Below are positions 1 through 42,771 of a stretch of 42,771 nt of DNA, piece after piece. This DNA is from a virus (taxonomy: Duplodnaviria > Caudoviricetes): positions 1 to 42,771 of the IMG/VR virus record IMGVR_UViG_3300044820_000025. One strand, 5' to 3'. The position numbers and the translations under genes were made by a program. The notes below the pieces were generated by a model that was not told where the DNA came from, made no database searches, and saw nothing but the letters and a program-made list of their open reading frames with translations. Each line of letters starts with the position of its first letter. Position 1 is the first letter of the stretch.

Positions 1-18
1 GTCCGGTCACGGTGAGTT

Positions 19-144
19 GAACTCGTCAGCCTCGGACTCCGAGTACAACTCACCGTGACCGGACAGCAGCTTCAGAATCACGCGGTCTTTCGCGCGCTTC
101 TCTGCCATCGCATACGGGTAGCTGTTCTTGTTGTTCTTCGGGCT
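19..144. repeat. Terminal direct repeat, left copy (126 bp), circular assembly overlap
   Basis: 19-144 is identical to 42646-42771 (gaactcgtcagcc...ttcttcgggct). Confidence 0.95.
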
Positions 145-393
145 TGCCTCGCCTACCGACCATTCCAGCCGCTCATCGAGCTTGCCGAAGACGCACATGG
201 CGACAATGCCATCCGCCATCCTGGTTTCGATCATCGCTGGTCGATCCCAAACGATCCCGACTTCTGCCGCGACACGCTCGAGAGCCTTGTGCTTGACGAC
301 CCACGTAGTACCGTGGACCTCCCAGATTTCATCCGAGGCGATCTTGTACTTGGCCATGAACTCCTTCACGGCATTGCTCGGTGCCTTACCCAT
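19..393 (-). CDS. Putative single-strand annealing protein (Sak3/Rad52-like), N-terminal part; continues across the junction into 42645-42304 (~238 aa in total)
   Basis: Motif GEASPKNNKNSYPYAMAEKRAKDRVILKL...LYSESEADEF; lies directly upstream of SSB and NinB; family call from memory. Confidence 0.55.
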
Positions 394-628
394 TTGCCAC
401 CACCCTCAGATTGGTCTTGCGCAGGGCATCGATCGCGCTCAGCAGAAGGCGGATCTTAGTGTCCATGCTCCACAGGTCGGCCTCGTGACGTTCCACGAAC
501 TCCCGGTAGAGCGGGTCTTGATGGGCCTTTGAGAGATCGGTGATCGACAGCCAGGCATCGCGCGCCAGCAGATCGATCTTGATCTCCGCTTCTTCCTTCG
601 GTGTATGGTATTCGCCGTTCTCACTCAT
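386..628 (-). CDS. Hypothetical protein
   Basis: 80-aa ORF with GGAG RBS, overlapping both neighbours. Confidence 0.7.
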   Translation of the reverse strand: MSENGEYHTPKEEAEIKIDLLARDAWLSITDLSKAHQDPLYREFVERHEADLWSMDTKIRLLLSAIDALRKTNLRVVANG

Positions 629-819
629 GATACTCTCCTCTCCCTCTCGTTGTGCTTTTCTAGATCCGCGTTCACGATGATCTTGAGTGCTGCCTCAAGC
701 TCTGCCCGACGCTGCGAGCGGCCAGTTTCCAGCTTGATAAGAGCGCTCAGGTGGGCCGCCTTGCGCTCGCGAGATAGCGGGCCGATGCGGCGTATAACCT
801 CGTATATGCAGGGCTTCAT
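625..819 (-). CDS. Hypothetical protein (MKPCIYEVIRR...)
   Basis: ATG at 819 overlaps the stop of the upstream gene (ATGA coupling). Confidence 0.65.
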   Translation of the reverse strand: MKPCIYEVIRRIGPLSRERKAAHLSALIKLETGRSQRRAELEAALKIIVNADLEKHNERERRVS

Positions 820-1340
820 CCGATCCTCTGCCGAATGGTGGCGACGGCCTCGATCACTTCCCTCTTCCACAGGAGCAGGTTCTTGATCTTGATATCGGCA
901 TGGTGAACGGTCGTGTGGTCTCGACCGCCGAACTGGCGACCGATCTCCGGCATTGAGCGGACGGTCAGATGCCGGCACAGATACATGGCGACCTGACGCG
1001 GCAACGTGATATCTCGGGTGCGCCTGGCTGATATCAGGTCGGTGTTCGTGACCTTGTAGTAACGGCAGACAGCGCGTTTGATGCGCGCAATGGTTACCGC
1101 CCCGGCATCGATCTCATTTTCGCCCCACAGCTCCAAGAAATCGCTGGATGGCTTCGGCTCCACAACGATGCTCGGCAAAAGCGGCGCCGGCAGAAAGCGG
1201 TTCTTGTAGATATCCGGGGCGTGCTCATAGTGCAGCCTGCGAAGGCGCAGCAGCAGAGCGCGCGAACTCATCATGTCCCGTGTGCGCTTGTCTGCTTCGT
1301 ATGGACGTACTCCGCCCATTGGTGCCACTGCGATATTCAT
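816..1340 (-). CDS. DnaA domain IV (Bac_DnaA_C) helix-turn-helix protein
   Basis: IKRAVCRYYKVTNTDLISARRTRDITLPRQVAMYLCRHLTVRSMPEIGRQFGGRDHTTVHHA matches the DnaA C-terminal signature. Confidence 0.9.
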   Translation of the reverse strand: MNIAVAPMGGVRPYEADKRTRDMMSSRALLLRLRRLHYEHAPDIYKNRFLPAPLLPSIVVEPKPSSDFLELWGENEIDAGAVTIARIKRAVCRYYKVTNTDLISARRTRDITLPRQVAMYLCRHLTVRSMPEIGRQFGGRDHTTVHHADIKIKNLLLWKREVIEAVATIRQRIG

Positions 1341-1345
1341 TTCAC

Positions 1346-1741
1346 TTACTCCCCAGTTGATTTTCCAGCCGCTGACGCTCTCGCTTGGCCCGCCACCATG
1401 CGATCAAAGCCCTCAATAGGCGCATCAAGTTCACTCCGAAGTTTCTGAATTTTCATCAGCTCGTTAAAATGCTCTTGCTCGTAATGCAGAACCCACTTCT
1501 CGTAATTATCCCTAATCCTCAAAAACAATGAGATGCGCGGCTCGGTAGCGCCGGGGCGCTCCGCCAAAAACTTCTCTACCCAGGACTTGGACGTCCCGAC
1601 CTTGCGCGCCACTTCGCCATAGGCGTTGTCACGACCGACCCTTCGCGCTTCCCAGTCCACTAGGAGGCTGAGCGCGGATCGTGTGGCGGAGGTGATGGTA
1701 GCGGCGGAGGACATCTGCATTTTCCTGCGGAAGTTCTTCAT
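1346..1741 (-). CDS. HTH-containing regulator, CII-position protein (start uncertain)
   Basis: AYGEVARKVGTSKSWVEKFL is HTH-like; located downstream of cro. Confidence 0.55.
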   Translation of the reverse strand: MKNFRRKMQMSSAATITSATRSALSLLVDWEARRVGRDNAYGEVARKVGTSKSWVEKFLAERPGATEPRISLFLRIRDNYEKWVLHYEQEHFNELMKIQKLRSELDAPIEGFDRMVAGQARASAAGKSTGE

Positions 1742-1775
1742 TTTTCGAAACCCTTCATGTGATCAATTGATCTCC

Positions 1776-1976
1776 ATGAAGGAACACAACAACGACAACG
1801 ATGAATTGCCCTTCGTGAGCATCGGATTGGCGTCCGCGCTCATACTCAACAAGCTGCGTTTGGCGACGCAGCTCTCAGACAGCGCAAAACAGAAGGACGA
1901 AGGCCGCGAAGGCGACACCAACGCCGGTCGCGGATACCAGGAGAAGGGCGCCAAGTACGGCAGCCACATCACATAG
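1776..1976 (+). CDS. Small hypothetical ORF antisense to the early left operon
   Basis: 66-aa ORF MKEHNNDNDELPFVSIG...; overlaps a - strand candidate ORF. Confidence 0.3.
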   Translation: MKEHNNDNDELPFVSIGLASALILNKLRLATQLSDSAKQKDEGREGDTNAGRGYQEKGAKYGSHIT

Positions 1977-2068
1977 AAAAAGTTTCAGAGATCCCGCCGG
2001 GGTGCCCCGCTCGGCGTGATGCAGAGGCGCCCAAGGCTGGACGTTGCCCCCGTTGGCCTTGGGCGTGC

Positions 2069-2323
2069 TCATACCTTCGCTCCCCGCTTGGAGGGATTGA
2101 GCATTGCAGTGAAGATGGAGATGTCGGTCTTGCGCTCGACTACAGGGCGGAAGCGGTGAGGCCAGAATCCATAAGGTTTTCGCACGCCAATAACATCGAT
2201 CCTATTCTTGGAGATAAACGAAACAGTATAGACCTTATGTTGTATGAGCCATTTGCGCGTCCAATCAGATCCCGCTGATGCATCCACGCACACCACCTTC
2301 TGTCCAACACGAAAGGCCATCAC
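2069..2323 (-). CDS. Conserved phage hypothetical protein (FRVGQKVVCVD...FRPVVERKTDISIF)
   Basis: GGGGAG RBS; motif typical of small alphaproteobacterial phage proteins. Confidence 0.75.
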   Translation of the reverse strand: MMAFRVGQKVVCVDASAGSDWTRKWLIQHKVYTVSFISKNRIDVIGVRKPYGFWPHRFRPVVERKTDISIFTAMLNPSKRGAKV

Positions 2324-2436
2324 ATCTTCTCCCCTGAAGTATCAATTGCCGGGCGTTGCGCCACGATGAAAGCCAGCCAGCCGAACAACGCGCAGCCATA
2401 GGCGATGTAGACGAGGATCTCTGATGCCTCGGTCAT
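2320..2436 (-). CDS. Small single-TM protein (38 aa, MTEASEILVYIAYGCALFGWLAFIVAQ...)
   Basis: Translated by hand; start and stop overlap both neighbours; hydrophobic stretch. Confidence 0.5.
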   Translation of the reverse strand: MTEASEILVYIAYGCALFGWLAFIVAQRPAIDTSGEKM

Positions 2437-2611
2437 ATCGAGGTACTCACGAGACTAAAGTTTTGAATGTGTGCGGTGAGCGGCGCTGCACTGCGAATTT
2501 TGGGATAGGTTGCAGAATTAGCTAGCGCAACAAGACGAACACGTGCCCACTCGCTGCATTGCAAATCAGCGGGGAATCCATGGGGAACGTCATTAATCTG
2601 GCGGGGCATAT

Positions 2612-2845
2612 TCATGCTCGCGCCTCCGCAGCTTCACGGGCGGCCAATGAAGCAAGGGTCTCAGCAGTCAACCCGACGTGTGCCGCTGGCTCCGTCGAGA
2701 GGATTGCAACCCACCACTCGGCGGGGATGCTGTCTCGCTTGCGCCATTTGGAAATTGCAGAGGGCTTGGCGCCGATATCCAGCGCCATACCGTCCAGCGT
2801 GGTCCAAAGCTTAATAACGTCTCGGAATGTGTCTATCTGTCCCAT
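2612..2845 (-). CDS. cro: Cro-like HTH repressor
   Basis: 77 aa, MALDIGAKPSAISKWRKRDSIPAEWW; divergent from the XRE repressor across operator sites. Confidence 0.75.
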   Translation of the reverse strand: MGQIDTFRDVIKLWTTLDGMALDIGAKPSAISKWRKRDSIPAEWWVAILSTEPAAHVGLTAETLASLAAREAAEARA

Positions 2846-2852
2846 ACCCAGA

Positions 2853-2924
2853 CGTTTAGGACAATTCGTCCTTAGACGCAAGGCCAATCTGTCCTTAGAC
2901 GGCAAAAAAAGTTTAGGACATACT
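2853..2924. promoter_or_regulatory. OR-like switch: operators and divergent promoters
   Basis: Operators AGGAC-AATTC-GTCCT (2858-2872), AGGCC-AATCT-GTCCT (2881-2895), half site at 2915. Leftward TTGCGT-N17-TAAACG (2881-2853). Rightward TAGACG-N17-CATACT (2896-2924). Confidence 0.75.
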
Positions 2925-2930
2925 GCCGGG

Positions 2931-3245
2931 ATGGCCGATCAAGAGACGGAAGCTGAGTTCAAACAAAGGTTTATGCAGCGCGTGAAAGCCGCGCGGGCGG
3001 CGCTTGGCTGGAAGCAATGGCAGATGGCTGACGCCCTCGGCATGTCCCAGGACAAGTATAAGACATATGAAGTCCGAACCTACCTGCCCCACCACCTAAT
3101 CGGCCGGTTCTGCCTTATAACAAGGGTGGACCCGGAATGGCTGGTGACGGGCCGGGGAGAAAAGCCGCTGCAGCCGGTCAAGCTTGTCGAGCAAGAGGAA
3201 GCTGAGCACCCGCCTAAAAAGGCGAAAACAAGGAAGGTCGCATGA
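2931..3245 (+). CDS. cI: CI-like XRE family repressor (HTH only, no S24 peptidase domain)
   Basis: RVKAARAALGWKQWQMADALGMSQDKYKTYE...VDPEWLVTGRG. Confidence 0.85.
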   Translation: MADQETEAEFKQRFMQRVKAARAALGWKQWQMADALGMSQDKYKTYEVRTYLPHHLIGRFCLITRVDPEWLVTGRGEKPLQPVKLVEQEEAEHPPKKAKTRKVA

Positions 3246-3571
3246 GACGCGCAATTTTAGCTCTGCCTCTGTTTATAGTGTTGGGCGGGTGTGCCGGGTC
3301 TGTCTTGGGAGATGCCATTGCCGGCCCAGAGGCGGTAGCCGAGCGGGAGGACTCTTACTGCCGCTCGATCGGCCTGCAGTTTGGCACTCCTGAATATGCG
3401 AGCTGTCGGATGCAGACGACGCAGGGGCGGCAAGCCAGGCACCAAATGGCTATCCAAGGGGCTGCGGCGAATATGCAGCGCTCCATAGACGCCAGTAGGC
3501 CCGTCCAGATGGCGCCTCGAACCTGTAACAGCTCTGTCATAGGGAATCAGGTTCAAACGAATTGCTACTGA
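3242..3571 (+). CDS. Lipoprotein co-transcribed with the repressor (possible superinfection exclusion)
   Basis: MRRAILALPLFIVLGGC signal with lipobox; ATGA-coupled to cI; followed by a terminator. Confidence 0.75.
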   Translation: MRRAILALPLFIVLGGCAGSVLGDAIAGPEAVAEREDSYCRSIGLQFGTPEYASCRMQTTQGRQARHQMAIQGAAANMQRSIDASRPVQMAPRTCNSSVIGNQVQTNCY

Positions 3572-3593
3572 CATCTTTTTATCCCACTAAACA

Positions 3594-3623
3594 AGCCCGC
3601 CCTTGCCCGGCGGGTTTTTCTTT
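3594..3623 (+). terminator. Rho-independent terminator
   Basis: GCCCGCC-loop-GGCGGGT followed by TTTTCTTT. Confidence 0.8.
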
Positions 3624-3670
3624 GCCCGCTCGATTCGGTCCCAGGCGTCCTCAAAACTATTTTTAACAGA

Positions 3671-3714
3671 AGGACGTTTTGTCCTTGACGACGAGGACGA
3701 ATTGTCCTTAGATG
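3671..3714 (+). promoter_or_regulatory. OL/pL-like repressor-controlled promoter of the accessory arm
   Basis: Perfect operators AGGAC-N5-GTCCT at 3671-3685 and 3694-3708 (23-bp spacing, as at OR), overlapping TTGACG at 3685-3690. Confidence 0.8.
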
Positions 3715-3738
3715 CTCCTACGAACACAGGGGCACGAT

Positions 3739-3999
3739 ATGACCAACTGGACCTCGCTTAAAACTGTAGACAGCGATTTTGTCTTTGCCACCACGCACAG
3801 CCTCCGCCTGTCGGACACGTGGTCGTGGGTTTCCGAAGCGGTAGCGGAAAAGTTCGACACCTACCCCGATCTTCTCGACCTCGAAGAAGACGAGGACGGC
3901 CGCGAGTTTGTTGCAGAGAGCGGCAAGCGGTTAGCTGAGATCCACAACTGCCGCATGGTCAATGCGCCCCGTGCGCTTCTGCAGATGGCGGCGGAGTAG
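3739..3999 (+). CDS. Hypothetical protein
   Basis: ORF after the pL-like promoter; ends in LQMAAE. Confidence 0.7.
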   Translation: MTNWTSLKTVDSDFVFATTHSLRLSDTWSWVSEAVAEKFDTYPDLLDLEEDEDGREFVAESGKRLAEIHNCRMVNAPRALLQMAAE

Positions 4000-4003
4000 T
4001 GTG

Positions 4004-4219
4004 ATGGCTCGCAACAAGAAGATCGAAAGCTGGGATGACGAGCGATCGATCGGCAACTCCCTCATCGTCGCACTGAAGCCGGGCTTTGCATTTGCGGCGA
4101 ATGGTAGCGACGCAGCAGAGCACGTCTACGGGTTCGACACTGTGCGGGAAGCGAACGCTGGCGTCCGCGATGCCGCCCCCTGCGATTGCGATATTTGCAC
4201 CGGGAAGGCGCGGTCATGA
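4004..4219 (+). CDS. Hypothetical protein
   Basis: GGAG RBS; C-terminal CxCxxC. Confidence 0.7.
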   Translation: MARNKKIESWDDERSIGNSLIVALKPGFAFAANGSDAAEHVYGFDTVREANAGVRDAAPCDCDICTGKARS

Positions 4220-4470
4220 ACACTCAGCAGCAAGCCGACCGCCTACTTGCCCAGTGGCAAGCCGAGCGCGCGATGGGGATCAAGCCGGAAGACCGGCTTC
4301 GTCAGGACAACCGATCCGAGAAAGAGTGGTGGGATCAGCTACTCGCCGTTGACCGAGAGATGTCGCTGGATGAGGCGATCGACAATGCCGAGCGCGTTGG
4401 CGTGAAGTGGGCTTGGCAGGCTGATGAGCTGAACCTGATCGACCTTCACCAGAGCGAAGCCGCAGAGTAG
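4216..4470 (+). CDS. Hypothetical protein
   Basis: ATGA-coupled ORF. Confidence 0.65.
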   Translation: MNTQQQADRLLAQWQAERAMGIKPEDRLRQDNRSEKEWWDQLLAVDREMSLDEAIDNAERVGVKWAWQADELNLIDLHQSEAAE

Positions 4471-4500
4471 CGCTCACAATCTCATGACCGAGGAACCGCT

Positions 4501-4707
4501 ATGAATGAGCAATTCGATGGCCTGAACTACCTTATACAGTACCGCCAAAAGGCGGACGGCGTGAAGTGGCACAACATGGCCGCGTTCGACGTCTTGGGAG
4601 CGGCTGAAAGCTACTTGAAAAAACAGGACCGCGACGAAGATTGGATCTGGGAATACCGGATGGTCGATCTGGAAGACGGCAATGTCACCATTCTAGCGCC
4701 GGCATAG
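4501..4707 (+). CDS. Hypothetical protein flanked by junction motifs
   Basis: 68 aa; GAGG RBS lies inside the motif at 4478. Confidence 0.75.
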   Translation: MNEQFDGLNYLIQYRQKADGVKWHNMAAFDVLGAAESYLKKQDRDEDWIWEYRMVDLEDGNVTILAPA

Positions 4708-4761
4708 CCCCGCGCTCATCTTGAGGGACGGCAACACCGCAATATTTTGTAGGGGATTCCA

Positions 4762-5133
4762 ATGGACGCACAATTGAAAGCGAAGTGGGTTGAGGCGCTG
4801 CGGAGCGGTGAGTATCAACAAACGAAAAGCTACCTTCATGACATAGACGGATATTGTTGCCTTGGCGTCCTTTGCGACGTTTCCGGCGAAGGGCATTGGG
4901 TGATGGGCGGAAGTGTTTTCCGATTTCATCATGGCGAAGATGATGTGGCCGGCTTCCTTCCAACCGATCTTGCTCTGAGAACTGGTGTTGGAGCGTTCGA
5001 AATGAGGCTTTCGAACATGAACGATAACGGCAACGACTTCTCCATTATAGCCGACTACATCGAAGCAAATATCCCGGCCGACACTGTTTCGCTCACGTCA
5101 GCAGACCGCGCAACTGTGGGAGGCAAGAAGTGA
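4762..5133 (+). CDS. Conserved phage hypothetical protein (KWVEALRSGEYQQ...YCCLGVLC)
   Basis: Recognisable widespread phage motif; AGGGG RBS. Confidence 0.8.
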   Translation: MDAQLKAKWVEALRSGEYQQTKSYLHDIDGYCCLGVLCDVSGEGHWVMGGSVFRFHHGEDDVAGFLPTDLALRTGVGAFEMRLSNMNDNGNDFSIIADYIEANIPADTVSLTSADRATVGGKK

Positions 5134-5348
5134 AACTGACAGACGCGCAGGTCGCCACGCTCCGCGAGATGGCAAATTATGAGGCCTACTTCTTCAGGCA
5201 GGCAACAAGCCGGACCCTGGTGGCCCTTGGTTTGGCGGAGCCTTGCTACGAAGGCCGCTCAAAGAAACAGGTCAAGCGACCGCCGCACCGCATCACCGAC
5301 GCCGGCCGCGCCGCTCTTGCCGAACAGAAGGACCGCACCAATGGGTGA
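5130..5348 (+). CDS. Small winged-helix-like hypothetical protein
   Basis: KLTDAQ...LVALGLA...RITDAGRAAL. Confidence 0.7.
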   Translation: MKLTDAQVATLREMANYEAYFFRQATSRTLVALGLAEPCYEGRSKKQVKRPPHRITDAGRAALAEQKDRTNG

Positions 5349-6267
5349 AGCCAAGCGCTACCAGAGTTGCCCGTTCTGCGGAGCGACGCCACATCACGGC
5401 CTCGGCAAGGTCTATCGTGACCAGCTACGCGGCGAGCCGCTGCAGGACTTCAGCATCAAATGCCCTCATGGGCACGCGAAGATAACCCGCCCGAGCGAGG
5501 CGTTGGCGCGCGCAGAATGGAACACTCGCGATCCTGCCCAACCACCCCTGGGCCGCGACGAAATTGCGGAAATCATCAAAGACACCATAAGTGTTGATGT
5601 TGATTTCGAAGGTGCCGATGTCATCGTTGACGCCAGCAAATCCGCCGACGAAATCTGCGCTAGGCTCGCCGCCCTCCGCGCGCCAGAGGCGGCCGACGCG
5701 GGGGCTGTGGCGTGGCAATATCGTTTCTTTTGCGAAGATCACTGGACGCAATGGTTCGATTGCAGCGAGGAGTTTTTTGATAGGATCATCCGTACCGGAA
5801 TGTCGGGCTACTATAAGGCCGAGGCCTGCCCTCTCTACGCCTCCCCCTCCGACGCCGGGATGCGCGAGCGGGCGGCTATCATCGAGGAGTGCGCAAAGAT
5901 CGCAGAGACGTATGTCCCATTCGGCAAGTTGAAGCACGAGGGCACTAAAGCTGGCATCGCCGCCGCGATCCGCGCCCTCTCCGCGCCGGTAGCCGGGGCA
6001 GACGCCGGGATGCGCGCCGGCCTCTATCTCGATGACAACGACACCGGATGGCTATGCGCCGAAGTGGTCGGCAAGGTCATCGTCGCCAAGGCCGACGACT
6101 GCACGGCGGTTTCCAAAGATCTGTTCGAGCAGTGGGGGTGGCGCGTCACATCGACAGAGTCGGCCGACTCTGAGAGAGCCGGAGACGGCTTACGGCGCCG
6201 CTTCGCGGCGGCAATGCGGGAAGATGGGGCCGCAGAGATCACATCGACTGAGCGAGGCACCCCATGA
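5341..6267 (+). CDS. Modular accessory protein with an N-terminal Lar-like zinc finger and Ead/Ea22-type modules
   Basis: CPFCG...C...A..EWNTR; VAWQYR; IEECAKIAE...AAAIRAL; internal direct repeats. Confidence 0.7.
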   Translation: MGEAKRYQSCPFCGATPHHGLGKVYRDQLRGEPLQDFSIKCPHGHAKITRPSEALARAEWNTRDPAQPPLGRDEIAEIIKDTISVDVDFEGADVIVDASKSADEICARLAALRAPEAADAGAVAWQYRFFCEDHWTQWFDCSEEFFDRIIRTGMSGYYKAEACPLYASPSDAGMRERAAIIEECAKIAETYVPFGKLKHEGTKAGIAAAIRALSAPVAGADAGMRAGLYLDDNDTGWLCAEVVGKVIVAKADDCTAVSKDLFEQWGWRVTSTESADSERAGDGLRRRFAAAMREDGAAEITSTERGTP

Positions 6268-6671
6268 AGTACGAAACAGCACGCACGGCAATTCAGGAAG
6301 AGCGCGCTAGGCAGATTTCCGTTGAGGGATGGACTCCGGAGCACGACGACCAACACGGCGATGGCGAGATGCTGAGCGCCGCTATCGCCTATTACATGAA
6401 CGGGGTCGGTCGTCCGATCTCGCTCCGACCTGGCGACGGCGCCCCATTGGGTTGGCCGTGGGATGCTGAATGGTGGAAGCCAAATACTCCAGAGCGCGAC
6501 CTAGCGCGCGCCGGAGCGCTGTGCATGGCGGAGATCGACCGGCTGCGGCGAATCAAGGGCAGCAACGTCGAGCATGTCCAAGTAAAGCTACGAATGGTCA
6601 TTGCTGCTCTAGATGCACTTGCGGTCTCCCCTCACAAATGCGGTACCGCTACGGGTGGGGGTGCCGAGTGA
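6264..6671 (+). CDS. Conserved phage protein (ERARQISVEGWTPEHDDQH...WPW..EWWKP)
   Basis: Widespread lambdoid accessory domain. Confidence 0.8.
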   Translation: MKYETARTAIQEERARQISVEGWTPEHDDQHGDGEMLSAAIAYYMNGVGRPISLRPGDGAPLGWPWDAEWWKPNTPERDLARAGALCMAEIDRLRRIKGSNVEHVQVKLRMVIAALDALAVSPHKCGTATGGGAE

Positions 6672-7111
6672 TGATAGCACCATGCACCGTGAAGGCCGCG
6701 AAGGCGCAGGTTCGCCAGTGGCATCGCCATCTGAAGGATGTTCAGGGCGGGCTGTTCGCAGCGCAGATCGTTGACGCCGAGGGCAACTGTCGCGGCGTCG
6801 CTATCGCCGGCAACCCAGCTCGCGTCTGGCAAGGTCAGGCCAAGCTCGTCATTTCACGGGTAGCCACTGACGGCGCCGAGAACGCTTGCTCTGCCCTGTA
6901 CGGCTCACTCTGCCGGGCCGCGAAGGCGCTCGGCTATCGTGAAGTCTGGACCTACACGCTGCCGCACGAGCCGGGTACGTCGCTGCGAGCTGCAGGCTTT
7001 ATCGATATGGGCATGAGCCGAGGCGGTGAGCACGATCGCCCGTCACGCGCCCGTAAGCCTGCCAAAAATGCCGAACCGAAACGCCGCTGGCTCAGGAGGC
7101 TCGCATCATGA
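6671..7111 (+). CDS. XF1762-family protein (Mom-related GNAT-like fold)
   Basis: WHRH, GVAIAGNP, RVATDGAENACSALYG, ALGY..VWTYTL..EPGTSLRAAGF. Confidence 0.7.
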   Translation: MIAPCTVKAAKAQVRQWHRHLKDVQGGLFAAQIVDAEGNCRGVAIAGNPARVWQGQAKLVISRVATDGAENACSALYGSLCRAAKALGYREVWTYTLPHEPGTSLRAAGFIDMGMSRGGEHDRPSRARKPAKNAEPKRRWLRRLAS

Positions 7112-7326
7112 AGGGCGATATCCGCTGCTTTGAAGGATATCTATGGCGTCACGACCCACAGTTAGATGACCCGGAGTTAGAGACGCGCGTGGGCGATTGC
7201 CCTGAGTGCGACGGCCTTGGCTGCGATGAGATTGAACGGCGCGCCGCTGCTGCAAAAGATGTGACCACCCTTTCGGTCACGCGCCATGACGACCAGGCCG
7301 CTACCGATAGAGGTGCTAAGTCATGA
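7108..7326 (+). CDS. Hypothetical protein with CxxCxGxG
   Basis: ATGA-coupled; GGAGG RBS. Confidence 0.65.
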   Translation: MKGDIRCFEGYLWRHDPQLDDPELETRVGDCPECDGLGCDEIERRAAAAKDVTTLSVTRHDDQAATDRGAKS

Positions 7327-8060
7327 ACCGCACCCTTATCTGGTGGTCCACAGGCGCAGCTAGCGCCGTAATGGCTTCTCTGCTCCTCGCAGAACAGCCA
7401 GACGCAATTGTCGTTCGCTGCGAGACTGGCAACGAAGACCCGGACAACTATCGGTTTGAAGCCGATGTCATGCGGCGACTCAACACGTCCGTCACGCTCT
7501 TGAAGTCTGATGAGTTCGAGAACGTCAGGGATGTGTGGAAGCGCGAGCGATACATGGCCGGCATCAACGGCGCATCATGTACGCGCGCCATGAAGGTCGA
7601 ACCTCGCCTAGCATTCCAGCATCCGACTGACCGTCATGCCTTCGGGTACACTGCCGACAAGCCGGACATGGAGCGGTTCGCCCGGCTGAAGCATAACTAC
7701 CCGGAGCTGGACGTTCGGGCACCCTTGATTGAGCAAGGAATAGACAAGGCCAACTGCCTGGGGATCGTCCAGCGTTGGGGCATCGACCTCCCGCGCTCCT
7801 ACGCCATGGGCTTCCCGAACGCCAATTGCCTGCAGAGCGGCTGCGTCAAAGGCGGCCTCGGCTACTGGGCACGGTATCGCCACTACTTTCCCGAGGAGTT
7901 CGCCGCTACGGCTGCCCAGGCCCGCGAGATCGGGGCGAAGCTCGTGAAGCACAAAGGCAAGCGAATCTTCATTGATGAGATCCCGGCTAATTATCCGATG
8001 ACGGATGCAATTGTCCCGGCGTGCGATTTCCTTTGCTCAGCCATGGAGGCAGCAGAATGA
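7323..8060 (+). CDS. PAPS-reductase-like / adenine nucleotide alpha-hydrolase (PP-loop) protein
   Basis: WWSTGAASAV PP-loop variant; CT..MK; NANC..GCVKGG.GYW; C-terminal CDFLC. Confidence 0.75.
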   Translation: MNRTLIWWSTGAASAVMASLLLAEQPDAIVVRCETGNEDPDNYRFEADVMRRLNTSVTLLKSDEFENVRDVWKRERYMAGINGASCTRAMKVEPRLAFQHPTDRHAFGYTADKPDMERFARLKHNYPELDVRAPLIEQGIDKANCLGIVQRWGIDLPRSYAMGFPNANCLQSGCVKGGLGYWARYRHYFPEEFAATAAQAREIGAKLVKHKGKRIFIDEIPANYPMTDAIVPACDFLCSAMEAAE

Positions 8061-8464
8061 AGTGCTACCTTGCCCACCCTGTCACTGATTACGGCGGCAG
8101 CGCTCGCCAATTGGCGGCCGTGACAGCCATCAACGCCATCGGCTGGGAGGTCGAAAACCCTGACCACTCCATGCACCAGGAAGCATACCGCCAGCATGGA
8201 ATGCAGCATTTCCTAGACGTGGTGGAGGACTGTGATGCACTGGCCTTCCTGCGCTTCCCCGACGGCTATATCGGGGCGGGCGTGGCGAAAGAGATCGAAT
8301 GCGCGCTGCGGCGTGGCCTGGACGTGTTCGACGTCAGCGAAGGCCACCTTGAGCCGGTCGATATGATGCCGGAACAACTGCTCACCGTAGAGCAGACGCG
8401 GGCCAAGATTTCGCACTTGATGGCATCCACGGTCGCTCCGCACCATGGTGAGCCCCATGGCTGA
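8057..8464 (+). CDS. Nucleoside 2-deoxyribosyltransferase-like protein
   Basis: YLAHP, ENP, CDALAF, GAGVAKEIECA motifs. Confidence 0.6.
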   Translation: MKCYLAHPVTDYGGSARQLAAVTAINAIGWEVENPDHSMHQEAYRQHGMQHFLDVVEDCDALAFLRFPDGYIGAGVAKEIECALRRGLDVFDVSEGHLEPVDMMPEQLLTVEQTRAKISHLMASTVAPHHGEPHG

Positions 8465-8765
8465 ACCGACCCTCTACGTCACCGAAGGCGAGATCGTGAA
8501 GCGCATGGGCGTCGGCATGAAGAACGGACGCAAAGCCGTTCAGAAGATGCGCCTGCATCCAAATTTCCCGCCCAAAACAATCGCCGGCAAGCGGTATTGG
8601 CCTGCCGTTCGCGACTTCCTTGAAATCTGGAACAACCGTAGCATCGCCGCCACCGGCAATTCGGCCGGCCAGGAGACCGAAAATGGAACGACCTCACATT
8701 CCGGACGCGCCCGGCCTAGCTTGGCGCGCGCGAAAGAGCGGCTGGGCCTGCCTGTGGGTGGCTAG
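8457..8765 (+). CDS. xis: Excisionase-like winged-helix protein
   Basis: FPPKTIAGKRYWPAVRDFL; overlaps the integrase start. Confidence 0.65.
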   Translation: MAEPTLYVTEGEIVKRMGVGMKNGRKAVQKMRLHPNFPPKTIAGKRYWPAVRDFLEIWNNRSIAATGNSAGQETENGTTSHSGRARPSLARAKERLGLPVGG

Positions 8766-9909
8766 GCAGGATATCGTCAAGGCGGGCTTCCGGCCCTCTA
8801 CGGCGCAGTTGATGGTGCTGACGGCACCGCCGACGCCAGAGCAGGAACGATCGATCCGAGCAAGCTGCGTCAGGCTGCAGGAGGAGATGTACGAGTTCGG
8901 CCACGTCCAGCCAAAGGTGTTCGGCGGGACCGTGCGCGACCTCATCAATGCCTACCAGACCGACAAGGATTCAGCCTACCAGACCATGCGCTACCGCGGC
9001 CGGGTCGACATCGACAATTCGCTGAAGCGGATCGATGCGAAATACGGCAAGCTGAAGCTGGCCGATCTCGGCGCCCGCGACTTCAAGCACTGGTACGAGG
9101 ATCTGCGCTGGCCGGACGGTGCCGGCGGCCGGGAAACCCGCACCATGGCGCACTCCATCATGACGGTAGTCCGTATGATGTTCACCTTCGGCAAGCTCTT
9201 TAAGATCGATCCGGCATGCGCCAGATTGAAGGAGGAGCTTTCCGAGATCCAGTTCTCCAAGGGGTCGAAGCGCACCGAGGTGCTTACCCTGCGGCAGTGC
9301 GAGGACATCATGGCGGTCGCGCATGCCGATGGCGTGCACTCGCTGGCCCTCGCTCAGGCGATCCAGCGGAACCTTGGCCTGCGGCAGCGTGACGTGATCG
9401 GAGAATGGGTTCCAGTAGCCGAGCCTGGCGTGTCCGACGTCATGCACCACGGCCTGAAATGGCTGCGTGGAATCCGCTGGGAGGAGATCAGCAGCAACTT
9501 CATCCTCGAGCATCGCATGTCGAAGTCCCGCACCGGCAAGGTGCTGAAATTCGACCTGAAGCAATACCCGATGGTGATGACCGAGCTGCTGAAGATCCCC
9601 GAGGCCGATCGCGTCGGCGCCGTGGTGAAGTCGGAGAACACCGGCCGGCCCTGGAAGCAGAGCAACTTCCTGCAACGCTGGCGCCAACTGGCGATCAAGG
9701 CCGGCGTTCCCAAGACGGTTCGCAACATGGACAGCCGCGCCGGCGCCATTACCGAGGTCATCCGCGCAACCGGCGACGTCGATGCTGCCCGCATCATGGC
9801 CGGCCACTCCGAGACCAAGACCACGCTCGGCTACAGCCGGGAAGACCTCGAGCGCAACAACGAGACGGCTGTGATTGTTGCGGATTTCCGCGCCAAAAAC
9901 AGAGCGTGA
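8683..9909 (+). CDS. int: Tyrosine recombinase (phage integrase)
   Basis: Catalytic residues GLRQRD, K (SKSRTGK), MDSR in place of HxxR, GHS...TTLGY. Confidence 0.9.
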   Translation: MERPHIPDAPGLAWRARKSGWACLWVARQDIVKAGFRPSTAQLMVLTAPPTPEQERSIRASCVRLQEEMYEFGHVQPKVFGGTVRDLINAYQTDKDSAYQTMRYRGRVDIDNSLKRIDAKYGKLKLADLGARDFKHWYEDLRWPDGAGGRETRTMAHSIMTVVRMMFTFGKLFKIDPACARLKEELSEIQFSKGSKRTEVLTLRQCEDIMAVAHADGVHSLALAQAIQRNLGLRQRDVIGEWVPVAEPGVSDVMHHGLKWLRGIRWEEISSNFILEHRMSKSRTGKVLKFDLKQYPMVMTELLKIPEADRVGAVVKSENTGRPWKQSNFLQRWRQLAIKAGVPKTVRNMDSRAGAITEVIRATGDVDAARIMAGHSETKTTLGYSREDLERNNETAVIVADFRAKNRA

Positions 9910-10020
9910 ACTGACTATTGAACTATAATGAACTTGTGATAGCTAAGGGCCAGTAAAGTCTAAGGAATTTTTCTAATGCCGCTGATGCGCCGTCTGTGGC
10001 AACTCCTTGATTTTACTGTC
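9907..10020. other. Probable attP region
   Basis: AT-rich non-coding gap after int with TGAACT repeats at 9907, 9919 and 9929; core not identified. Confidence 0.5.
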
Positions 10021-10058
10021 CCTAGTTCTCACCCAGAGAGCAACAAAGGGGTCCAGTT

Positions 10059-10286
10059 ATGGCAAGCAATTCCGAGATCAGCGAACTAATCAAAGGGCTG
10101 ATCGCGCGCCGCAATCATCCAGACGTCGGCGCATCTTCGCCCGAAGGCCGGCGCATCTCGACGCTCATCGAGCAGTTGGAGAACGGCGCCCCGAGCGCGC
10201 AGACCATCAAAGAGATTGAGCAGATCCGGCGCGATGGCGGCCAGTACGTGCACGAGCACCACGATCATTCCAAGGGAGCGATGTGA
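10059..10286 (+). CDS. Hypothetical protein
   Basis: 75-aa ORF with AGGGG RBS. Confidence 0.65.
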   Translation: MASNSEISELIKGLIARRNHPDVGASSPEGRRISTLIEQLENGAPSAQTIKEIEQIRRDGGQYVHEHHDHSKGAM

Positions 10287-10540
10287 TGGCTAAATTCCGC
10301 AAGAAACCGGTTGTGGTCGAAGCCTACTGCTACGATCAGAAGCCGAAGAACTACCGCCCAGACTGGCTGACTGCGGCCATCATAGCAGAGAAAGTCACGA
10401 CGTTTCCAGAGTTCTGCAACATCTGGACGCTTGAAGGCACAATGCGGTGTGACCTTGGTGACTGGATCATCCAAGGCGTGCATGGAGAGCTGTATCCATG
10501 CAAGCCAGACATCTTCGCCGCAACGTATGAACCAGCTTAG
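10283..10540 (+). CDS. Widespread small phage protein (KFRKKPVVVEA...TLEG...GDWII.G..GE.YPCKPDIF..TYE)
   Basis: Highly recognisable conserved motif. Confidence 0.85.
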   Translation: MMAKFRKKPVVVEAYCYDQKPKNYRPDWLTAAIIAEKVTTFPEFCNIWTLEGTMRCDLGDWIIQGVHGELYPCKPDIFAATYEPA

Positions 10541-10560
10541 TAATTGAGAGGCGGAAGACC

Positions 10561-10779
10561 ATGGAGCCAGCTGAATATATGCGCCAAGCGTTGCTTCTTT
10601 TTGCCAAAGACCCGCCAGACGACGATTACCAGCGTGGGTATCATGAAGCACTGAAGGTCTTTGCGAACGAGGGGCTTGGTTTCAAGTGGGATGACCCGCT
10701 GCTTTGGGGCAAAGCAGATCCCGCCCCAGAAGTTCGTCAGAAGCCGAAGTTTGCCGTTATTAATGGCGGCAAGGACTGA
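10561..10779 (+). CDS. Hypothetical protein (DPPDDDYQRGY)
   Basis: 72-aa ORF with GAGG RBS. Confidence 0.7.
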   Translation: MEPAEYMRQALLLFAKDPPDDDYQRGYHEALKVFANEGLGFKWDDPLLWGKADPAPEVRQKPKFAVINGGKD

Positions 10780-10812
10780 CCCGCTCCGCTCGCATGACCG
10801 AGGATGTACGAC

Positions 10813-10974
10813 ATGAAGTGGCAAATAATCGATACAGCACCTAGGGATGGCACGCGCGTAAAGCTGCTGTGCATCCTTGGCGAGGACTTCGGGTTCTTCG
10901 ACACGGAGTGGTCAACTGAAAACGGGCGCGGAGAGCCATTGCTTTGGGCGCCAGCGAACGGAGACGCAACATGA
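10813..10974 (+). CDS. DUF551-like small protein (MKWQIIDTAPRDGT..., 53 aa)
   Basis: Translated by hand; WQ.I.TAP.DG motif. Confidence 0.7.
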   Translation: MKWQIIDTAPRDGTRVKLLCILGEDFGFFDTEWSTENGRGEPLLWAPANGDAT

Positions 10975-11306
10975 TCGACGACGCGCGCCTAGCCGAGGCC
11001 ATCAAGAAGATGCGCAAGCTACGGCTGGTTGACAGTATCCCAATCAAGGATGCCGGCCCGCCTGCGAAACCGTTCTTAGCTGTGATGAAGCAAGGGCTTG
11101 GCGGCGTATACGATGACGCGGCGCTGGAATATATTTTCCGCCGGTTTCTCGTGTATTACGATGGCGCAGGCAAAACGATTCAACCCGGTGCTGAAGCAGA
11201 GCCAGCGACCAGCCAAGCCGTTCATGGCGGTGAAGCTGTAGGCCGAACAGGCGGTTCGATTCCGCCGACCGGGGCCACCACCACGCTCACTTCGAAGGAA
11301 GGATGA
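10971..11306 (+). CDS. Hypothetical protein whose 3' part reads through a tRNA-like element
   Basis: ATGA-coupled start; C-terminal GGSIPPTGA is the translation of a T-arm. Confidence 0.6.
   Translation: MIDDARLAEAIKKMRKLRLVDSIPIKDAGPPAKPFLAVMKQGLGGVYDDAALEYIFRRFLVYYDGAGKTIQPGAEAEPATSQAVHGGEAVGRTGGSIPPTGATTTLTSKEG
11184..11277 (+). ncRNA. tRNA-like element or degenerate tRNA (possible CAT anticodon)
   Basis: CCCGGT pairs with ACCGGG, followed by G-CCA; perfect T-arm GGCGG-TTCGATT-CCGCC (11250-11266); GCCG-TTCATGG-CGGT arm; D-arm non-canonical. Confidence 0.5.
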
Positions 11307-11309
11307 ACT

Positions 11310-11516
11310 ATGAATACGACGACATACCAGCAATTCAAGGACAACCTTAGTGAGAAATTCTGCGCCGTGGTCAATGGCGTTGGAGGCTTAATTAGCAGCG
11401 GATGCGGAGACTTGGAGATCAAGCGATCGGATGATGGCTCTATCTACCTCAGCAAGCGCGCTGCGGCCCTCCTGACGGGGCTTCTCCAAGATGACACTCC
11501 CGTGGTCTTGGAATAG
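11310..11516 (+). CDS. Hypothetical protein
   Basis: 68 aa, bounded by motifs at 11283 and 11502. Confidence 0.65.
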   Translation: MNTTTYQQFKDNLSEKFCAVVNGVGGLISSGCGDLEIKRSDDGSIYLSKRAAALLTGLLQDDTPVVLE

Positions 11517-11528
11517 GAGGGATAGGAT

Positions 11529-11750
11529 ATGACGCCAGCGCCAACAAAATGCCCGTGCTGCGATGGGCGCATCACCCTTCACGTTCCCGAGTCTAGCAAA
11601 GACTACGAGGCGTGGGAGTTTGATTGCGGAGCGGAACTCATTCGTCTCGAAAATGGCAATCTAACCTACGAGACTGGGTGCTCTGAAGTGATGGCACGCG
11701 CCATTCGAGCCATGAACAGCATCGTGACCACCACACTCGTCACGAAATAA
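11529..11750 (+). CDS. Zinc-ribbon hypothetical protein
   Basis: CPCC...F.CG; strong AGGAGG RBS. Confidence 0.7.
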   Translation: MTPAPTKCPCCDGRITLHVPESSKDYEAWEFDCGAELIRLENGNLTYETGCSEVMARAIRAMNSIVTTTLVTK

Positions 11751-11764
11751 AGGGCTAAACAGCC

Positions 11765-11986
11765 ATGCAAATAACTGAGTTCACCCGCAACGCCCTGGCA
11801 ATTCGCCGCCAGATGCGAGACCTGCACGATAAGGGTTATGAGCGGATCTCGTGCGCCCACGGCATCGGGAATCTTTGGGAGTTAGATCGTGGATACCGTT
11901 ACCAGTGCAAAATAGTAGATGCTGTGATTGGCTTTGACGGAAAGTCGGTTTTTGTCAAAGTTGAGGCCCCCGCGGTCTCGGAATAG
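11765..11986 (+). CDS. Hypothetical protein
   Basis: 73-aa ORF; stop codon lies inside the motif at 11972. Confidence 0.7.
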   Translation: MQITEFTRNALAIRRQMRDLHDKGYERISCAHGIGNLWELDRGYRYQCKIVDAVIGFDGKSVFVKVEAPAVSE

Positions 11987-11998
11987 GAGGGCTTCACT

Positions 11999-12409
11999 GT
12001 GAATCAGAACGAACGCATAAGCGCAATTCTTTCCTGTAAACATCGCAGCAACATCCCGCACCCTAATCATCCTGGGAAGCGTCTGGTCGGATGGATTGTT
12101 GACGAGGATGTGGCGGGGTTGTCTGACTCTCTATTCGCCCTTGAAGAGATCGAGCGGCTTGCCACAAAACTTCCCACCAAAGACGAGCGCCAAGCTTTGG
12201 CAACGATGGTCTATGAGGCTATCCGGTTCTGTGATTGGGCTGCAGGCGAAGGGTTTACACCTGCCCCTGGCGAACCTGCGATTGACCCGGCGGAGTTGCT
12301 AACTGATTACGTCAACGCCATTGATGGCGACGAATACGAGGGATTGGCCGAGGCAGCGCGCGAATGGATAATGACCACGCCAGCGGTCTCGAATGGAGAG
12401 CGCAAATGA
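11999..12409 (+). CDS. Hypothetical protein
   Basis: GTG start with AGGAGG RBS. Confidence 0.7.
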   Translation: MNQNERISAILSCKHRSNIPHPNHPGKRLVGWIVDEDVAGLSDSLFALEEIERLATKLPTKDERQALATMVYEAIRFCDWAAGEGFTPAPGEPAIDPAELLTDYVNAIDGDEYEGLAEAAREWIMTTPAVSNGERK

Positions 12410-12651
12410 CGTTGAATGAATTGCGCGCGTGGCGTGATCGCCAGGCCGAAAAATCGGCAGAGCCGAAGTTTATGGGCAAGCCGGAATCGTGGTATGAAGA
12501 CCGCCACTGGTTTTGTACCAACGGGCATGTCTCTGGCTACATTCTACGGTGCGACGAGGACGGGGATCGGTGCCTTGCTTGCCGGGCGCCCGTATTGCTC
12601 GGGCCAGCCATCGGAGAAAAAGACTTCGCGCTGATACTTCAGCACTCATAA
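12406..12651 (+). CDS. Cys/His-rich hypothetical protein
   Basis: C.NGH...C...CLAC; ATGA-coupled. Confidence 0.7.
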   Translation: MTLNELRAWRDRQAEKSAEPKFMGKPESWYEDRHWFCTNGHVSGYILRCDEDGDRCLACRAPVLLGPAIGEKDFALILQHS

Positions 12652-12666
12652 CCGGAGAACGCGACA

Positions 12667-12828
12667 ATGGTTGAATGGAAAGCTCGCCTTAAGCAGGACG
12701 GATCGATAGTCGCCCGCGCATATGCCCCGACCAGGGAACAGGTCGAGCGAGAAATAAGGCATTATGCTATGATGTACGCTCAAGATGGACCGGTAGAGGT
12801 GGAGATTATCCCACCCCGCCGTTCATGA
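12667..12828 (+). CDS. Small hypothetical protein (53 aa, ...REIRHYAMMYAQDGPV...)
   Basis: Translated by hand; GGAG RBS; bounded by motifs at 12642 and 12819. Confidence 0.7.
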   Translation: MVEWKARLKQDGSIVARAYAPTREQVEREIRHYAMMYAQDGPVEVEIIPPRRS

Positions 12829-12845
12829 CCGAGGAAGGAAACACC

Positions 12846-13175
12846 GTGAACTTCAATCCAGTAGCCGACCTCTGGGAACTTGATAGCCTTGACCACGATC
12901 TCGTCATGGACGGCTATCTGTCGGCTGAGCGAGGCGACCCCGAGCCTGGTCCAAATCGCGGGAAGTCATACTGGCATGGGTGGCGGTGCAGAATGATGGA
13001 TTACGGGATCATTCCGATCGATGATGTCCACCGGAAGCTCACGCGGGATTATCTTGCTCAGCAGAGGGAGGCTTTGCAGGAGCATGCGCGTGAGGCCAAC
13101 AAGGTTGCCGCCAAGAATGGCGCGACCATCCACCCACGCGTAGCCGCCATCAAGGCAGGGCGTCATCGCTCATGA
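12846..13175 (+). CDS. Hypothetical protein (GY...G.PEPGPNR..SYWHGW)
   Basis: GTG start after GGAAGGA RBS; alternative ATG at 12825. Confidence 0.7.
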   Translation: MNFNPVADLWELDSLDHDLVMDGYLSAERGDPEPGPNRGKSYWHGWRCRMMDYGIIPIDDVHRKLTRDYLAQQREALQEHAREANKVAAKNGATIHPRVAAIKAGRHRS

Positions 13176-13226
13176 GCAGGGAACACCCATGACGCGCTTG
13201 TACACTCCACTCGGCATATAACGCTC

Positions 13227-13514
13227 CTAACGTTTATATTCGACTGTCGCTATTTCACCAGAGCAAGCAATATACCCGATTGCATCAACCCAATCATCAA
13301 CATTGACAGTTCCTCCCTGTGTTCTAGCAATCTTTAACAAACACATCATCAACCCGACATCGGATGCCGTTAGCGCCTTTCCGCCCTTCCCGTCCAAAAA
13401 GGCGTTCCATAGCCCCGCGATGTTGGCAAAATTGGCGTGCTTGTCGCCATGGACTGCAGCCCGATCGCCAGCGACTAGATCGCCAGCCTTACGCGTCAAC
13501 TCGTGTGCTTGCAT
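13227..13514 (-). CDS. DUF6378-like protein
   Basis: GDR...HG...NF.NIA.LW...DV.LMM.LLKIAR...DDWVD.IGY. Confidence 0.8.
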   Translation of the reverse strand: MQAHELTRKAGDLVAGDRAAVHGDKHANFANIAGLWNAFLDGKGGKALTASDVGLMMCLLKIARTQGGTVNVDDWVDAIGYIACSGEIATVEYKR

Positions 13515-13724
13515 TTACTCGTCCTTTTCAAACTTAAATTTACGCCGCACAGCGGCTGTCGCCCTGCGGTCTACAGTAGCCTTGAAGTATATCGTTCCAT
13601 TATCAAAGCGATACGTTACTTCATGGATTAAGCCGCAGTCGCAACATTGTTCTCTAAACCCCCTCTTGCTTACTGAGACCCATTCACCATCTGTAACCTG
13701 ATAGTAAACGCGCTTTTTCGACAT
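13515..13724 (-). CDS. Small zinc-binding hypothetical protein (CCDCGLIH)
   Basis: Start MSKKRV at about 13724; abuts the DUF6378 gene. Confidence 0.7.
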   Translation of the reverse strand: MSKKRVYYQVTDGEWVSVSKRGFREQCCDCGLIHEVTYRFDNGTIYFKATVDRRATAAVRRKFKFEKDE

Positions 13725-13752
13725 CTGCTGATCTCGGATTGTGAGGCTGACA

Positions 13753-14439
13753 ATGGGTGGATTTAAAGACATGACCGGCCTTAGGTTCGGCCGTTTAGTA
13801 GTGGACAGCTACGTCGATTCCGTCCGGCCGTCCGGGTTGCCTGGACCGGCAAAATGGCTGTGCTTTTGTGACTGTGGGGGCCGCGTAGTGACCCGTGGCG
13901 ACTGCTTACGCGGCGGGCAAGTGAGCTGTGGCTGTTTGACTAGAGAAGTGACAAGCGCGAGGGTAAAAGCGGCCCCTCCGCGCCTGAAACATGGAGGCTC
14001 ATCTGGCGGGAAAAGTGATGAGTACAAGATTTGGTCTGGGATAGTCCGCAGATGTGAGAACGTAAACTCACGAGCCTATAAGAACTATGGCGGCAGAGGC
14101 ATTGGTATATGCGACCGATGGCGCAACGGAAACGGGGGTCGTAGTGGGTACGAGCTATTCCTAGCCGATGTTGGGCCTCGACCATCGCGCAACCATTCGA
14201 TAGACCGCATCGACGTAGATAAGGGCTACCATCCCGGTAACGTAAGGTGGGCGGACTGGCATACGCAAATGCGGAATACCCGAAAAACTAGATACGTGGA
14301 ATATGATGGACAAAAGCTTGCAGCATCTGAGGCTGCGCAAAAATACGGCGTGCCCTATGCATCGTTACTGCAAAGACTGAACGCGGGATGGTCCGCTGAG
14401 CGCGCTTTAAAGCAGCCGATTAGGCTGTTAAAGATATAG
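13753..14439 (+). CDS. HNH homing endonuclease-like protein, inverted relative to its neighbours
   Basis: G.RFGRL.V, W.C.CDCG, SCGC, YGGRGI..C.RW, SIDRID...GY.PGNVRWA. Confidence 0.85.
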   Translation: MGGFKDMTGLRFGRLVVDSYVDSVRPSGLPGPAKWLCFCDCGGRVVTRGDCLRGGQVSCGCLTREVTSARVKAAPPRLKHGGSSGGKSDEYKIWSGIVRRCENVNSRAYKNYGGRGIGICDRWRNGNGGRSGYELFLADVGPRPSRNHSIDRIDVDKGYHPGNVRWADWHTQMRNTRKTRYVEYDGQKLAASEAAQKYGVPYASLLQRLNAGWSAERALKQPIRLLKI

Positions 14440-14479
14440 TCCCAGGCTGCCGCTAACGTTTCTGGCGTCAGCGGGATGG

Positions 14480-15715
14480 TCATGCGACTTCCGCCGCATC
14501 CAAGATGGCTGTGCGGACGCGCCCGATCTCGCCGTAGTCACGATGGTAGGTGATCGCCTGGAGAGAGCGGCCCGACAGGAAGCCCGATCCGAAGTGCCAT
14601 GCGTCCTGCGGGATTGGCGCCTGATGTACCTCGCAGATCACGCCGTCGCCCTCTGTCGCAATCTTGGCGCTGTGGTGGAGGTGAAAGCCGTGAACATACC
14701 GGAATTTGGTTTCGCCCCAGTCCGGCGCCCGGCGATGGGCCATGATGCTCGGCATCTGAGCAATCTTGACTGTGTGGCCGTGCGTCGCGCCTAGAAGCAC
14801 GCTGCCGAACCGATGCCACCAGAACAACGACGGATCCACGTCAACCGCAATGCGCGGCTCGTTGCGGTACCAAGCCTTCAGGAAATAGGCGATGGCGACG
14901 GCGCTGTGCTCGTCGTGATTGCCGGGGAGGATGCGGAGCGTAACCTTGACGTGCCGTCGGAGGGCAGCGTCTGCCGTGCGGACCATCAGCTTAGTGGCCA
15001 CGTCGACCACTTTCTGGTAGCGGCCATCGACCTGTAAGGCGTTGCCTGACTTGGCGGTCTTGTTCTCGGAATTGTCGGCGTGAAGCAAATCGCCACCACC
15101 CAAGACAACGCACTCGGCAGAGCTGGGGGTGCGGGCTACCGTGTCCTCAACAGACGCGCCGATCGTGTCTTCCGCAATCCGAAGATCCCAGTCATGGCCG
15201 ACCTCCTTGTGCCAGGCGAACATCCCAATATGCCAGTCATTGCACGGGAGCAGCGTAAGCAGGTCGGCTGCAGGAGCGACTGGAGCCTTCGCTGGCTTCG
15301 CGGCGGGCTTGTAGCCGACCAATGCCGCCTTCATGGCCTCGATCGTGTCCAGAGGGTCGCGCTCACCCTCCTTGGTCTTGATCCACTTGACGACCTCTTG
15401 GCCGTCTGCGTTGACGAGGGCGGAGATGCCCTTAATGACGTGACCTTCGGGAATCGAGAAGGGGGCGCCGTGTTCGGGCTTTTGCTCGACCGAACGGCCG
15501 CCCGGGCCTTCATTGACACGGGTTACCCGAAAGCCCGGCATAGCCAGAGCATCAAGTAGCATCCCGCGCTCGGCGGCCACCTTCAACCGGCTGCGGTAGG
15601 TATTGTATGGAATGCCAAGCCTAAGGGCCGTTTCGTTGGTGGCCTTATTGCCGGCCGCTCGATATGCTGTAGCGGCTTCCTGTGCGAGATCGTCTGATAG
15701 AGGCTGCGCCGGCAT
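14480..15715 (-). CDS. Calcineurin-like metallophosphoesterase with an N-terminal HTH
   Basis: DWHIG, GGGDLLH, GNHD, HGH, HLHH motifs. Confidence 0.85.
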   Translation of the reverse strand: MPAQPLSDDLAQEAATAYRAAGNKATNETALRLGIPYNTYRSRLKVAAERGMLLDALAMPGFRVTRVNEGPGGRSVEQKPEHGAPFSIPEGHVIKGISALVNADGQEVVKWIKTKEGERDPLDTIEAMKAALVGYKPAAKPAKAPVAPAADLLTLLPCNDWHIGMFAWHKEVGHDWDLRIAEDTIGASVEDTVARTPSSAECVVLGGGDLLHADNSENKTAKSGNALQVDGRYQKVVDVATKLMVRTADAALRRHVKVTLRILPGNHDEHSAVAIAYFLKAWYRNEPRIAVDVDPSLFWWHRFGSVLLGATHGHTVKIAQMPSIMAHRRAPDWGETKFRYVHGFHLHHSAKIATEGDGVICEVHQAPIPQDAWHFGSGFLSGRSLQAITYHRDYGEIGRVRTAILDAAEVA

Positions 15716-15802
15716 TCAGACAGCCCAGCTATGAGTTGCGCAGAACAGCAGAAGGCCCGCCATTGCCGCAAGGGCAATAGCGTTAGGTAGATCAATGGTC
15801 AT
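15716..15802 (-). CDS. Tiny hydrophobic ORF (28 aa)
   Basis: MTIDLPNAIALAAMAGLLLFCATHSWAV; RBS AAGGGG; fills the gap exactly. Confidence 0.4.
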   Translation of the reverse strand: MTIDLPNAIALAAMAGLLLFCATHSWAV

Positions 15803-15811
15803 GAGTGCCCC

Positions 15812-16216
15812 TTAGTGCTTGTCGATCTTGGCGTTCAGGTCTCGGAAATCTGACTTGATGTCGGCGGCCATGTCCCTGATGGCCTTGCTCAAGCCGTCCG
15901 TGGCCTTTACGAAGTCGTCCTTCAGAACGAAGTTATCGCGGCTCCAGACCTCAATCTGGTGCATCTCCTTTTCGACTGTAGCGATGTACTGGCGCAGCGC
16001 AGCACCGACCTCGCCGTAATTATGGTCCTGCGTGCGCTGCTCTCTGACGAACTCTGCGCGGAGGATGGCAAACTGCCCCATCGTTTCCTCCCGCTCTTCA
16101 GAGATCTGCTTCGACAACTCGCCTTTGATCTTCGCGACGGCCCAGACTAGGCCGATAATTCCACCAACCGCATTGGCACCGAATGCACATGCAGCAATTG
16201 CTACCGCGCTATCCAT
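15812..16216 (-). CDS. Membrane-anchored coiled-coil protein (lysis module)
   Basis: N-terminal TM followed by a coiled coil. Confidence 0.7.
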   Translation of the reverse strand: MDSAVAIAACAFGANAVGGIIGLVWAVAKIKGELSKQISEEREETMGQFAILRAEFVREQRTQDHNYGEVGAALRQYIATVEKEMHQIEVWSRDNFVLKDDFVKATDGLSKAIRDMAADIKSDFRDLNAKIDKH

Positions 16217-16333
16217 CCTGCACAGTTTCTTTAATCTTTGAGTGCAGTGTGTTCCTAGCCTTCATGGGGAATTCAACCTTCCTTTGGGGTCAGATCCGGC
16301 GCCAAGGTGCCAGCCAAGGCGTCGGATCGCTGC

Positions 16334-16726
16334 TTACTTGCGTACTGCGGTTATGATGGTGGAGACGTTCTCAGCGCCGCGTTTAGCGAAGTAAAACGAC
16401 ATGATAAGGCCAGCCCAGATGGCCGACGCGCCGGTCACCTCGTCCGTAGTCCCGAGGCCAAGGCACTTATCCCACACCAGCACTTTCCCGTAGAAAATCA
16501 AGGTGATGTACATCGCCAGCTTTTCCGGCTCCCAGAAATGTCCAATCTGGGCAATCTTTAATTGAGTGATGGCCTGAGTTTCGGAAACCTGCGCAGCGAT
16601 CTCCTTGCCGGCGAGGTCGGAAGCAGTCTGCTTATCGGTCGTTGTGGCCTTCAGGTGGAGACTGTAGGCATCGATGAGGCCCTTGACGACAGGGCCGCCG
16701 ATGAAGCTCATGATGGTCAACCACAT
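16334..16726 (-). CDS. Putative holin-like membrane protein
   Basis: Two or three TM segments; ...IMSFYFAKR; downstream of the endolysin. Confidence 0.55.
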   Translation of the reverse strand: MWLTIMSFIGGPVVKGLIDAYSLHLKATTTDKQTASDLAGKEIAAQVSETQAITQLKIAQIGHFWEPEKLAMYITLIFYGKVLVWDKCLGLGTTDEVTGASAIWAGLIMSFYFAKRGAENVSTIITAVRK

Positions 16727-16728
16727 GG

Positions 16729-17217
16729 CTAGCCCGCCTTTGCCTGCTGTACAGCCGCGACCGCCTCATCCTTGAAGACCTCAGCCGCTAGCAACGCGTG
16801 CCGGGTTTCCTGGGTGAGATCCTTCTCTGCCACGGCAACAACCTCGATCGGCTTGGTAGTGCGCTTGCGGAGCCAGTTGATGAGATAGCCGATAGCCGTG
16901 ATGAACGCCGTCGTTGCAACGCCCCGCATGTCTGTTGGCACGCCCAAGAAGTCGAAGGCCCGCGTCGTCACGGGCGTCAGATCCAGGCCAGATGCGAAGA
17001 TTGCGATGCTGTCGTAGAACGTCACAAGGATGCCGCCAACCCACAGCAGGCGGCCGACAAGGATCGTCTCGGATTTCTTGAAAAGGGCGAGTTCGTAAGG
17101 TTCGATGGCCGCGAAGAACTTGGCGGTCCAGGGCTGGCGCTTCAACCACGATCGAACGACAGCATATAATATTGCCAGAACCGCAGTAATGGCAAGGGCG
17201 GATAGGACGTAAAACAC
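16729..17217 (-). CDS. Membrane protein of the lysis cassette (holin candidate)
   Basis: Three TM segments; WLRKRTTKP. Confidence 0.6.
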   Translation of the reverse strand: MFYVLSALAITAVLAILYAVVRSWLKRQPWTAKFFAAIEPYELALFKKSETILVGRLLWVGGILVTFYDSIAIFASGLDLTPVTTRAFDFLGVPTDMRGVATTAFITAIGYLINWLRKRTTKPIEVVAVAEKDLTQETRHALLAAEVFKDEAVAAVQQAKAG

Positions 17218-17219
17218 GG

Positions 17220-17900
17220 TTATGCCTTTCTGAAATAGCTGGAAATGATGGAGCCAACGGAAGCCCAGAAGCCGGGCTGGGCGGCGGGTGACGGCACGGG
17301 CTTGGTGACGGGGGGCACGGTGATGGGCCTATCCGTGGCGCCGATCTTGATGGACGAGTCGAGCGACTGCATGACGAACAAGAGGCCGGCACAGCCGAGC
17401 TGCTTGTCTACGGCGTTGGCGTCAAACACGCCGTCAGCCACGTACTTGCCCTTCACATATTGATCGGTACCGGACCAAACGTACGGCGACGGAATGCCTT
17501 TGTTTGCGTAGCCAAGACCGTTGTACTGCTCGAGCATCGTCAGCAGGCCGCCGACCGACCAATCTGTGTTGCGGCCGGCATAGGGTGAACACGCCACGAG
17601 CGCGTCGATCGCCGCCTCTTCCCACGACTTGAACGGCCCCCTGCCCGCCGGGACATGGACCGACTTGGCATTCCACGGGTCGCCCTGCGCCAGAGAGCGG
17701 TCCCAGCGCTGCGAGGACTCCCGCTCGTGCGTTACCGCAATGAAGAACCACGGCACGCCTGTGGCCTTCTCTACGGCCTGGTAGCGGGCCTTTGCCGCCA
17801 CAAGCCGCTTGGCTACGGGGTTAAATTCTGAGCTGCGGGTGAGCTTGGCATTAGCCCAACGCTTTTCATTCGCGGCCTTCAGGGCAACGAGGTTCGCCAT
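17220..17900 (-). CDS. Endolysin, lysozyme-family
   Basis: H.RES, LAQGDP, VP.GRGPF.SWEEAA, LE.YNGLGY, SPYVWSGT.QY..GKYVADG.FD. Confidence 0.85.
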   Translation of the reverse strand: MANLVALKAANEKRWANAKLTRSSEFNPVAKRLVAAKARYQAVEKATGVPWFFIAVTHERESSQRWDRSLAQGDPWNAKSVHVPAGRGPFKSWEEAAIDALVACSPYAGRNTDWSVGGLLTMLEQYNGLGYANKGIPSPYVWSGTDQYVKGKYVADGVFDANAVDKQLGCAGLLFVMQSLDSSIKIGATDRPITVPPVTKPVPSPAAQPGFWASVGSIISSYFRKA

Positions 17901-17924
17901 CGAACTCTCCGATGTTATGGAATC

Positions 17925-17950
17925 AAAAAACCGCCTCAGAGGGCGGTTTT
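17925..17950 (-). terminator. Rho-independent terminator inside the late operon
   Basis: AACCGCC-CTCTGA-GGCGGTTTTTT on the - strand. Confidence 0.75.
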
Positions 17951-18120
17951 GGCGGCTTTACGAAGGTCGTCTTGCGGGAGTAGGGTTAGCCGTTACACCG
18001 ACATGGGGGATGAAGGATGCGAAAGCTGTGGCGCTGGCTATGTCATCTTTTCGACCCGCCACAACCTCCCATGACGCCCGAGGAAGAAAAGCGGGAATGG
18101 GACGCTATGCAATGGTAGGC

Positions 18121-19032
18121 CTAGCCAGCCCAAGCGGGAATCGTGAGGTTCTGGCCGTTAATGTTGACCTTCAGCCAGTGTGTGGGGTCGCCGGCAACCG
18201 GTGCGTTCGTAAGTGTCGCGGTTTGAGATCCCGCTGCTGAGGTCTGGTTGCTAAACCAAAGCCCCCGATCGGTGCTTACTTCAGTTGCGGATGGTAGCTC
18301 GACACGATCGGCGCTGTTGACCTTTGCAATGGCGATGTCCCCGGTATTGGCGCTGTTCCGGGCGCCAATAGCCACAACATTGTTGCGGACCTTGACTGCA
18401 TAATCAGTGTGGTTCGCGCCAGACATATCGATGGGAGCTTTGCGGTAGCTGCCCTTCACCAGCGCAAAGCTATCGGCCGTCATATAGTCTTCGATGGTGG
18501 ACTGGCGAAATACGTTGCCATTGCCAGACCAGAAGACTACGCCCTTGTTGCAGGGGCCAGTGACGTTATACATTTCCATCGCTGACGCGCGGTAGGATGT
18601 GTTGCTGAAGGCGCTGTAATTCGTCGTCGCATAGGGCTGCTGGGGTGGCCCGTAAGCGTCGCCATAATGCGCATTTCCGACAGAAAGATCCGCCTCTACC
18701 GCAATCGCCTCGACGTTGGATGCGACGCCAGGGCGAAGTCCTACGACAGCATTGAGACCATAGCCATCAGAGCCGCCAGGCTTAACGTCAACGTAGCATA
18801 GGCGAGCCACCTTGAATACATATGGGTTGATACCGCTGCCGACGTTGTTAATCAGATGATCGATGCCGCAGCTCTCCGGCATGTCGGGCTGCTCAGTTAT
18901 GCAGTAATTCATCTGTGCAGTGTAGGACGGAGCGCCGAAAGGGCCGCTGAGCGCGGTAGACGCATAAAATCTCGGGTTACCCGAGATATTCATCGAGCCG
19001 CCGATAGTCGTCAAATCCGTAAAAACGGGCAT
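18121..19032 (-). CDS. Tail fibre / receptor-binding protein
   Basis: Beta-rich; C-terminal ATLTNAP.AG.PT.W.KVNING motif; position in the tail module. Confidence 0.6.
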   Translation of the reverse strand: MPVFTDLTTIGGSMNISGNPRFYASTALSGPFGAPSYTAQMNYCITEQPDMPESCGIDHLINNVGSGINPYVFKVARLCYVDVKPGGSDGYGLNAVVGLRPGVASNVEAIAVEADLSVGNAHYGDAYGPPQQPYATTNYSAFSNTSYRASAMEMYNVTGPCNKGVVFWSGNGNVFRQSTIEDYMTADSFALVKGSYRKAPIDMSGANHTDYAVKVRNNVVAIGARNSANTGDIAIAKVNSADRVELPSATEVSTDRGLWFSNQTSAAGSQTATLTNAPVAGDPTHWLKVNINGQNLTIPAWAG

Positions 19033-19041
19033 TTGTATTCC

Positions 19042-21066
19042 TTAGGTTGATTCGTAAGAGCCGGAAACAACAAGGGTGTACGTACTAACGGCTGGGTTTG
19101 TCCCGTCGTAGAACGTAACGACTACGGAGCCAGACCCAGCAGCAACGTCAGCCGCAAGAGTTTTGCCGACAGCCGTTGTTTCCTTCCCAGCGAAAGAAGT
19201 TGCGTTAAGGCTCGCAAATGGAAGGCTCAGAACGGGAATAACGGCGGTGCCAGCTGTGGTGATTGATAGCTTGATGGTGAAAAGAACCGTCTTCCCCAGG
19301 ACTTTGTACTTCCCCGAAGTCGTTGCAGAAGTGAACGAGCCAGTAATTGCTGACAGCGACGGCGTATATGATGTCCACGCCGTCTGATCTACCTGGATCA
19401 CGTTGACGTTGTTGCTCAAGCCCTGCCCGAGCGTAAAGGCACCCGTGTTGCCAGCAATAGAAGATACCGAGCCGGCAGAAGCGATCGAGGAAACGGTAGC
19501 GTATTTAGTCGCGTTTGATGCGGCGCTATCTGCGATCATGACAAGATCGCCAGCAGCAGGGCTAACCTTCTGTGTCAGGCTTGCCATCGTGAAATCGGTC
19601 ACGTTGGCTGTTGAGCCTGTAGGATTTCCCTTGAAGGTAAACGCGGCAGCCTGCGCTAGGTTGGCGTTAGTAATTCCGTTAGTAGTGCTCTGGAAAGCGT
19701 AGGTACCGGCACCGGTTCGAGTAAGGAAGCCGGTTGAAGCGAAGCCCGTAATATTGTCGAGCGAGGTGCCAGATGCCGTGGAGGCATTTGTGCCGCCGTT
19801 GGCGATTGGGAGAACACCTGTGACCCCCGTAGTAAGTGGCAGGCCAGTTAAATTAGTGGCCGTGCCAGATGCAGGAGTGCCTAGTGCGCCGCCGACAAAG
19901 TACGCAGCGCCAGTGCCAACCTCATCAGTCAATGCGGCCCTGAGGTTGGAGCTAGAGGGCGTAGCAAGGAAGGTGGCAACGCCTGTGGCAAGGCCGCTGA
20001 TGCCGGTAGAGACGGGAAGCCCGGTTAGGTTAGTGGCAACGCCGGATGCTGGCGTACCAAGTGCCGGGGCAACAAAAGTCTTGTTGCTGAGTGTCTGCGT
20101 TGCGGCAAGCGTTACTACGGTATCCGAAGTGCCTGGAAACGCAAAAGATGTTGCGTCGGTACCAGTAAACGCCAGCGTGTTGCTAATAGTCGCAGTCTTG
20201 CCTGCTCCAATTGTCAGGGCGCCCGTGCCAGCCGTCCACGTGTTCCCATTGAAGGTTGACGTAGTGATAGTCGCACCTGAGATAACCGGACTAGTCAGGG
20301 TCTTATTAGTCAAGGTATCGGTCGTCGCCTTGCCAACGAGGGTATCCGTAGCAGACGGAAGGGTGAGAACTCCGGATGCTGCGGACTGTGCCACAACCTT
20401 TGTGGAGCCAGACACCGAACCCGTTAGAGACAGCGACCCGGCATTGCCGCCGCCGGCTGTTCCGAACGTCCAGTCAGCGGCGGTGTTTGAAACCACGCCA
20501 CGAGACACGTTGCCGGTCAGGAACGTCAGCGTGTCGCCGGCCGATGTCGTGCCCAACACCATCGCGCCTGGAGCGGTATAAAGAACCCCAGTGGTGGTCC
20601 CAGAAGTGTAAGCAAGGATCGCCTGGGTGGCGTTATTAATAGAGATTGAACCATTACTGTTTAGCGCTGATACTGTCGCGCCGCTGGCGAGGACAACCGC
20701 GCCCGTCCCCGTCGTCGTCGCGAAGGCCCATGTATTTGTCCCGGTGCGCGTCAGAATGCCCGTGCCGGTCAACGCGGCGATAGCCTGCAGATCCGCATCA
20801 AGACCGCTGGTTAGAAGCGATGCCAGGCTGACGATCTTATATGTGCCGGCCGTCTGGTCCAGCACCGCCACCATGGCCGTGACGGGATCAACAGACGGAT
20901 AGGTATTGAGTTTCGTATAGTCGATATCGAAACTATATTCCGCGCCGGTGCGGGTGAGCGTAAGAAAGGTGTTGGCGATGATGTTGGCGGGAAATTTGGG
21001 CAGCGCCTTGAGCTTCAGGGATGGCTTGCGCTGAACCTTGACCTTGATGGCAGAAACCGTCGTCAT
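19042..21066 (-). CDS. Long tail fibre protein
   Basis: T/G/A/S-rich; repeats ALGTPASG.ATNLTGLP and TLTNKT; C-terminal W.SYTP...GKY..LGK.V domain. Confidence 0.8.
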   Translation of the reverse strand: MTTVSAIKVKVQRKPSLKLKALPKFPANIIANTFLTLTRTGAEYSFDIDYTKLNTYPSVDPVTAMVAVLDQTAGTYKIVSLASLLTSGLDADLQAIAALTGTGILTRTGTNTWAFATTTGTGAVVLASGATVSALNSNGSISINNATQAILAYTSGTTTGVLYTAPGAMVLGTTSAGDTLTFLTGNVSRGVVSNTAADWTFGTAGGGNAGSLSLTGSVSGSTKVVAQSAASGVLTLPSATDTLVGKATTDTLTNKTLTSPVISGATITTSTFNGNTWTAGTGALTIGAGKTATISNTLAFTGTDATSFAFPGTSDTVVTLAATQTLSNKTFVAPALGTPASGVATNLTGLPVSTGISGLATGVATFLATPSSSNLRAALTDEVGTGAAYFVGGALGTPASGTATNLTGLPLTTGVTGVLPIANGGTNASTASGTSLDNITGFASTGFLTRTGAGTYAFQSTTNGITNANLAQAAAFTFKGNPTGSTANVTDFTMASLTQKVSPAAGDLVMIADSAASNATKYATVSSIASAGSVSSIAGNTGAFTLGQGLSNNVNVIQVDQTAWTSYTPSLSAITGSFTSATTSGKYKVLGKTVLFTIKLSITTAGTAVIPVLSLPFASLNATSFAGKETTAVGKTLAADVAAGSGSVVVTFYDGTNPAVSTYTLVVSGSYEST

Positions 21067-21398
21067 ACCGAGACCACCCCATCATAGACCGAGAACGTTC
21101 CGACGAAGAGCTGATTGGTTTCGCCATTGATTTCGTAGACCGCGCCGATGCGATATGACCCCGCCGAGATCTGGGCGAGAGATTCCTTGCTGAAGGATAC
21201 TGTTAGGACGGTAGGCTCCAGCAAATCGATGCCATTCCCAATGGTCGCGAGCAGGCGCTGCGAACTGTCATCACGGACGGCAAGCGTCACGTCAGCCCCG
21301 GTGAAGTCGATATCCTCTCCGGTCTCAACATCAGTCGCGCTGATTTCGATTGTCCAGTCGGCGCTATTCGAGGCTTCAAAGCTGGTAAAATACGCCAT
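21063..21398 (-). CDS. Tail-associated Ig-like/adaptor protein
   Basis: IDFTGA...L..G.G...V.F motif; position between tail genes. Confidence 0.55.
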   Translation of the reverse strand: MAYFTSFEASNSADWTIEISATDVETGEDIDFTGADVTLAVRDDSSQRLLATIGNGIDLLEPTVLTVSFSKESLAQISAGSYRIGAVYEINGETNQLFVGTFSVYDGVVSV

Positions 21399-21400
21399 GC

Positions 21401-22606
21401 TCAGAGCCTGATATAGATGGTGAAGACAATGTTCGGAGAAAGCGTAGCGAACGTAGCGCCCGAACCACCAGAGTTGACAGACAACCCTGCGGTAGTGCCA
21501 GTCCCAGTAAAGGCATGCTGGTGGAATACGCTTTCAGTTCCGGTATTGATGGTTACCGTGTGCGCGTGATCACCGGTAGAGGATGTCTGGCCCTGGCTGG
21601 CATCAGCCGTGGACCCCTTGATGGTGTAGGTATTCGGGTCGCCAAAGTTGGTCTGGTACTGAGCGAAATTGGCGCCGCTCAGGTTTGGCGCTGTACCCGA
21701 CCCTTGATTATCGGCACTGAATGTCTGATGGCGGTGCGCCCCGGCAGTTGAAGTCGTTGCAGATCCGGTATGCACATGCAGAGCATTCTGGTTGCCAGTT
21801 GTCCCGCTGACTGAAACTGAAACGGCAGCGCCGGTCAGCACCCATGATGGAAGGTTAGCAAGCCCGATCGTGTAGGATTCGAGGCCACAAAGGCCACCGA
21901 GCACTGCAGCGTTAGAGCATGATGTATTTGTCAGGACGTTGCGCCGTCCCGCGCCCATGTCGTCCATGCCGGCAATGTTTCGACCAGCACCGTCTGGCAA
22001 TGTGAGTGCTTTGTTCGCCGCAAAATCAGCGGAGGCAGAGGCACCTTTGCCGCCAGCTACAGAGATATTCGATCGGGGCCATAGAAACTCATACAGCGGC
22101 TGCGTATCCGCATTGGCTCGCTCGGTCGCGCCAGACGAGGGGCTGCCGATCGTGCGGCCGTTCATACGGACAAAGCCGGACAAGGGCTGATCGTCGTATC
22201 GGATCTTGATGTCGCCGGTCTTGTAAACCGAGTCAGGGTCAACCGACGTGCCGGACCCGCCTGCAGTCGAGGACAGCACCGGCAGGCCGTCGTCGTCAAA
22301 TACCTGGACGCCCGTCGATGTCGTCAGGCGCTGCCGATAGAACCCGTCAGCCAGATAGATCAGCGGGAGACGGCCGGCTGCATCGGCCACGATGGGGTTA
22401 GGATGCGGCGCGGTAAGTGAGGAATCCTTGTAACCAGTGCGGGGGGTGCTCGTGCCGCCATTGAAAAGGTAGAGCTTCGCCCCTACCATTAGCTTCCCGT
22501 TGGCGTCGAACTGCTGATAGCGGGAAAGAGGGTAGAGACCCGCCGAATAGGCCGGCGAAAGCAACCCGACCGTTACAGCCAGGGTGAGGAAAAGGCGTTT
22601 GATCAT
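21401..22606 (-). CDS. Tail fibre with head-binding-like and collar domains and an N-terminal signal-peptide-like segment
   Basis: QFDANG...GAKLY...GTSTP...Y.D..LT..HPNPIV.DAAGR; TGDIK...GF..MNG.TIG; LPD..GR collar; H.H repeats. Confidence 0.8.
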   Translation of the reverse strand: MIKRLFLTLAVTVGLLSPAYSAGLYPLSRYQQFDANGKLMVGAKLYLFNGGTSTPRTGYKDSSLTAPHPNPIVADAAGRLPLIYLADGFYRQRLTTSTGVQVFDDDGLPVLSSTAGGSGTSVDPDSVYKTGDIKIRYDDQPLSGFVRMNGRTIGSPSSGATERANADTQPLYEFLWPRSNISVAGGKGASASADFAANKALTLPDGAGRNIAGMDDMGAGRRNVLTNTSCSNAAVLGGLCGLESYTIGLANLPSWVLTGAAVSVSVSGTTGNQNALHVHTGSATTSTAGAHRHQTFSADNQGSGTAPNLSGANFAQYQTNFGDPNTYTIKGSTADASQGQTSSTGDHAHTVTINTGTESVFHQHAFTGTGTTAGLSVNSGGSGATFATLSPNIVFTIYIRL

Positions 22607-22619
22607 CTGGGATTCCCAA

Positions 22620-22646
22620 AGAAAAAAGCCGCCCCTTCGGACGGCC
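22620..22646 (-). terminator. Rho-independent terminator inside the late operon
   Basis: GCCGTCC-GAAG-GGGCGGC-TTTTTT. Confidence 0.75.
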
Positions 22647-22673
22647 TTGATGGTCTATTGTGTGATGGTATGG

Positions 22674-24785
22674 CTATCGACCTGGTGGCCGTGGAACGTC
22701 TGGCTGCTGTTCATCGGCGCGTACTGCGCTTGGCAAAGAAATCATCCCATTTGGCGCCTGAGCACCACCAACCCTAGCAAGCCCCCTGTCGGCGGCGCGG
22801 AGCGCGTTGAACATTTTCTGATTGTTTGCAACGACCTTAATGCCACGCAAAAGCGTAGCGGGGTCGGATGAGGCCAGCATCTCAGCAATCTTGCGTGACA
22901 CGTTTTCGTTTATCTTATTTTTGCCTTTGGCAGCTCCATAGACCAGCGCCGCATTGGCAAGGGCCGAAGGGTTCGAAAACGGGTTAAGATCGCCTCCCGA
23001 GAAACCGTATGTTCCGCCAGCAAGCCCTAACTCTGCCAATTGCCGTGCTGTAGTCGAGTTGCCTTGTATGGCAGGACGAGCAGCGTCCATGATTCCTTCG
23101 ACACGGAGCGTTACCTCCAATTCCTTCGCCTTCTGCGGACCAAGCACCATCTCTAGACGCTGCCTAGCAGCAGGCGAGTCTGCTATTTTATTGAGAACGT
23201 TTCGACGATCGCCAGTTTCACGAAGCATCGCGATATAATCTGAAACAAAGCCATCCTGCGCCAGTTTTCTCTCTTCTGGCGACATCTTGGAAAGACCGCG
23301 CTGGATCTCTCCATTCTGCATTTTTGAAGTAACTATCTTTCGTCCTGCCTCTAAAGCATCTTCGGCGCCAAAAAAAGCTGCTGCGCCTGATCGCGCCGTC
23401 TGATATTCCGGTACCAGCTCATCAAGGTGCCCTCGCAATGCTTTGGCATGCGCCTGCCCTTCCGCGCCGAGCTTATCAAGATTGCGCTTGACGTGATCCC
23501 AGAACTGCAAATTCGGGATCGCCCCATCGACAAGCTCAAGCCGGCCGGTCTGGCTGTTAAGCGAAAATGGGTTCTTGATAGGAGGGAAGCCGGCGAGCGC
23601 ATCGCGGTTCCGACCGGTGACAAAGGATAGCCGAATTGCCTGTTGGACTACGGGGGCCTGCGAAAGCTGGTCTAATCCATCGTCCCATAAGGCCGAGCCC
23701 TTGGCATAAGCCTTAGCATATGCCGGCTTGTTTGCGGTCTTGGCCGCCTGCTCTATAGCTTCCTGAGTTGCCGTAGCATCGGGATAATTGAAGTTTCGTT
23801 CAAGCCACGACGTGACGCGGGGCGTTTGGCCCTCGAACCGCTCATCAATGGCCTTGCCAAGAACCGCGCGACCCTCGGGGGAAGTATTCGCCGCCGACCG
23901 AGCCAACGCCCGCGTGGTCTCACCCCCAATATCCATGAGGTTTACGGGGTCGCCGCGCTGCTTGCCGGCTACAAATTCCTGCGGCGAAAGCCTACTCGCC
24001 GCCTGCGGATCAAGCTCCATATCTCGCTGAAGAGACAGGGCCACGCGTCGAGCGGCTTCATTTTCAGGATCGCGAATGCCTCGAACCGTATTGGCGAGGG
24101 GCTGCAGCGCGGCTCGCCCGCCTCGGACTGCCCCCTCAATAACCGCCGGCGCAACCCCACCAATTGCCCCGCCAATAATCAGCCCGCTACCCGCTTTCGC
24201 AAGGCTGTCAGTGAGGCCAACGCCTTCGCCGGCGCCCGCCGTAGCGCCTAGAGCCGCGCCAACGCCCAAACCGGAAGCCATGCGCCCCGGCAAGGTTGCT
24301 GCCTGCCCCATAGCACCGATTGGCAAGGCGACCGCGCCAGCCACGTTGCCAGCAAGTGAGGCATAAGGATGCTGCTCTTCCGCAGTCTTCGTCTGATCGC
24401 GCTCGCGGTTCGCGCTAGCCTCGTATCGCTTCGCTGCTTCCTTGTCGCCCGTCCAGTATTTAACCGCGCCCCCGATCAGATTGTACAGACTCGCGGGGTC
24501 TTTCGGATCTGCGCCATTGGCCTCTACAAGCCCGCGCAGTTCGTCGTAGAAGTTCGCAGTGACGCCGTTGGCTACGCCTCGAGCGCCAGCGTCCAGCGCC
24601 CCCTTATCGGGCTTGGACGACATATCCATGATGACGCGGGGGCGGCCATCTGCCGCCGTCTCCATTTTGACCCCGCCTGTTGAAGGCGGCGCGTCGTTGG
24701 CCGTTGGCGCATATGATGCCCAAGGCCCTTCAGTCACAGGAGAAGGTGCTGTAACTGGCGCGTATGCCTCCCAGGGGCCTGCCAT
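22674..24785 (-). CDS. DNA ejection (internal virion) protein, gp16 position
   Basis: 703 aa, A/G-rich and helical; third of three ejection-type genes. Confidence 0.7.
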   Translation of the reverse strand: MAGPWEAYAPVTAPSPVTEGPWASYAPTANDAPPSTGGVKMETAADGRPRVIMDMSSKPDKGALDAGARGVANGVTANFYDELRGLVEANGADPKDPASLYNLIGGAVKYWTGDKEAAKRYEASANRERDQTKTAEEQHPYASLAGNVAGAVALPIGAMGQAATLPGRMASGLGVGAALGATAGAGEGVGLTDSLAKAGSGLIIGGAIGGVAPAVIEGAVRGGRAALQPLANTVRGIRDPENEAARRVALSLQRDMELDPQAASRLSPQEFVAGKQRGDPVNLMDIGGETTRALARSAANTSPEGRAVLGKAIDERFEGQTPRVTSWLERNFNYPDATATQEAIEQAAKTANKPAYAKAYAKGSALWDDGLDQLSQAPVVQQAIRLSFVTGRNRDALAGFPPIKNPFSLNSQTGRLELVDGAIPNLQFWDHVKRNLDKLGAEGQAHAKALRGHLDELVPEYQTARSGAAAFFGAEDALEAGRKIVTSKMQNGEIQRGLSKMSPEERKLAQDGFVSDYIAMLRETGDRRNVLNKIADSPAARQRLEMVLGPQKAKELEVTLRVEGIMDAARPAIQGNSTTARQLAELGLAGGTYGFSGGDLNPFSNPSALANAALVYGAAKGKNKINENVSRKIAEMLASSDPATLLRGIKVVANNQKMFNALRAADRGLARVGGAQAPNGMISLPSAVRADEQQPDVPRPPGR

Positions 24786-25909
24786 TATTTGATTTCCACC
24801 CAGCTAGAGGGATCGCCAGGATTTCCCCCCTTGAAGCGATAGCCATCACGCAGCTCGCCGAATTTTGGCGGCTCTCGAAACGTGGCCGGGTTGGATCTTT
24901 GGCCCTGGTCAGCCGGAGCTGCATTAGCTGATGCGCGGACAACCTGCGGGGACTGTCCGTTAGGGGCGAGCATGCCGTTCTCGTCAAAATTAAGTTTCGG
25001 CTTGTATGAGTTTCCGCCTTCCCGACCCATAGCCTCAATCGCCGCTCTGCGGTTTGCGGCCTTCTGCCGGATTACCTCCGGCTTATCCCCTGGTACAGGG
25101 AAGTACTGCTTATCGGCGTTCACAAACTCATCGCGGCCGATTGCGGCCCCGGACTCACGACGGAGCTGGGCATTGATAAAATCGGCTTTAGCTTGTGTAT
25201 ATTTCTGCTGGTCGTTGCTAACTGCGTAGTTTCCAATGATCGGAATCTTGGTGAGGTTGGCTTGTGTAATATCAGCTCCCTGCCCCTGCACTCCCGGAAG
25301 AATCGGTCCTTGTTCACCGGGGGTCGGGGCGATGCCGGAAAGAATGCCTTCGGAGCCAAGCATACGATCTGTAAAGCCTGCTGCCTTGCCCTGGTCGCCA
25401 TTGAACTTCCCAGCAGCGAACGGATTATTTGGGGCCGAAACCGGAGGCGTATAGCCTGTAGCGGGAGCGACTTCACCAGTTCTCGGGTTGAATTTGATGA
25501 ACGAAGTCGCGCCGGTATTGGGGTCCGTAACCTCTTTAATACCGAATTTGTCTTCCCCGGCCCGCTCTGAAGCCGCCTTTTGGAGCGCGTAAGAAGCCTG
25601 CCAATGTTGCTGAGCCAAGGCGTCCTGAGAAGCCTGTCGCGCATCGTTCTTAGTGTCGCGGGTGTGAGAGTATTCGGTATTCTGAAGCTGCTGCCCAAGA
25701 CTAGCAAGGCTCATATCGCCCAGCTTCAGACCCGCCGCCGTCAGCGCCACGCCGTCCACTTTGCCGCCCTGCCCCAGCTCGGCAAGCGTCTGCTTCTTAA
25801 TCTGGTCGGCCTGCGCCTTCTGATATACGTTGCCAAGGTTAGCCAGCGACGAGAAGTCGAGCGACTGAGGCGTGGCGTAGGTCGGAAGCTGAAGCTGGTT
25901 GATCGGCAT
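24785..25909 (-). CDS. DNA ejection protein, gp20 position
   Basis: FINA.LR.ESGAAI...E...A..QYFP.PGD; C-terminal GYRFKGGNP.DP.SW. Confidence 0.7.
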   Translation of the reverse strand: MPINQLQLPTYATPQSLDFSSLANLGNVYQKAQADQIKKQTLAELGQGGKVDGVALTAAGLKLGDMSLASLGQQLQNTEYSHTRDTKNDARQASQDALAQQHWQASYALQKAASERAGEDKFGIKEVTDPNTGATSFIKFNPRTGEVAPATGYTPPVSAPNNPFAAGKFNGDQGKAAGFTDRMLGSEGILSGIAPTPGEQGPILPGVQGQGADITQANLTKIPIIGNYAVSNDQQKYTQAKADFINAQLRRESGAAIGRDEFVNADKQYFPVPGDKPEVIRQKAANRRAAIEAMGREGGNSYKPKLNFDENGMLAPNGQSPQVVRASANAAPADQGQRSNPATFREPPKFGELRDGYRFKGGNPGDPSSWVEIK

Positions 25910-25912
25910 CTA

Positions 25913-26947
25913 TTACGCCCTCGGCCCATAAAGATTGCTGCCTGCAGTCCCCGGCAGGCCGTAAGTGATGCCCATAGATCCAAGGGTTGATCCGGCCGCG
26001 CTTCCCGCGCCCATCAGCCCGCCGAAGCCGCCGCCCATGCCGCCCGCCGCGAGGCTTGCCAGTGATAAGCCAGCACCGAGCAGGTTCTTGGCGCCTGCCG
26101 CCTTTCCAGCCGCTTCTGCGTTATTCGCTGCAGCCGTCCCCGACGTAACGTTCCCCGAAAGGTTCGTCAGATCCGAAGCGTTCTGCGTGTAAAGGCCGGC
26201 CTGCCCCGCGCCAAGAGCCGCCTGGTTGCCGGCGATCGCACTGTTTGCGCCTGCCGTTCCCGTAGCCACGTTGCCGGCCACTCCCACACGATTTGCGGCG
26301 TCTGTGCCATAGAGGCCCGCAATCTGGCTATCAACGCCAGCGCGCCCCGTGGCGGCTCCCTGAGTGGCCTGCAGTTCGGGGCTAAGAAAGCTCCCGAGCT
26401 TGGTCTGCCAGTTGCCGTATTCCTGATTGGCGAGGCCCTGTCCGAACTTTAGCGCGTCAATATCGGCGTTGCCCGAGTTGAGCATGCCGGCAGAGGCGCG
26501 GCGCCGGTTGATCGCGTCATTTCCCTGGTCGAGCTGAAACTGATACCCCGGCCCGGCCTGGAACTGACTGATGGCATTCTGATTGCCCGCCGCGCCGTTG
26601 ACGCCGAGGGAGTCGAGTAGCGTTGACGTGGCCGTTCCGTACTTCGCCCCAAGGGCGGCCAACGGATCGTAATCAGCCCGCGCCTGCCCAAGAGATGCAA
26701 GCGATCCGGCCATGCCGTTATCAAGCGCGCCGTTGGCGGTCGTGCCGTACTGTGACCAGACATCCTTGTTCTGGCCCAGCGTCGTGTTCGCGGCACCATA
26801 ACCCGAGCCGAGCGAGCCAAGCGACTGATCAAGCCCGTTGTTGAGGAAGCCGGTACCGTCCGTCTTGTACTGACCGTAGAGCGCGCGGTTTTTGTCGGCA
26901 GCCTCTTTCTCGGCGTCGCCGCCAAACATATCGCCAAAGAAGCTCAT
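25913..26947 (-). CDS. DNA ejection/pilot protein, gp7 position
   Basis: G/A/N-rich; F...PGYQF.L.QG...A.G.L.SG motif. Confidence 0.75.
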   Translation of the reverse strand: MSFFGDMFGGDAEKEAADKNRALYGQYKTDGTGFLNNGLDQSLGSLGSGYGAANTTLGQNKDVWSQYGTTANGALDNGMAGSLASLGQARADYDPLAALGAKYGTATSTLLDSLGVNGAAGNQNAISQFQAGPGYQFQLDQGNDAINRRRASAGMLNSGNADIDALKFGQGLANQEYGNWQTKLGSFLSPELQATQGAATGRAGVDSQIAGLYGTDAANRVGVAGNVATGTAGANSAIAGNQAALGAGQAGLYTQNASDLTNLSGNVTSGTAAANNAEAAGKAAGAKNLLGAGLSLASLAAGGMGGGFGGLMGAGSAAGSTLGSMGITYGLPGTAGSNLYGPRA

Positions 26948-26949
26948 AT

Positions 26950-27093
26950 TTATACCTCAGTCCGTAGAATTTTGACGATCGCTTCGAGTTGTCTCAGCCA
27001 TAGGAACCAGGCCGGGTTGATCTTCCCGTCAGCCATGACGAACGGTTCTTCCGCTGCCGGGAGCGGAGGGAGTTTCTGCGATGCGGTTGCCAT
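26950..27093 (-). CDS. Short tail needle/plug-like protein (47 aa)
   Basis: Translated by hand: MATASQKLPPLP...PFV..DGKINPAWFLWL; TAATG-coupled to the gp10-like gene. Confidence 0.6.
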   Translation of the reverse strand: MATASQKLPPLPAAEEPFVMADGKINPAWFLWLRQLEAIVKILRTEV

Positions 27094-28526
27094 TATTTGC
27101 CCAGCAGCGTCACGTCGATATCGCCGCCCATCAGGCCGATATGGACGGGATCAGAAATGCGGAACTTGAACTTGACGCCCTGTGGTCCACAGTGGCCCAT
27201 CTCGTTGACGGTGATCTTTTGCAGACCGATCGCTTGGCGGCCGAGTTTGCGCGTCCAAGGGCTGGACCACTTCAGCCCATTGTCTCTCGAGATGAAGATG
27301 AGAATTACCGGGTCCGTCTCGATCGGATCGATGCCCGAAGCCACGCCCACGCCCACAGAGCAATACAGATCAAGCCGATTAACGCGCGCGCCATTCGGAA
27401 AGTTACCTTGCGGGCCGGTCTCGACCTCGAATACCAGGGGCTGGCTTCCCTCAAACTCATTGACGGCATCAATCGCAAGAATATCGCCAGACTGCCTGTC
27501 GCCGCAGATCCACTTGCCGAACGCCTGATGGGGCAAAAGCCCGCGCCAGGCCGGAGAGGAACCACCATTGCCGATCGCGCTTTTGCGTTCGTGCCAGACG
27601 CTCTGCGAGACGTCATATTCCCACGTCCACGCCGGGCATTGCACCACGACGAATGGAAGGCCGTTCGCCACATAGACCGACATCTGCAGCGTGTCGGTGT
27701 TCGATACACTGAGGATAAGACGAGACAGGTCAGGCGTGCCGATCGGGGTTAATTGATATCCCACTAGCTTGTAAACGCCGCCGTCGTCGCCGATCAGGTA
27801 ACGCTCGCGGCCCCATCCATCCTCGTAACCCGTGATGCAGTACCGGCCGAGAATGCCACGGTCGATCGTTTGAATATAGGAAAACGGAAAGCCAGTGTCG
27901 TTCTGTCCGCCCCAAACCTCTATAGATTTGTCGCCGCATAGCAGTAACTGGCCGTTGCCGAGAGTGACGGCCCGATAAAGGATATCCGGCTTAGACTCGG
28001 CATTTGCATAGTTCAGCGTATTGATGTTGGTCGAATTGATATCCGACGCAATTACCTTGCCATTTTCCTGGCTGAATATGAAGAAGCCTTTCAGGAAGCA
28101 GACTGAATTCGGCGACCCGACATCGGCGTCCGGGTAAGCAGAGACAGCGGTGCTCGACACCACGAAAGCGCCGTCGCCTGGGGCAACCGCCACCAGATCA
28201 GGCGTAGATGCGTTGTTCCTCGCCCAGATGACAGGAAGCGTGCCGTTCAAAGACCCTGTGAGAACCGTTGCGGCGCCGCCCGCCGATGTACTCTTGACGG
28301 CCTTCCCGGAGAACGCCGAATAAAGCGTAGATCCGACCAGTTGCGCACCTCGGAAACCAGTCTGGGATGTCGTGGCAAATGCAGACAGCCCAGCCACACG
28401 TTTCAGCGCAAACTTCGTCCCGGCGTTGCCGACCAGCGGCTCAACATAGGCATTTGTAATGCGCCCGCCGCTCTCCTGCGGGTACTGCCCAGGAGAAGTT
28501 GTGGTGGGGAGAGTAAGCGCGACCAC
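27093..28526 (-). CDS. P22 gp10-like DNA stabilisation (tail hub) protein
   Basis: AESKPD, SIEVW, TW.YD.....WHER, S.D.G..WS, F.ISDPV. Confidence 0.85.
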   Translation of the reverse strand: MVALTLPTTTSPGQYPQESGGRITNAYVEPLVGNAGTKFALKRVAGLSAFATTSQTGFRGAQLVGSTLYSAFSGKAVKSTSAGGAATVLTGSLNGTLPVIWARNNASTPDLVAVAPGDGAFVVSSTAVSAYPDADVGSPNSVCFLKGFFIFSQENGKVIASDINSTNINTLNYANAESKPDILYRAVTLGNGQLLLCGDKSIEVWGGQNDTGFPFSYIQTIDRGILGRYCITGYEDGWGRERYLIGDDGGVYKLVGYQLTPIGTPDLSRLILSVSNTDTLQMSVYVANGLPFVVVQCPAWTWEYDVSQSVWHERKSAIGNGGSSPAWRGLLPHQAFGKWICGDRQSGDILAIDAVNEFEGSQPLVFEVETGPQGNFPNGARVNRLDLYCSVGVGVASGIDPIETDPVILIFISRDNGLKWSSPWTRKLGRQAIGLQKITVNEMGHCGPQGVKFKFRISDPVHIGLMGGDIDVTLLGK

Positions 28527-28945
28527 TAGCTGAAGGAGCCGTTATACAGGCCGTATCGGCGCCGCGTCAGCACTCCGCGATCAACCCGCAGCGTCCGCAG
28601 CGTCCGAGCCGGCGCAGAGATGATCATCAATTGCGCCTCAGCCTGGGCAGCCAAACCGATCAAAGTGCTATCATTCGCCATGTTGAAAGACGCAGCGGCA
28701 GCATTTGCGATGTAATGCGCCAACGGCAAGAATGCGGCAGGCTCGATACTGCCATCTACCGGGCCAACCTCGCCAACATCCTGCGCGGTATAGATGTCTA
28801 GCTCCGAAAGCAGCGAGACGGTAGGGTCGATGACGAAATCGACCTTGGCCGAATCTTCATCTGAGGGTTCGTCGTTGCCCAGCTTCCCGAGGTTTGCCAG
28901 CACCTGCCTGATCAGATCCGCGCGACTTTTGGTGAGATCGGCCAT
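28526..28945 (-). CDS. Head-tail adaptor, P22 gp4 position
   Basis: 139-aa helical protein between the coat and gp10-like genes. Confidence 0.6.
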   Translation of the reverse strand: MADLTKSRADLIRQVLANLGKLGNDEPSDEDSAKVDFVIDPTVSLLSELDIYTAQDVGEVGPVDGSIEPAAFLPLAHYIANAAAASFNMANDSTLIGLAAQAEAQLMIISAPARTLRTLRVDRGVLTRRRYGLYNGSFS

Positions 28946-28960
28946 GGCGCACCTTCAAAG

Positions 28961-28986
28961 AAAAAGGCCGCCCCGAAGGACGGCCC
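28961..28986 (-). terminator. Rho-independent terminator inside the late operon
   Basis: GGCCGTCC-TTCG-GGGCGGCC-TTTTT. Confidence 0.8.
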
Positions 28987-29007
28987 TGAGTTTGGGAGTT
29001 ATTGTGG

Positions 29008-29421
29008 TTAAACAGTCTCGTTCAGAACGACCGCCTGGCCACGATCTTTGGCCGTCTGTTCGCGCTTGATGTTCTCGCGCTCGGCTTCAGTGCGGTCAGT
29101 CTCCGGGAAGACCTGATCGCGGTGATCGTTGGTCTGGTCCGCCATGCCGGGCTTGACGTCCTCGCGGGGCTTGTCGAAAGCCGGCGACGGAGCATCGTAG
29201 GCCGTGGTGCGAACCTTCTCGCCGGAGTCGGTATTGGCCGAAACGGCCTTGCCAACCTTGGCAGGGTCTTCTCGCAGGACCGAGCACAGGTCCGAGAGCT
29301 TTACCGCGTTGCCATGGCAAGCCTCGATGCGATCGGCAATGCCGAGCAGGAGGGCGCCAACCGCATCTTCGACGGATTCGTGCGGCTCAACTTCGTTGAT
29401 CAGATCATCGTGCAGTTTCAT
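29008..29421 (-). CDS. Acidic hypothetical protein after the coat gene
   Basis: Likely start MKLHDDL after a GGAG RBS. Confidence 0.7.
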   Translation of the reverse strand: MKLHDDLINEVEPHESVEDAVGALLLGIADRIEACHGNAVKLSDLCSVLREDPAKVGKAVSANTDSGEKVRTTAYDAPSPAFDKPREDVKPGMADQTNDHRDQVFPETDRTEAERENIKREQTAKDRGQAVVLNETV

Positions 29422-29499
29422 TGGGACTTCTCCATTGTGGTGCTGCCCCAAGAGGGAAACAGCGGCCCCGTAGGGCCACTGTCAACGCTCGGAGTGTAG

Positions 29500-30732
29500 T
29501 TACGTTCCGGAAACTCGCACAGCAAGTCGCGGATCGACAGTCTTAGTGCCGTACAGCACATCGAGACGCCAGTTGCTCACGTCGTTCGTGCCATCATAGT
29601 ACGGGATGACGCGGACGCTGATGCCGTTCTTGCTCTGGCGCGAGCAGTCAACCGAACCAGGCGGGCGAACCATCGGCACCATGCACAGAGCAAAGGCGTT
29701 CTTGTCGAACATCAGTGCGTTGCTGTAGTTGGTGTTGGCGGAACCCACGAAGGTGAGGTTGGCGCTGTCGGCGGGCACCACGGAGACGTTCTGGAACGCG
29801 CCCGAGGTGATGATCTGCGGCGAGATCGTCAGCGAAGCAAGACCGGCGCCGTCCGACGAGGCGTTCGCCTTGACGACGAACTGCTTCAGGATCGGCAGGG
29901 TTGCCTTGGTGATCGGGTTCACATCGAACACGTTTGCGATGGTAAACACGTCGCCAACCACGACACGAGCCGCAGCCGCAGCAGTCCAGCCCTTGGTGAG
30001 CAGGGTCTGCGTGTTGGTGCCGGTCAGGTCGTAGGTAGTGTTCTGAGCCGCGCCGTTGACCTGCGGGGTGCCGCCGAACGGACCCGTGGTGAAGGTCGGT
30101 GCGTTCTGCGACATGTAGGTCTCGATGCCGCCAACTTCACCGATGCGGCCCTGACGATACGACTTGTTGTTAATCGCCTGGGAGTACAGAGCGGTCTGCG
30201 AACCAGCCATTGCCCAGTAATCGGCGGGCGCCAGGATGGCCGATCGGTTGCCCTGCGGTACGGTGCGCTGGTCGAGGTTCTGAGCGCCCTTGGCAAAGCC
30301 GGCGAACGACTGAATGGCCGTGCCGGGGGTGCCGACCCACTGCGGAATGTCCTTGTAAAGGGACATCACGGAGACGTCGATCTGGTTGGCGATCTGAACC
30401 ATGGCCGGGCGGATAACGCGCTCGGACAGCTCGCCGATGTTCAGGGTCAACTGCTGGGAGGTGAACTTGAAGTCAACGCCCGCGACCTGGTTGATCTGGA
30501 GCGTCAGCTTCGCTTCGGACACGTCCTGCGGGGAAGCAGTGATCGTGTTACGCACGGTGAAGTCGGTCGGCTTGCGAATGGTGATCGTGTCACCAACGGT
30601 ATAGCCGTTGATCTTCTTGTCAAACTCGTCTTCGTAACCACGATAGACCATGCCGGCCATCGTGAGTTCGTTTTCGAGAATGCCGACCGCCGCCTTGGCG
30701 ACGATGCTGGCACTAAGGGTAGTGTTAGCCAT
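29500..30732 (-). CDS. Major capsid protein, P22 coat (gp5) family
   Basis: GDTITIRKP, V.F.FTS..LTL.I, I.PA...IAN.ID, RLDVLYG. Confidence 0.92.
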   Translation of the reverse strand: MANTTLSASIVAKAAVGILENELTMAGMVYRGYEDEFDKKINGYTVGDTITIRKPTDFTVRNTITASPQDVSEAKLTLQINQVAGVDFKFTSQQLTLNIGELSERVIRPAMVQIANQIDVSVMSLYKDIPQWVGTPGTAIQSFAGFAKGAQNLDQRTVPQGNRSAILAPADYWAMAGSQTALYSQAINNKSYRQGRIGEVGGIETYMSQNAPTFTTGPFGGTPQVNGAAQNTTYDLTGTNTQTLLTKGWTAAAAARVVVGDVFTIANVFDVNPITKATLPILKQFVVKANASSDGAGLASLTISPQIITSGAFQNVSVVPADSANLTFVGSANTNYSNALMFDKNAFALCMVPMVRPPGSVDCSRQSKNGISVRVIPYYDGTNDVSNWRLDVLYGTKTVDPRLAVRVSGT

Positions 30733-30764
30733 TTACCTGAATCCTTTGAGGATTGAGGCTCCGG

Positions 30765-31583
30765 TCACTTTGGGTATGTCTTGGATAGCCAGGAATCGAG
30801 AATCGAATCTTGGCTGACAGGTGACGCACCGCCCTTCACTCTGGAAGCTGGCGGGGGAGCCGATGTTTGCGTTTTTGCGGAGGGCGCCTTCACAGAGGCC
30901 TCAAGCCTGCCAATTTCCTTGGCTAGCTCCCGTGGCGTCATGCTGTTGAGGGCGCGAAGTTTGTCTGGGTTCTGTGCGAGATGGTAAGCAACTAGCTCGC
31001 TCTTGTCGGACGACAGAATCTCTTCCGCGACTTCCGGCTTGATGGCGATGCTACTCGAAGCCTGGATAACGGCGTCGTAGTCCTTGATGAACTCCTTGGC
31101 CGCTTCCACGCGATCCTTGTGAGCCTCAACCCTCTCTCGCTGAAGGGCGTTACGCTCATTTTGGATATTACTGGTGGTGTCCTTTTGTCGTTCTTCGCGC
31201 AGGACCCGGCGCGTGTCGTAGGCGTTCAGCGCTCGCTGATACGCGAAGAAGTCGGGGAAGTCGGCCTCTACCGGCTCTTTCTCTGCCGGCTCACTGGAAA
31301 CCCGGCGCTGCACTTCCTCGAGCTGTCGCTCACGAGCCGCCAACTCACTGGCAAGATGATCGGCGCGGGCTTTGAGGCGCTGGATGCCGGATCGCTTCCG
31401 GGGCTTGTCTTCGTCGTCTTCCTTGTCGTCTTTATCGGGTTCTTCTTCGGTAGTTTCGGGCTTTTCCTGATCGTCTTCCGGCTTCTCTTCGATCTCCGGC
31501 TTGGCGACCACTTCCTCAACGTCGAGGTTAATAAACCCGTCTTCGGCTGGCGCTCCCGCCTGCACGTCGTTTTCGTCTGACAT
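30765..31583 (-). CDS. Scaffolding protein
   Basis: Acidic N-terminus, coiled coil, YHLA.NP...L..M.P...A.EIGRLE. Confidence 0.85.
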   Translation of the reverse strand: MSDENDVQAGAPAEDGFINLDVEEVVAKPEIEEKPEDDQEKPETTEEEPDKDDKEDDEDKPRKRSGIQRLKARADHLASELAARERQLEEVQRRVSSEPAEKEPVEADFPDFFAYQRALNAYDTRRVLREERQKDTTSNIQNERNALQRERVEAHKDRVEAAKEFIKDYDAVIQASSSIAIKPEVAEEILSSDKSELVAYHLAQNPDKLRALNSMTPRELAKEIGRLEASVKAPSAKTQTSAPPPASRVKGGASPVSQDSILDSWLSKTYPK

Positions 31584-31593
31584 GTTATGCTCA

Positions 31594-31621
31594 CAAAAAA
31601 AAGCCGCCCTGGAGGACGGCT
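31594..31621 (-). terminator. Rho-independent terminator after the portal gene
   Basis: AGCCGTCC-TCCA-GGGCGGCT-TTTTTTT. Confidence 0.8.
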
Positions 31622-31670
31622 GCTCAAACGCGGCGCTGGCTGCCTAATGCAGCCTGCATCACACGAATTT

Positions 31671-33989
31671 CTAGGCCTCTTCCTCTTCAGGTTCGGCTGT
31701 CATTTGCTCCATGCCGGCGCGGTGCTTCTCGTTGCCCTGCTCGGCGCTGATCGCCTGCGCAATCATGCCGGCATCATGCTTCTCGTCCGTATGGGCCATG
31801 CTCATGCCCCGGGACAGCATATCGATGCCGTGCTTCTGACCAGCCATCTCAAGACCGGATTGCGCCCGCACAAGCTCGGCCCTCTTGATCTCTACGTTCA
31901 GCGCGTTGAGCGTGCGCTTGGTCTGCAGGTCGTCCTCTTTGCCCGCAATCTCGATCTGCTTCAGATGGGCGTCGATCTGCGCCTGCATCGACTCCTGCGG
32001 ATCCTGCGGGGTGGCGCCAGCTTCCTTCAGGATCTTGAGCGTTTCGGCGTTCTTCTTCTTAACGTCGGCTTCCTTGTCGGCCATTTCCAGCTCAGCAGCT
32101 TTGGACTGCATCTGCTGGGCCTGTGCGGCTGCCTGCTCCTCCTGCGTCGGAGGCGGCGGCGGTTCACCTGGTCGGGCCTGGGCCTGCTTGCGTTCCTGCT
32201 GAAGCTTGCTCTTGATACCGGGCGGCAAGGCCTCCTCGAGGCGCTCACCGATCTCCTCGTGCATCGGCCAATCCTGCATCTTGGCGTAGATGTCGCCGAT
32301 CAAAGGAGCGGCCGGCGGGAAGGCTTGGATGAACGCCGTCATGCTGTCGGCGGCTTCCTGGCGCTTGGTCGCGTAACCTGGCCCCTGCTCGATCATCACG
32401 TCATAGGCGCCCGTGGTAACATCGCGCTCGATCTTTTCCACACCGCCCATGACTACGGGCTTGTTGATCTCCCGGAGCTGCGGCTTGCCATCGTCACCGA
32501 TGATCTGGATCATGCGCTGCGTGTCGTAGATGTGCGGGATCAGATCCATGATGATTTGCCCGGTGCGCTGGATCGCCATGCTGAAGTTATCGATATATAC
32601 GAACGTGCCGGTGTCCGATTGCGCGTCACGGCGCTGGATAGCCACGCCGGACGTCTCATTGGACTTGGCGCCAAGCGCGGTATCGTAGATGCCGATAACC
32701 GCCTTCATATCCTCGGCGGCTTTGATGCTCCCTTCCTGGATAGCCTGAGAGGCAACGGGAGGCTGCACACGCTCCGGCCGAAGACCAGGCGCCAGCGGAT
32801 CAACGTCAAACTCCAGGAACGGCAGGTTGTCCGTATTGGCCGTCTCCCACTGGTCGTAGTGCCGCTCGACCATTTTCTTGGTGACGATCCACGGCGCTTT
32901 CGGCTGCAGTGCAACCACTTCGGTTTCGGCAGAGGCGTAATAATTCACCATGCGCTGCAGATCGCGCGCGTAGCGAATGATACCATGGCGGTAAAGCTGG
33001 CGGCCGATACGAACCTCTTCGCCGATCACCGGAACGATGGGGATGTGCATCCCCTTCCATTCGTATTCCTCGAGCACCTCGCCACGGGTGATCAGGTAGC
33101 GGCAGACCTTGAAGCTATCGCGCTCCTCGATCCGGACACCCTGCACCTTGGCCTGTTCCATAGCAGCCTTTATGGTGGCCTTGTCGGCTGAGGCCATCTC
33201 GTCGGTCAGGTCCTTGATAGAACCGTCCGGCAACAGGGCCAGCGTGCGCTTGATGGCCTCCTTCTTCCAGTAGGTGCAGACCCTGATGTAGGCGTCGCTA
33301 TGCCAGTTGGCAAAAGCCGCCGATCGGACGTCGAAACCATCAGACTTGGCATCCGGCCAGCGCTTCTTGAACGCCGCAACCGTCATGTCCATCGGCACAA
33401 AACAGTGCATCGCGTCTTCGCGCGTCGGCATTGTGGAGTCGGCATCCCAGAGAACAGCTACACCGTCCTCAATGCCGGCAATGCGCAGTTCCTGGTTGAA
33501 CGTGGTCGTGCTGGCGTATTCAGTCAGGATCTGCCAATGGCCGATGCCGCAAGCCACTTGGCTGTCAGCGGCCGTCGTGTAGATGTGCTTCGCGAAGGAC
33601 CGGTTCTCGATGTAGCGGAACATGCCGCCGAGGTCTTCTGCCGTTTCGGGATCACCCGAACTGTCAACAGGAACAGCCTTCAGGCTCGGGCGCATCTTGC
33701 GCATATCGCCCGTAACCTGACGGATGAACTTGGGCAGCAGGTTGATGGTGTGGCAGGGCCGTCCGTTGCGCTGGATCAGGGCTTCCGGGGTCCATTGGTC
33801 TTCCTGGCGACCACGGCGGAACTTCAGGTCCTCGTAAGCCTCGTCCTGGTTGTCGCGCTCGCGCTCCCAGTCACGCTCGTATTCCTCCATTGCGTCTTCG
33901 TGGATCTGGCGCCACTCGGCACTTTCGGACGCGGTTGCGCTTTCGCTGGCATCTTCTTTGCCGGCGTAAACGTCATCGTCATCGGTCAT
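31671..33989 (-). CDS. Portal protein, P22-like
   Basis: QW...RPC.TIN, G.G.W, IPIVPV.G, D.QR..NY, SNETSG.AI..R, G.YDV....GP...TKR.E. Confidence 0.92.
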   Translation of the reverse strand: MTDDDDVYAGKEDASESATASESAEWRQIHEDAMEEYERDWERERDNQDEAYEDLKFRRGRQEDQWTPEALIQRNGRPCHTINLLPKFIRQVTGDMRKMRPSLKAVPVDSSGDPETAEDLGGMFRYIENRSFAKHIYTTAADSQVACGIGHWQILTEYASTTTFNQELRIAGIEDGVAVLWDADSTMPTREDAMHCFVPMDMTVAAFKKRWPDAKSDGFDVRSAAFANWHSDAYIRVCTYWKKEAIKRTLALLPDGSIKDLTDEMASADKATIKAAMEQAKVQGVRIEERDSFKVCRYLITRGEVLEEYEWKGMHIPIVPVIGEEVRIGRQLYRHGIIRYARDLQRMVNYYASAETEVVALQPKAPWIVTKKMVERHYDQWETANTDNLPFLEFDVDPLAPGLRPERVQPPVASQAIQEGSIKAAEDMKAVIGIYDTALGAKSNETSGVAIQRRDAQSDTGTFVYIDNFSMAIQRTGQIIMDLIPHIYDTQRMIQIIGDDGKPQLREINKPVVMGGVEKIERDVTTGAYDVMIEQGPGYATKRQEAADSMTAFIQAFPPAAPLIGDIYAKMQDWPMHEEIGERLEEALPPGIKSKLQQERKQAQARPGEPPPPPTQEEQAAAQAQQMQSKAAELEMADKEADVKKKNAETLKILKEAGATPQDPQESMQAQIDAHLKQIEIAGKEDDLQTKRTLNALNVEIKRAELVRAQSGLEMAGQKHGIDMLSRGMSMAHTDEKHDAGMIAQAISAEQGNEKHRAGMEQMTAEPEEEEA

Positions 33990-33993
33990 CAAG

Positions 33994-35544
33994 CTATGCG
34001 CCCATCCATCCAGCGGCACGGCGGCGCTCACGAAGGCGCTCCGTCTGTTCATGCACCGGCTCGGCAAAGGTCAAGGCAATAGCGTCCCAATCATCCGGAG
34101 ACCGAATACCGCGATTGCGCATGTGCTCTTTGCTTTCAAGTAATAGGCGCTGGTTCACGTCATACGAGTAACCAGGCCCACAGGCATCAGCCTGCAAACT
34201 GTCAGAATCCGGGATGTCGGCACCACCCGGCTCATTCAGCCAATCTCTCGATCGGCTCCACATCTCTGCCCGCCTATTGCGCGGCCCTGCCGACTTAGTC
34301 CCATCTGGCAGAATGATCGTTGGCTCTTGCGGCTCCGACCCGAAATTGATCGGCGTCACCGTCTCCAGGTAAACGCCACCCCAGCTATGCAGGATGTCCA
34401 CCACGCCAGCGCCAACGCCGCCGACGTCAACGAAGACCCGAGCCGGCTTGTCAGCGTCAATAACCTGCTTGATCCAGTTGGCGCCTTCCACGACACTTGT
34501 CTTGCCCCGGCTTTCCGTCTTGGAAACCTGCCGTCCTCGACGCCATGCCAGCGAGAACTTGTCGTCTCCAAACCGCGCCGGATCGGCACCGATTACCAGG
34601 GGCCCGATGCCATCGCAGGTGTTCTTGCGAGCGGCCAACACGGCTTCCGATCGAATGAAGCTGTCATGGCCTGTTAGCTGGAATGCCTCCTGAGCTGTCG
34701 CCGGGTATTCCTGCTTGAACAACAGCGGGTCTTTCAACTCCGCAATCTTCGCGCGGCGCCACACCATCTGTTCCAGGCGTAGACCATGAGCATCAGCATA
34801 AGCCTGCTCCTCTTCGTCCATCTTGAAGTCTGGAGGAGCCGGCCGGCTGTACTCATCCTGCCAATACCACGGAATGAAGATAGCCTCGTAATCTCCTATG
34901 CCAGACTCTGCCTGCTGCCAGCGCTCGTGAAACTCGCCACCCATGCCGTTGGCTGTGGACTCCAGCAATATCTCGGTTCCCGGCAAATCCGGGATGGCCT
35001 GGACAACGCCTGCAAAGTGCGTCTTCGCATTAGGCCAGAAAGCCACCTCAGAGCCGTGAAAGAGCTGGACTGTCTGTGACCGCCCCGTTGCCTTGGCACC
35101 GGCTGTGCCGACCGCGTAGCCACTCTCAAGCGCCTCGAAACTCAACTCCTTGGCGTTCGCCGCACCTGTCACCGGCTTAACAAGATCAGGACAATGCGTG
35201 TGATAGCGCTCCACCATCCCAAACAGGTTATTCGTCGCATCCTGCTCGTGCGTCAGGATGAAAACCCGAACGCCCTTGGTGTGGCTGGCTCTCCAGTAGA
35301 ACCTTCCGCCAATGTAAGTGGAAACGCCCTGCTGCCGCCCCTTCAGGACCAGCGCACGGACCTTGCCAGTTTTAGCCCTCTGCTCCTCGAGCTTGCCGTG
35401 TAAGTAGATCTGCGCCTGGTTAAGGGTTAGCGGTTCGATCTTGCCCGACTTGGATCTGATCCGCATGCACTTCGCAGCATAGTGCTGGAAGTCGTCACGC
35501 AGTCTCTTCCGTATCGTCCGTTCCCTGCTCGACATCGAGCTCAT
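33994..35544 (-). CDS. terL: Terminase large subunit
   Basis: LKGRQQGVST (Walker A), FHGSEVAFW (Walker B), ESTANG, GADPA..G.D, RSPD..DA. Confidence 0.95.
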   Translation of the reverse strand: MSSMSSRERTIRKRLRDDFQHYAAKCMRIRSKSGKIEPLTLNQAQIYLHGKLEEQRAKTGKVRALVLKGRQQGVSTYIGGRFYWRASHTKGVRVFILTHEQDATNNLFGMVERYHTHCPDLVKPVTGAANAKELSFEALESGYAVGTAGAKATGRSQTVQLFHGSEVAFWPNAKTHFAGVVQAIPDLPGTEILLESTANGMGGEFHERWQQAESGIGDYEAIFIPWYWQDEYSRPAPPDFKMDEEEQAYADAHGLRLEQMVWRRAKIAELKDPLLFKQEYPATAQEAFQLTGHDSFIRSEAVLAARKNTCDGIGPLVIGADPARFGDDKFSLAWRRGRQVSKTESRGKTSVVEGANWIKQVIDADKPARVFVDVGGVGAGVVDILHSWGGVYLETVTPINFGSEPQEPTIILPDGTKSAGPRNRRAEMWSRSRDWLNEPGGADIPDSDSLQADACGPGYSYDVNQRLLLESKEHMRNRGIRSPDDWDAIALTFAEPVHEQTERLRERRRAAGWMGA

Positions 35545-35788
35545 TCAAAGCATCCTCGTGGGAAACGGCCAAGCTGCCGGACATCTCCACTGCCTGAGCG
35601 GGCTTGCCATCCAACCGATCTGCGATTTCCCGGATTGCGGGAAGCCCATCAGCGCCCGCCGCGATATCCAGCAATTTGCGGGCAAGTCCGCGCAAGGCAC
35701 GCGGATTGTCATCGCCCAACGCCGCCAATTCCATCCGCAATGCATCGCGGAACGGCTTGTCTCTCTGCTGTCCTCTGGGATTAGCCAT
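35495..35788 (-). CDS. terS: Terminase small subunit
   Basis: NP.G...KPFRDAL...AIREIADRLDGKP.Q; directly upstream of terL. Confidence 0.8.
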   Translation of the reverse strand: MANPRGQQRDKPFRDALRMELAALGDDNPRALRGLARKLLDIAAGADGLPAIREIADRLDGKPAQAVEMSGSLAVSHEDALNELDVEQGTDDTEETA

Positions 35789-35847
35789 TTGTACGCTTAA
35801 GTTCTTGTTCCATTATTCATAACCAAACCGCTGAGCGGGCTTGCCAA

Positions 35848-36054
35848 TTACTGCAAAACCGGCACGCAGACGGTCACAACCGACCTGTCCGCCTTATGGA
35901 TTACCGCCCGGGCTTCCTTGCACTTTGCTTCTTCGGGATATGATGCAATCAGCGTCCCGGCATTCGTCTTGACCGACATTACCCAAATTACCTTTGCATC
36001 ATCCGCAAAAGCTGGGCTTGCGAGCAGGAGCGAAGCGGCCAGGATATATCGCAT
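35848..36054 (-). CDS. Small secreted protein
   Basis: MRYILAASLLLASPAFA signal peptide; two Cys residues. Confidence 0.7.
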   Translation of the reverse strand: MRYILAASLLLASPAFADDAKVIWVMSVKTNAGTLIASYPEEAKCKEARAVIHKADRSVVTVCVPVLQ

Positions 36055-36540
36055 TAGTCTAGCTTCCCGAAATTCAGGCGATGGTATTCGGTCTCGCGAT
36101 AGTAGGCGTTCACAGCAAACCCTCGCAATTCGGACATCTGGCTGTCTGTTTTCGGCAAGCAGGAGGCTTGATCCTGACTCTTTGCCGGGGCCTCAAACAT
36201 GCCCCAATGCGAGATCGATACCATCTTCATCTATTGCGCTCCAGATAAACGAGGAACCCGGCCAAGCGACAAGCGCCATAGTCCCCACGAGGTCAACCAT
36301 CACGCGCTATCCTGATCAGGCGCGCAATACTCGCTAGGCGCCGTATCGATCACCCGGTCATGCGGGATAATCGCCACATTGGAGATCTCCGTCGCTACCT
36401 GGTTGGCGAAATCGCTATACATCCGCTCCATGTCGCGCTTGTTCTGAAAATCCCGGATCTGGATGATAGTTGCGGTCAAAAGCACCTCCCAGCAAAAATC
36501 AGAATGAACGCCAGAACGTAATATGCGGCAACGTAACCCA

Positions 36541-36747
36541 TTAGGGGTCGTACCTCTGCTCTAAGTACACCGCTCCAAGCTCGGAGGCCGCAATCATGGC
36601 CCCGTACCTGTTCGCTAGCTTTTCATTAGGAAATTCACCGCACTGAGAGCTGCCGCCGCCCTGCGACGGGCCATCATCTTCCTTCTCATAACGAACAACC
36701 GTCCACACGGTATGGGGGACGGCGCGGTACTCAATCGTCTTTGCCAT
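36541..36747 (-). CDS. Hypothetical protein, first late gene
   Basis: GGAG RBS; V.RY...GS...GEF.N motif. Confidence 0.7.
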   Translation of the reverse strand: MAKTIEYRAVPHTVWTVVRYEKEDDGPSQGGGSSQCGEFPNEKLANRYGAMIAASELGAVYLEQRYDP

Positions 36748-36755
36748 GGTTTTCT

Positions 36756-37106
36756 CCAGCGACCGCCTCAGCGGCCTAGCAGACTCCAGATTCCGTCTGG
36801 CGCGGTATGGGGTGTCCCGGCCCTATGGGCTGGCAGGTACGGCATCAGGGGAAATGCGGTTGCTGCTCTCGGGACAAGACGGCCAAAGCCCTTTTCGGCA
36901 ATAGGTGCTATTCAGTGGCTTGCCGTCTTATAAGTACCTGACTGCGAGTGGCTTCTGAACCATCCCCGAGGAGGCATCAGCAAAGGCCCCGGTTTGTGAG
37001 GTATCCACTAGCTCCGTCTTCTGCGATTAAGCCACAGTCAGATTAGGTATCAGCTCAGCCCCACCAAGTGAGAAGGGGGAGGAAGCCTTGATGTGAGCCA
37101 AGCTGA
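36756..37106 (-). ncRNA. Highly structured non-coding late-leader region
   Basis: Stems at 37050-37106, 36935-37049 and 36875-36930, plus three small hairpins in 36756-36833; strand inferred from the upstream promoter. Confidence 0.45.
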
Positions 37107-37108
37107 AT

Positions 37109-37145
37109 CAAAACGCCCGCTCCAGTTTCCTGTGCGGGCGCAAAA
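37109..37145 (-). terminator. tR'-like terminator
   Basis: CGCCCGC-loop-GCGGGCG-TTTT just downstream of the late promoter. Confidence 0.65.
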
Positions 37146-37154
37146 CTTCATCTT

Positions 37155-37697
37155 CTATTTCGGACCATGAGTGATTTGCAGCCCCGGGTCAATGCCGAAA
37201 TACTCAACAAGGTTATTTAGTCCACAGATAAGCACAGATAACTCGTGGGAGCTTGGTACCGGCTTATCAAATACCGCATAGTCCCTAACTGCTACCTGCA
37301 GCTTGCGGTGCCCGCATTTGATGTAGGCGCGGTCATATCGAATACCTAGCGCCTTTGCTGTCTCATCAGGCATGCCGACACCAGCGCCCTTTCCTATCCG
37401 TCCCCAGTCCATCGCGGCTGGCGTGGGTGATGGCGCTTGGAGGGCCGAGCGATACCTTGCAGCTAGTTCGGCGTACACTTTGCCAGCCTCGTGCTGCGCT
37501 GGCGTGACGTGGCCCAAAAGTAGCAGGCGCCCGAACTCCGACTCAGCCTCCTGGAGGCCGCGAAACTTAACCGGCACAACAACCCGGTGAGGTTGGTCCA
37601 TTACCTGCTGCTTTGGATCCACGTAGGTTCGCTGCGCCCGACCATTAGGCTCTCGCTGGACGCCAACTTTACGTTTCCTGCCGGCACGAGCCATCAC
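37155..37697 (-). CDS. Q-position late transcription regulator (probable antiterminator)
   Basis: Last early gene; GRL...G.VT..Q..AG..Y and L..GL..L..YF motifs; followed by promoter and terminator. Confidence 0.55.
   Translation of the reverse strand: MMARAGRKRKVGVQREPNGRAQRTYVDPKQQVMDQPHRVVVPVKFRGLQEAESEFGRLLLLGHVTPAQHEAGKVYAELAARYRSALQAPSPTPAAMDWGRIGKGAGVGMPDETAKALGIRYDRAYIKCGHRKLQVAVRDYAVFDKPVPSSHELSVLICGLNNLVEYFGIDPGLQITHGPK
37164..37192 (-). promoter_or_regulatory. pR'-like late promoter
   Basis: TTGACC-N17-CATGGT within the 3' end of the Q-position gene. Confidence 0.55.
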
Positions 37698-38209
37698 GAA
37701 GCCCTCGCAAATTCACCAAATACGTCCTTAGCGCGGGCTGCATATGCGGCGCTCGCCTCCTCGGCAGTCGCAAAAATTCCAATATATTTATATTTCCCGT
37801 TAAACCTTATTTCCGCCAGATACGGCTTTTTCTTACAGTTTATTCGGCGCACCCCTTTTATCCCAAGTGAATTATTCACCTTTGCGCGCTGGTTAGCCTG
37901 GTTGGTTGAATTTGTCGCTAACCGTAAGTTCTCCCACTTCCCGTTTCCCCTATCCATGTCGATATGATCGACAAACACTGGCGGCCACGATCCCGTCATA
38001 TAGAACCAAGCTAGTCTTGAAGACGGGAATCCCCTCCAACCTATTTTGACCCTTAGGTATCCGTCCTTATCTACATATCCAGCGGAGTCGCCCACACGAG
38101 CGGAGCCACGGTCTTTGACCCATGTCCATACCCCCGTGCTTGGATCGTAGTGCAAGTAAGATTTGAGCGCCTGAACGGATAGTTCGCTCTCTCGATTAAT
38201 TCTGATCAC
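37694..38209 (-). CDS. HNH endonuclease with a C-terminal AP2 domain
   Basis: L.YDP.TG.W, RLAW.YM.G.WP...VDH.D.D..N..W.NLR.AT...N..N, G.KGV, IG.F.T.EEA. Confidence 0.9.
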   Translation of the reverse strand: MIRINRESELSVQALKSYLHYDPSTGVWTWVKDRGSARVGDSAGYVDKDGYLRVKIGWRGFPSSRLAWFYMTGSWPPVFVDHIDMDRGNGKWENLRLATNSTNQANQRAKVNNSLGIKGVRRINCKKKPYLAEIRFNGKYKYIGIFATAEEASAAYAARAKDVFGEFARAS

Positions 38210-38239
38210 ATCTTGCCCCGATGTTCGTTAAACTGGACT

Positions 38240-38335
38240 CTACGAGAACAACACCTTGCCGACGAGAAACCAGACCCCAAAGTTTATAAAAAATAAGTAC
38301 ATCTTCACGTCTCTCTTGAAGCCGTCGTCGATCAT
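38240..38335 (-). CDS. Tiny membrane peptide (31 aa)
   Basis: MIDDGFKRDVKMYLFFINFGVWFLVGKVLFS; GGAG RBS. Confidence 0.35.
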   Translation of the reverse strand: MIDDGFKRDVKMYLFFINFGVWFLVGKVLFS

Positions 38336-38336
38336 C

Positions 38337-38798
38337 TCATTCTCCCTTGGGGTTACTGCATTGAGCTGCCTTAAGCTCTAGGTAAAACTCATGATAGCGA
38401 ACCATGCGAGCAACGTCCTTTTCCGTCACGCCCTTCAGGCGCCGGATGTCGCTGTTGTGGCGCAAGTCTTCGATCTTGACCCGGACAGCGTCTGGGTTGT
38501 GCTTCACGCGGTATCGGTAGGCCGCTTCAGAATCGCCGGGGCGCTTGGTCAAGCAGAAGATTGCGTCGATCACGCGAGGACCGAACCCCATGTCGCACAA
38601 TTCACCTTCAGTCGTTTCGGTATCTTCCAGCAGATCATGACCGACCGCGATGCACTGTAACTCCTCGTCGTCCGTGCGCAGCCGATGCATCACGGTCAGC
38701 GGGTGCAGGATATACGGGCGTCCGCCTTTATCGAACTGCCCAGCGTGCCGCTCGGTCGCTAGGGAGATCATCTTCGAAAGCATCTCACCCCTTTTCAT
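38337..38798 (-). CDS. Small alarmone hydrolase-like HD protein (RelA/SpoT/Mesh1 hydrolase family)
   Basis: H.GQ.DK.G.PYILHP..V, HDLLEDT, LTK, VK.EDL.HN. Confidence 0.85.
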   Translation of the reverse strand: MKRGEMLSKMISLATERHAGQFDKGGRPYILHPLTVMHRLRTDDEELQCIAVGHDLLEDTETTEGELCDMGFGPRVIDAIFCLTKRPGDSEAAYRYRVKHNPDAVRVKIEDLRHNSDIRRLKGVTEKDVARMVRYHEFYLELKAAQCSNPKGE

Positions 38799-38851
38799 TC
38801 CATCCTCCTACTGAGTGCTAGGGCTGAAGCCATTCGAGATATGCTCTGAGA

Positions 38852-39487
38852 TCATTGCATCGACCTCGCAGCGGGGTTACCGAGCTTGGCCTTCATTGCC
38901 GCCAGATGTTCGTCTGAGAACTCCAAAAGAGGCTCTGCGAGGAGGAGTTCGTTGAGCTGCCGGCGGATGCCCATTACCCGGTACATCTCGACAAGAGACA
39001 GTTCACGGAGCGTTGCCGGTGCCGGCTGCCATTTGTAATCGTGCTTGGCACCACATTCTCCGCGATGCCAGCGCCGCATAGCCTCCTGAACGGCCCAGCT
39101 AGGCACATCCTCCAGAGCCGCCATATAGGCCTCACCTTTGGCCTCCCCGACCAGATCCCCACTCTCGCGGCTCGGCAGCACAAGCATCATCTTGGCAACC
39201 GTCGTCATCGTCAGTTCGCCGTGCACCTCGTCCTCTTCCGGAGTCATAGCGAGGACTTGGTTCAATTCAGATACGTGGTTCTCAATGAGCATTTTTTGCT
39301 CCCGGTCTAAGATCAAGGAGGCCGGCAGAGTTGGCACCAGACGGTGAACCCCCTCCTGATCTGGCTGCGTTACCTTCTTTAAGGTAGCGGAGCGCTGCAC
39401 TACCCACTGTGGCAACTTGCTGAGCTTCGCGGGCCGTCGCACGTCCGGCAGCGGGATCGGTTCGATAATTGCTAATTGATTGGACAT
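38852..39487 (-). CDS. Replication-module protein, P/helicase-loader position
   Basis: EAY..AL.DVP.WAV..A...W.RG...W.P.PA.L; GGGGGA RBS; overlaps the initiator gene. Confidence 0.6.
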   Translation of the reverse strand: MSNQLAIIEPIPLPDVRRPAKLSKLPQWVVQRSATLKKVTQPDQEGVHRLVPTLPASLILDREQKMLIENHVSELNQVLAMTPEEDEVHGELTMTTVAKMMLVLPSRESGDLVGEAKGEAYMAALEDVPSWAVQEAMRRWHRGECGAKHDYKWQPAPATLRELSLVEMYRVMGIRRQLNELLLAEPLLEFSDEHLAAMKAKLGNPAARSMQ

Positions 39488-40064
39488 TGTTCCCCCCGCC
39501 GAACTTTGGCGTATTCCGAATGAAATTGCAGAAAGCCGCATCGTAGTCGGCGTAGAGCTTGCCATTGGCCTTCAGGTAATCGCGGAACCTGGACTCGACA
39601 GCAGCGACCGACACGCCGAGCGATTCAGCCAGCGGGAATGCTCTCGACGGCGGCACCCAATTGTCGGGTAACGGGGCGTCACGCTTTTTCAGCACGCGCT
39701 CTTTCTTACTTTCTTTCTTTATTGCTAGATCTTCCTTCTTATCTTCTAAGTAAGTAAGAGGGGAATCCGGCGCGGCGTCACTAGTGACGCTTTCGTTACG
39801 GTTCGTTACGGTTTGTGACGCTTGCCCCGAACGTAACGAAGTGACGCTTTGTGACGTTTCGTTACGGTTTTCGTCACCGTCACGCGTTACGCTTTGTGAC
39901 GCTTTGTTACGCTCACGATACCTCTGCTGCCGGGTTGCGCCGGATGATTTGCGGGTCATGCTGCCGGCCATCTCGAAAGCGGCACGAGCTAAAAGCCCGG
40001 CTGCCTGCGCCGCGTCCATGCCGCCGGCCACGAGGGCCGCTATGACTGTTGCCGTTGCTGTCAT
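39282..40064 (-). CDS. Replication initiator, lambda O-like
   Basis: RQQRYRER, internal iteron-encoded repeats, LP.NW.P...F.DY...Y.D..AAF.N.IR. Confidence 0.7.
   Translation of the reverse strand: MTATATVIAALVAGGMDAAQAAGLLARAAFEMAGSMTRKSSGATRQQRYRERNKASQSVTRDGDENRNETSQSVTSLRSGQASQTVTNRNESVTSDAAPDSPLTYLEDKKEDLAIKKESKKERVLKKRDAPLPDNWVPPSRAFPLAESLGVSVAAVESRFRDYLKANGKLYADYDAAFCNFIRNTPKFGGGNNVQSISNYRTDPAAGRATAREAQQVATVGSAALRYLKEGNAARSGGGSPSGANSAGLLDLRPGAKNAH
39699..39911. repeat. Replication origin: GT(G/T)ACG iteron array with adjacent AT-rich tract
   Basis: Direct copies at 39784, 39795, 39805, 39815, 39841, 39851, 39861, 39886, 39896, 39906 (10-bp phasing); inverted copies at 39776, 39832, 39872, 39878; AT-rich tract at 39699-39759. 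Confidence 0.75.
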
Positions 40065-40627
40065 GGGAACACCACGTCGCAAATCCTTTGAGCGCACCCA
40101 TCGGCGTCTCTGTGGATCTGAGACCCAGTAAACCGCATGGTCAGGTAACCACGGTCGGCGGCAGCCCTGTCCTTCGTTCGGTCATGGGCAATCTGCTTGG
40201 CAGACGTATGGAAGTCTCGACCGTCGCATTCGATAAGCAAGGCCATCTTCGTAACGGGGCTATAGATCGCCCAGTCCGAACGGTAGTAGGACCATGCGAA
40301 CTGCGGGACCAAGAACAGTTCATCGCCTGCCAAAGCGCTTTCCAGGTCGACCGTCTGGCACAGGCTGAGCTTGTGACCGGTGCGCTCGAAGTAGACAAGT
40401 ATGGCGGCGCCCATCTCATATTCTATGGGGCTGTCGCAGTTGCCGCCGATCTCTTGGAACCGGCGAATGCGTGCGATGGCCAACGCCGTCACATCTCCGA
40501 TCGGCTTCATCGTCTCTGGGCCGGCTTCTTCTTCGGAGCCGCGCGCATAGAACAGCCGTCCGCTACACTCAACCGGGTAGCCGTCAGCGTCTAGGCCGTC
40601 GTCATAGACTGGTGAGTATCTGGCCAT
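40061..40627 (-). CDS. DUF559-like PD-(D/E)XK endonuclease
   Basis: SPIE, PQ....YR.D, IECDG.DFH...Q...D..KDR.....GY...RFTGS.I. Confidence 0.8.
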   Translation of the reverse strand: MARYSPVYDDGLDADGYPVECSGRLFYARGSEEEAGPETMKPIGDVTALAIARIRRFQEIGGNCDSPIEYEMGAAILVYFERTGHKLSLCQTVDLESALAGDELFLVPQFAWSYYRSDWAIYSPVTKMALLIECDGRDFHTSAKQIAHDRTKDRAAADRGYLTMRFTGSQIHRDADGCAQRICDVVFP

Positions 40628-40878
40628 TAGGGGCGCACCAGAGACTTGAGAGCTTCCATGTAAAGCTCAACTTCGGCCTCCTCCTCTGCCAGCTTATTGG
40701 CATCGGCCTTGCGGCGGCTGACGGCCTTCTTGAGAGCTTTGACGTTATAGCCGTGGCCCTTCGCTTCGGCGTAAATGTCAGTGCGAGCGTCCTGGAGATC
40801 CTTGATCTCAACTTCGACATGCTCGATACGCTCGGCAATAGCTTTGAGCTGGTGGTTATCGCCTGCAATAATCGTCAT
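40627..40878 (-). CDS. gapR: GapR-like (DUF2312/UPF0335) DNA-binding protein
   Basis: QLKAIAERIEHVEVE.K......DIYAEAKG.GY.VKAL...V..RK......EE.A.VELY..AL. Confidence 0.85.
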   Translation of the reverse strand: MTIIAGDNHQLKAIAERIEHVEVEIKDLQDARTDIYAEAKGHGYNVKALKKAVSRRKADANKLAEEEAEVELYMEALKSLVRP

Positions 40879-40954
40879 GGTGCACCCCTGCAACAAATCA
40901 CTAGAGATAATAGCACGTATGCCGCGTGCCCCGGCTTCGAAAGTGTAGTTATCG

Positions 40955-41308
40955 TCAGCTATCCACCTTGTTTATGGTGATACGCACTCCCTTTACCTCC
41001 GCATTCCACTTCAATGCGATCTCTCTTACTATCGATCCGTCATCCGCCTCGATGATGCCGTGCGATACGAGCAAATCGTTCGGCGCCTTCGCGAGGTTGT
41101 CGAGGTCGCGCTTGCGCTTGTCTTGGCCGTCTTGGAACTCGTAAAGAATGGATACAGGCCCGGTGAGCTTGCGAGGCCGCTGGCGCATGATTTCGGTGCC
41201 GGCTTCCTGTATCCAGGTGTCGTACCGTTGCGATCGTATGCGGCCACGGCGCACGTTGATGAACAGGTTGTTCAGGCTAGGCGGGAACGGCAGATCAAGC
41301 ACCGTCAT
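40955..41308 (-). CDS. rusA: RusA-family Holliday junction resolvase
   Basis: LPFPPS.N, RKRDLDN..K...D.L...G.I..DD. Confidence 0.9.
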   Translation of the reverse strand: MTVLDLPFPPSLNNLFINVRRGRIRSQRYDTWIQEAGTEIMRQRPRKLTGPVSILYEFQDGQDKRKRDLDNLAKAPNDLLVSHGIIEADDGSIVREIALKWNAEVKGVRITINKVDS

Positions 41309-41604
41309 TTCGGCGGCCTTATCGAGAGTGCGAGCATGAACGGGTCGATATTGTGCGACTTCCAGAAAGCCATCTCATTCATGGAGTGCTGTTCGTCATG
41401 GTGCGGCCGGCAGAGCGGGACGGTCCAGATATCGCTGGCTTTCTCCTGCATCCCCAGACCCCGCTTTCCGTGAGCCAAAGAGGCTGTTCGGATATGCGCG
41501 GCATCCACGTTGATTGCCCCGCATATGCAGCAGGGGAGCGAGCGCACGTATTGAAGGTGCCGCTCGTCCTTTACCCGTGGCTGCTTGAAGCCTACAAAGC
41601 TCAT
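41305..41604 (-). CDS. DUF968-like zinc/HNH-type protein
   Basis: HL.YVR.LPC.ICG...AAH...K.SD.W.VPLC..HH..QH. Confidence 0.8.
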   Translation of the reverse strand: MSFVGFKQPRVKDERHLQYVRSLPCCICGAINVDAAHIRTASLAHGKRGLGMQEKASDIWTVPLCRPHHDEQHSMNEMAFWKSHNIDPFMLALSIRPPK

Positions 41605-42005
41605 GCGGCCCTCGCTGCGGATTCTGGATCCTGGAACTTGACGCCGTTGGATGCGCCCCAGGCAAAGATAAACTCGATCAAGTCGATCATCTCGCCCTTC
41701 GATAGATCGGACGATGACTGGCCCCACGGGATGAAGGTGGAGTTGTCGAGCGCTGGGATAAACTGCACCTCCCGGCCGCAAGCGTGCATGAACAGGATCT
41801 TCCACTGGTCAGGCGTGTACTTCCTGCCAGCGTGTTCCTTCTGCGTAGCCACGTCGGTCAACATTGCCCACAGCCGATCGTTCTGAGGGATCGACCGCTT
41901 AGGCTCCTTGAACTCAATACGAGTGCCGGCCGGGGCCTGCGCAGCCCAACGAGCTGCGCGGTCCCGGTCGATGTTGCTCGATACTGTTATCAAGGCGCGG
42001 CTCAT
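41601..42005 (-). CDS. ninB: NinB/Orf-family recombination protein
   Basis: KRS..QN..LWA.L.DV, W K.LF, S.LSK.EM.DLIE.I.AWG. Confidence 0.85.
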   Translation of the reverse strand: MSRALITVSSNIDRDRAARWAAQAPAGTRIEFKEPKRSIPQNDRLWAMLTDVATQKEHAGRKYTPDQWKILFMHACGREVQFIPALDNSTFIPWGQSSSDLSKGEMIDLIEFIFAWGASNGVKFQDPESAARAA

Positions 42006-42304
42006 CAGCGCCACTCCGGCGCAAATGGGATGTCGTCGTCCATATCGCTGTGCGGCAAAGATCCTGCATCGCGGCTCGAATGACCGCTTGCAGAAACACC
42101 ACGAGCCACTGGCGCGCCCTGCTCGTCCTTCGCCTTGAAGGCGAACGAGAAGAACTTGCCTTTCTGGCCATCCTTGATCCAACCGGAGATCCAGTAGACC
42201 TGGCCGCCGATCATCGCCGTGCCCTTGTAATCGGGATGCGAGTCCTTCCCCTTACGGTCATTCTTGAAAAGACTGCCGCTATTATCGCGCTGTTCGTATG
42301 CCAC
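42005..42304 (-). CDS. Phage single-stranded DNA-binding protein
   Basis: G.LFKND.K....HPDY.G...Y.ISGW.K; acidic DDDIPF tail. Confidence 0.8.
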   Translation of the reverse strand: MAYEQRDNSGSLFKNDRKGKDSHPDYKGTAMIGGQVYWISGWIKDGQKGKFFSFAFKAKDEQGAPVARGVSASGHSSRDAGSLPHSDMDDDIPFAPEWR

Positions 42305-42645
42305 TATGCTGTCATCCTCTGTTCGTCGCCCTGCTCCTGCAGGCGAATTGCTGCCAAATGCTCCTTGCAGACGCCTCTAAAAATCGCCTGCCAGTCCGCC
42401 TTAAAGTCCGCGACGCGCGCGATAACCTTCGGATCGTTCATCCATGCCAGGAACTGCTTGCTGTCCCCGAAGGCGTAGGCCTCTTTCTGGATCGCCTCGA
42501 ACAGCGGACGCTGATCTGCTACCCGGAGCTTTTGGCTTGCCGGCGCGTGCGGGATGTTGTCGATCACCTCGCCGTGGTCGTTGTAATCCGCAGTCACGAC
42601 CACATCTTCCGGCCGCGTGACATGCGGGTTACGACGCGGCGCCTC
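42304..42645 (-). CDS. C-terminal part of the junction-spanning SSAP-like gene
   Basis: In frame with 393-19 across the terminal repeat. Confidence 0.7.
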   Translation of the reverse strand, partial: EAPRRNPHVTRPEDVVVTADYNDHGEVIDNIPHAPASQKLRVADQRPLFEAIQKEAYAFGDSKQFLAWMNDPKVIARVADFKADWQAIFRGVCKEHLAAIRLQEQGDEQRMTA

Positions 42646-42771
42646 GAACTCGTCAGCCTCGGACTCCGAGTACAACTCACCGTGACCGGACAGCAGCTTC
42701 AGAATCACGCGGTCTTTCGCGCGCTTCTCTGCCATCGCATACGGGTAGCTGTTCTTGTTGTTCTTCGGGCT
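42646..42771. repeat. Terminal direct repeat, right copy
   Basis: Identical to 19-144. Confidence 0.95.

Follow-up and report, generated by a model that had tools for sequence, protein, structure and literature searches.

The window, that is, the whole stretch of 42,771 nucleotides of viral DNA analysed here, is a P22-like temperate phage of alphaproteobacteria. Small accessory genes lie on its plus strand before a tyrosine integrase gene and again after the attachment site attP (Table 1). The integrase, Int, matches PHROG 1, a phage integrase PHROG, and PF00589. ORF 8457-8765 is presumably a putative excisionase, given its position. Four operator-like palindromes flank the repressor gene (2931-3245); their motif differs from that of the junction sites.

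Table 1. Features of the window. Sites are named by their central seven bases; the arms column gives matching arm positions.
Feature	Positions	Strand	Arms	Remarks
Operator-like palindromes AGGAC-N5-GTCCT (four)	2858..3708	.		at 2858, 2881 (one mismatch), 3671 and 3694
Pre-integrase accessory-gene arm	3739..8765	+		Mom-like protein, PAPS-reductase-like protein, others without assignment
Junction site TGACCGA	4479..4497	+	5/8	non-coding, 8 nt past stop; core also in other phages, there normally after attP
Junction site TCTTGAG	4713..4731	+	7/8	non-coding; core in same order in phage L239
Junction site CGTCAGC	5090..5108	+	8/8	ORF 4762-5133 reads through
In-frame internal site CATCGAC	6143..6161	+	4/8	within ORF 5341-6267; same core as 6236, 93 bp apart
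Junction site CATCGAC	6236..6254	+	7/8	read-through
Junction site CCCCTCA	6622..6640	+	6/8	core recurs in another phage's strict site
Junction site CGCGCCA	7274..7292	+	6/8	read-through
Junction site CTCCGCA	8430..8448	+	7/8	just upstream of ORF 8457-8765
Tyrosine integrase	8683..9909	+		catalytic residues R234, K281, R352, H375, Y384; candidate enzyme
attP	9910..9998	+		TGAAC-type direct repeats, then core copying 5' end of host zinc alcohol dehydrogenase gene
attP segment in site register	9980-9998	+	6/8	core TGCGCCG
Site-like element CACCCAG	10024..10042	+	6/8	precedes first post-attP gene; core not found elsewhere
Post-attP array, 12 small genes (53-136 aa) filling slots	10059..13175	+		2/12 match a PHROG family
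Junction site TTCCAAG	10262..10280	+	8/8	core, right arm and ATGTGAT leader common to L239
Junction site GCTCGCA	10782..10800	+	8/8	non-coding
Junction site CTTCGAA	11284..11302	+	7/8	read-through
Junction site TGGAATA	11503..11521	+	6/8	core not found elsewhere
Degenerate site CGAAATA	11737..11755	+	2/8	
Junction site CGGAATA	11973..11991	+	7/8	
Junction site CGAATGG	12384..12402	+	8/8	commonest post-attP address
Junction site TAACCGG	12643..12661	+	7/8	stop codon in spacer; core not found elsewhere
Junction site TGACCGA	12820..12838	+	7/8	stop in spacer; next address of conserved series after CGAATGG
Junction site TGAGCAG	13167..13185	+	7/8	stop in spacer; series address after TGACCGA

The junction site

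A sequence-only reading had placed a palindrome at the gene junctions of the plus arm, and all 16 of the 21-mers it listed are found in place. The refined site is 19 bp long, CGNTS-n-[7 bp]-n-SANCG, with short and degenerate arms. Arm logos, each from sites selected on the opposite arm, read C-G-N-T-S and S-A-N-C-G. Because positions 4 and 14 can be C or G, the copies at 6622 and 8430 count as full sites, with recurring cores, although they had been described as left halves only; of the copies so described, the one at 11737 is degenerate.

Within the window, where figures are partly circular since the arm definition began from the motif of that reading, plus-arm sites matching at least seven of the eight arm positions number 18 in 1564 junction positions versus 21 in 6793 gene-interior positions (P=8e-5). 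In the same partly circular count, such a site with a 9-nucleotide spacer occurs at 16/25 plus-arm gene ends, compared with 3-8/25 at spacers 6-8 and 10-12, and at 9/40 minus-strand gene ends.

The test in relatives is not circular. It uses 1521 de-duplicated integrase-strand gene ends from related viral loci, with expected counts from position-specific left- and right-arm frequencies, which absorb Shine-Dalgarno sequences and codon phase. An excess of the motif is confined to spacer 9 and to the integrase arm. It is seen where the upstream gene reads through the site (34 vs 13.4 expected), where its stop codon lies within the spacer (9 vs 1.0) and where the site is non-coding past the stop (9 vs 3.0). 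No excess is seen among 600 gene ends on the opposite strand of related viral loci, or among 2368 gene ends of genome loci. An excess so confined, yet present in three reading registers, marks the site as a DNA signal. The sequence-only reading had called for enrichment beyond what ribosome sites produce, and the relatives provide it. The junction motif is thus real. DNA 3' of 149 integrases shows no enrichment of the consensus (at best 32 vs 24.7), a point against the crossover reading given below.

The arms show no Watson-Crick excess at 9 position pairs among 95 sites, which agrees with the earlier preference for protein recognition over RNA hairpins. Inverted arms around a short spacer, the layout of tyrosine-recombinase cores, are apparent from the logos and from the restriction to spacer 9. 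Promoter-like matches in the window number 6, against 4.2 in shuffles, and none of the 6 touches a site; a single terminator-like match does (7261-7280, minus strand).

Seven-base cores and their order

The spacer had been called variable. Its central 7 bp, however, are a recurring code, or address. Among 21,430 pairs of sites with unrelated flanks, 89 share the 7-mer at positions 6-12, where 3.0 are expected; windows shifted by one base give 29 and 41 identical pairs. When pattern-selected loci are left out, 101 of 28,091 pairs of unrelated junctions share the central 7 bp (4.1 expected), and 56 same-core pairs, against 3.6, are found with the commonest core excluded. Of the 19 cores in the window, 15 recur in other phages.

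The shared block has sharp limits. Among 637 same-core pairs, 412 have no extra identical base leftward and 412 have none rightward, while a few share up to 9-10 extra bases. Identity between same-core sites is interrupted at positions 2, 5, 13 and 16, and its hard edges lie at 6 and 12. Partners share an identical 7-mer and their flanks are free, with positions 5 and 13 near baseline. Tyrosine-recombinase overlaps range from 6 to 8 bp. In 94 read-through pairs, wobble bases within the core are kept in 56 and 53 (28 and 25 expected); outside it, position 5 stays at baseline (27 vs 24), as does the wobble base at 13 (29 vs 25). The same cores are also found in different reading frames.

The cores recur in a fixed order. 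Array pairs are concordant in 345 cases and discordant in 20, and same-core pairs lie on the same side of int in 517 cases versus 46 on opposite sides; the window itself holds one such opposite pair, TGACCGA at 4479 and 12820. Read on the coding strand, recurrent cores have one orientation. A series of seven cores in 20 phages keeps one order in 93 pairs against 1, the order having been read from the same phages as those scored, and the DNA between its sites gives 2 blastn matches. Slot contents are homologous in 0/36 and 0/28 pairs, and one gene family occupies different slots in two phages (L014 and L041). In a Bradyrhizobium-genus prophage found later, CGAATGG is followed by TGAGCAG, as predicted; the cultured Bradyrhizobium phage ppBjS10J-1 carries four series cores, in order. 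These comparisons show that ordered 7-bp codes are kept across distantly related alphaproteobacterial phages while the intervening genes differ.

Examples can be found in single sites. At the 5090 site, L239 has the window's core and right arm and also its leader into the following gene, but the upstream DNA of the two is unrelated. In phage L004, CTCCGCA precedes the same gene position as in the window.

Gene switches and candidate enzymes

Near-identical phages reveal where genes switch. Of 113 sharp switch points on the integrase arm, 4 coincide exactly with the edge of an 8/8 site, the edge offsets having been picked after seeing the same four pairs. Identity is lost at site position 13 in L168/L196 and L224/L225, and gained at position 6 in L216/L231 and L059/L063; the edge of one core, CTTCTGC, marks a 3' switch and also a 5' switch. 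Most switch points are not at perfect sites, and 22/113 are at start codons. In L018/L196 and L036/L038 the whole site is retained and the switch follows directly. A relaxed breakpoint test is not significant (3 vs 1.8 and 2 vs 2.3). A test with catalogue cores gives 3 at 3' ends (vs 1.6) and 6 at 5' ends (vs 1.5), some of these six being start-codon coincidences. None of 20 listed replacements is complete and bounded by two strong sites. Set against the expectation that breakpoints in relatives would fall inside the spacer, four pairs switch exactly at a core edge, most switch points lie elsewhere and the relaxed tests are weak.

Taken with the hard-edged 7-bp identity, the four exact breakpoints support the earlier comparison with tyrosine-recombinase cores. 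The analysis supports, from sequence, a putative protein-recognised DNA dyad of that layout, located where genes are exchanged.

Int 8683-9909 is an unproven candidate enzyme. In its family, attP cores have the geometry and register of the junction sites, and position 13 is where six attP copies depart from the two integrated junctions. L002 and L082 are integrated at the zinc alcohol dehydrogenase gene. The attP of L189 is an 8/8 site, and attL and attR of G092 share TGAGGAA starting at position 6. Two near-complete phages with ordered cores are without this Int family. Our first guess, to which we give about an even chance, is that the cognate enzyme is a shared host or mobile-element tyrosine recombinase. 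The second, a little less likely, is that resident phage integrases act on core-only sites.

The sequence-only reading had supplied the array with a promoter from pL. This fits only the genes before attP; integration would split the 10.0-13.2 kb array from pL.

Proposed slot-by-slot exchange and its alternatives

A pair of inverted arms enclosing an identical 7-bp overlap is the signature of a tyrosine recombinase, so the sites are likely crossover points. They would probably allow two co-resident phage genomes to trade genes slot by slot. In this model, a recombinase would bind the degenerate arms and, we infer, exchange strands only between sites with the same overlap. A first crossover at a matched core would join the two genomes. 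They would then be resolved by a second crossover between a further pair of matched cores, or by homologous recombination within a gene common to both, and a mosaic joint would be left in the core. The differences among cores of a single genome would protect neighbouring genes from deletion, the role that heterospecific lox sites play in engineered cassette exchange. New genes would probably enter slots by other, rarer recombination. Often the preceding gene's stop codon lies within the site, or translation continues across it in one fixed frame as far as an ATGA overlap, and the ribosome site lies 3' of the right arm. Termination and coupling would thus be preserved for an incoming gene.

Among described systems, the pdif modules of Acinetobacter come closest. 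In the sections of the report available (PMC13141974), dif modules bounded by pdif sites lie on Rep_3/OrfX plasmids; C and D modules alternate, with inversions, in varied plasmid configurations. A pdif site has a XerC arm, 6 bp and a XerD arm, whereas the phage sites have symmetric 5-mer arms and a 7-bp core. Read on the coding strand, their recurrent cores show a single orientation, with no alternation, and one order in all these phages, and the sites are merged with stop codons and ribosome sites. As core sharing and the exact breakpoints suggest, spacer identity would select the partner site here as it does at pdif.

Simple attachment sites are alike in another way. As described in parts of two reports, tyrosine recombinases need overlap identity, which governs partners at att sites with 7-bp overlaps (PMC2817482) and at the attA and attD of IntA in Rhizobium etli (PMC4928290). 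The simple 23-bp site of rhizobial IntA has CG.T.-N9-.A.CG geometry, with inverted arms and an asymmetric centre, and attA agrees with the phage site in six bases, C, G, T, A, C and G, at corresponding positions with identical spacing (PMC4928290, in part). In those excerpts, however, one or two perfect 23-bp sites serve plasmid cointegration or element integration; the genes of the phage window are separated by about 19 degenerate sites with differing codes.

PeSL cassettes of T4-type phages (PMC2839356, in part) likewise place repeats at junctions of small unrelated genes, tied to gain, loss and replacement. They are mutually alike promoter-plus-terminator repeats of about 100 bp that make mini-circles, whereas the phage sites are 19 bp with unlike cores, a shared block of 7 bp and no promoter-like match. 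The sites could still be inherited short linkers for homologous or annealase-driven recombination, like PeSLs or gene-boundary sequences, their order reflecting descent from an ancestral array with genes replaced singly. We consider this unlikely, though it is the strongest rival. Descent would also give the conserved order and side of int; the few pairs sharing more than 7 bp, the many switches at start codons or after the site, and the ERF and YqaJ genes of related phages agree with it. It does not account for the identity holes and hard edges, and descent alone leaves unexplained why wobble bases are kept inside the core and not outside. Seven bases are also short for annealases.

An integron-like system, the sequence-only reading's own proposal, would have Int excise, capture and shuffle circular single-gene cassettes. 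Like integrons, the window has a tyrosine recombinase beside an array of single, small, co-oriented genes bracketed by sites. The 93-bp unit between the two CATCGAC cores, the near-identical cores at 11503, 11737 and 11973, and a core repeated in each of L249 and L252 would suit it. Yet no core is shared among 91 cases of consecutive strong sites (0.64 expected), and none comes within one mismatch, which leaves circles unsupported and fits exchange between genomes at matched cores. The order is unshuffled, the arm covariation of single-strand-folding attC hairpins is absent, and Int has a phage integrase match and attP repeats. We regard capture and shuffling as improbable.

Equally improbable is that the dyad binds a regulator or nucleoid protein, or that it reflects, at the DNA level, a C-terminal peptide tag (L/V-S/T-x-x-E/D-R) together with a ribosome site. 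In favour of this, translation runs through most sites in a single frame, the information content is highest at second codon positions, and the right arm overlaps Shine-Dalgarno sequences. The excess in the stop-in-spacer and non-coding registers, the same cores in different frames and the kept wobble bases speak against this reading, and a binding protein would conserve arms rather than an ordered set of spacers. Chance from codon bias, stop codons and Shine-Dalgarno sequences explains most genome-wide pattern matches (about 56/60 viral ones, judged by eye, lie away from accessory junctions, and so do 19/20 in the Bradyrhizobium genus), but is refuted for the junction set by the strand, spacer and shifted-window controls and has a negligible probability there.

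Phage mosaicism is usually ascribed to random illegitimate recombination plus selection, or to homologous recombination at short linkers. Slot-by-slot exchange would offer a concrete alternative: site-specific, address-coded exchange of accessory genes on defined 19-bp substrates, with a code that predicts which site recombines with which. It would also account for the odd C-terminal tails common to many hypothetical proteins that are unrelated to one another: these tails would come from translation across a DNA site. In its widest form, to which we give an even chance, temperate phages of Bradyrhizobium-like bacteria would share a community-wide ordered code of heterospecific sites read by one tyrosine recombinase. 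The accessory arm would then be a natural cassette-exchange platform, where any phage, whatever its capsid or integrase, could swap the gene in a numbered slot and receive stop codon and ribosome site from the joint. Should dozens of orthogonal 7-bp codes be read by a single enzyme, that enzyme would lend itself to use as a tool for multi-site cassette exchange.

Dyad sites at the gene junctions

The window, a complete virus record of 42,771 bases, is a P22-like temperate phage with portal, coat and scaffold genes on the minus strand. The closest named homologues of its tyrosine integrase (Int) are from Tardiphaga, and a GapR-like gene points to an alphaproteobacterial host. Bradyrhizobium phage ppBjS10J-1 shares the layout, with small genes on either side of int. 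Two of the genes lying in slots between sites, a Mom-like and a PAPS-reductase-like gene, have possible anti-restriction functions.

Features of the window
Feature	Coordinates	Strand	Remark
Repressor gene	2931-3245
Mom-like DNA modification protein	6671-7111		slot gene
PAPS-reductase-like protein	7323-8060		slot gene
Tyrosine integrase	8683-9909
HNH endonuclease gene	13741-14439	+	inside minus-strand late region
HNH endonuclease gene	37694-38209

A sequence-only reading had listed 16 palindromes of the form CGNTC-N9-GANSG, and all are present where it placed them. Counting sites that match the arms at 7 or all of the 8 positions, the window has 18 in 1564 junction positions of the integrase-strand accessory arm and 21 in 6793 gene-interior positions, a higher density at the junctions. 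Spacer-9 sites of that strength occur at 16 of 25 gene ends of the arm and at 9 of 40 minus-strand ends. Two measures were set aside: enrichment over minus-strand ends, which is dominated by composition, and raw dyad counts per spacer length, dominated by codon periodicity.

For a test in relatives, 240 loci around Int homologues were fetched, and 205 of 241 were kept after de-duplication. Genes were called by script, in close agreement (judged by eye) with the ppBjS10J-1 annotation. Expected counts were derived from position-specific arm frequencies; EM with a global background drifted onto the stop codon, and a position-specific one was required. At 1765 integrase-strand gene ends, CG.TC-N9-GA.[CG]G was observed 39 times against 15.5 expected, an excess confined to spacer 9. 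The position-specific expectation absorbs enrichment of the GA half by ribosome-binding sites.

At 1521 stricter gene ends, a relaxed motif occurs 34 times where it is read through in one frame (13.4 expected), nine times with a stop codon within the spacer (1.0 expected) and nine times in a non-coding register (3.0 expected). It shows no excess at other spacers, on the other strand or in genome loci, and no covariation between arms was found across sites. Since the excess is specific to spacer 9, appears in all three registers and lacks arm covariation, the motif is a dyad in DNA. The motif is real, and from sequence its refined form is CGNTS-n-N7-n-SANCG, numbered 0 to 18 here. A role as repressor operator is ruled out, the operators being another palindrome: four copies of the distinct AGGAC-N5-GTCCT surround the repressor gene.

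At least two recurrent-core sites lie on the integrase strand in 35 of 76 viral loci of at least 8 kb and on the other strand in 0 of 76, with a core catalogue built from the same loci and related loci partly dependent. At most one such site per strand is found in NV1.1.1 (30 of 64 kb), Mwe-JY08 and MinM1 (23 of 43 kb). A further 59 non-redundant stretches flanking Int homologues in the genus Bradyrhizobium are mostly non-phage elements and show no motif excess. Scanning viral contigs with a generic pattern produced 60 hits, mostly chance, and these loci are excluded from all counts; a leader-specific scan of viral contigs gave 0 matches.

Cores as ordered addresses

The sequence-only reading had called the spacer variable. 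Its central 7 bp (positions 6-12, the core) instead recur as an address: 89 of 21,430 junction-site pairs share an identical core between unrelated flanks, against 3.0 expected. Moving the 7-mer one base either way reduces sharing to 29 and 41 pairs, and among 637 same-core pairs a further identical base is absent on the left in 412 and on the right in 412. Sharing stands at 101 pairs against 4.1 without pattern-selected loci, at 56 against 3.6 without the commonest core, and at 1 against 0.25 on the other strand. A conserved peptide motif is excluded as the cause, because identical cores occur in different reading frames. Read-through pairs also keep wobble bases within the core, and do not keep positions 5 and 13. 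In the window, 15 of 19 junction sites have cores also found at other phages' junction sites (chance 0.146 each), and 11 of 19 have cores in a strict catalogue (chance 0.014).

Two sites with a common core are found on one side of int in 517 pairs and on opposite sides in 46; across array comparisons, the order of core pairs is kept in 345 cases and not kept in 20. An example is the series beyond attP, which runs GGCAAGG, TCAGTAG, CGAATGG, TGACCGA, TGAGCAG, TAAGCGA, TGGGCAA. In 20 phages, 93 pairs follow this order and 1 does not, a measure of consistency because the order was derived from the same phages. A prophage found after the series was set (G092) follows it as well; the other 19 of 20 loci from that search were chance chromosomal hits. 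The window array ends with CGAATGG (12384), a private site (12643), TGACCGA (12820) and TGAGCAG (13167).

The contents of the slots differ. Inter-site DNA of the 20 phages gave only two blastn hits, and no homologous genes were found in slot CGAATGG-TGACCGA (0 of 36 pairs) or TGACCGA-TGAGCAG (0 of 28). One gene family occupies different slots in two loci, L014 and L041. Consecutive strong sites never share a core (0 of 91, 0.64 expected). Such unlike neighbours, together with the conserved order, speak against the integron-like capture and shuffling first proposed.

Three local repeats were also observed. At 11503-11991, consecutive near-identical cores (TGGAATA, CGAAATA, CGGAATA) surround two 73-aa genes, possibly a tandem accretion at one address and an exception to the rule of unlike neighbours. 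A 308-aa ORF without family match (5341-6267) looks like a chain of modules; its in-frame internal site at 6143 repeats the core at 6236, and the 93-bp unit between them may reflect unequal crossover at matched cores. In ppBjS10J-1, 34421-36156 is a tandem duplication: one gene pair follows another, and their ends are identical.

Breakpoints and candidate recombinases

Four near-identical phage pairs switch genes precisely at the edge of the core. In the two with the same upstream DNA (L168/L196, L224/L225), identity is lost at position 13. Where the downstream DNA is the same (L216/L231, L059/L063), it is gained at position 6, as in the weaker-armed pair G428/G434. Two switches, one 3' and one 5', have core CTTCTGC as their edge. 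At site 5090, the window and relative L239 have core, right arm and leader in common and unrelated DNA upstream.

Of 113 sharp boundaries on the arm, each counted once, only four coincide exactly with the edge of a site with full arm matches, in a test window chosen after these pairs had been seen; start codons account for 22 of the 113. Relaxed tests are weak. In two pairs the gene switch lies just 3' of an intact site, and none of the replacements has a strong site at both ends. Pairs compared at the protein level, with 55-80% identity, had diverged too far for boundary placement. Because exact core-edge switches are few and most boundaries lie elsewhere, site-specific exchange would be one route among several.

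A recombinase shared through the host or a mobile element is at least as likely to act at the sites as Int, since arrays occur without the Int family and the arm consensus is not enriched downstream of 149 integrases (the whole-family att test is not significant). Two genomes with in-order cores lack a match to the Int-family profile: one (G460, 100% complete) has a different tyrosine integrase, and in the other (G461, 98% complete) neither a tyrosine nor a serine recombinase was detected. L244/G459, with a seed site only and perhaps a chance match, was left out of this group. An enzyme acting on simple sites of the same geometry is described in rhizobia, R. etli IntA (PMC4928290, in part).

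The arm consensus may also be the core specificity of the Int family, because its att sites read in the site register. Int retains R234, K281, R352, H375 and Y384. Just 3' of int, attP has TGAAC-type repeats followed by a stretch that duplicates a host zinc alcohol dehydrogenase gene at its 5' end; the relatives L002 and L082 are integrated at this gene. The window attP (9980-9998) matches 6 of 8 arm positions, and one relative's attP is an 8/8 site. Position 13 distinguishes each of the six attP copies from the two integrated junctions. For another family member, in genome G092, attL and attR are 44.7 kb apart with TGAGGAA in common from position 6. For many others in the family the integration target is a tRNA gene (Gly, Pro, Ser, His or Leu) that does not evidently match the arms. 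Two proviruses and ppBjS10J-1 were searched for att direct repeats at their ends, and none was found.

Among GTDB loci L085-L160, many chromosomal family members lie beside tRNA-Gly(CCC) in Methylobacterium, Xanthobacter and relatives, with no junction array. One clade (L009, L018, L030, L168, L190) conserves a palindrome, CGTTAATCTTAACG, about 50 nt 3' of int, possibly its attP core or a host-factor site. At 9976-10089 in the window, attP gives the host dehydrogenase gene back its first codons and a ribosome site. Integration would place the post-attP array behind the host gene promoter and away from the repressor-controlled pL, and the array may be expressed in the lysogen.

Proposed exchange at matched cores

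Tyrosine-recombinase sites have inverted arms and an asymmetric centre, with strict identity over exactly that centre (PMC2817482, in part). In the mechanism proposed here, two genomes would cross over at matched cores and then be resolved, either through another pair of matched cores or through homologous recombination. Unlike cores within one genome would guard against deletion, and order would be maintained by repeated exchanges between matched cores. Translation would survive a swap, because the stop codon is part of the spacer or, where the site is read through, the frame is fixed and terminates at an ATGA. One DNA sequencing run, possibly the source of the window, contains the sequence, and no RNA run is listed with it. 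Contigs of the DNA run contain no joints, in a contig-level search that rare circles could escape.

The nearest known system in its working is the pdif module, for which exchange through cointegrates has been proposed; the window sites lack the XerC/6-bp/XerD layout and alternating orientation described for it (PMC13141974, in part). By the portions of the sources consulted, the sites are not of PeSL type and the array is not an integron (PMC2839356, PMC8138268). Listings and opening lines of abstracts in the open-access literature describe neither this motif nor phage address sites arranged in order. The sites are likely a platform for site-specific gene exchange.
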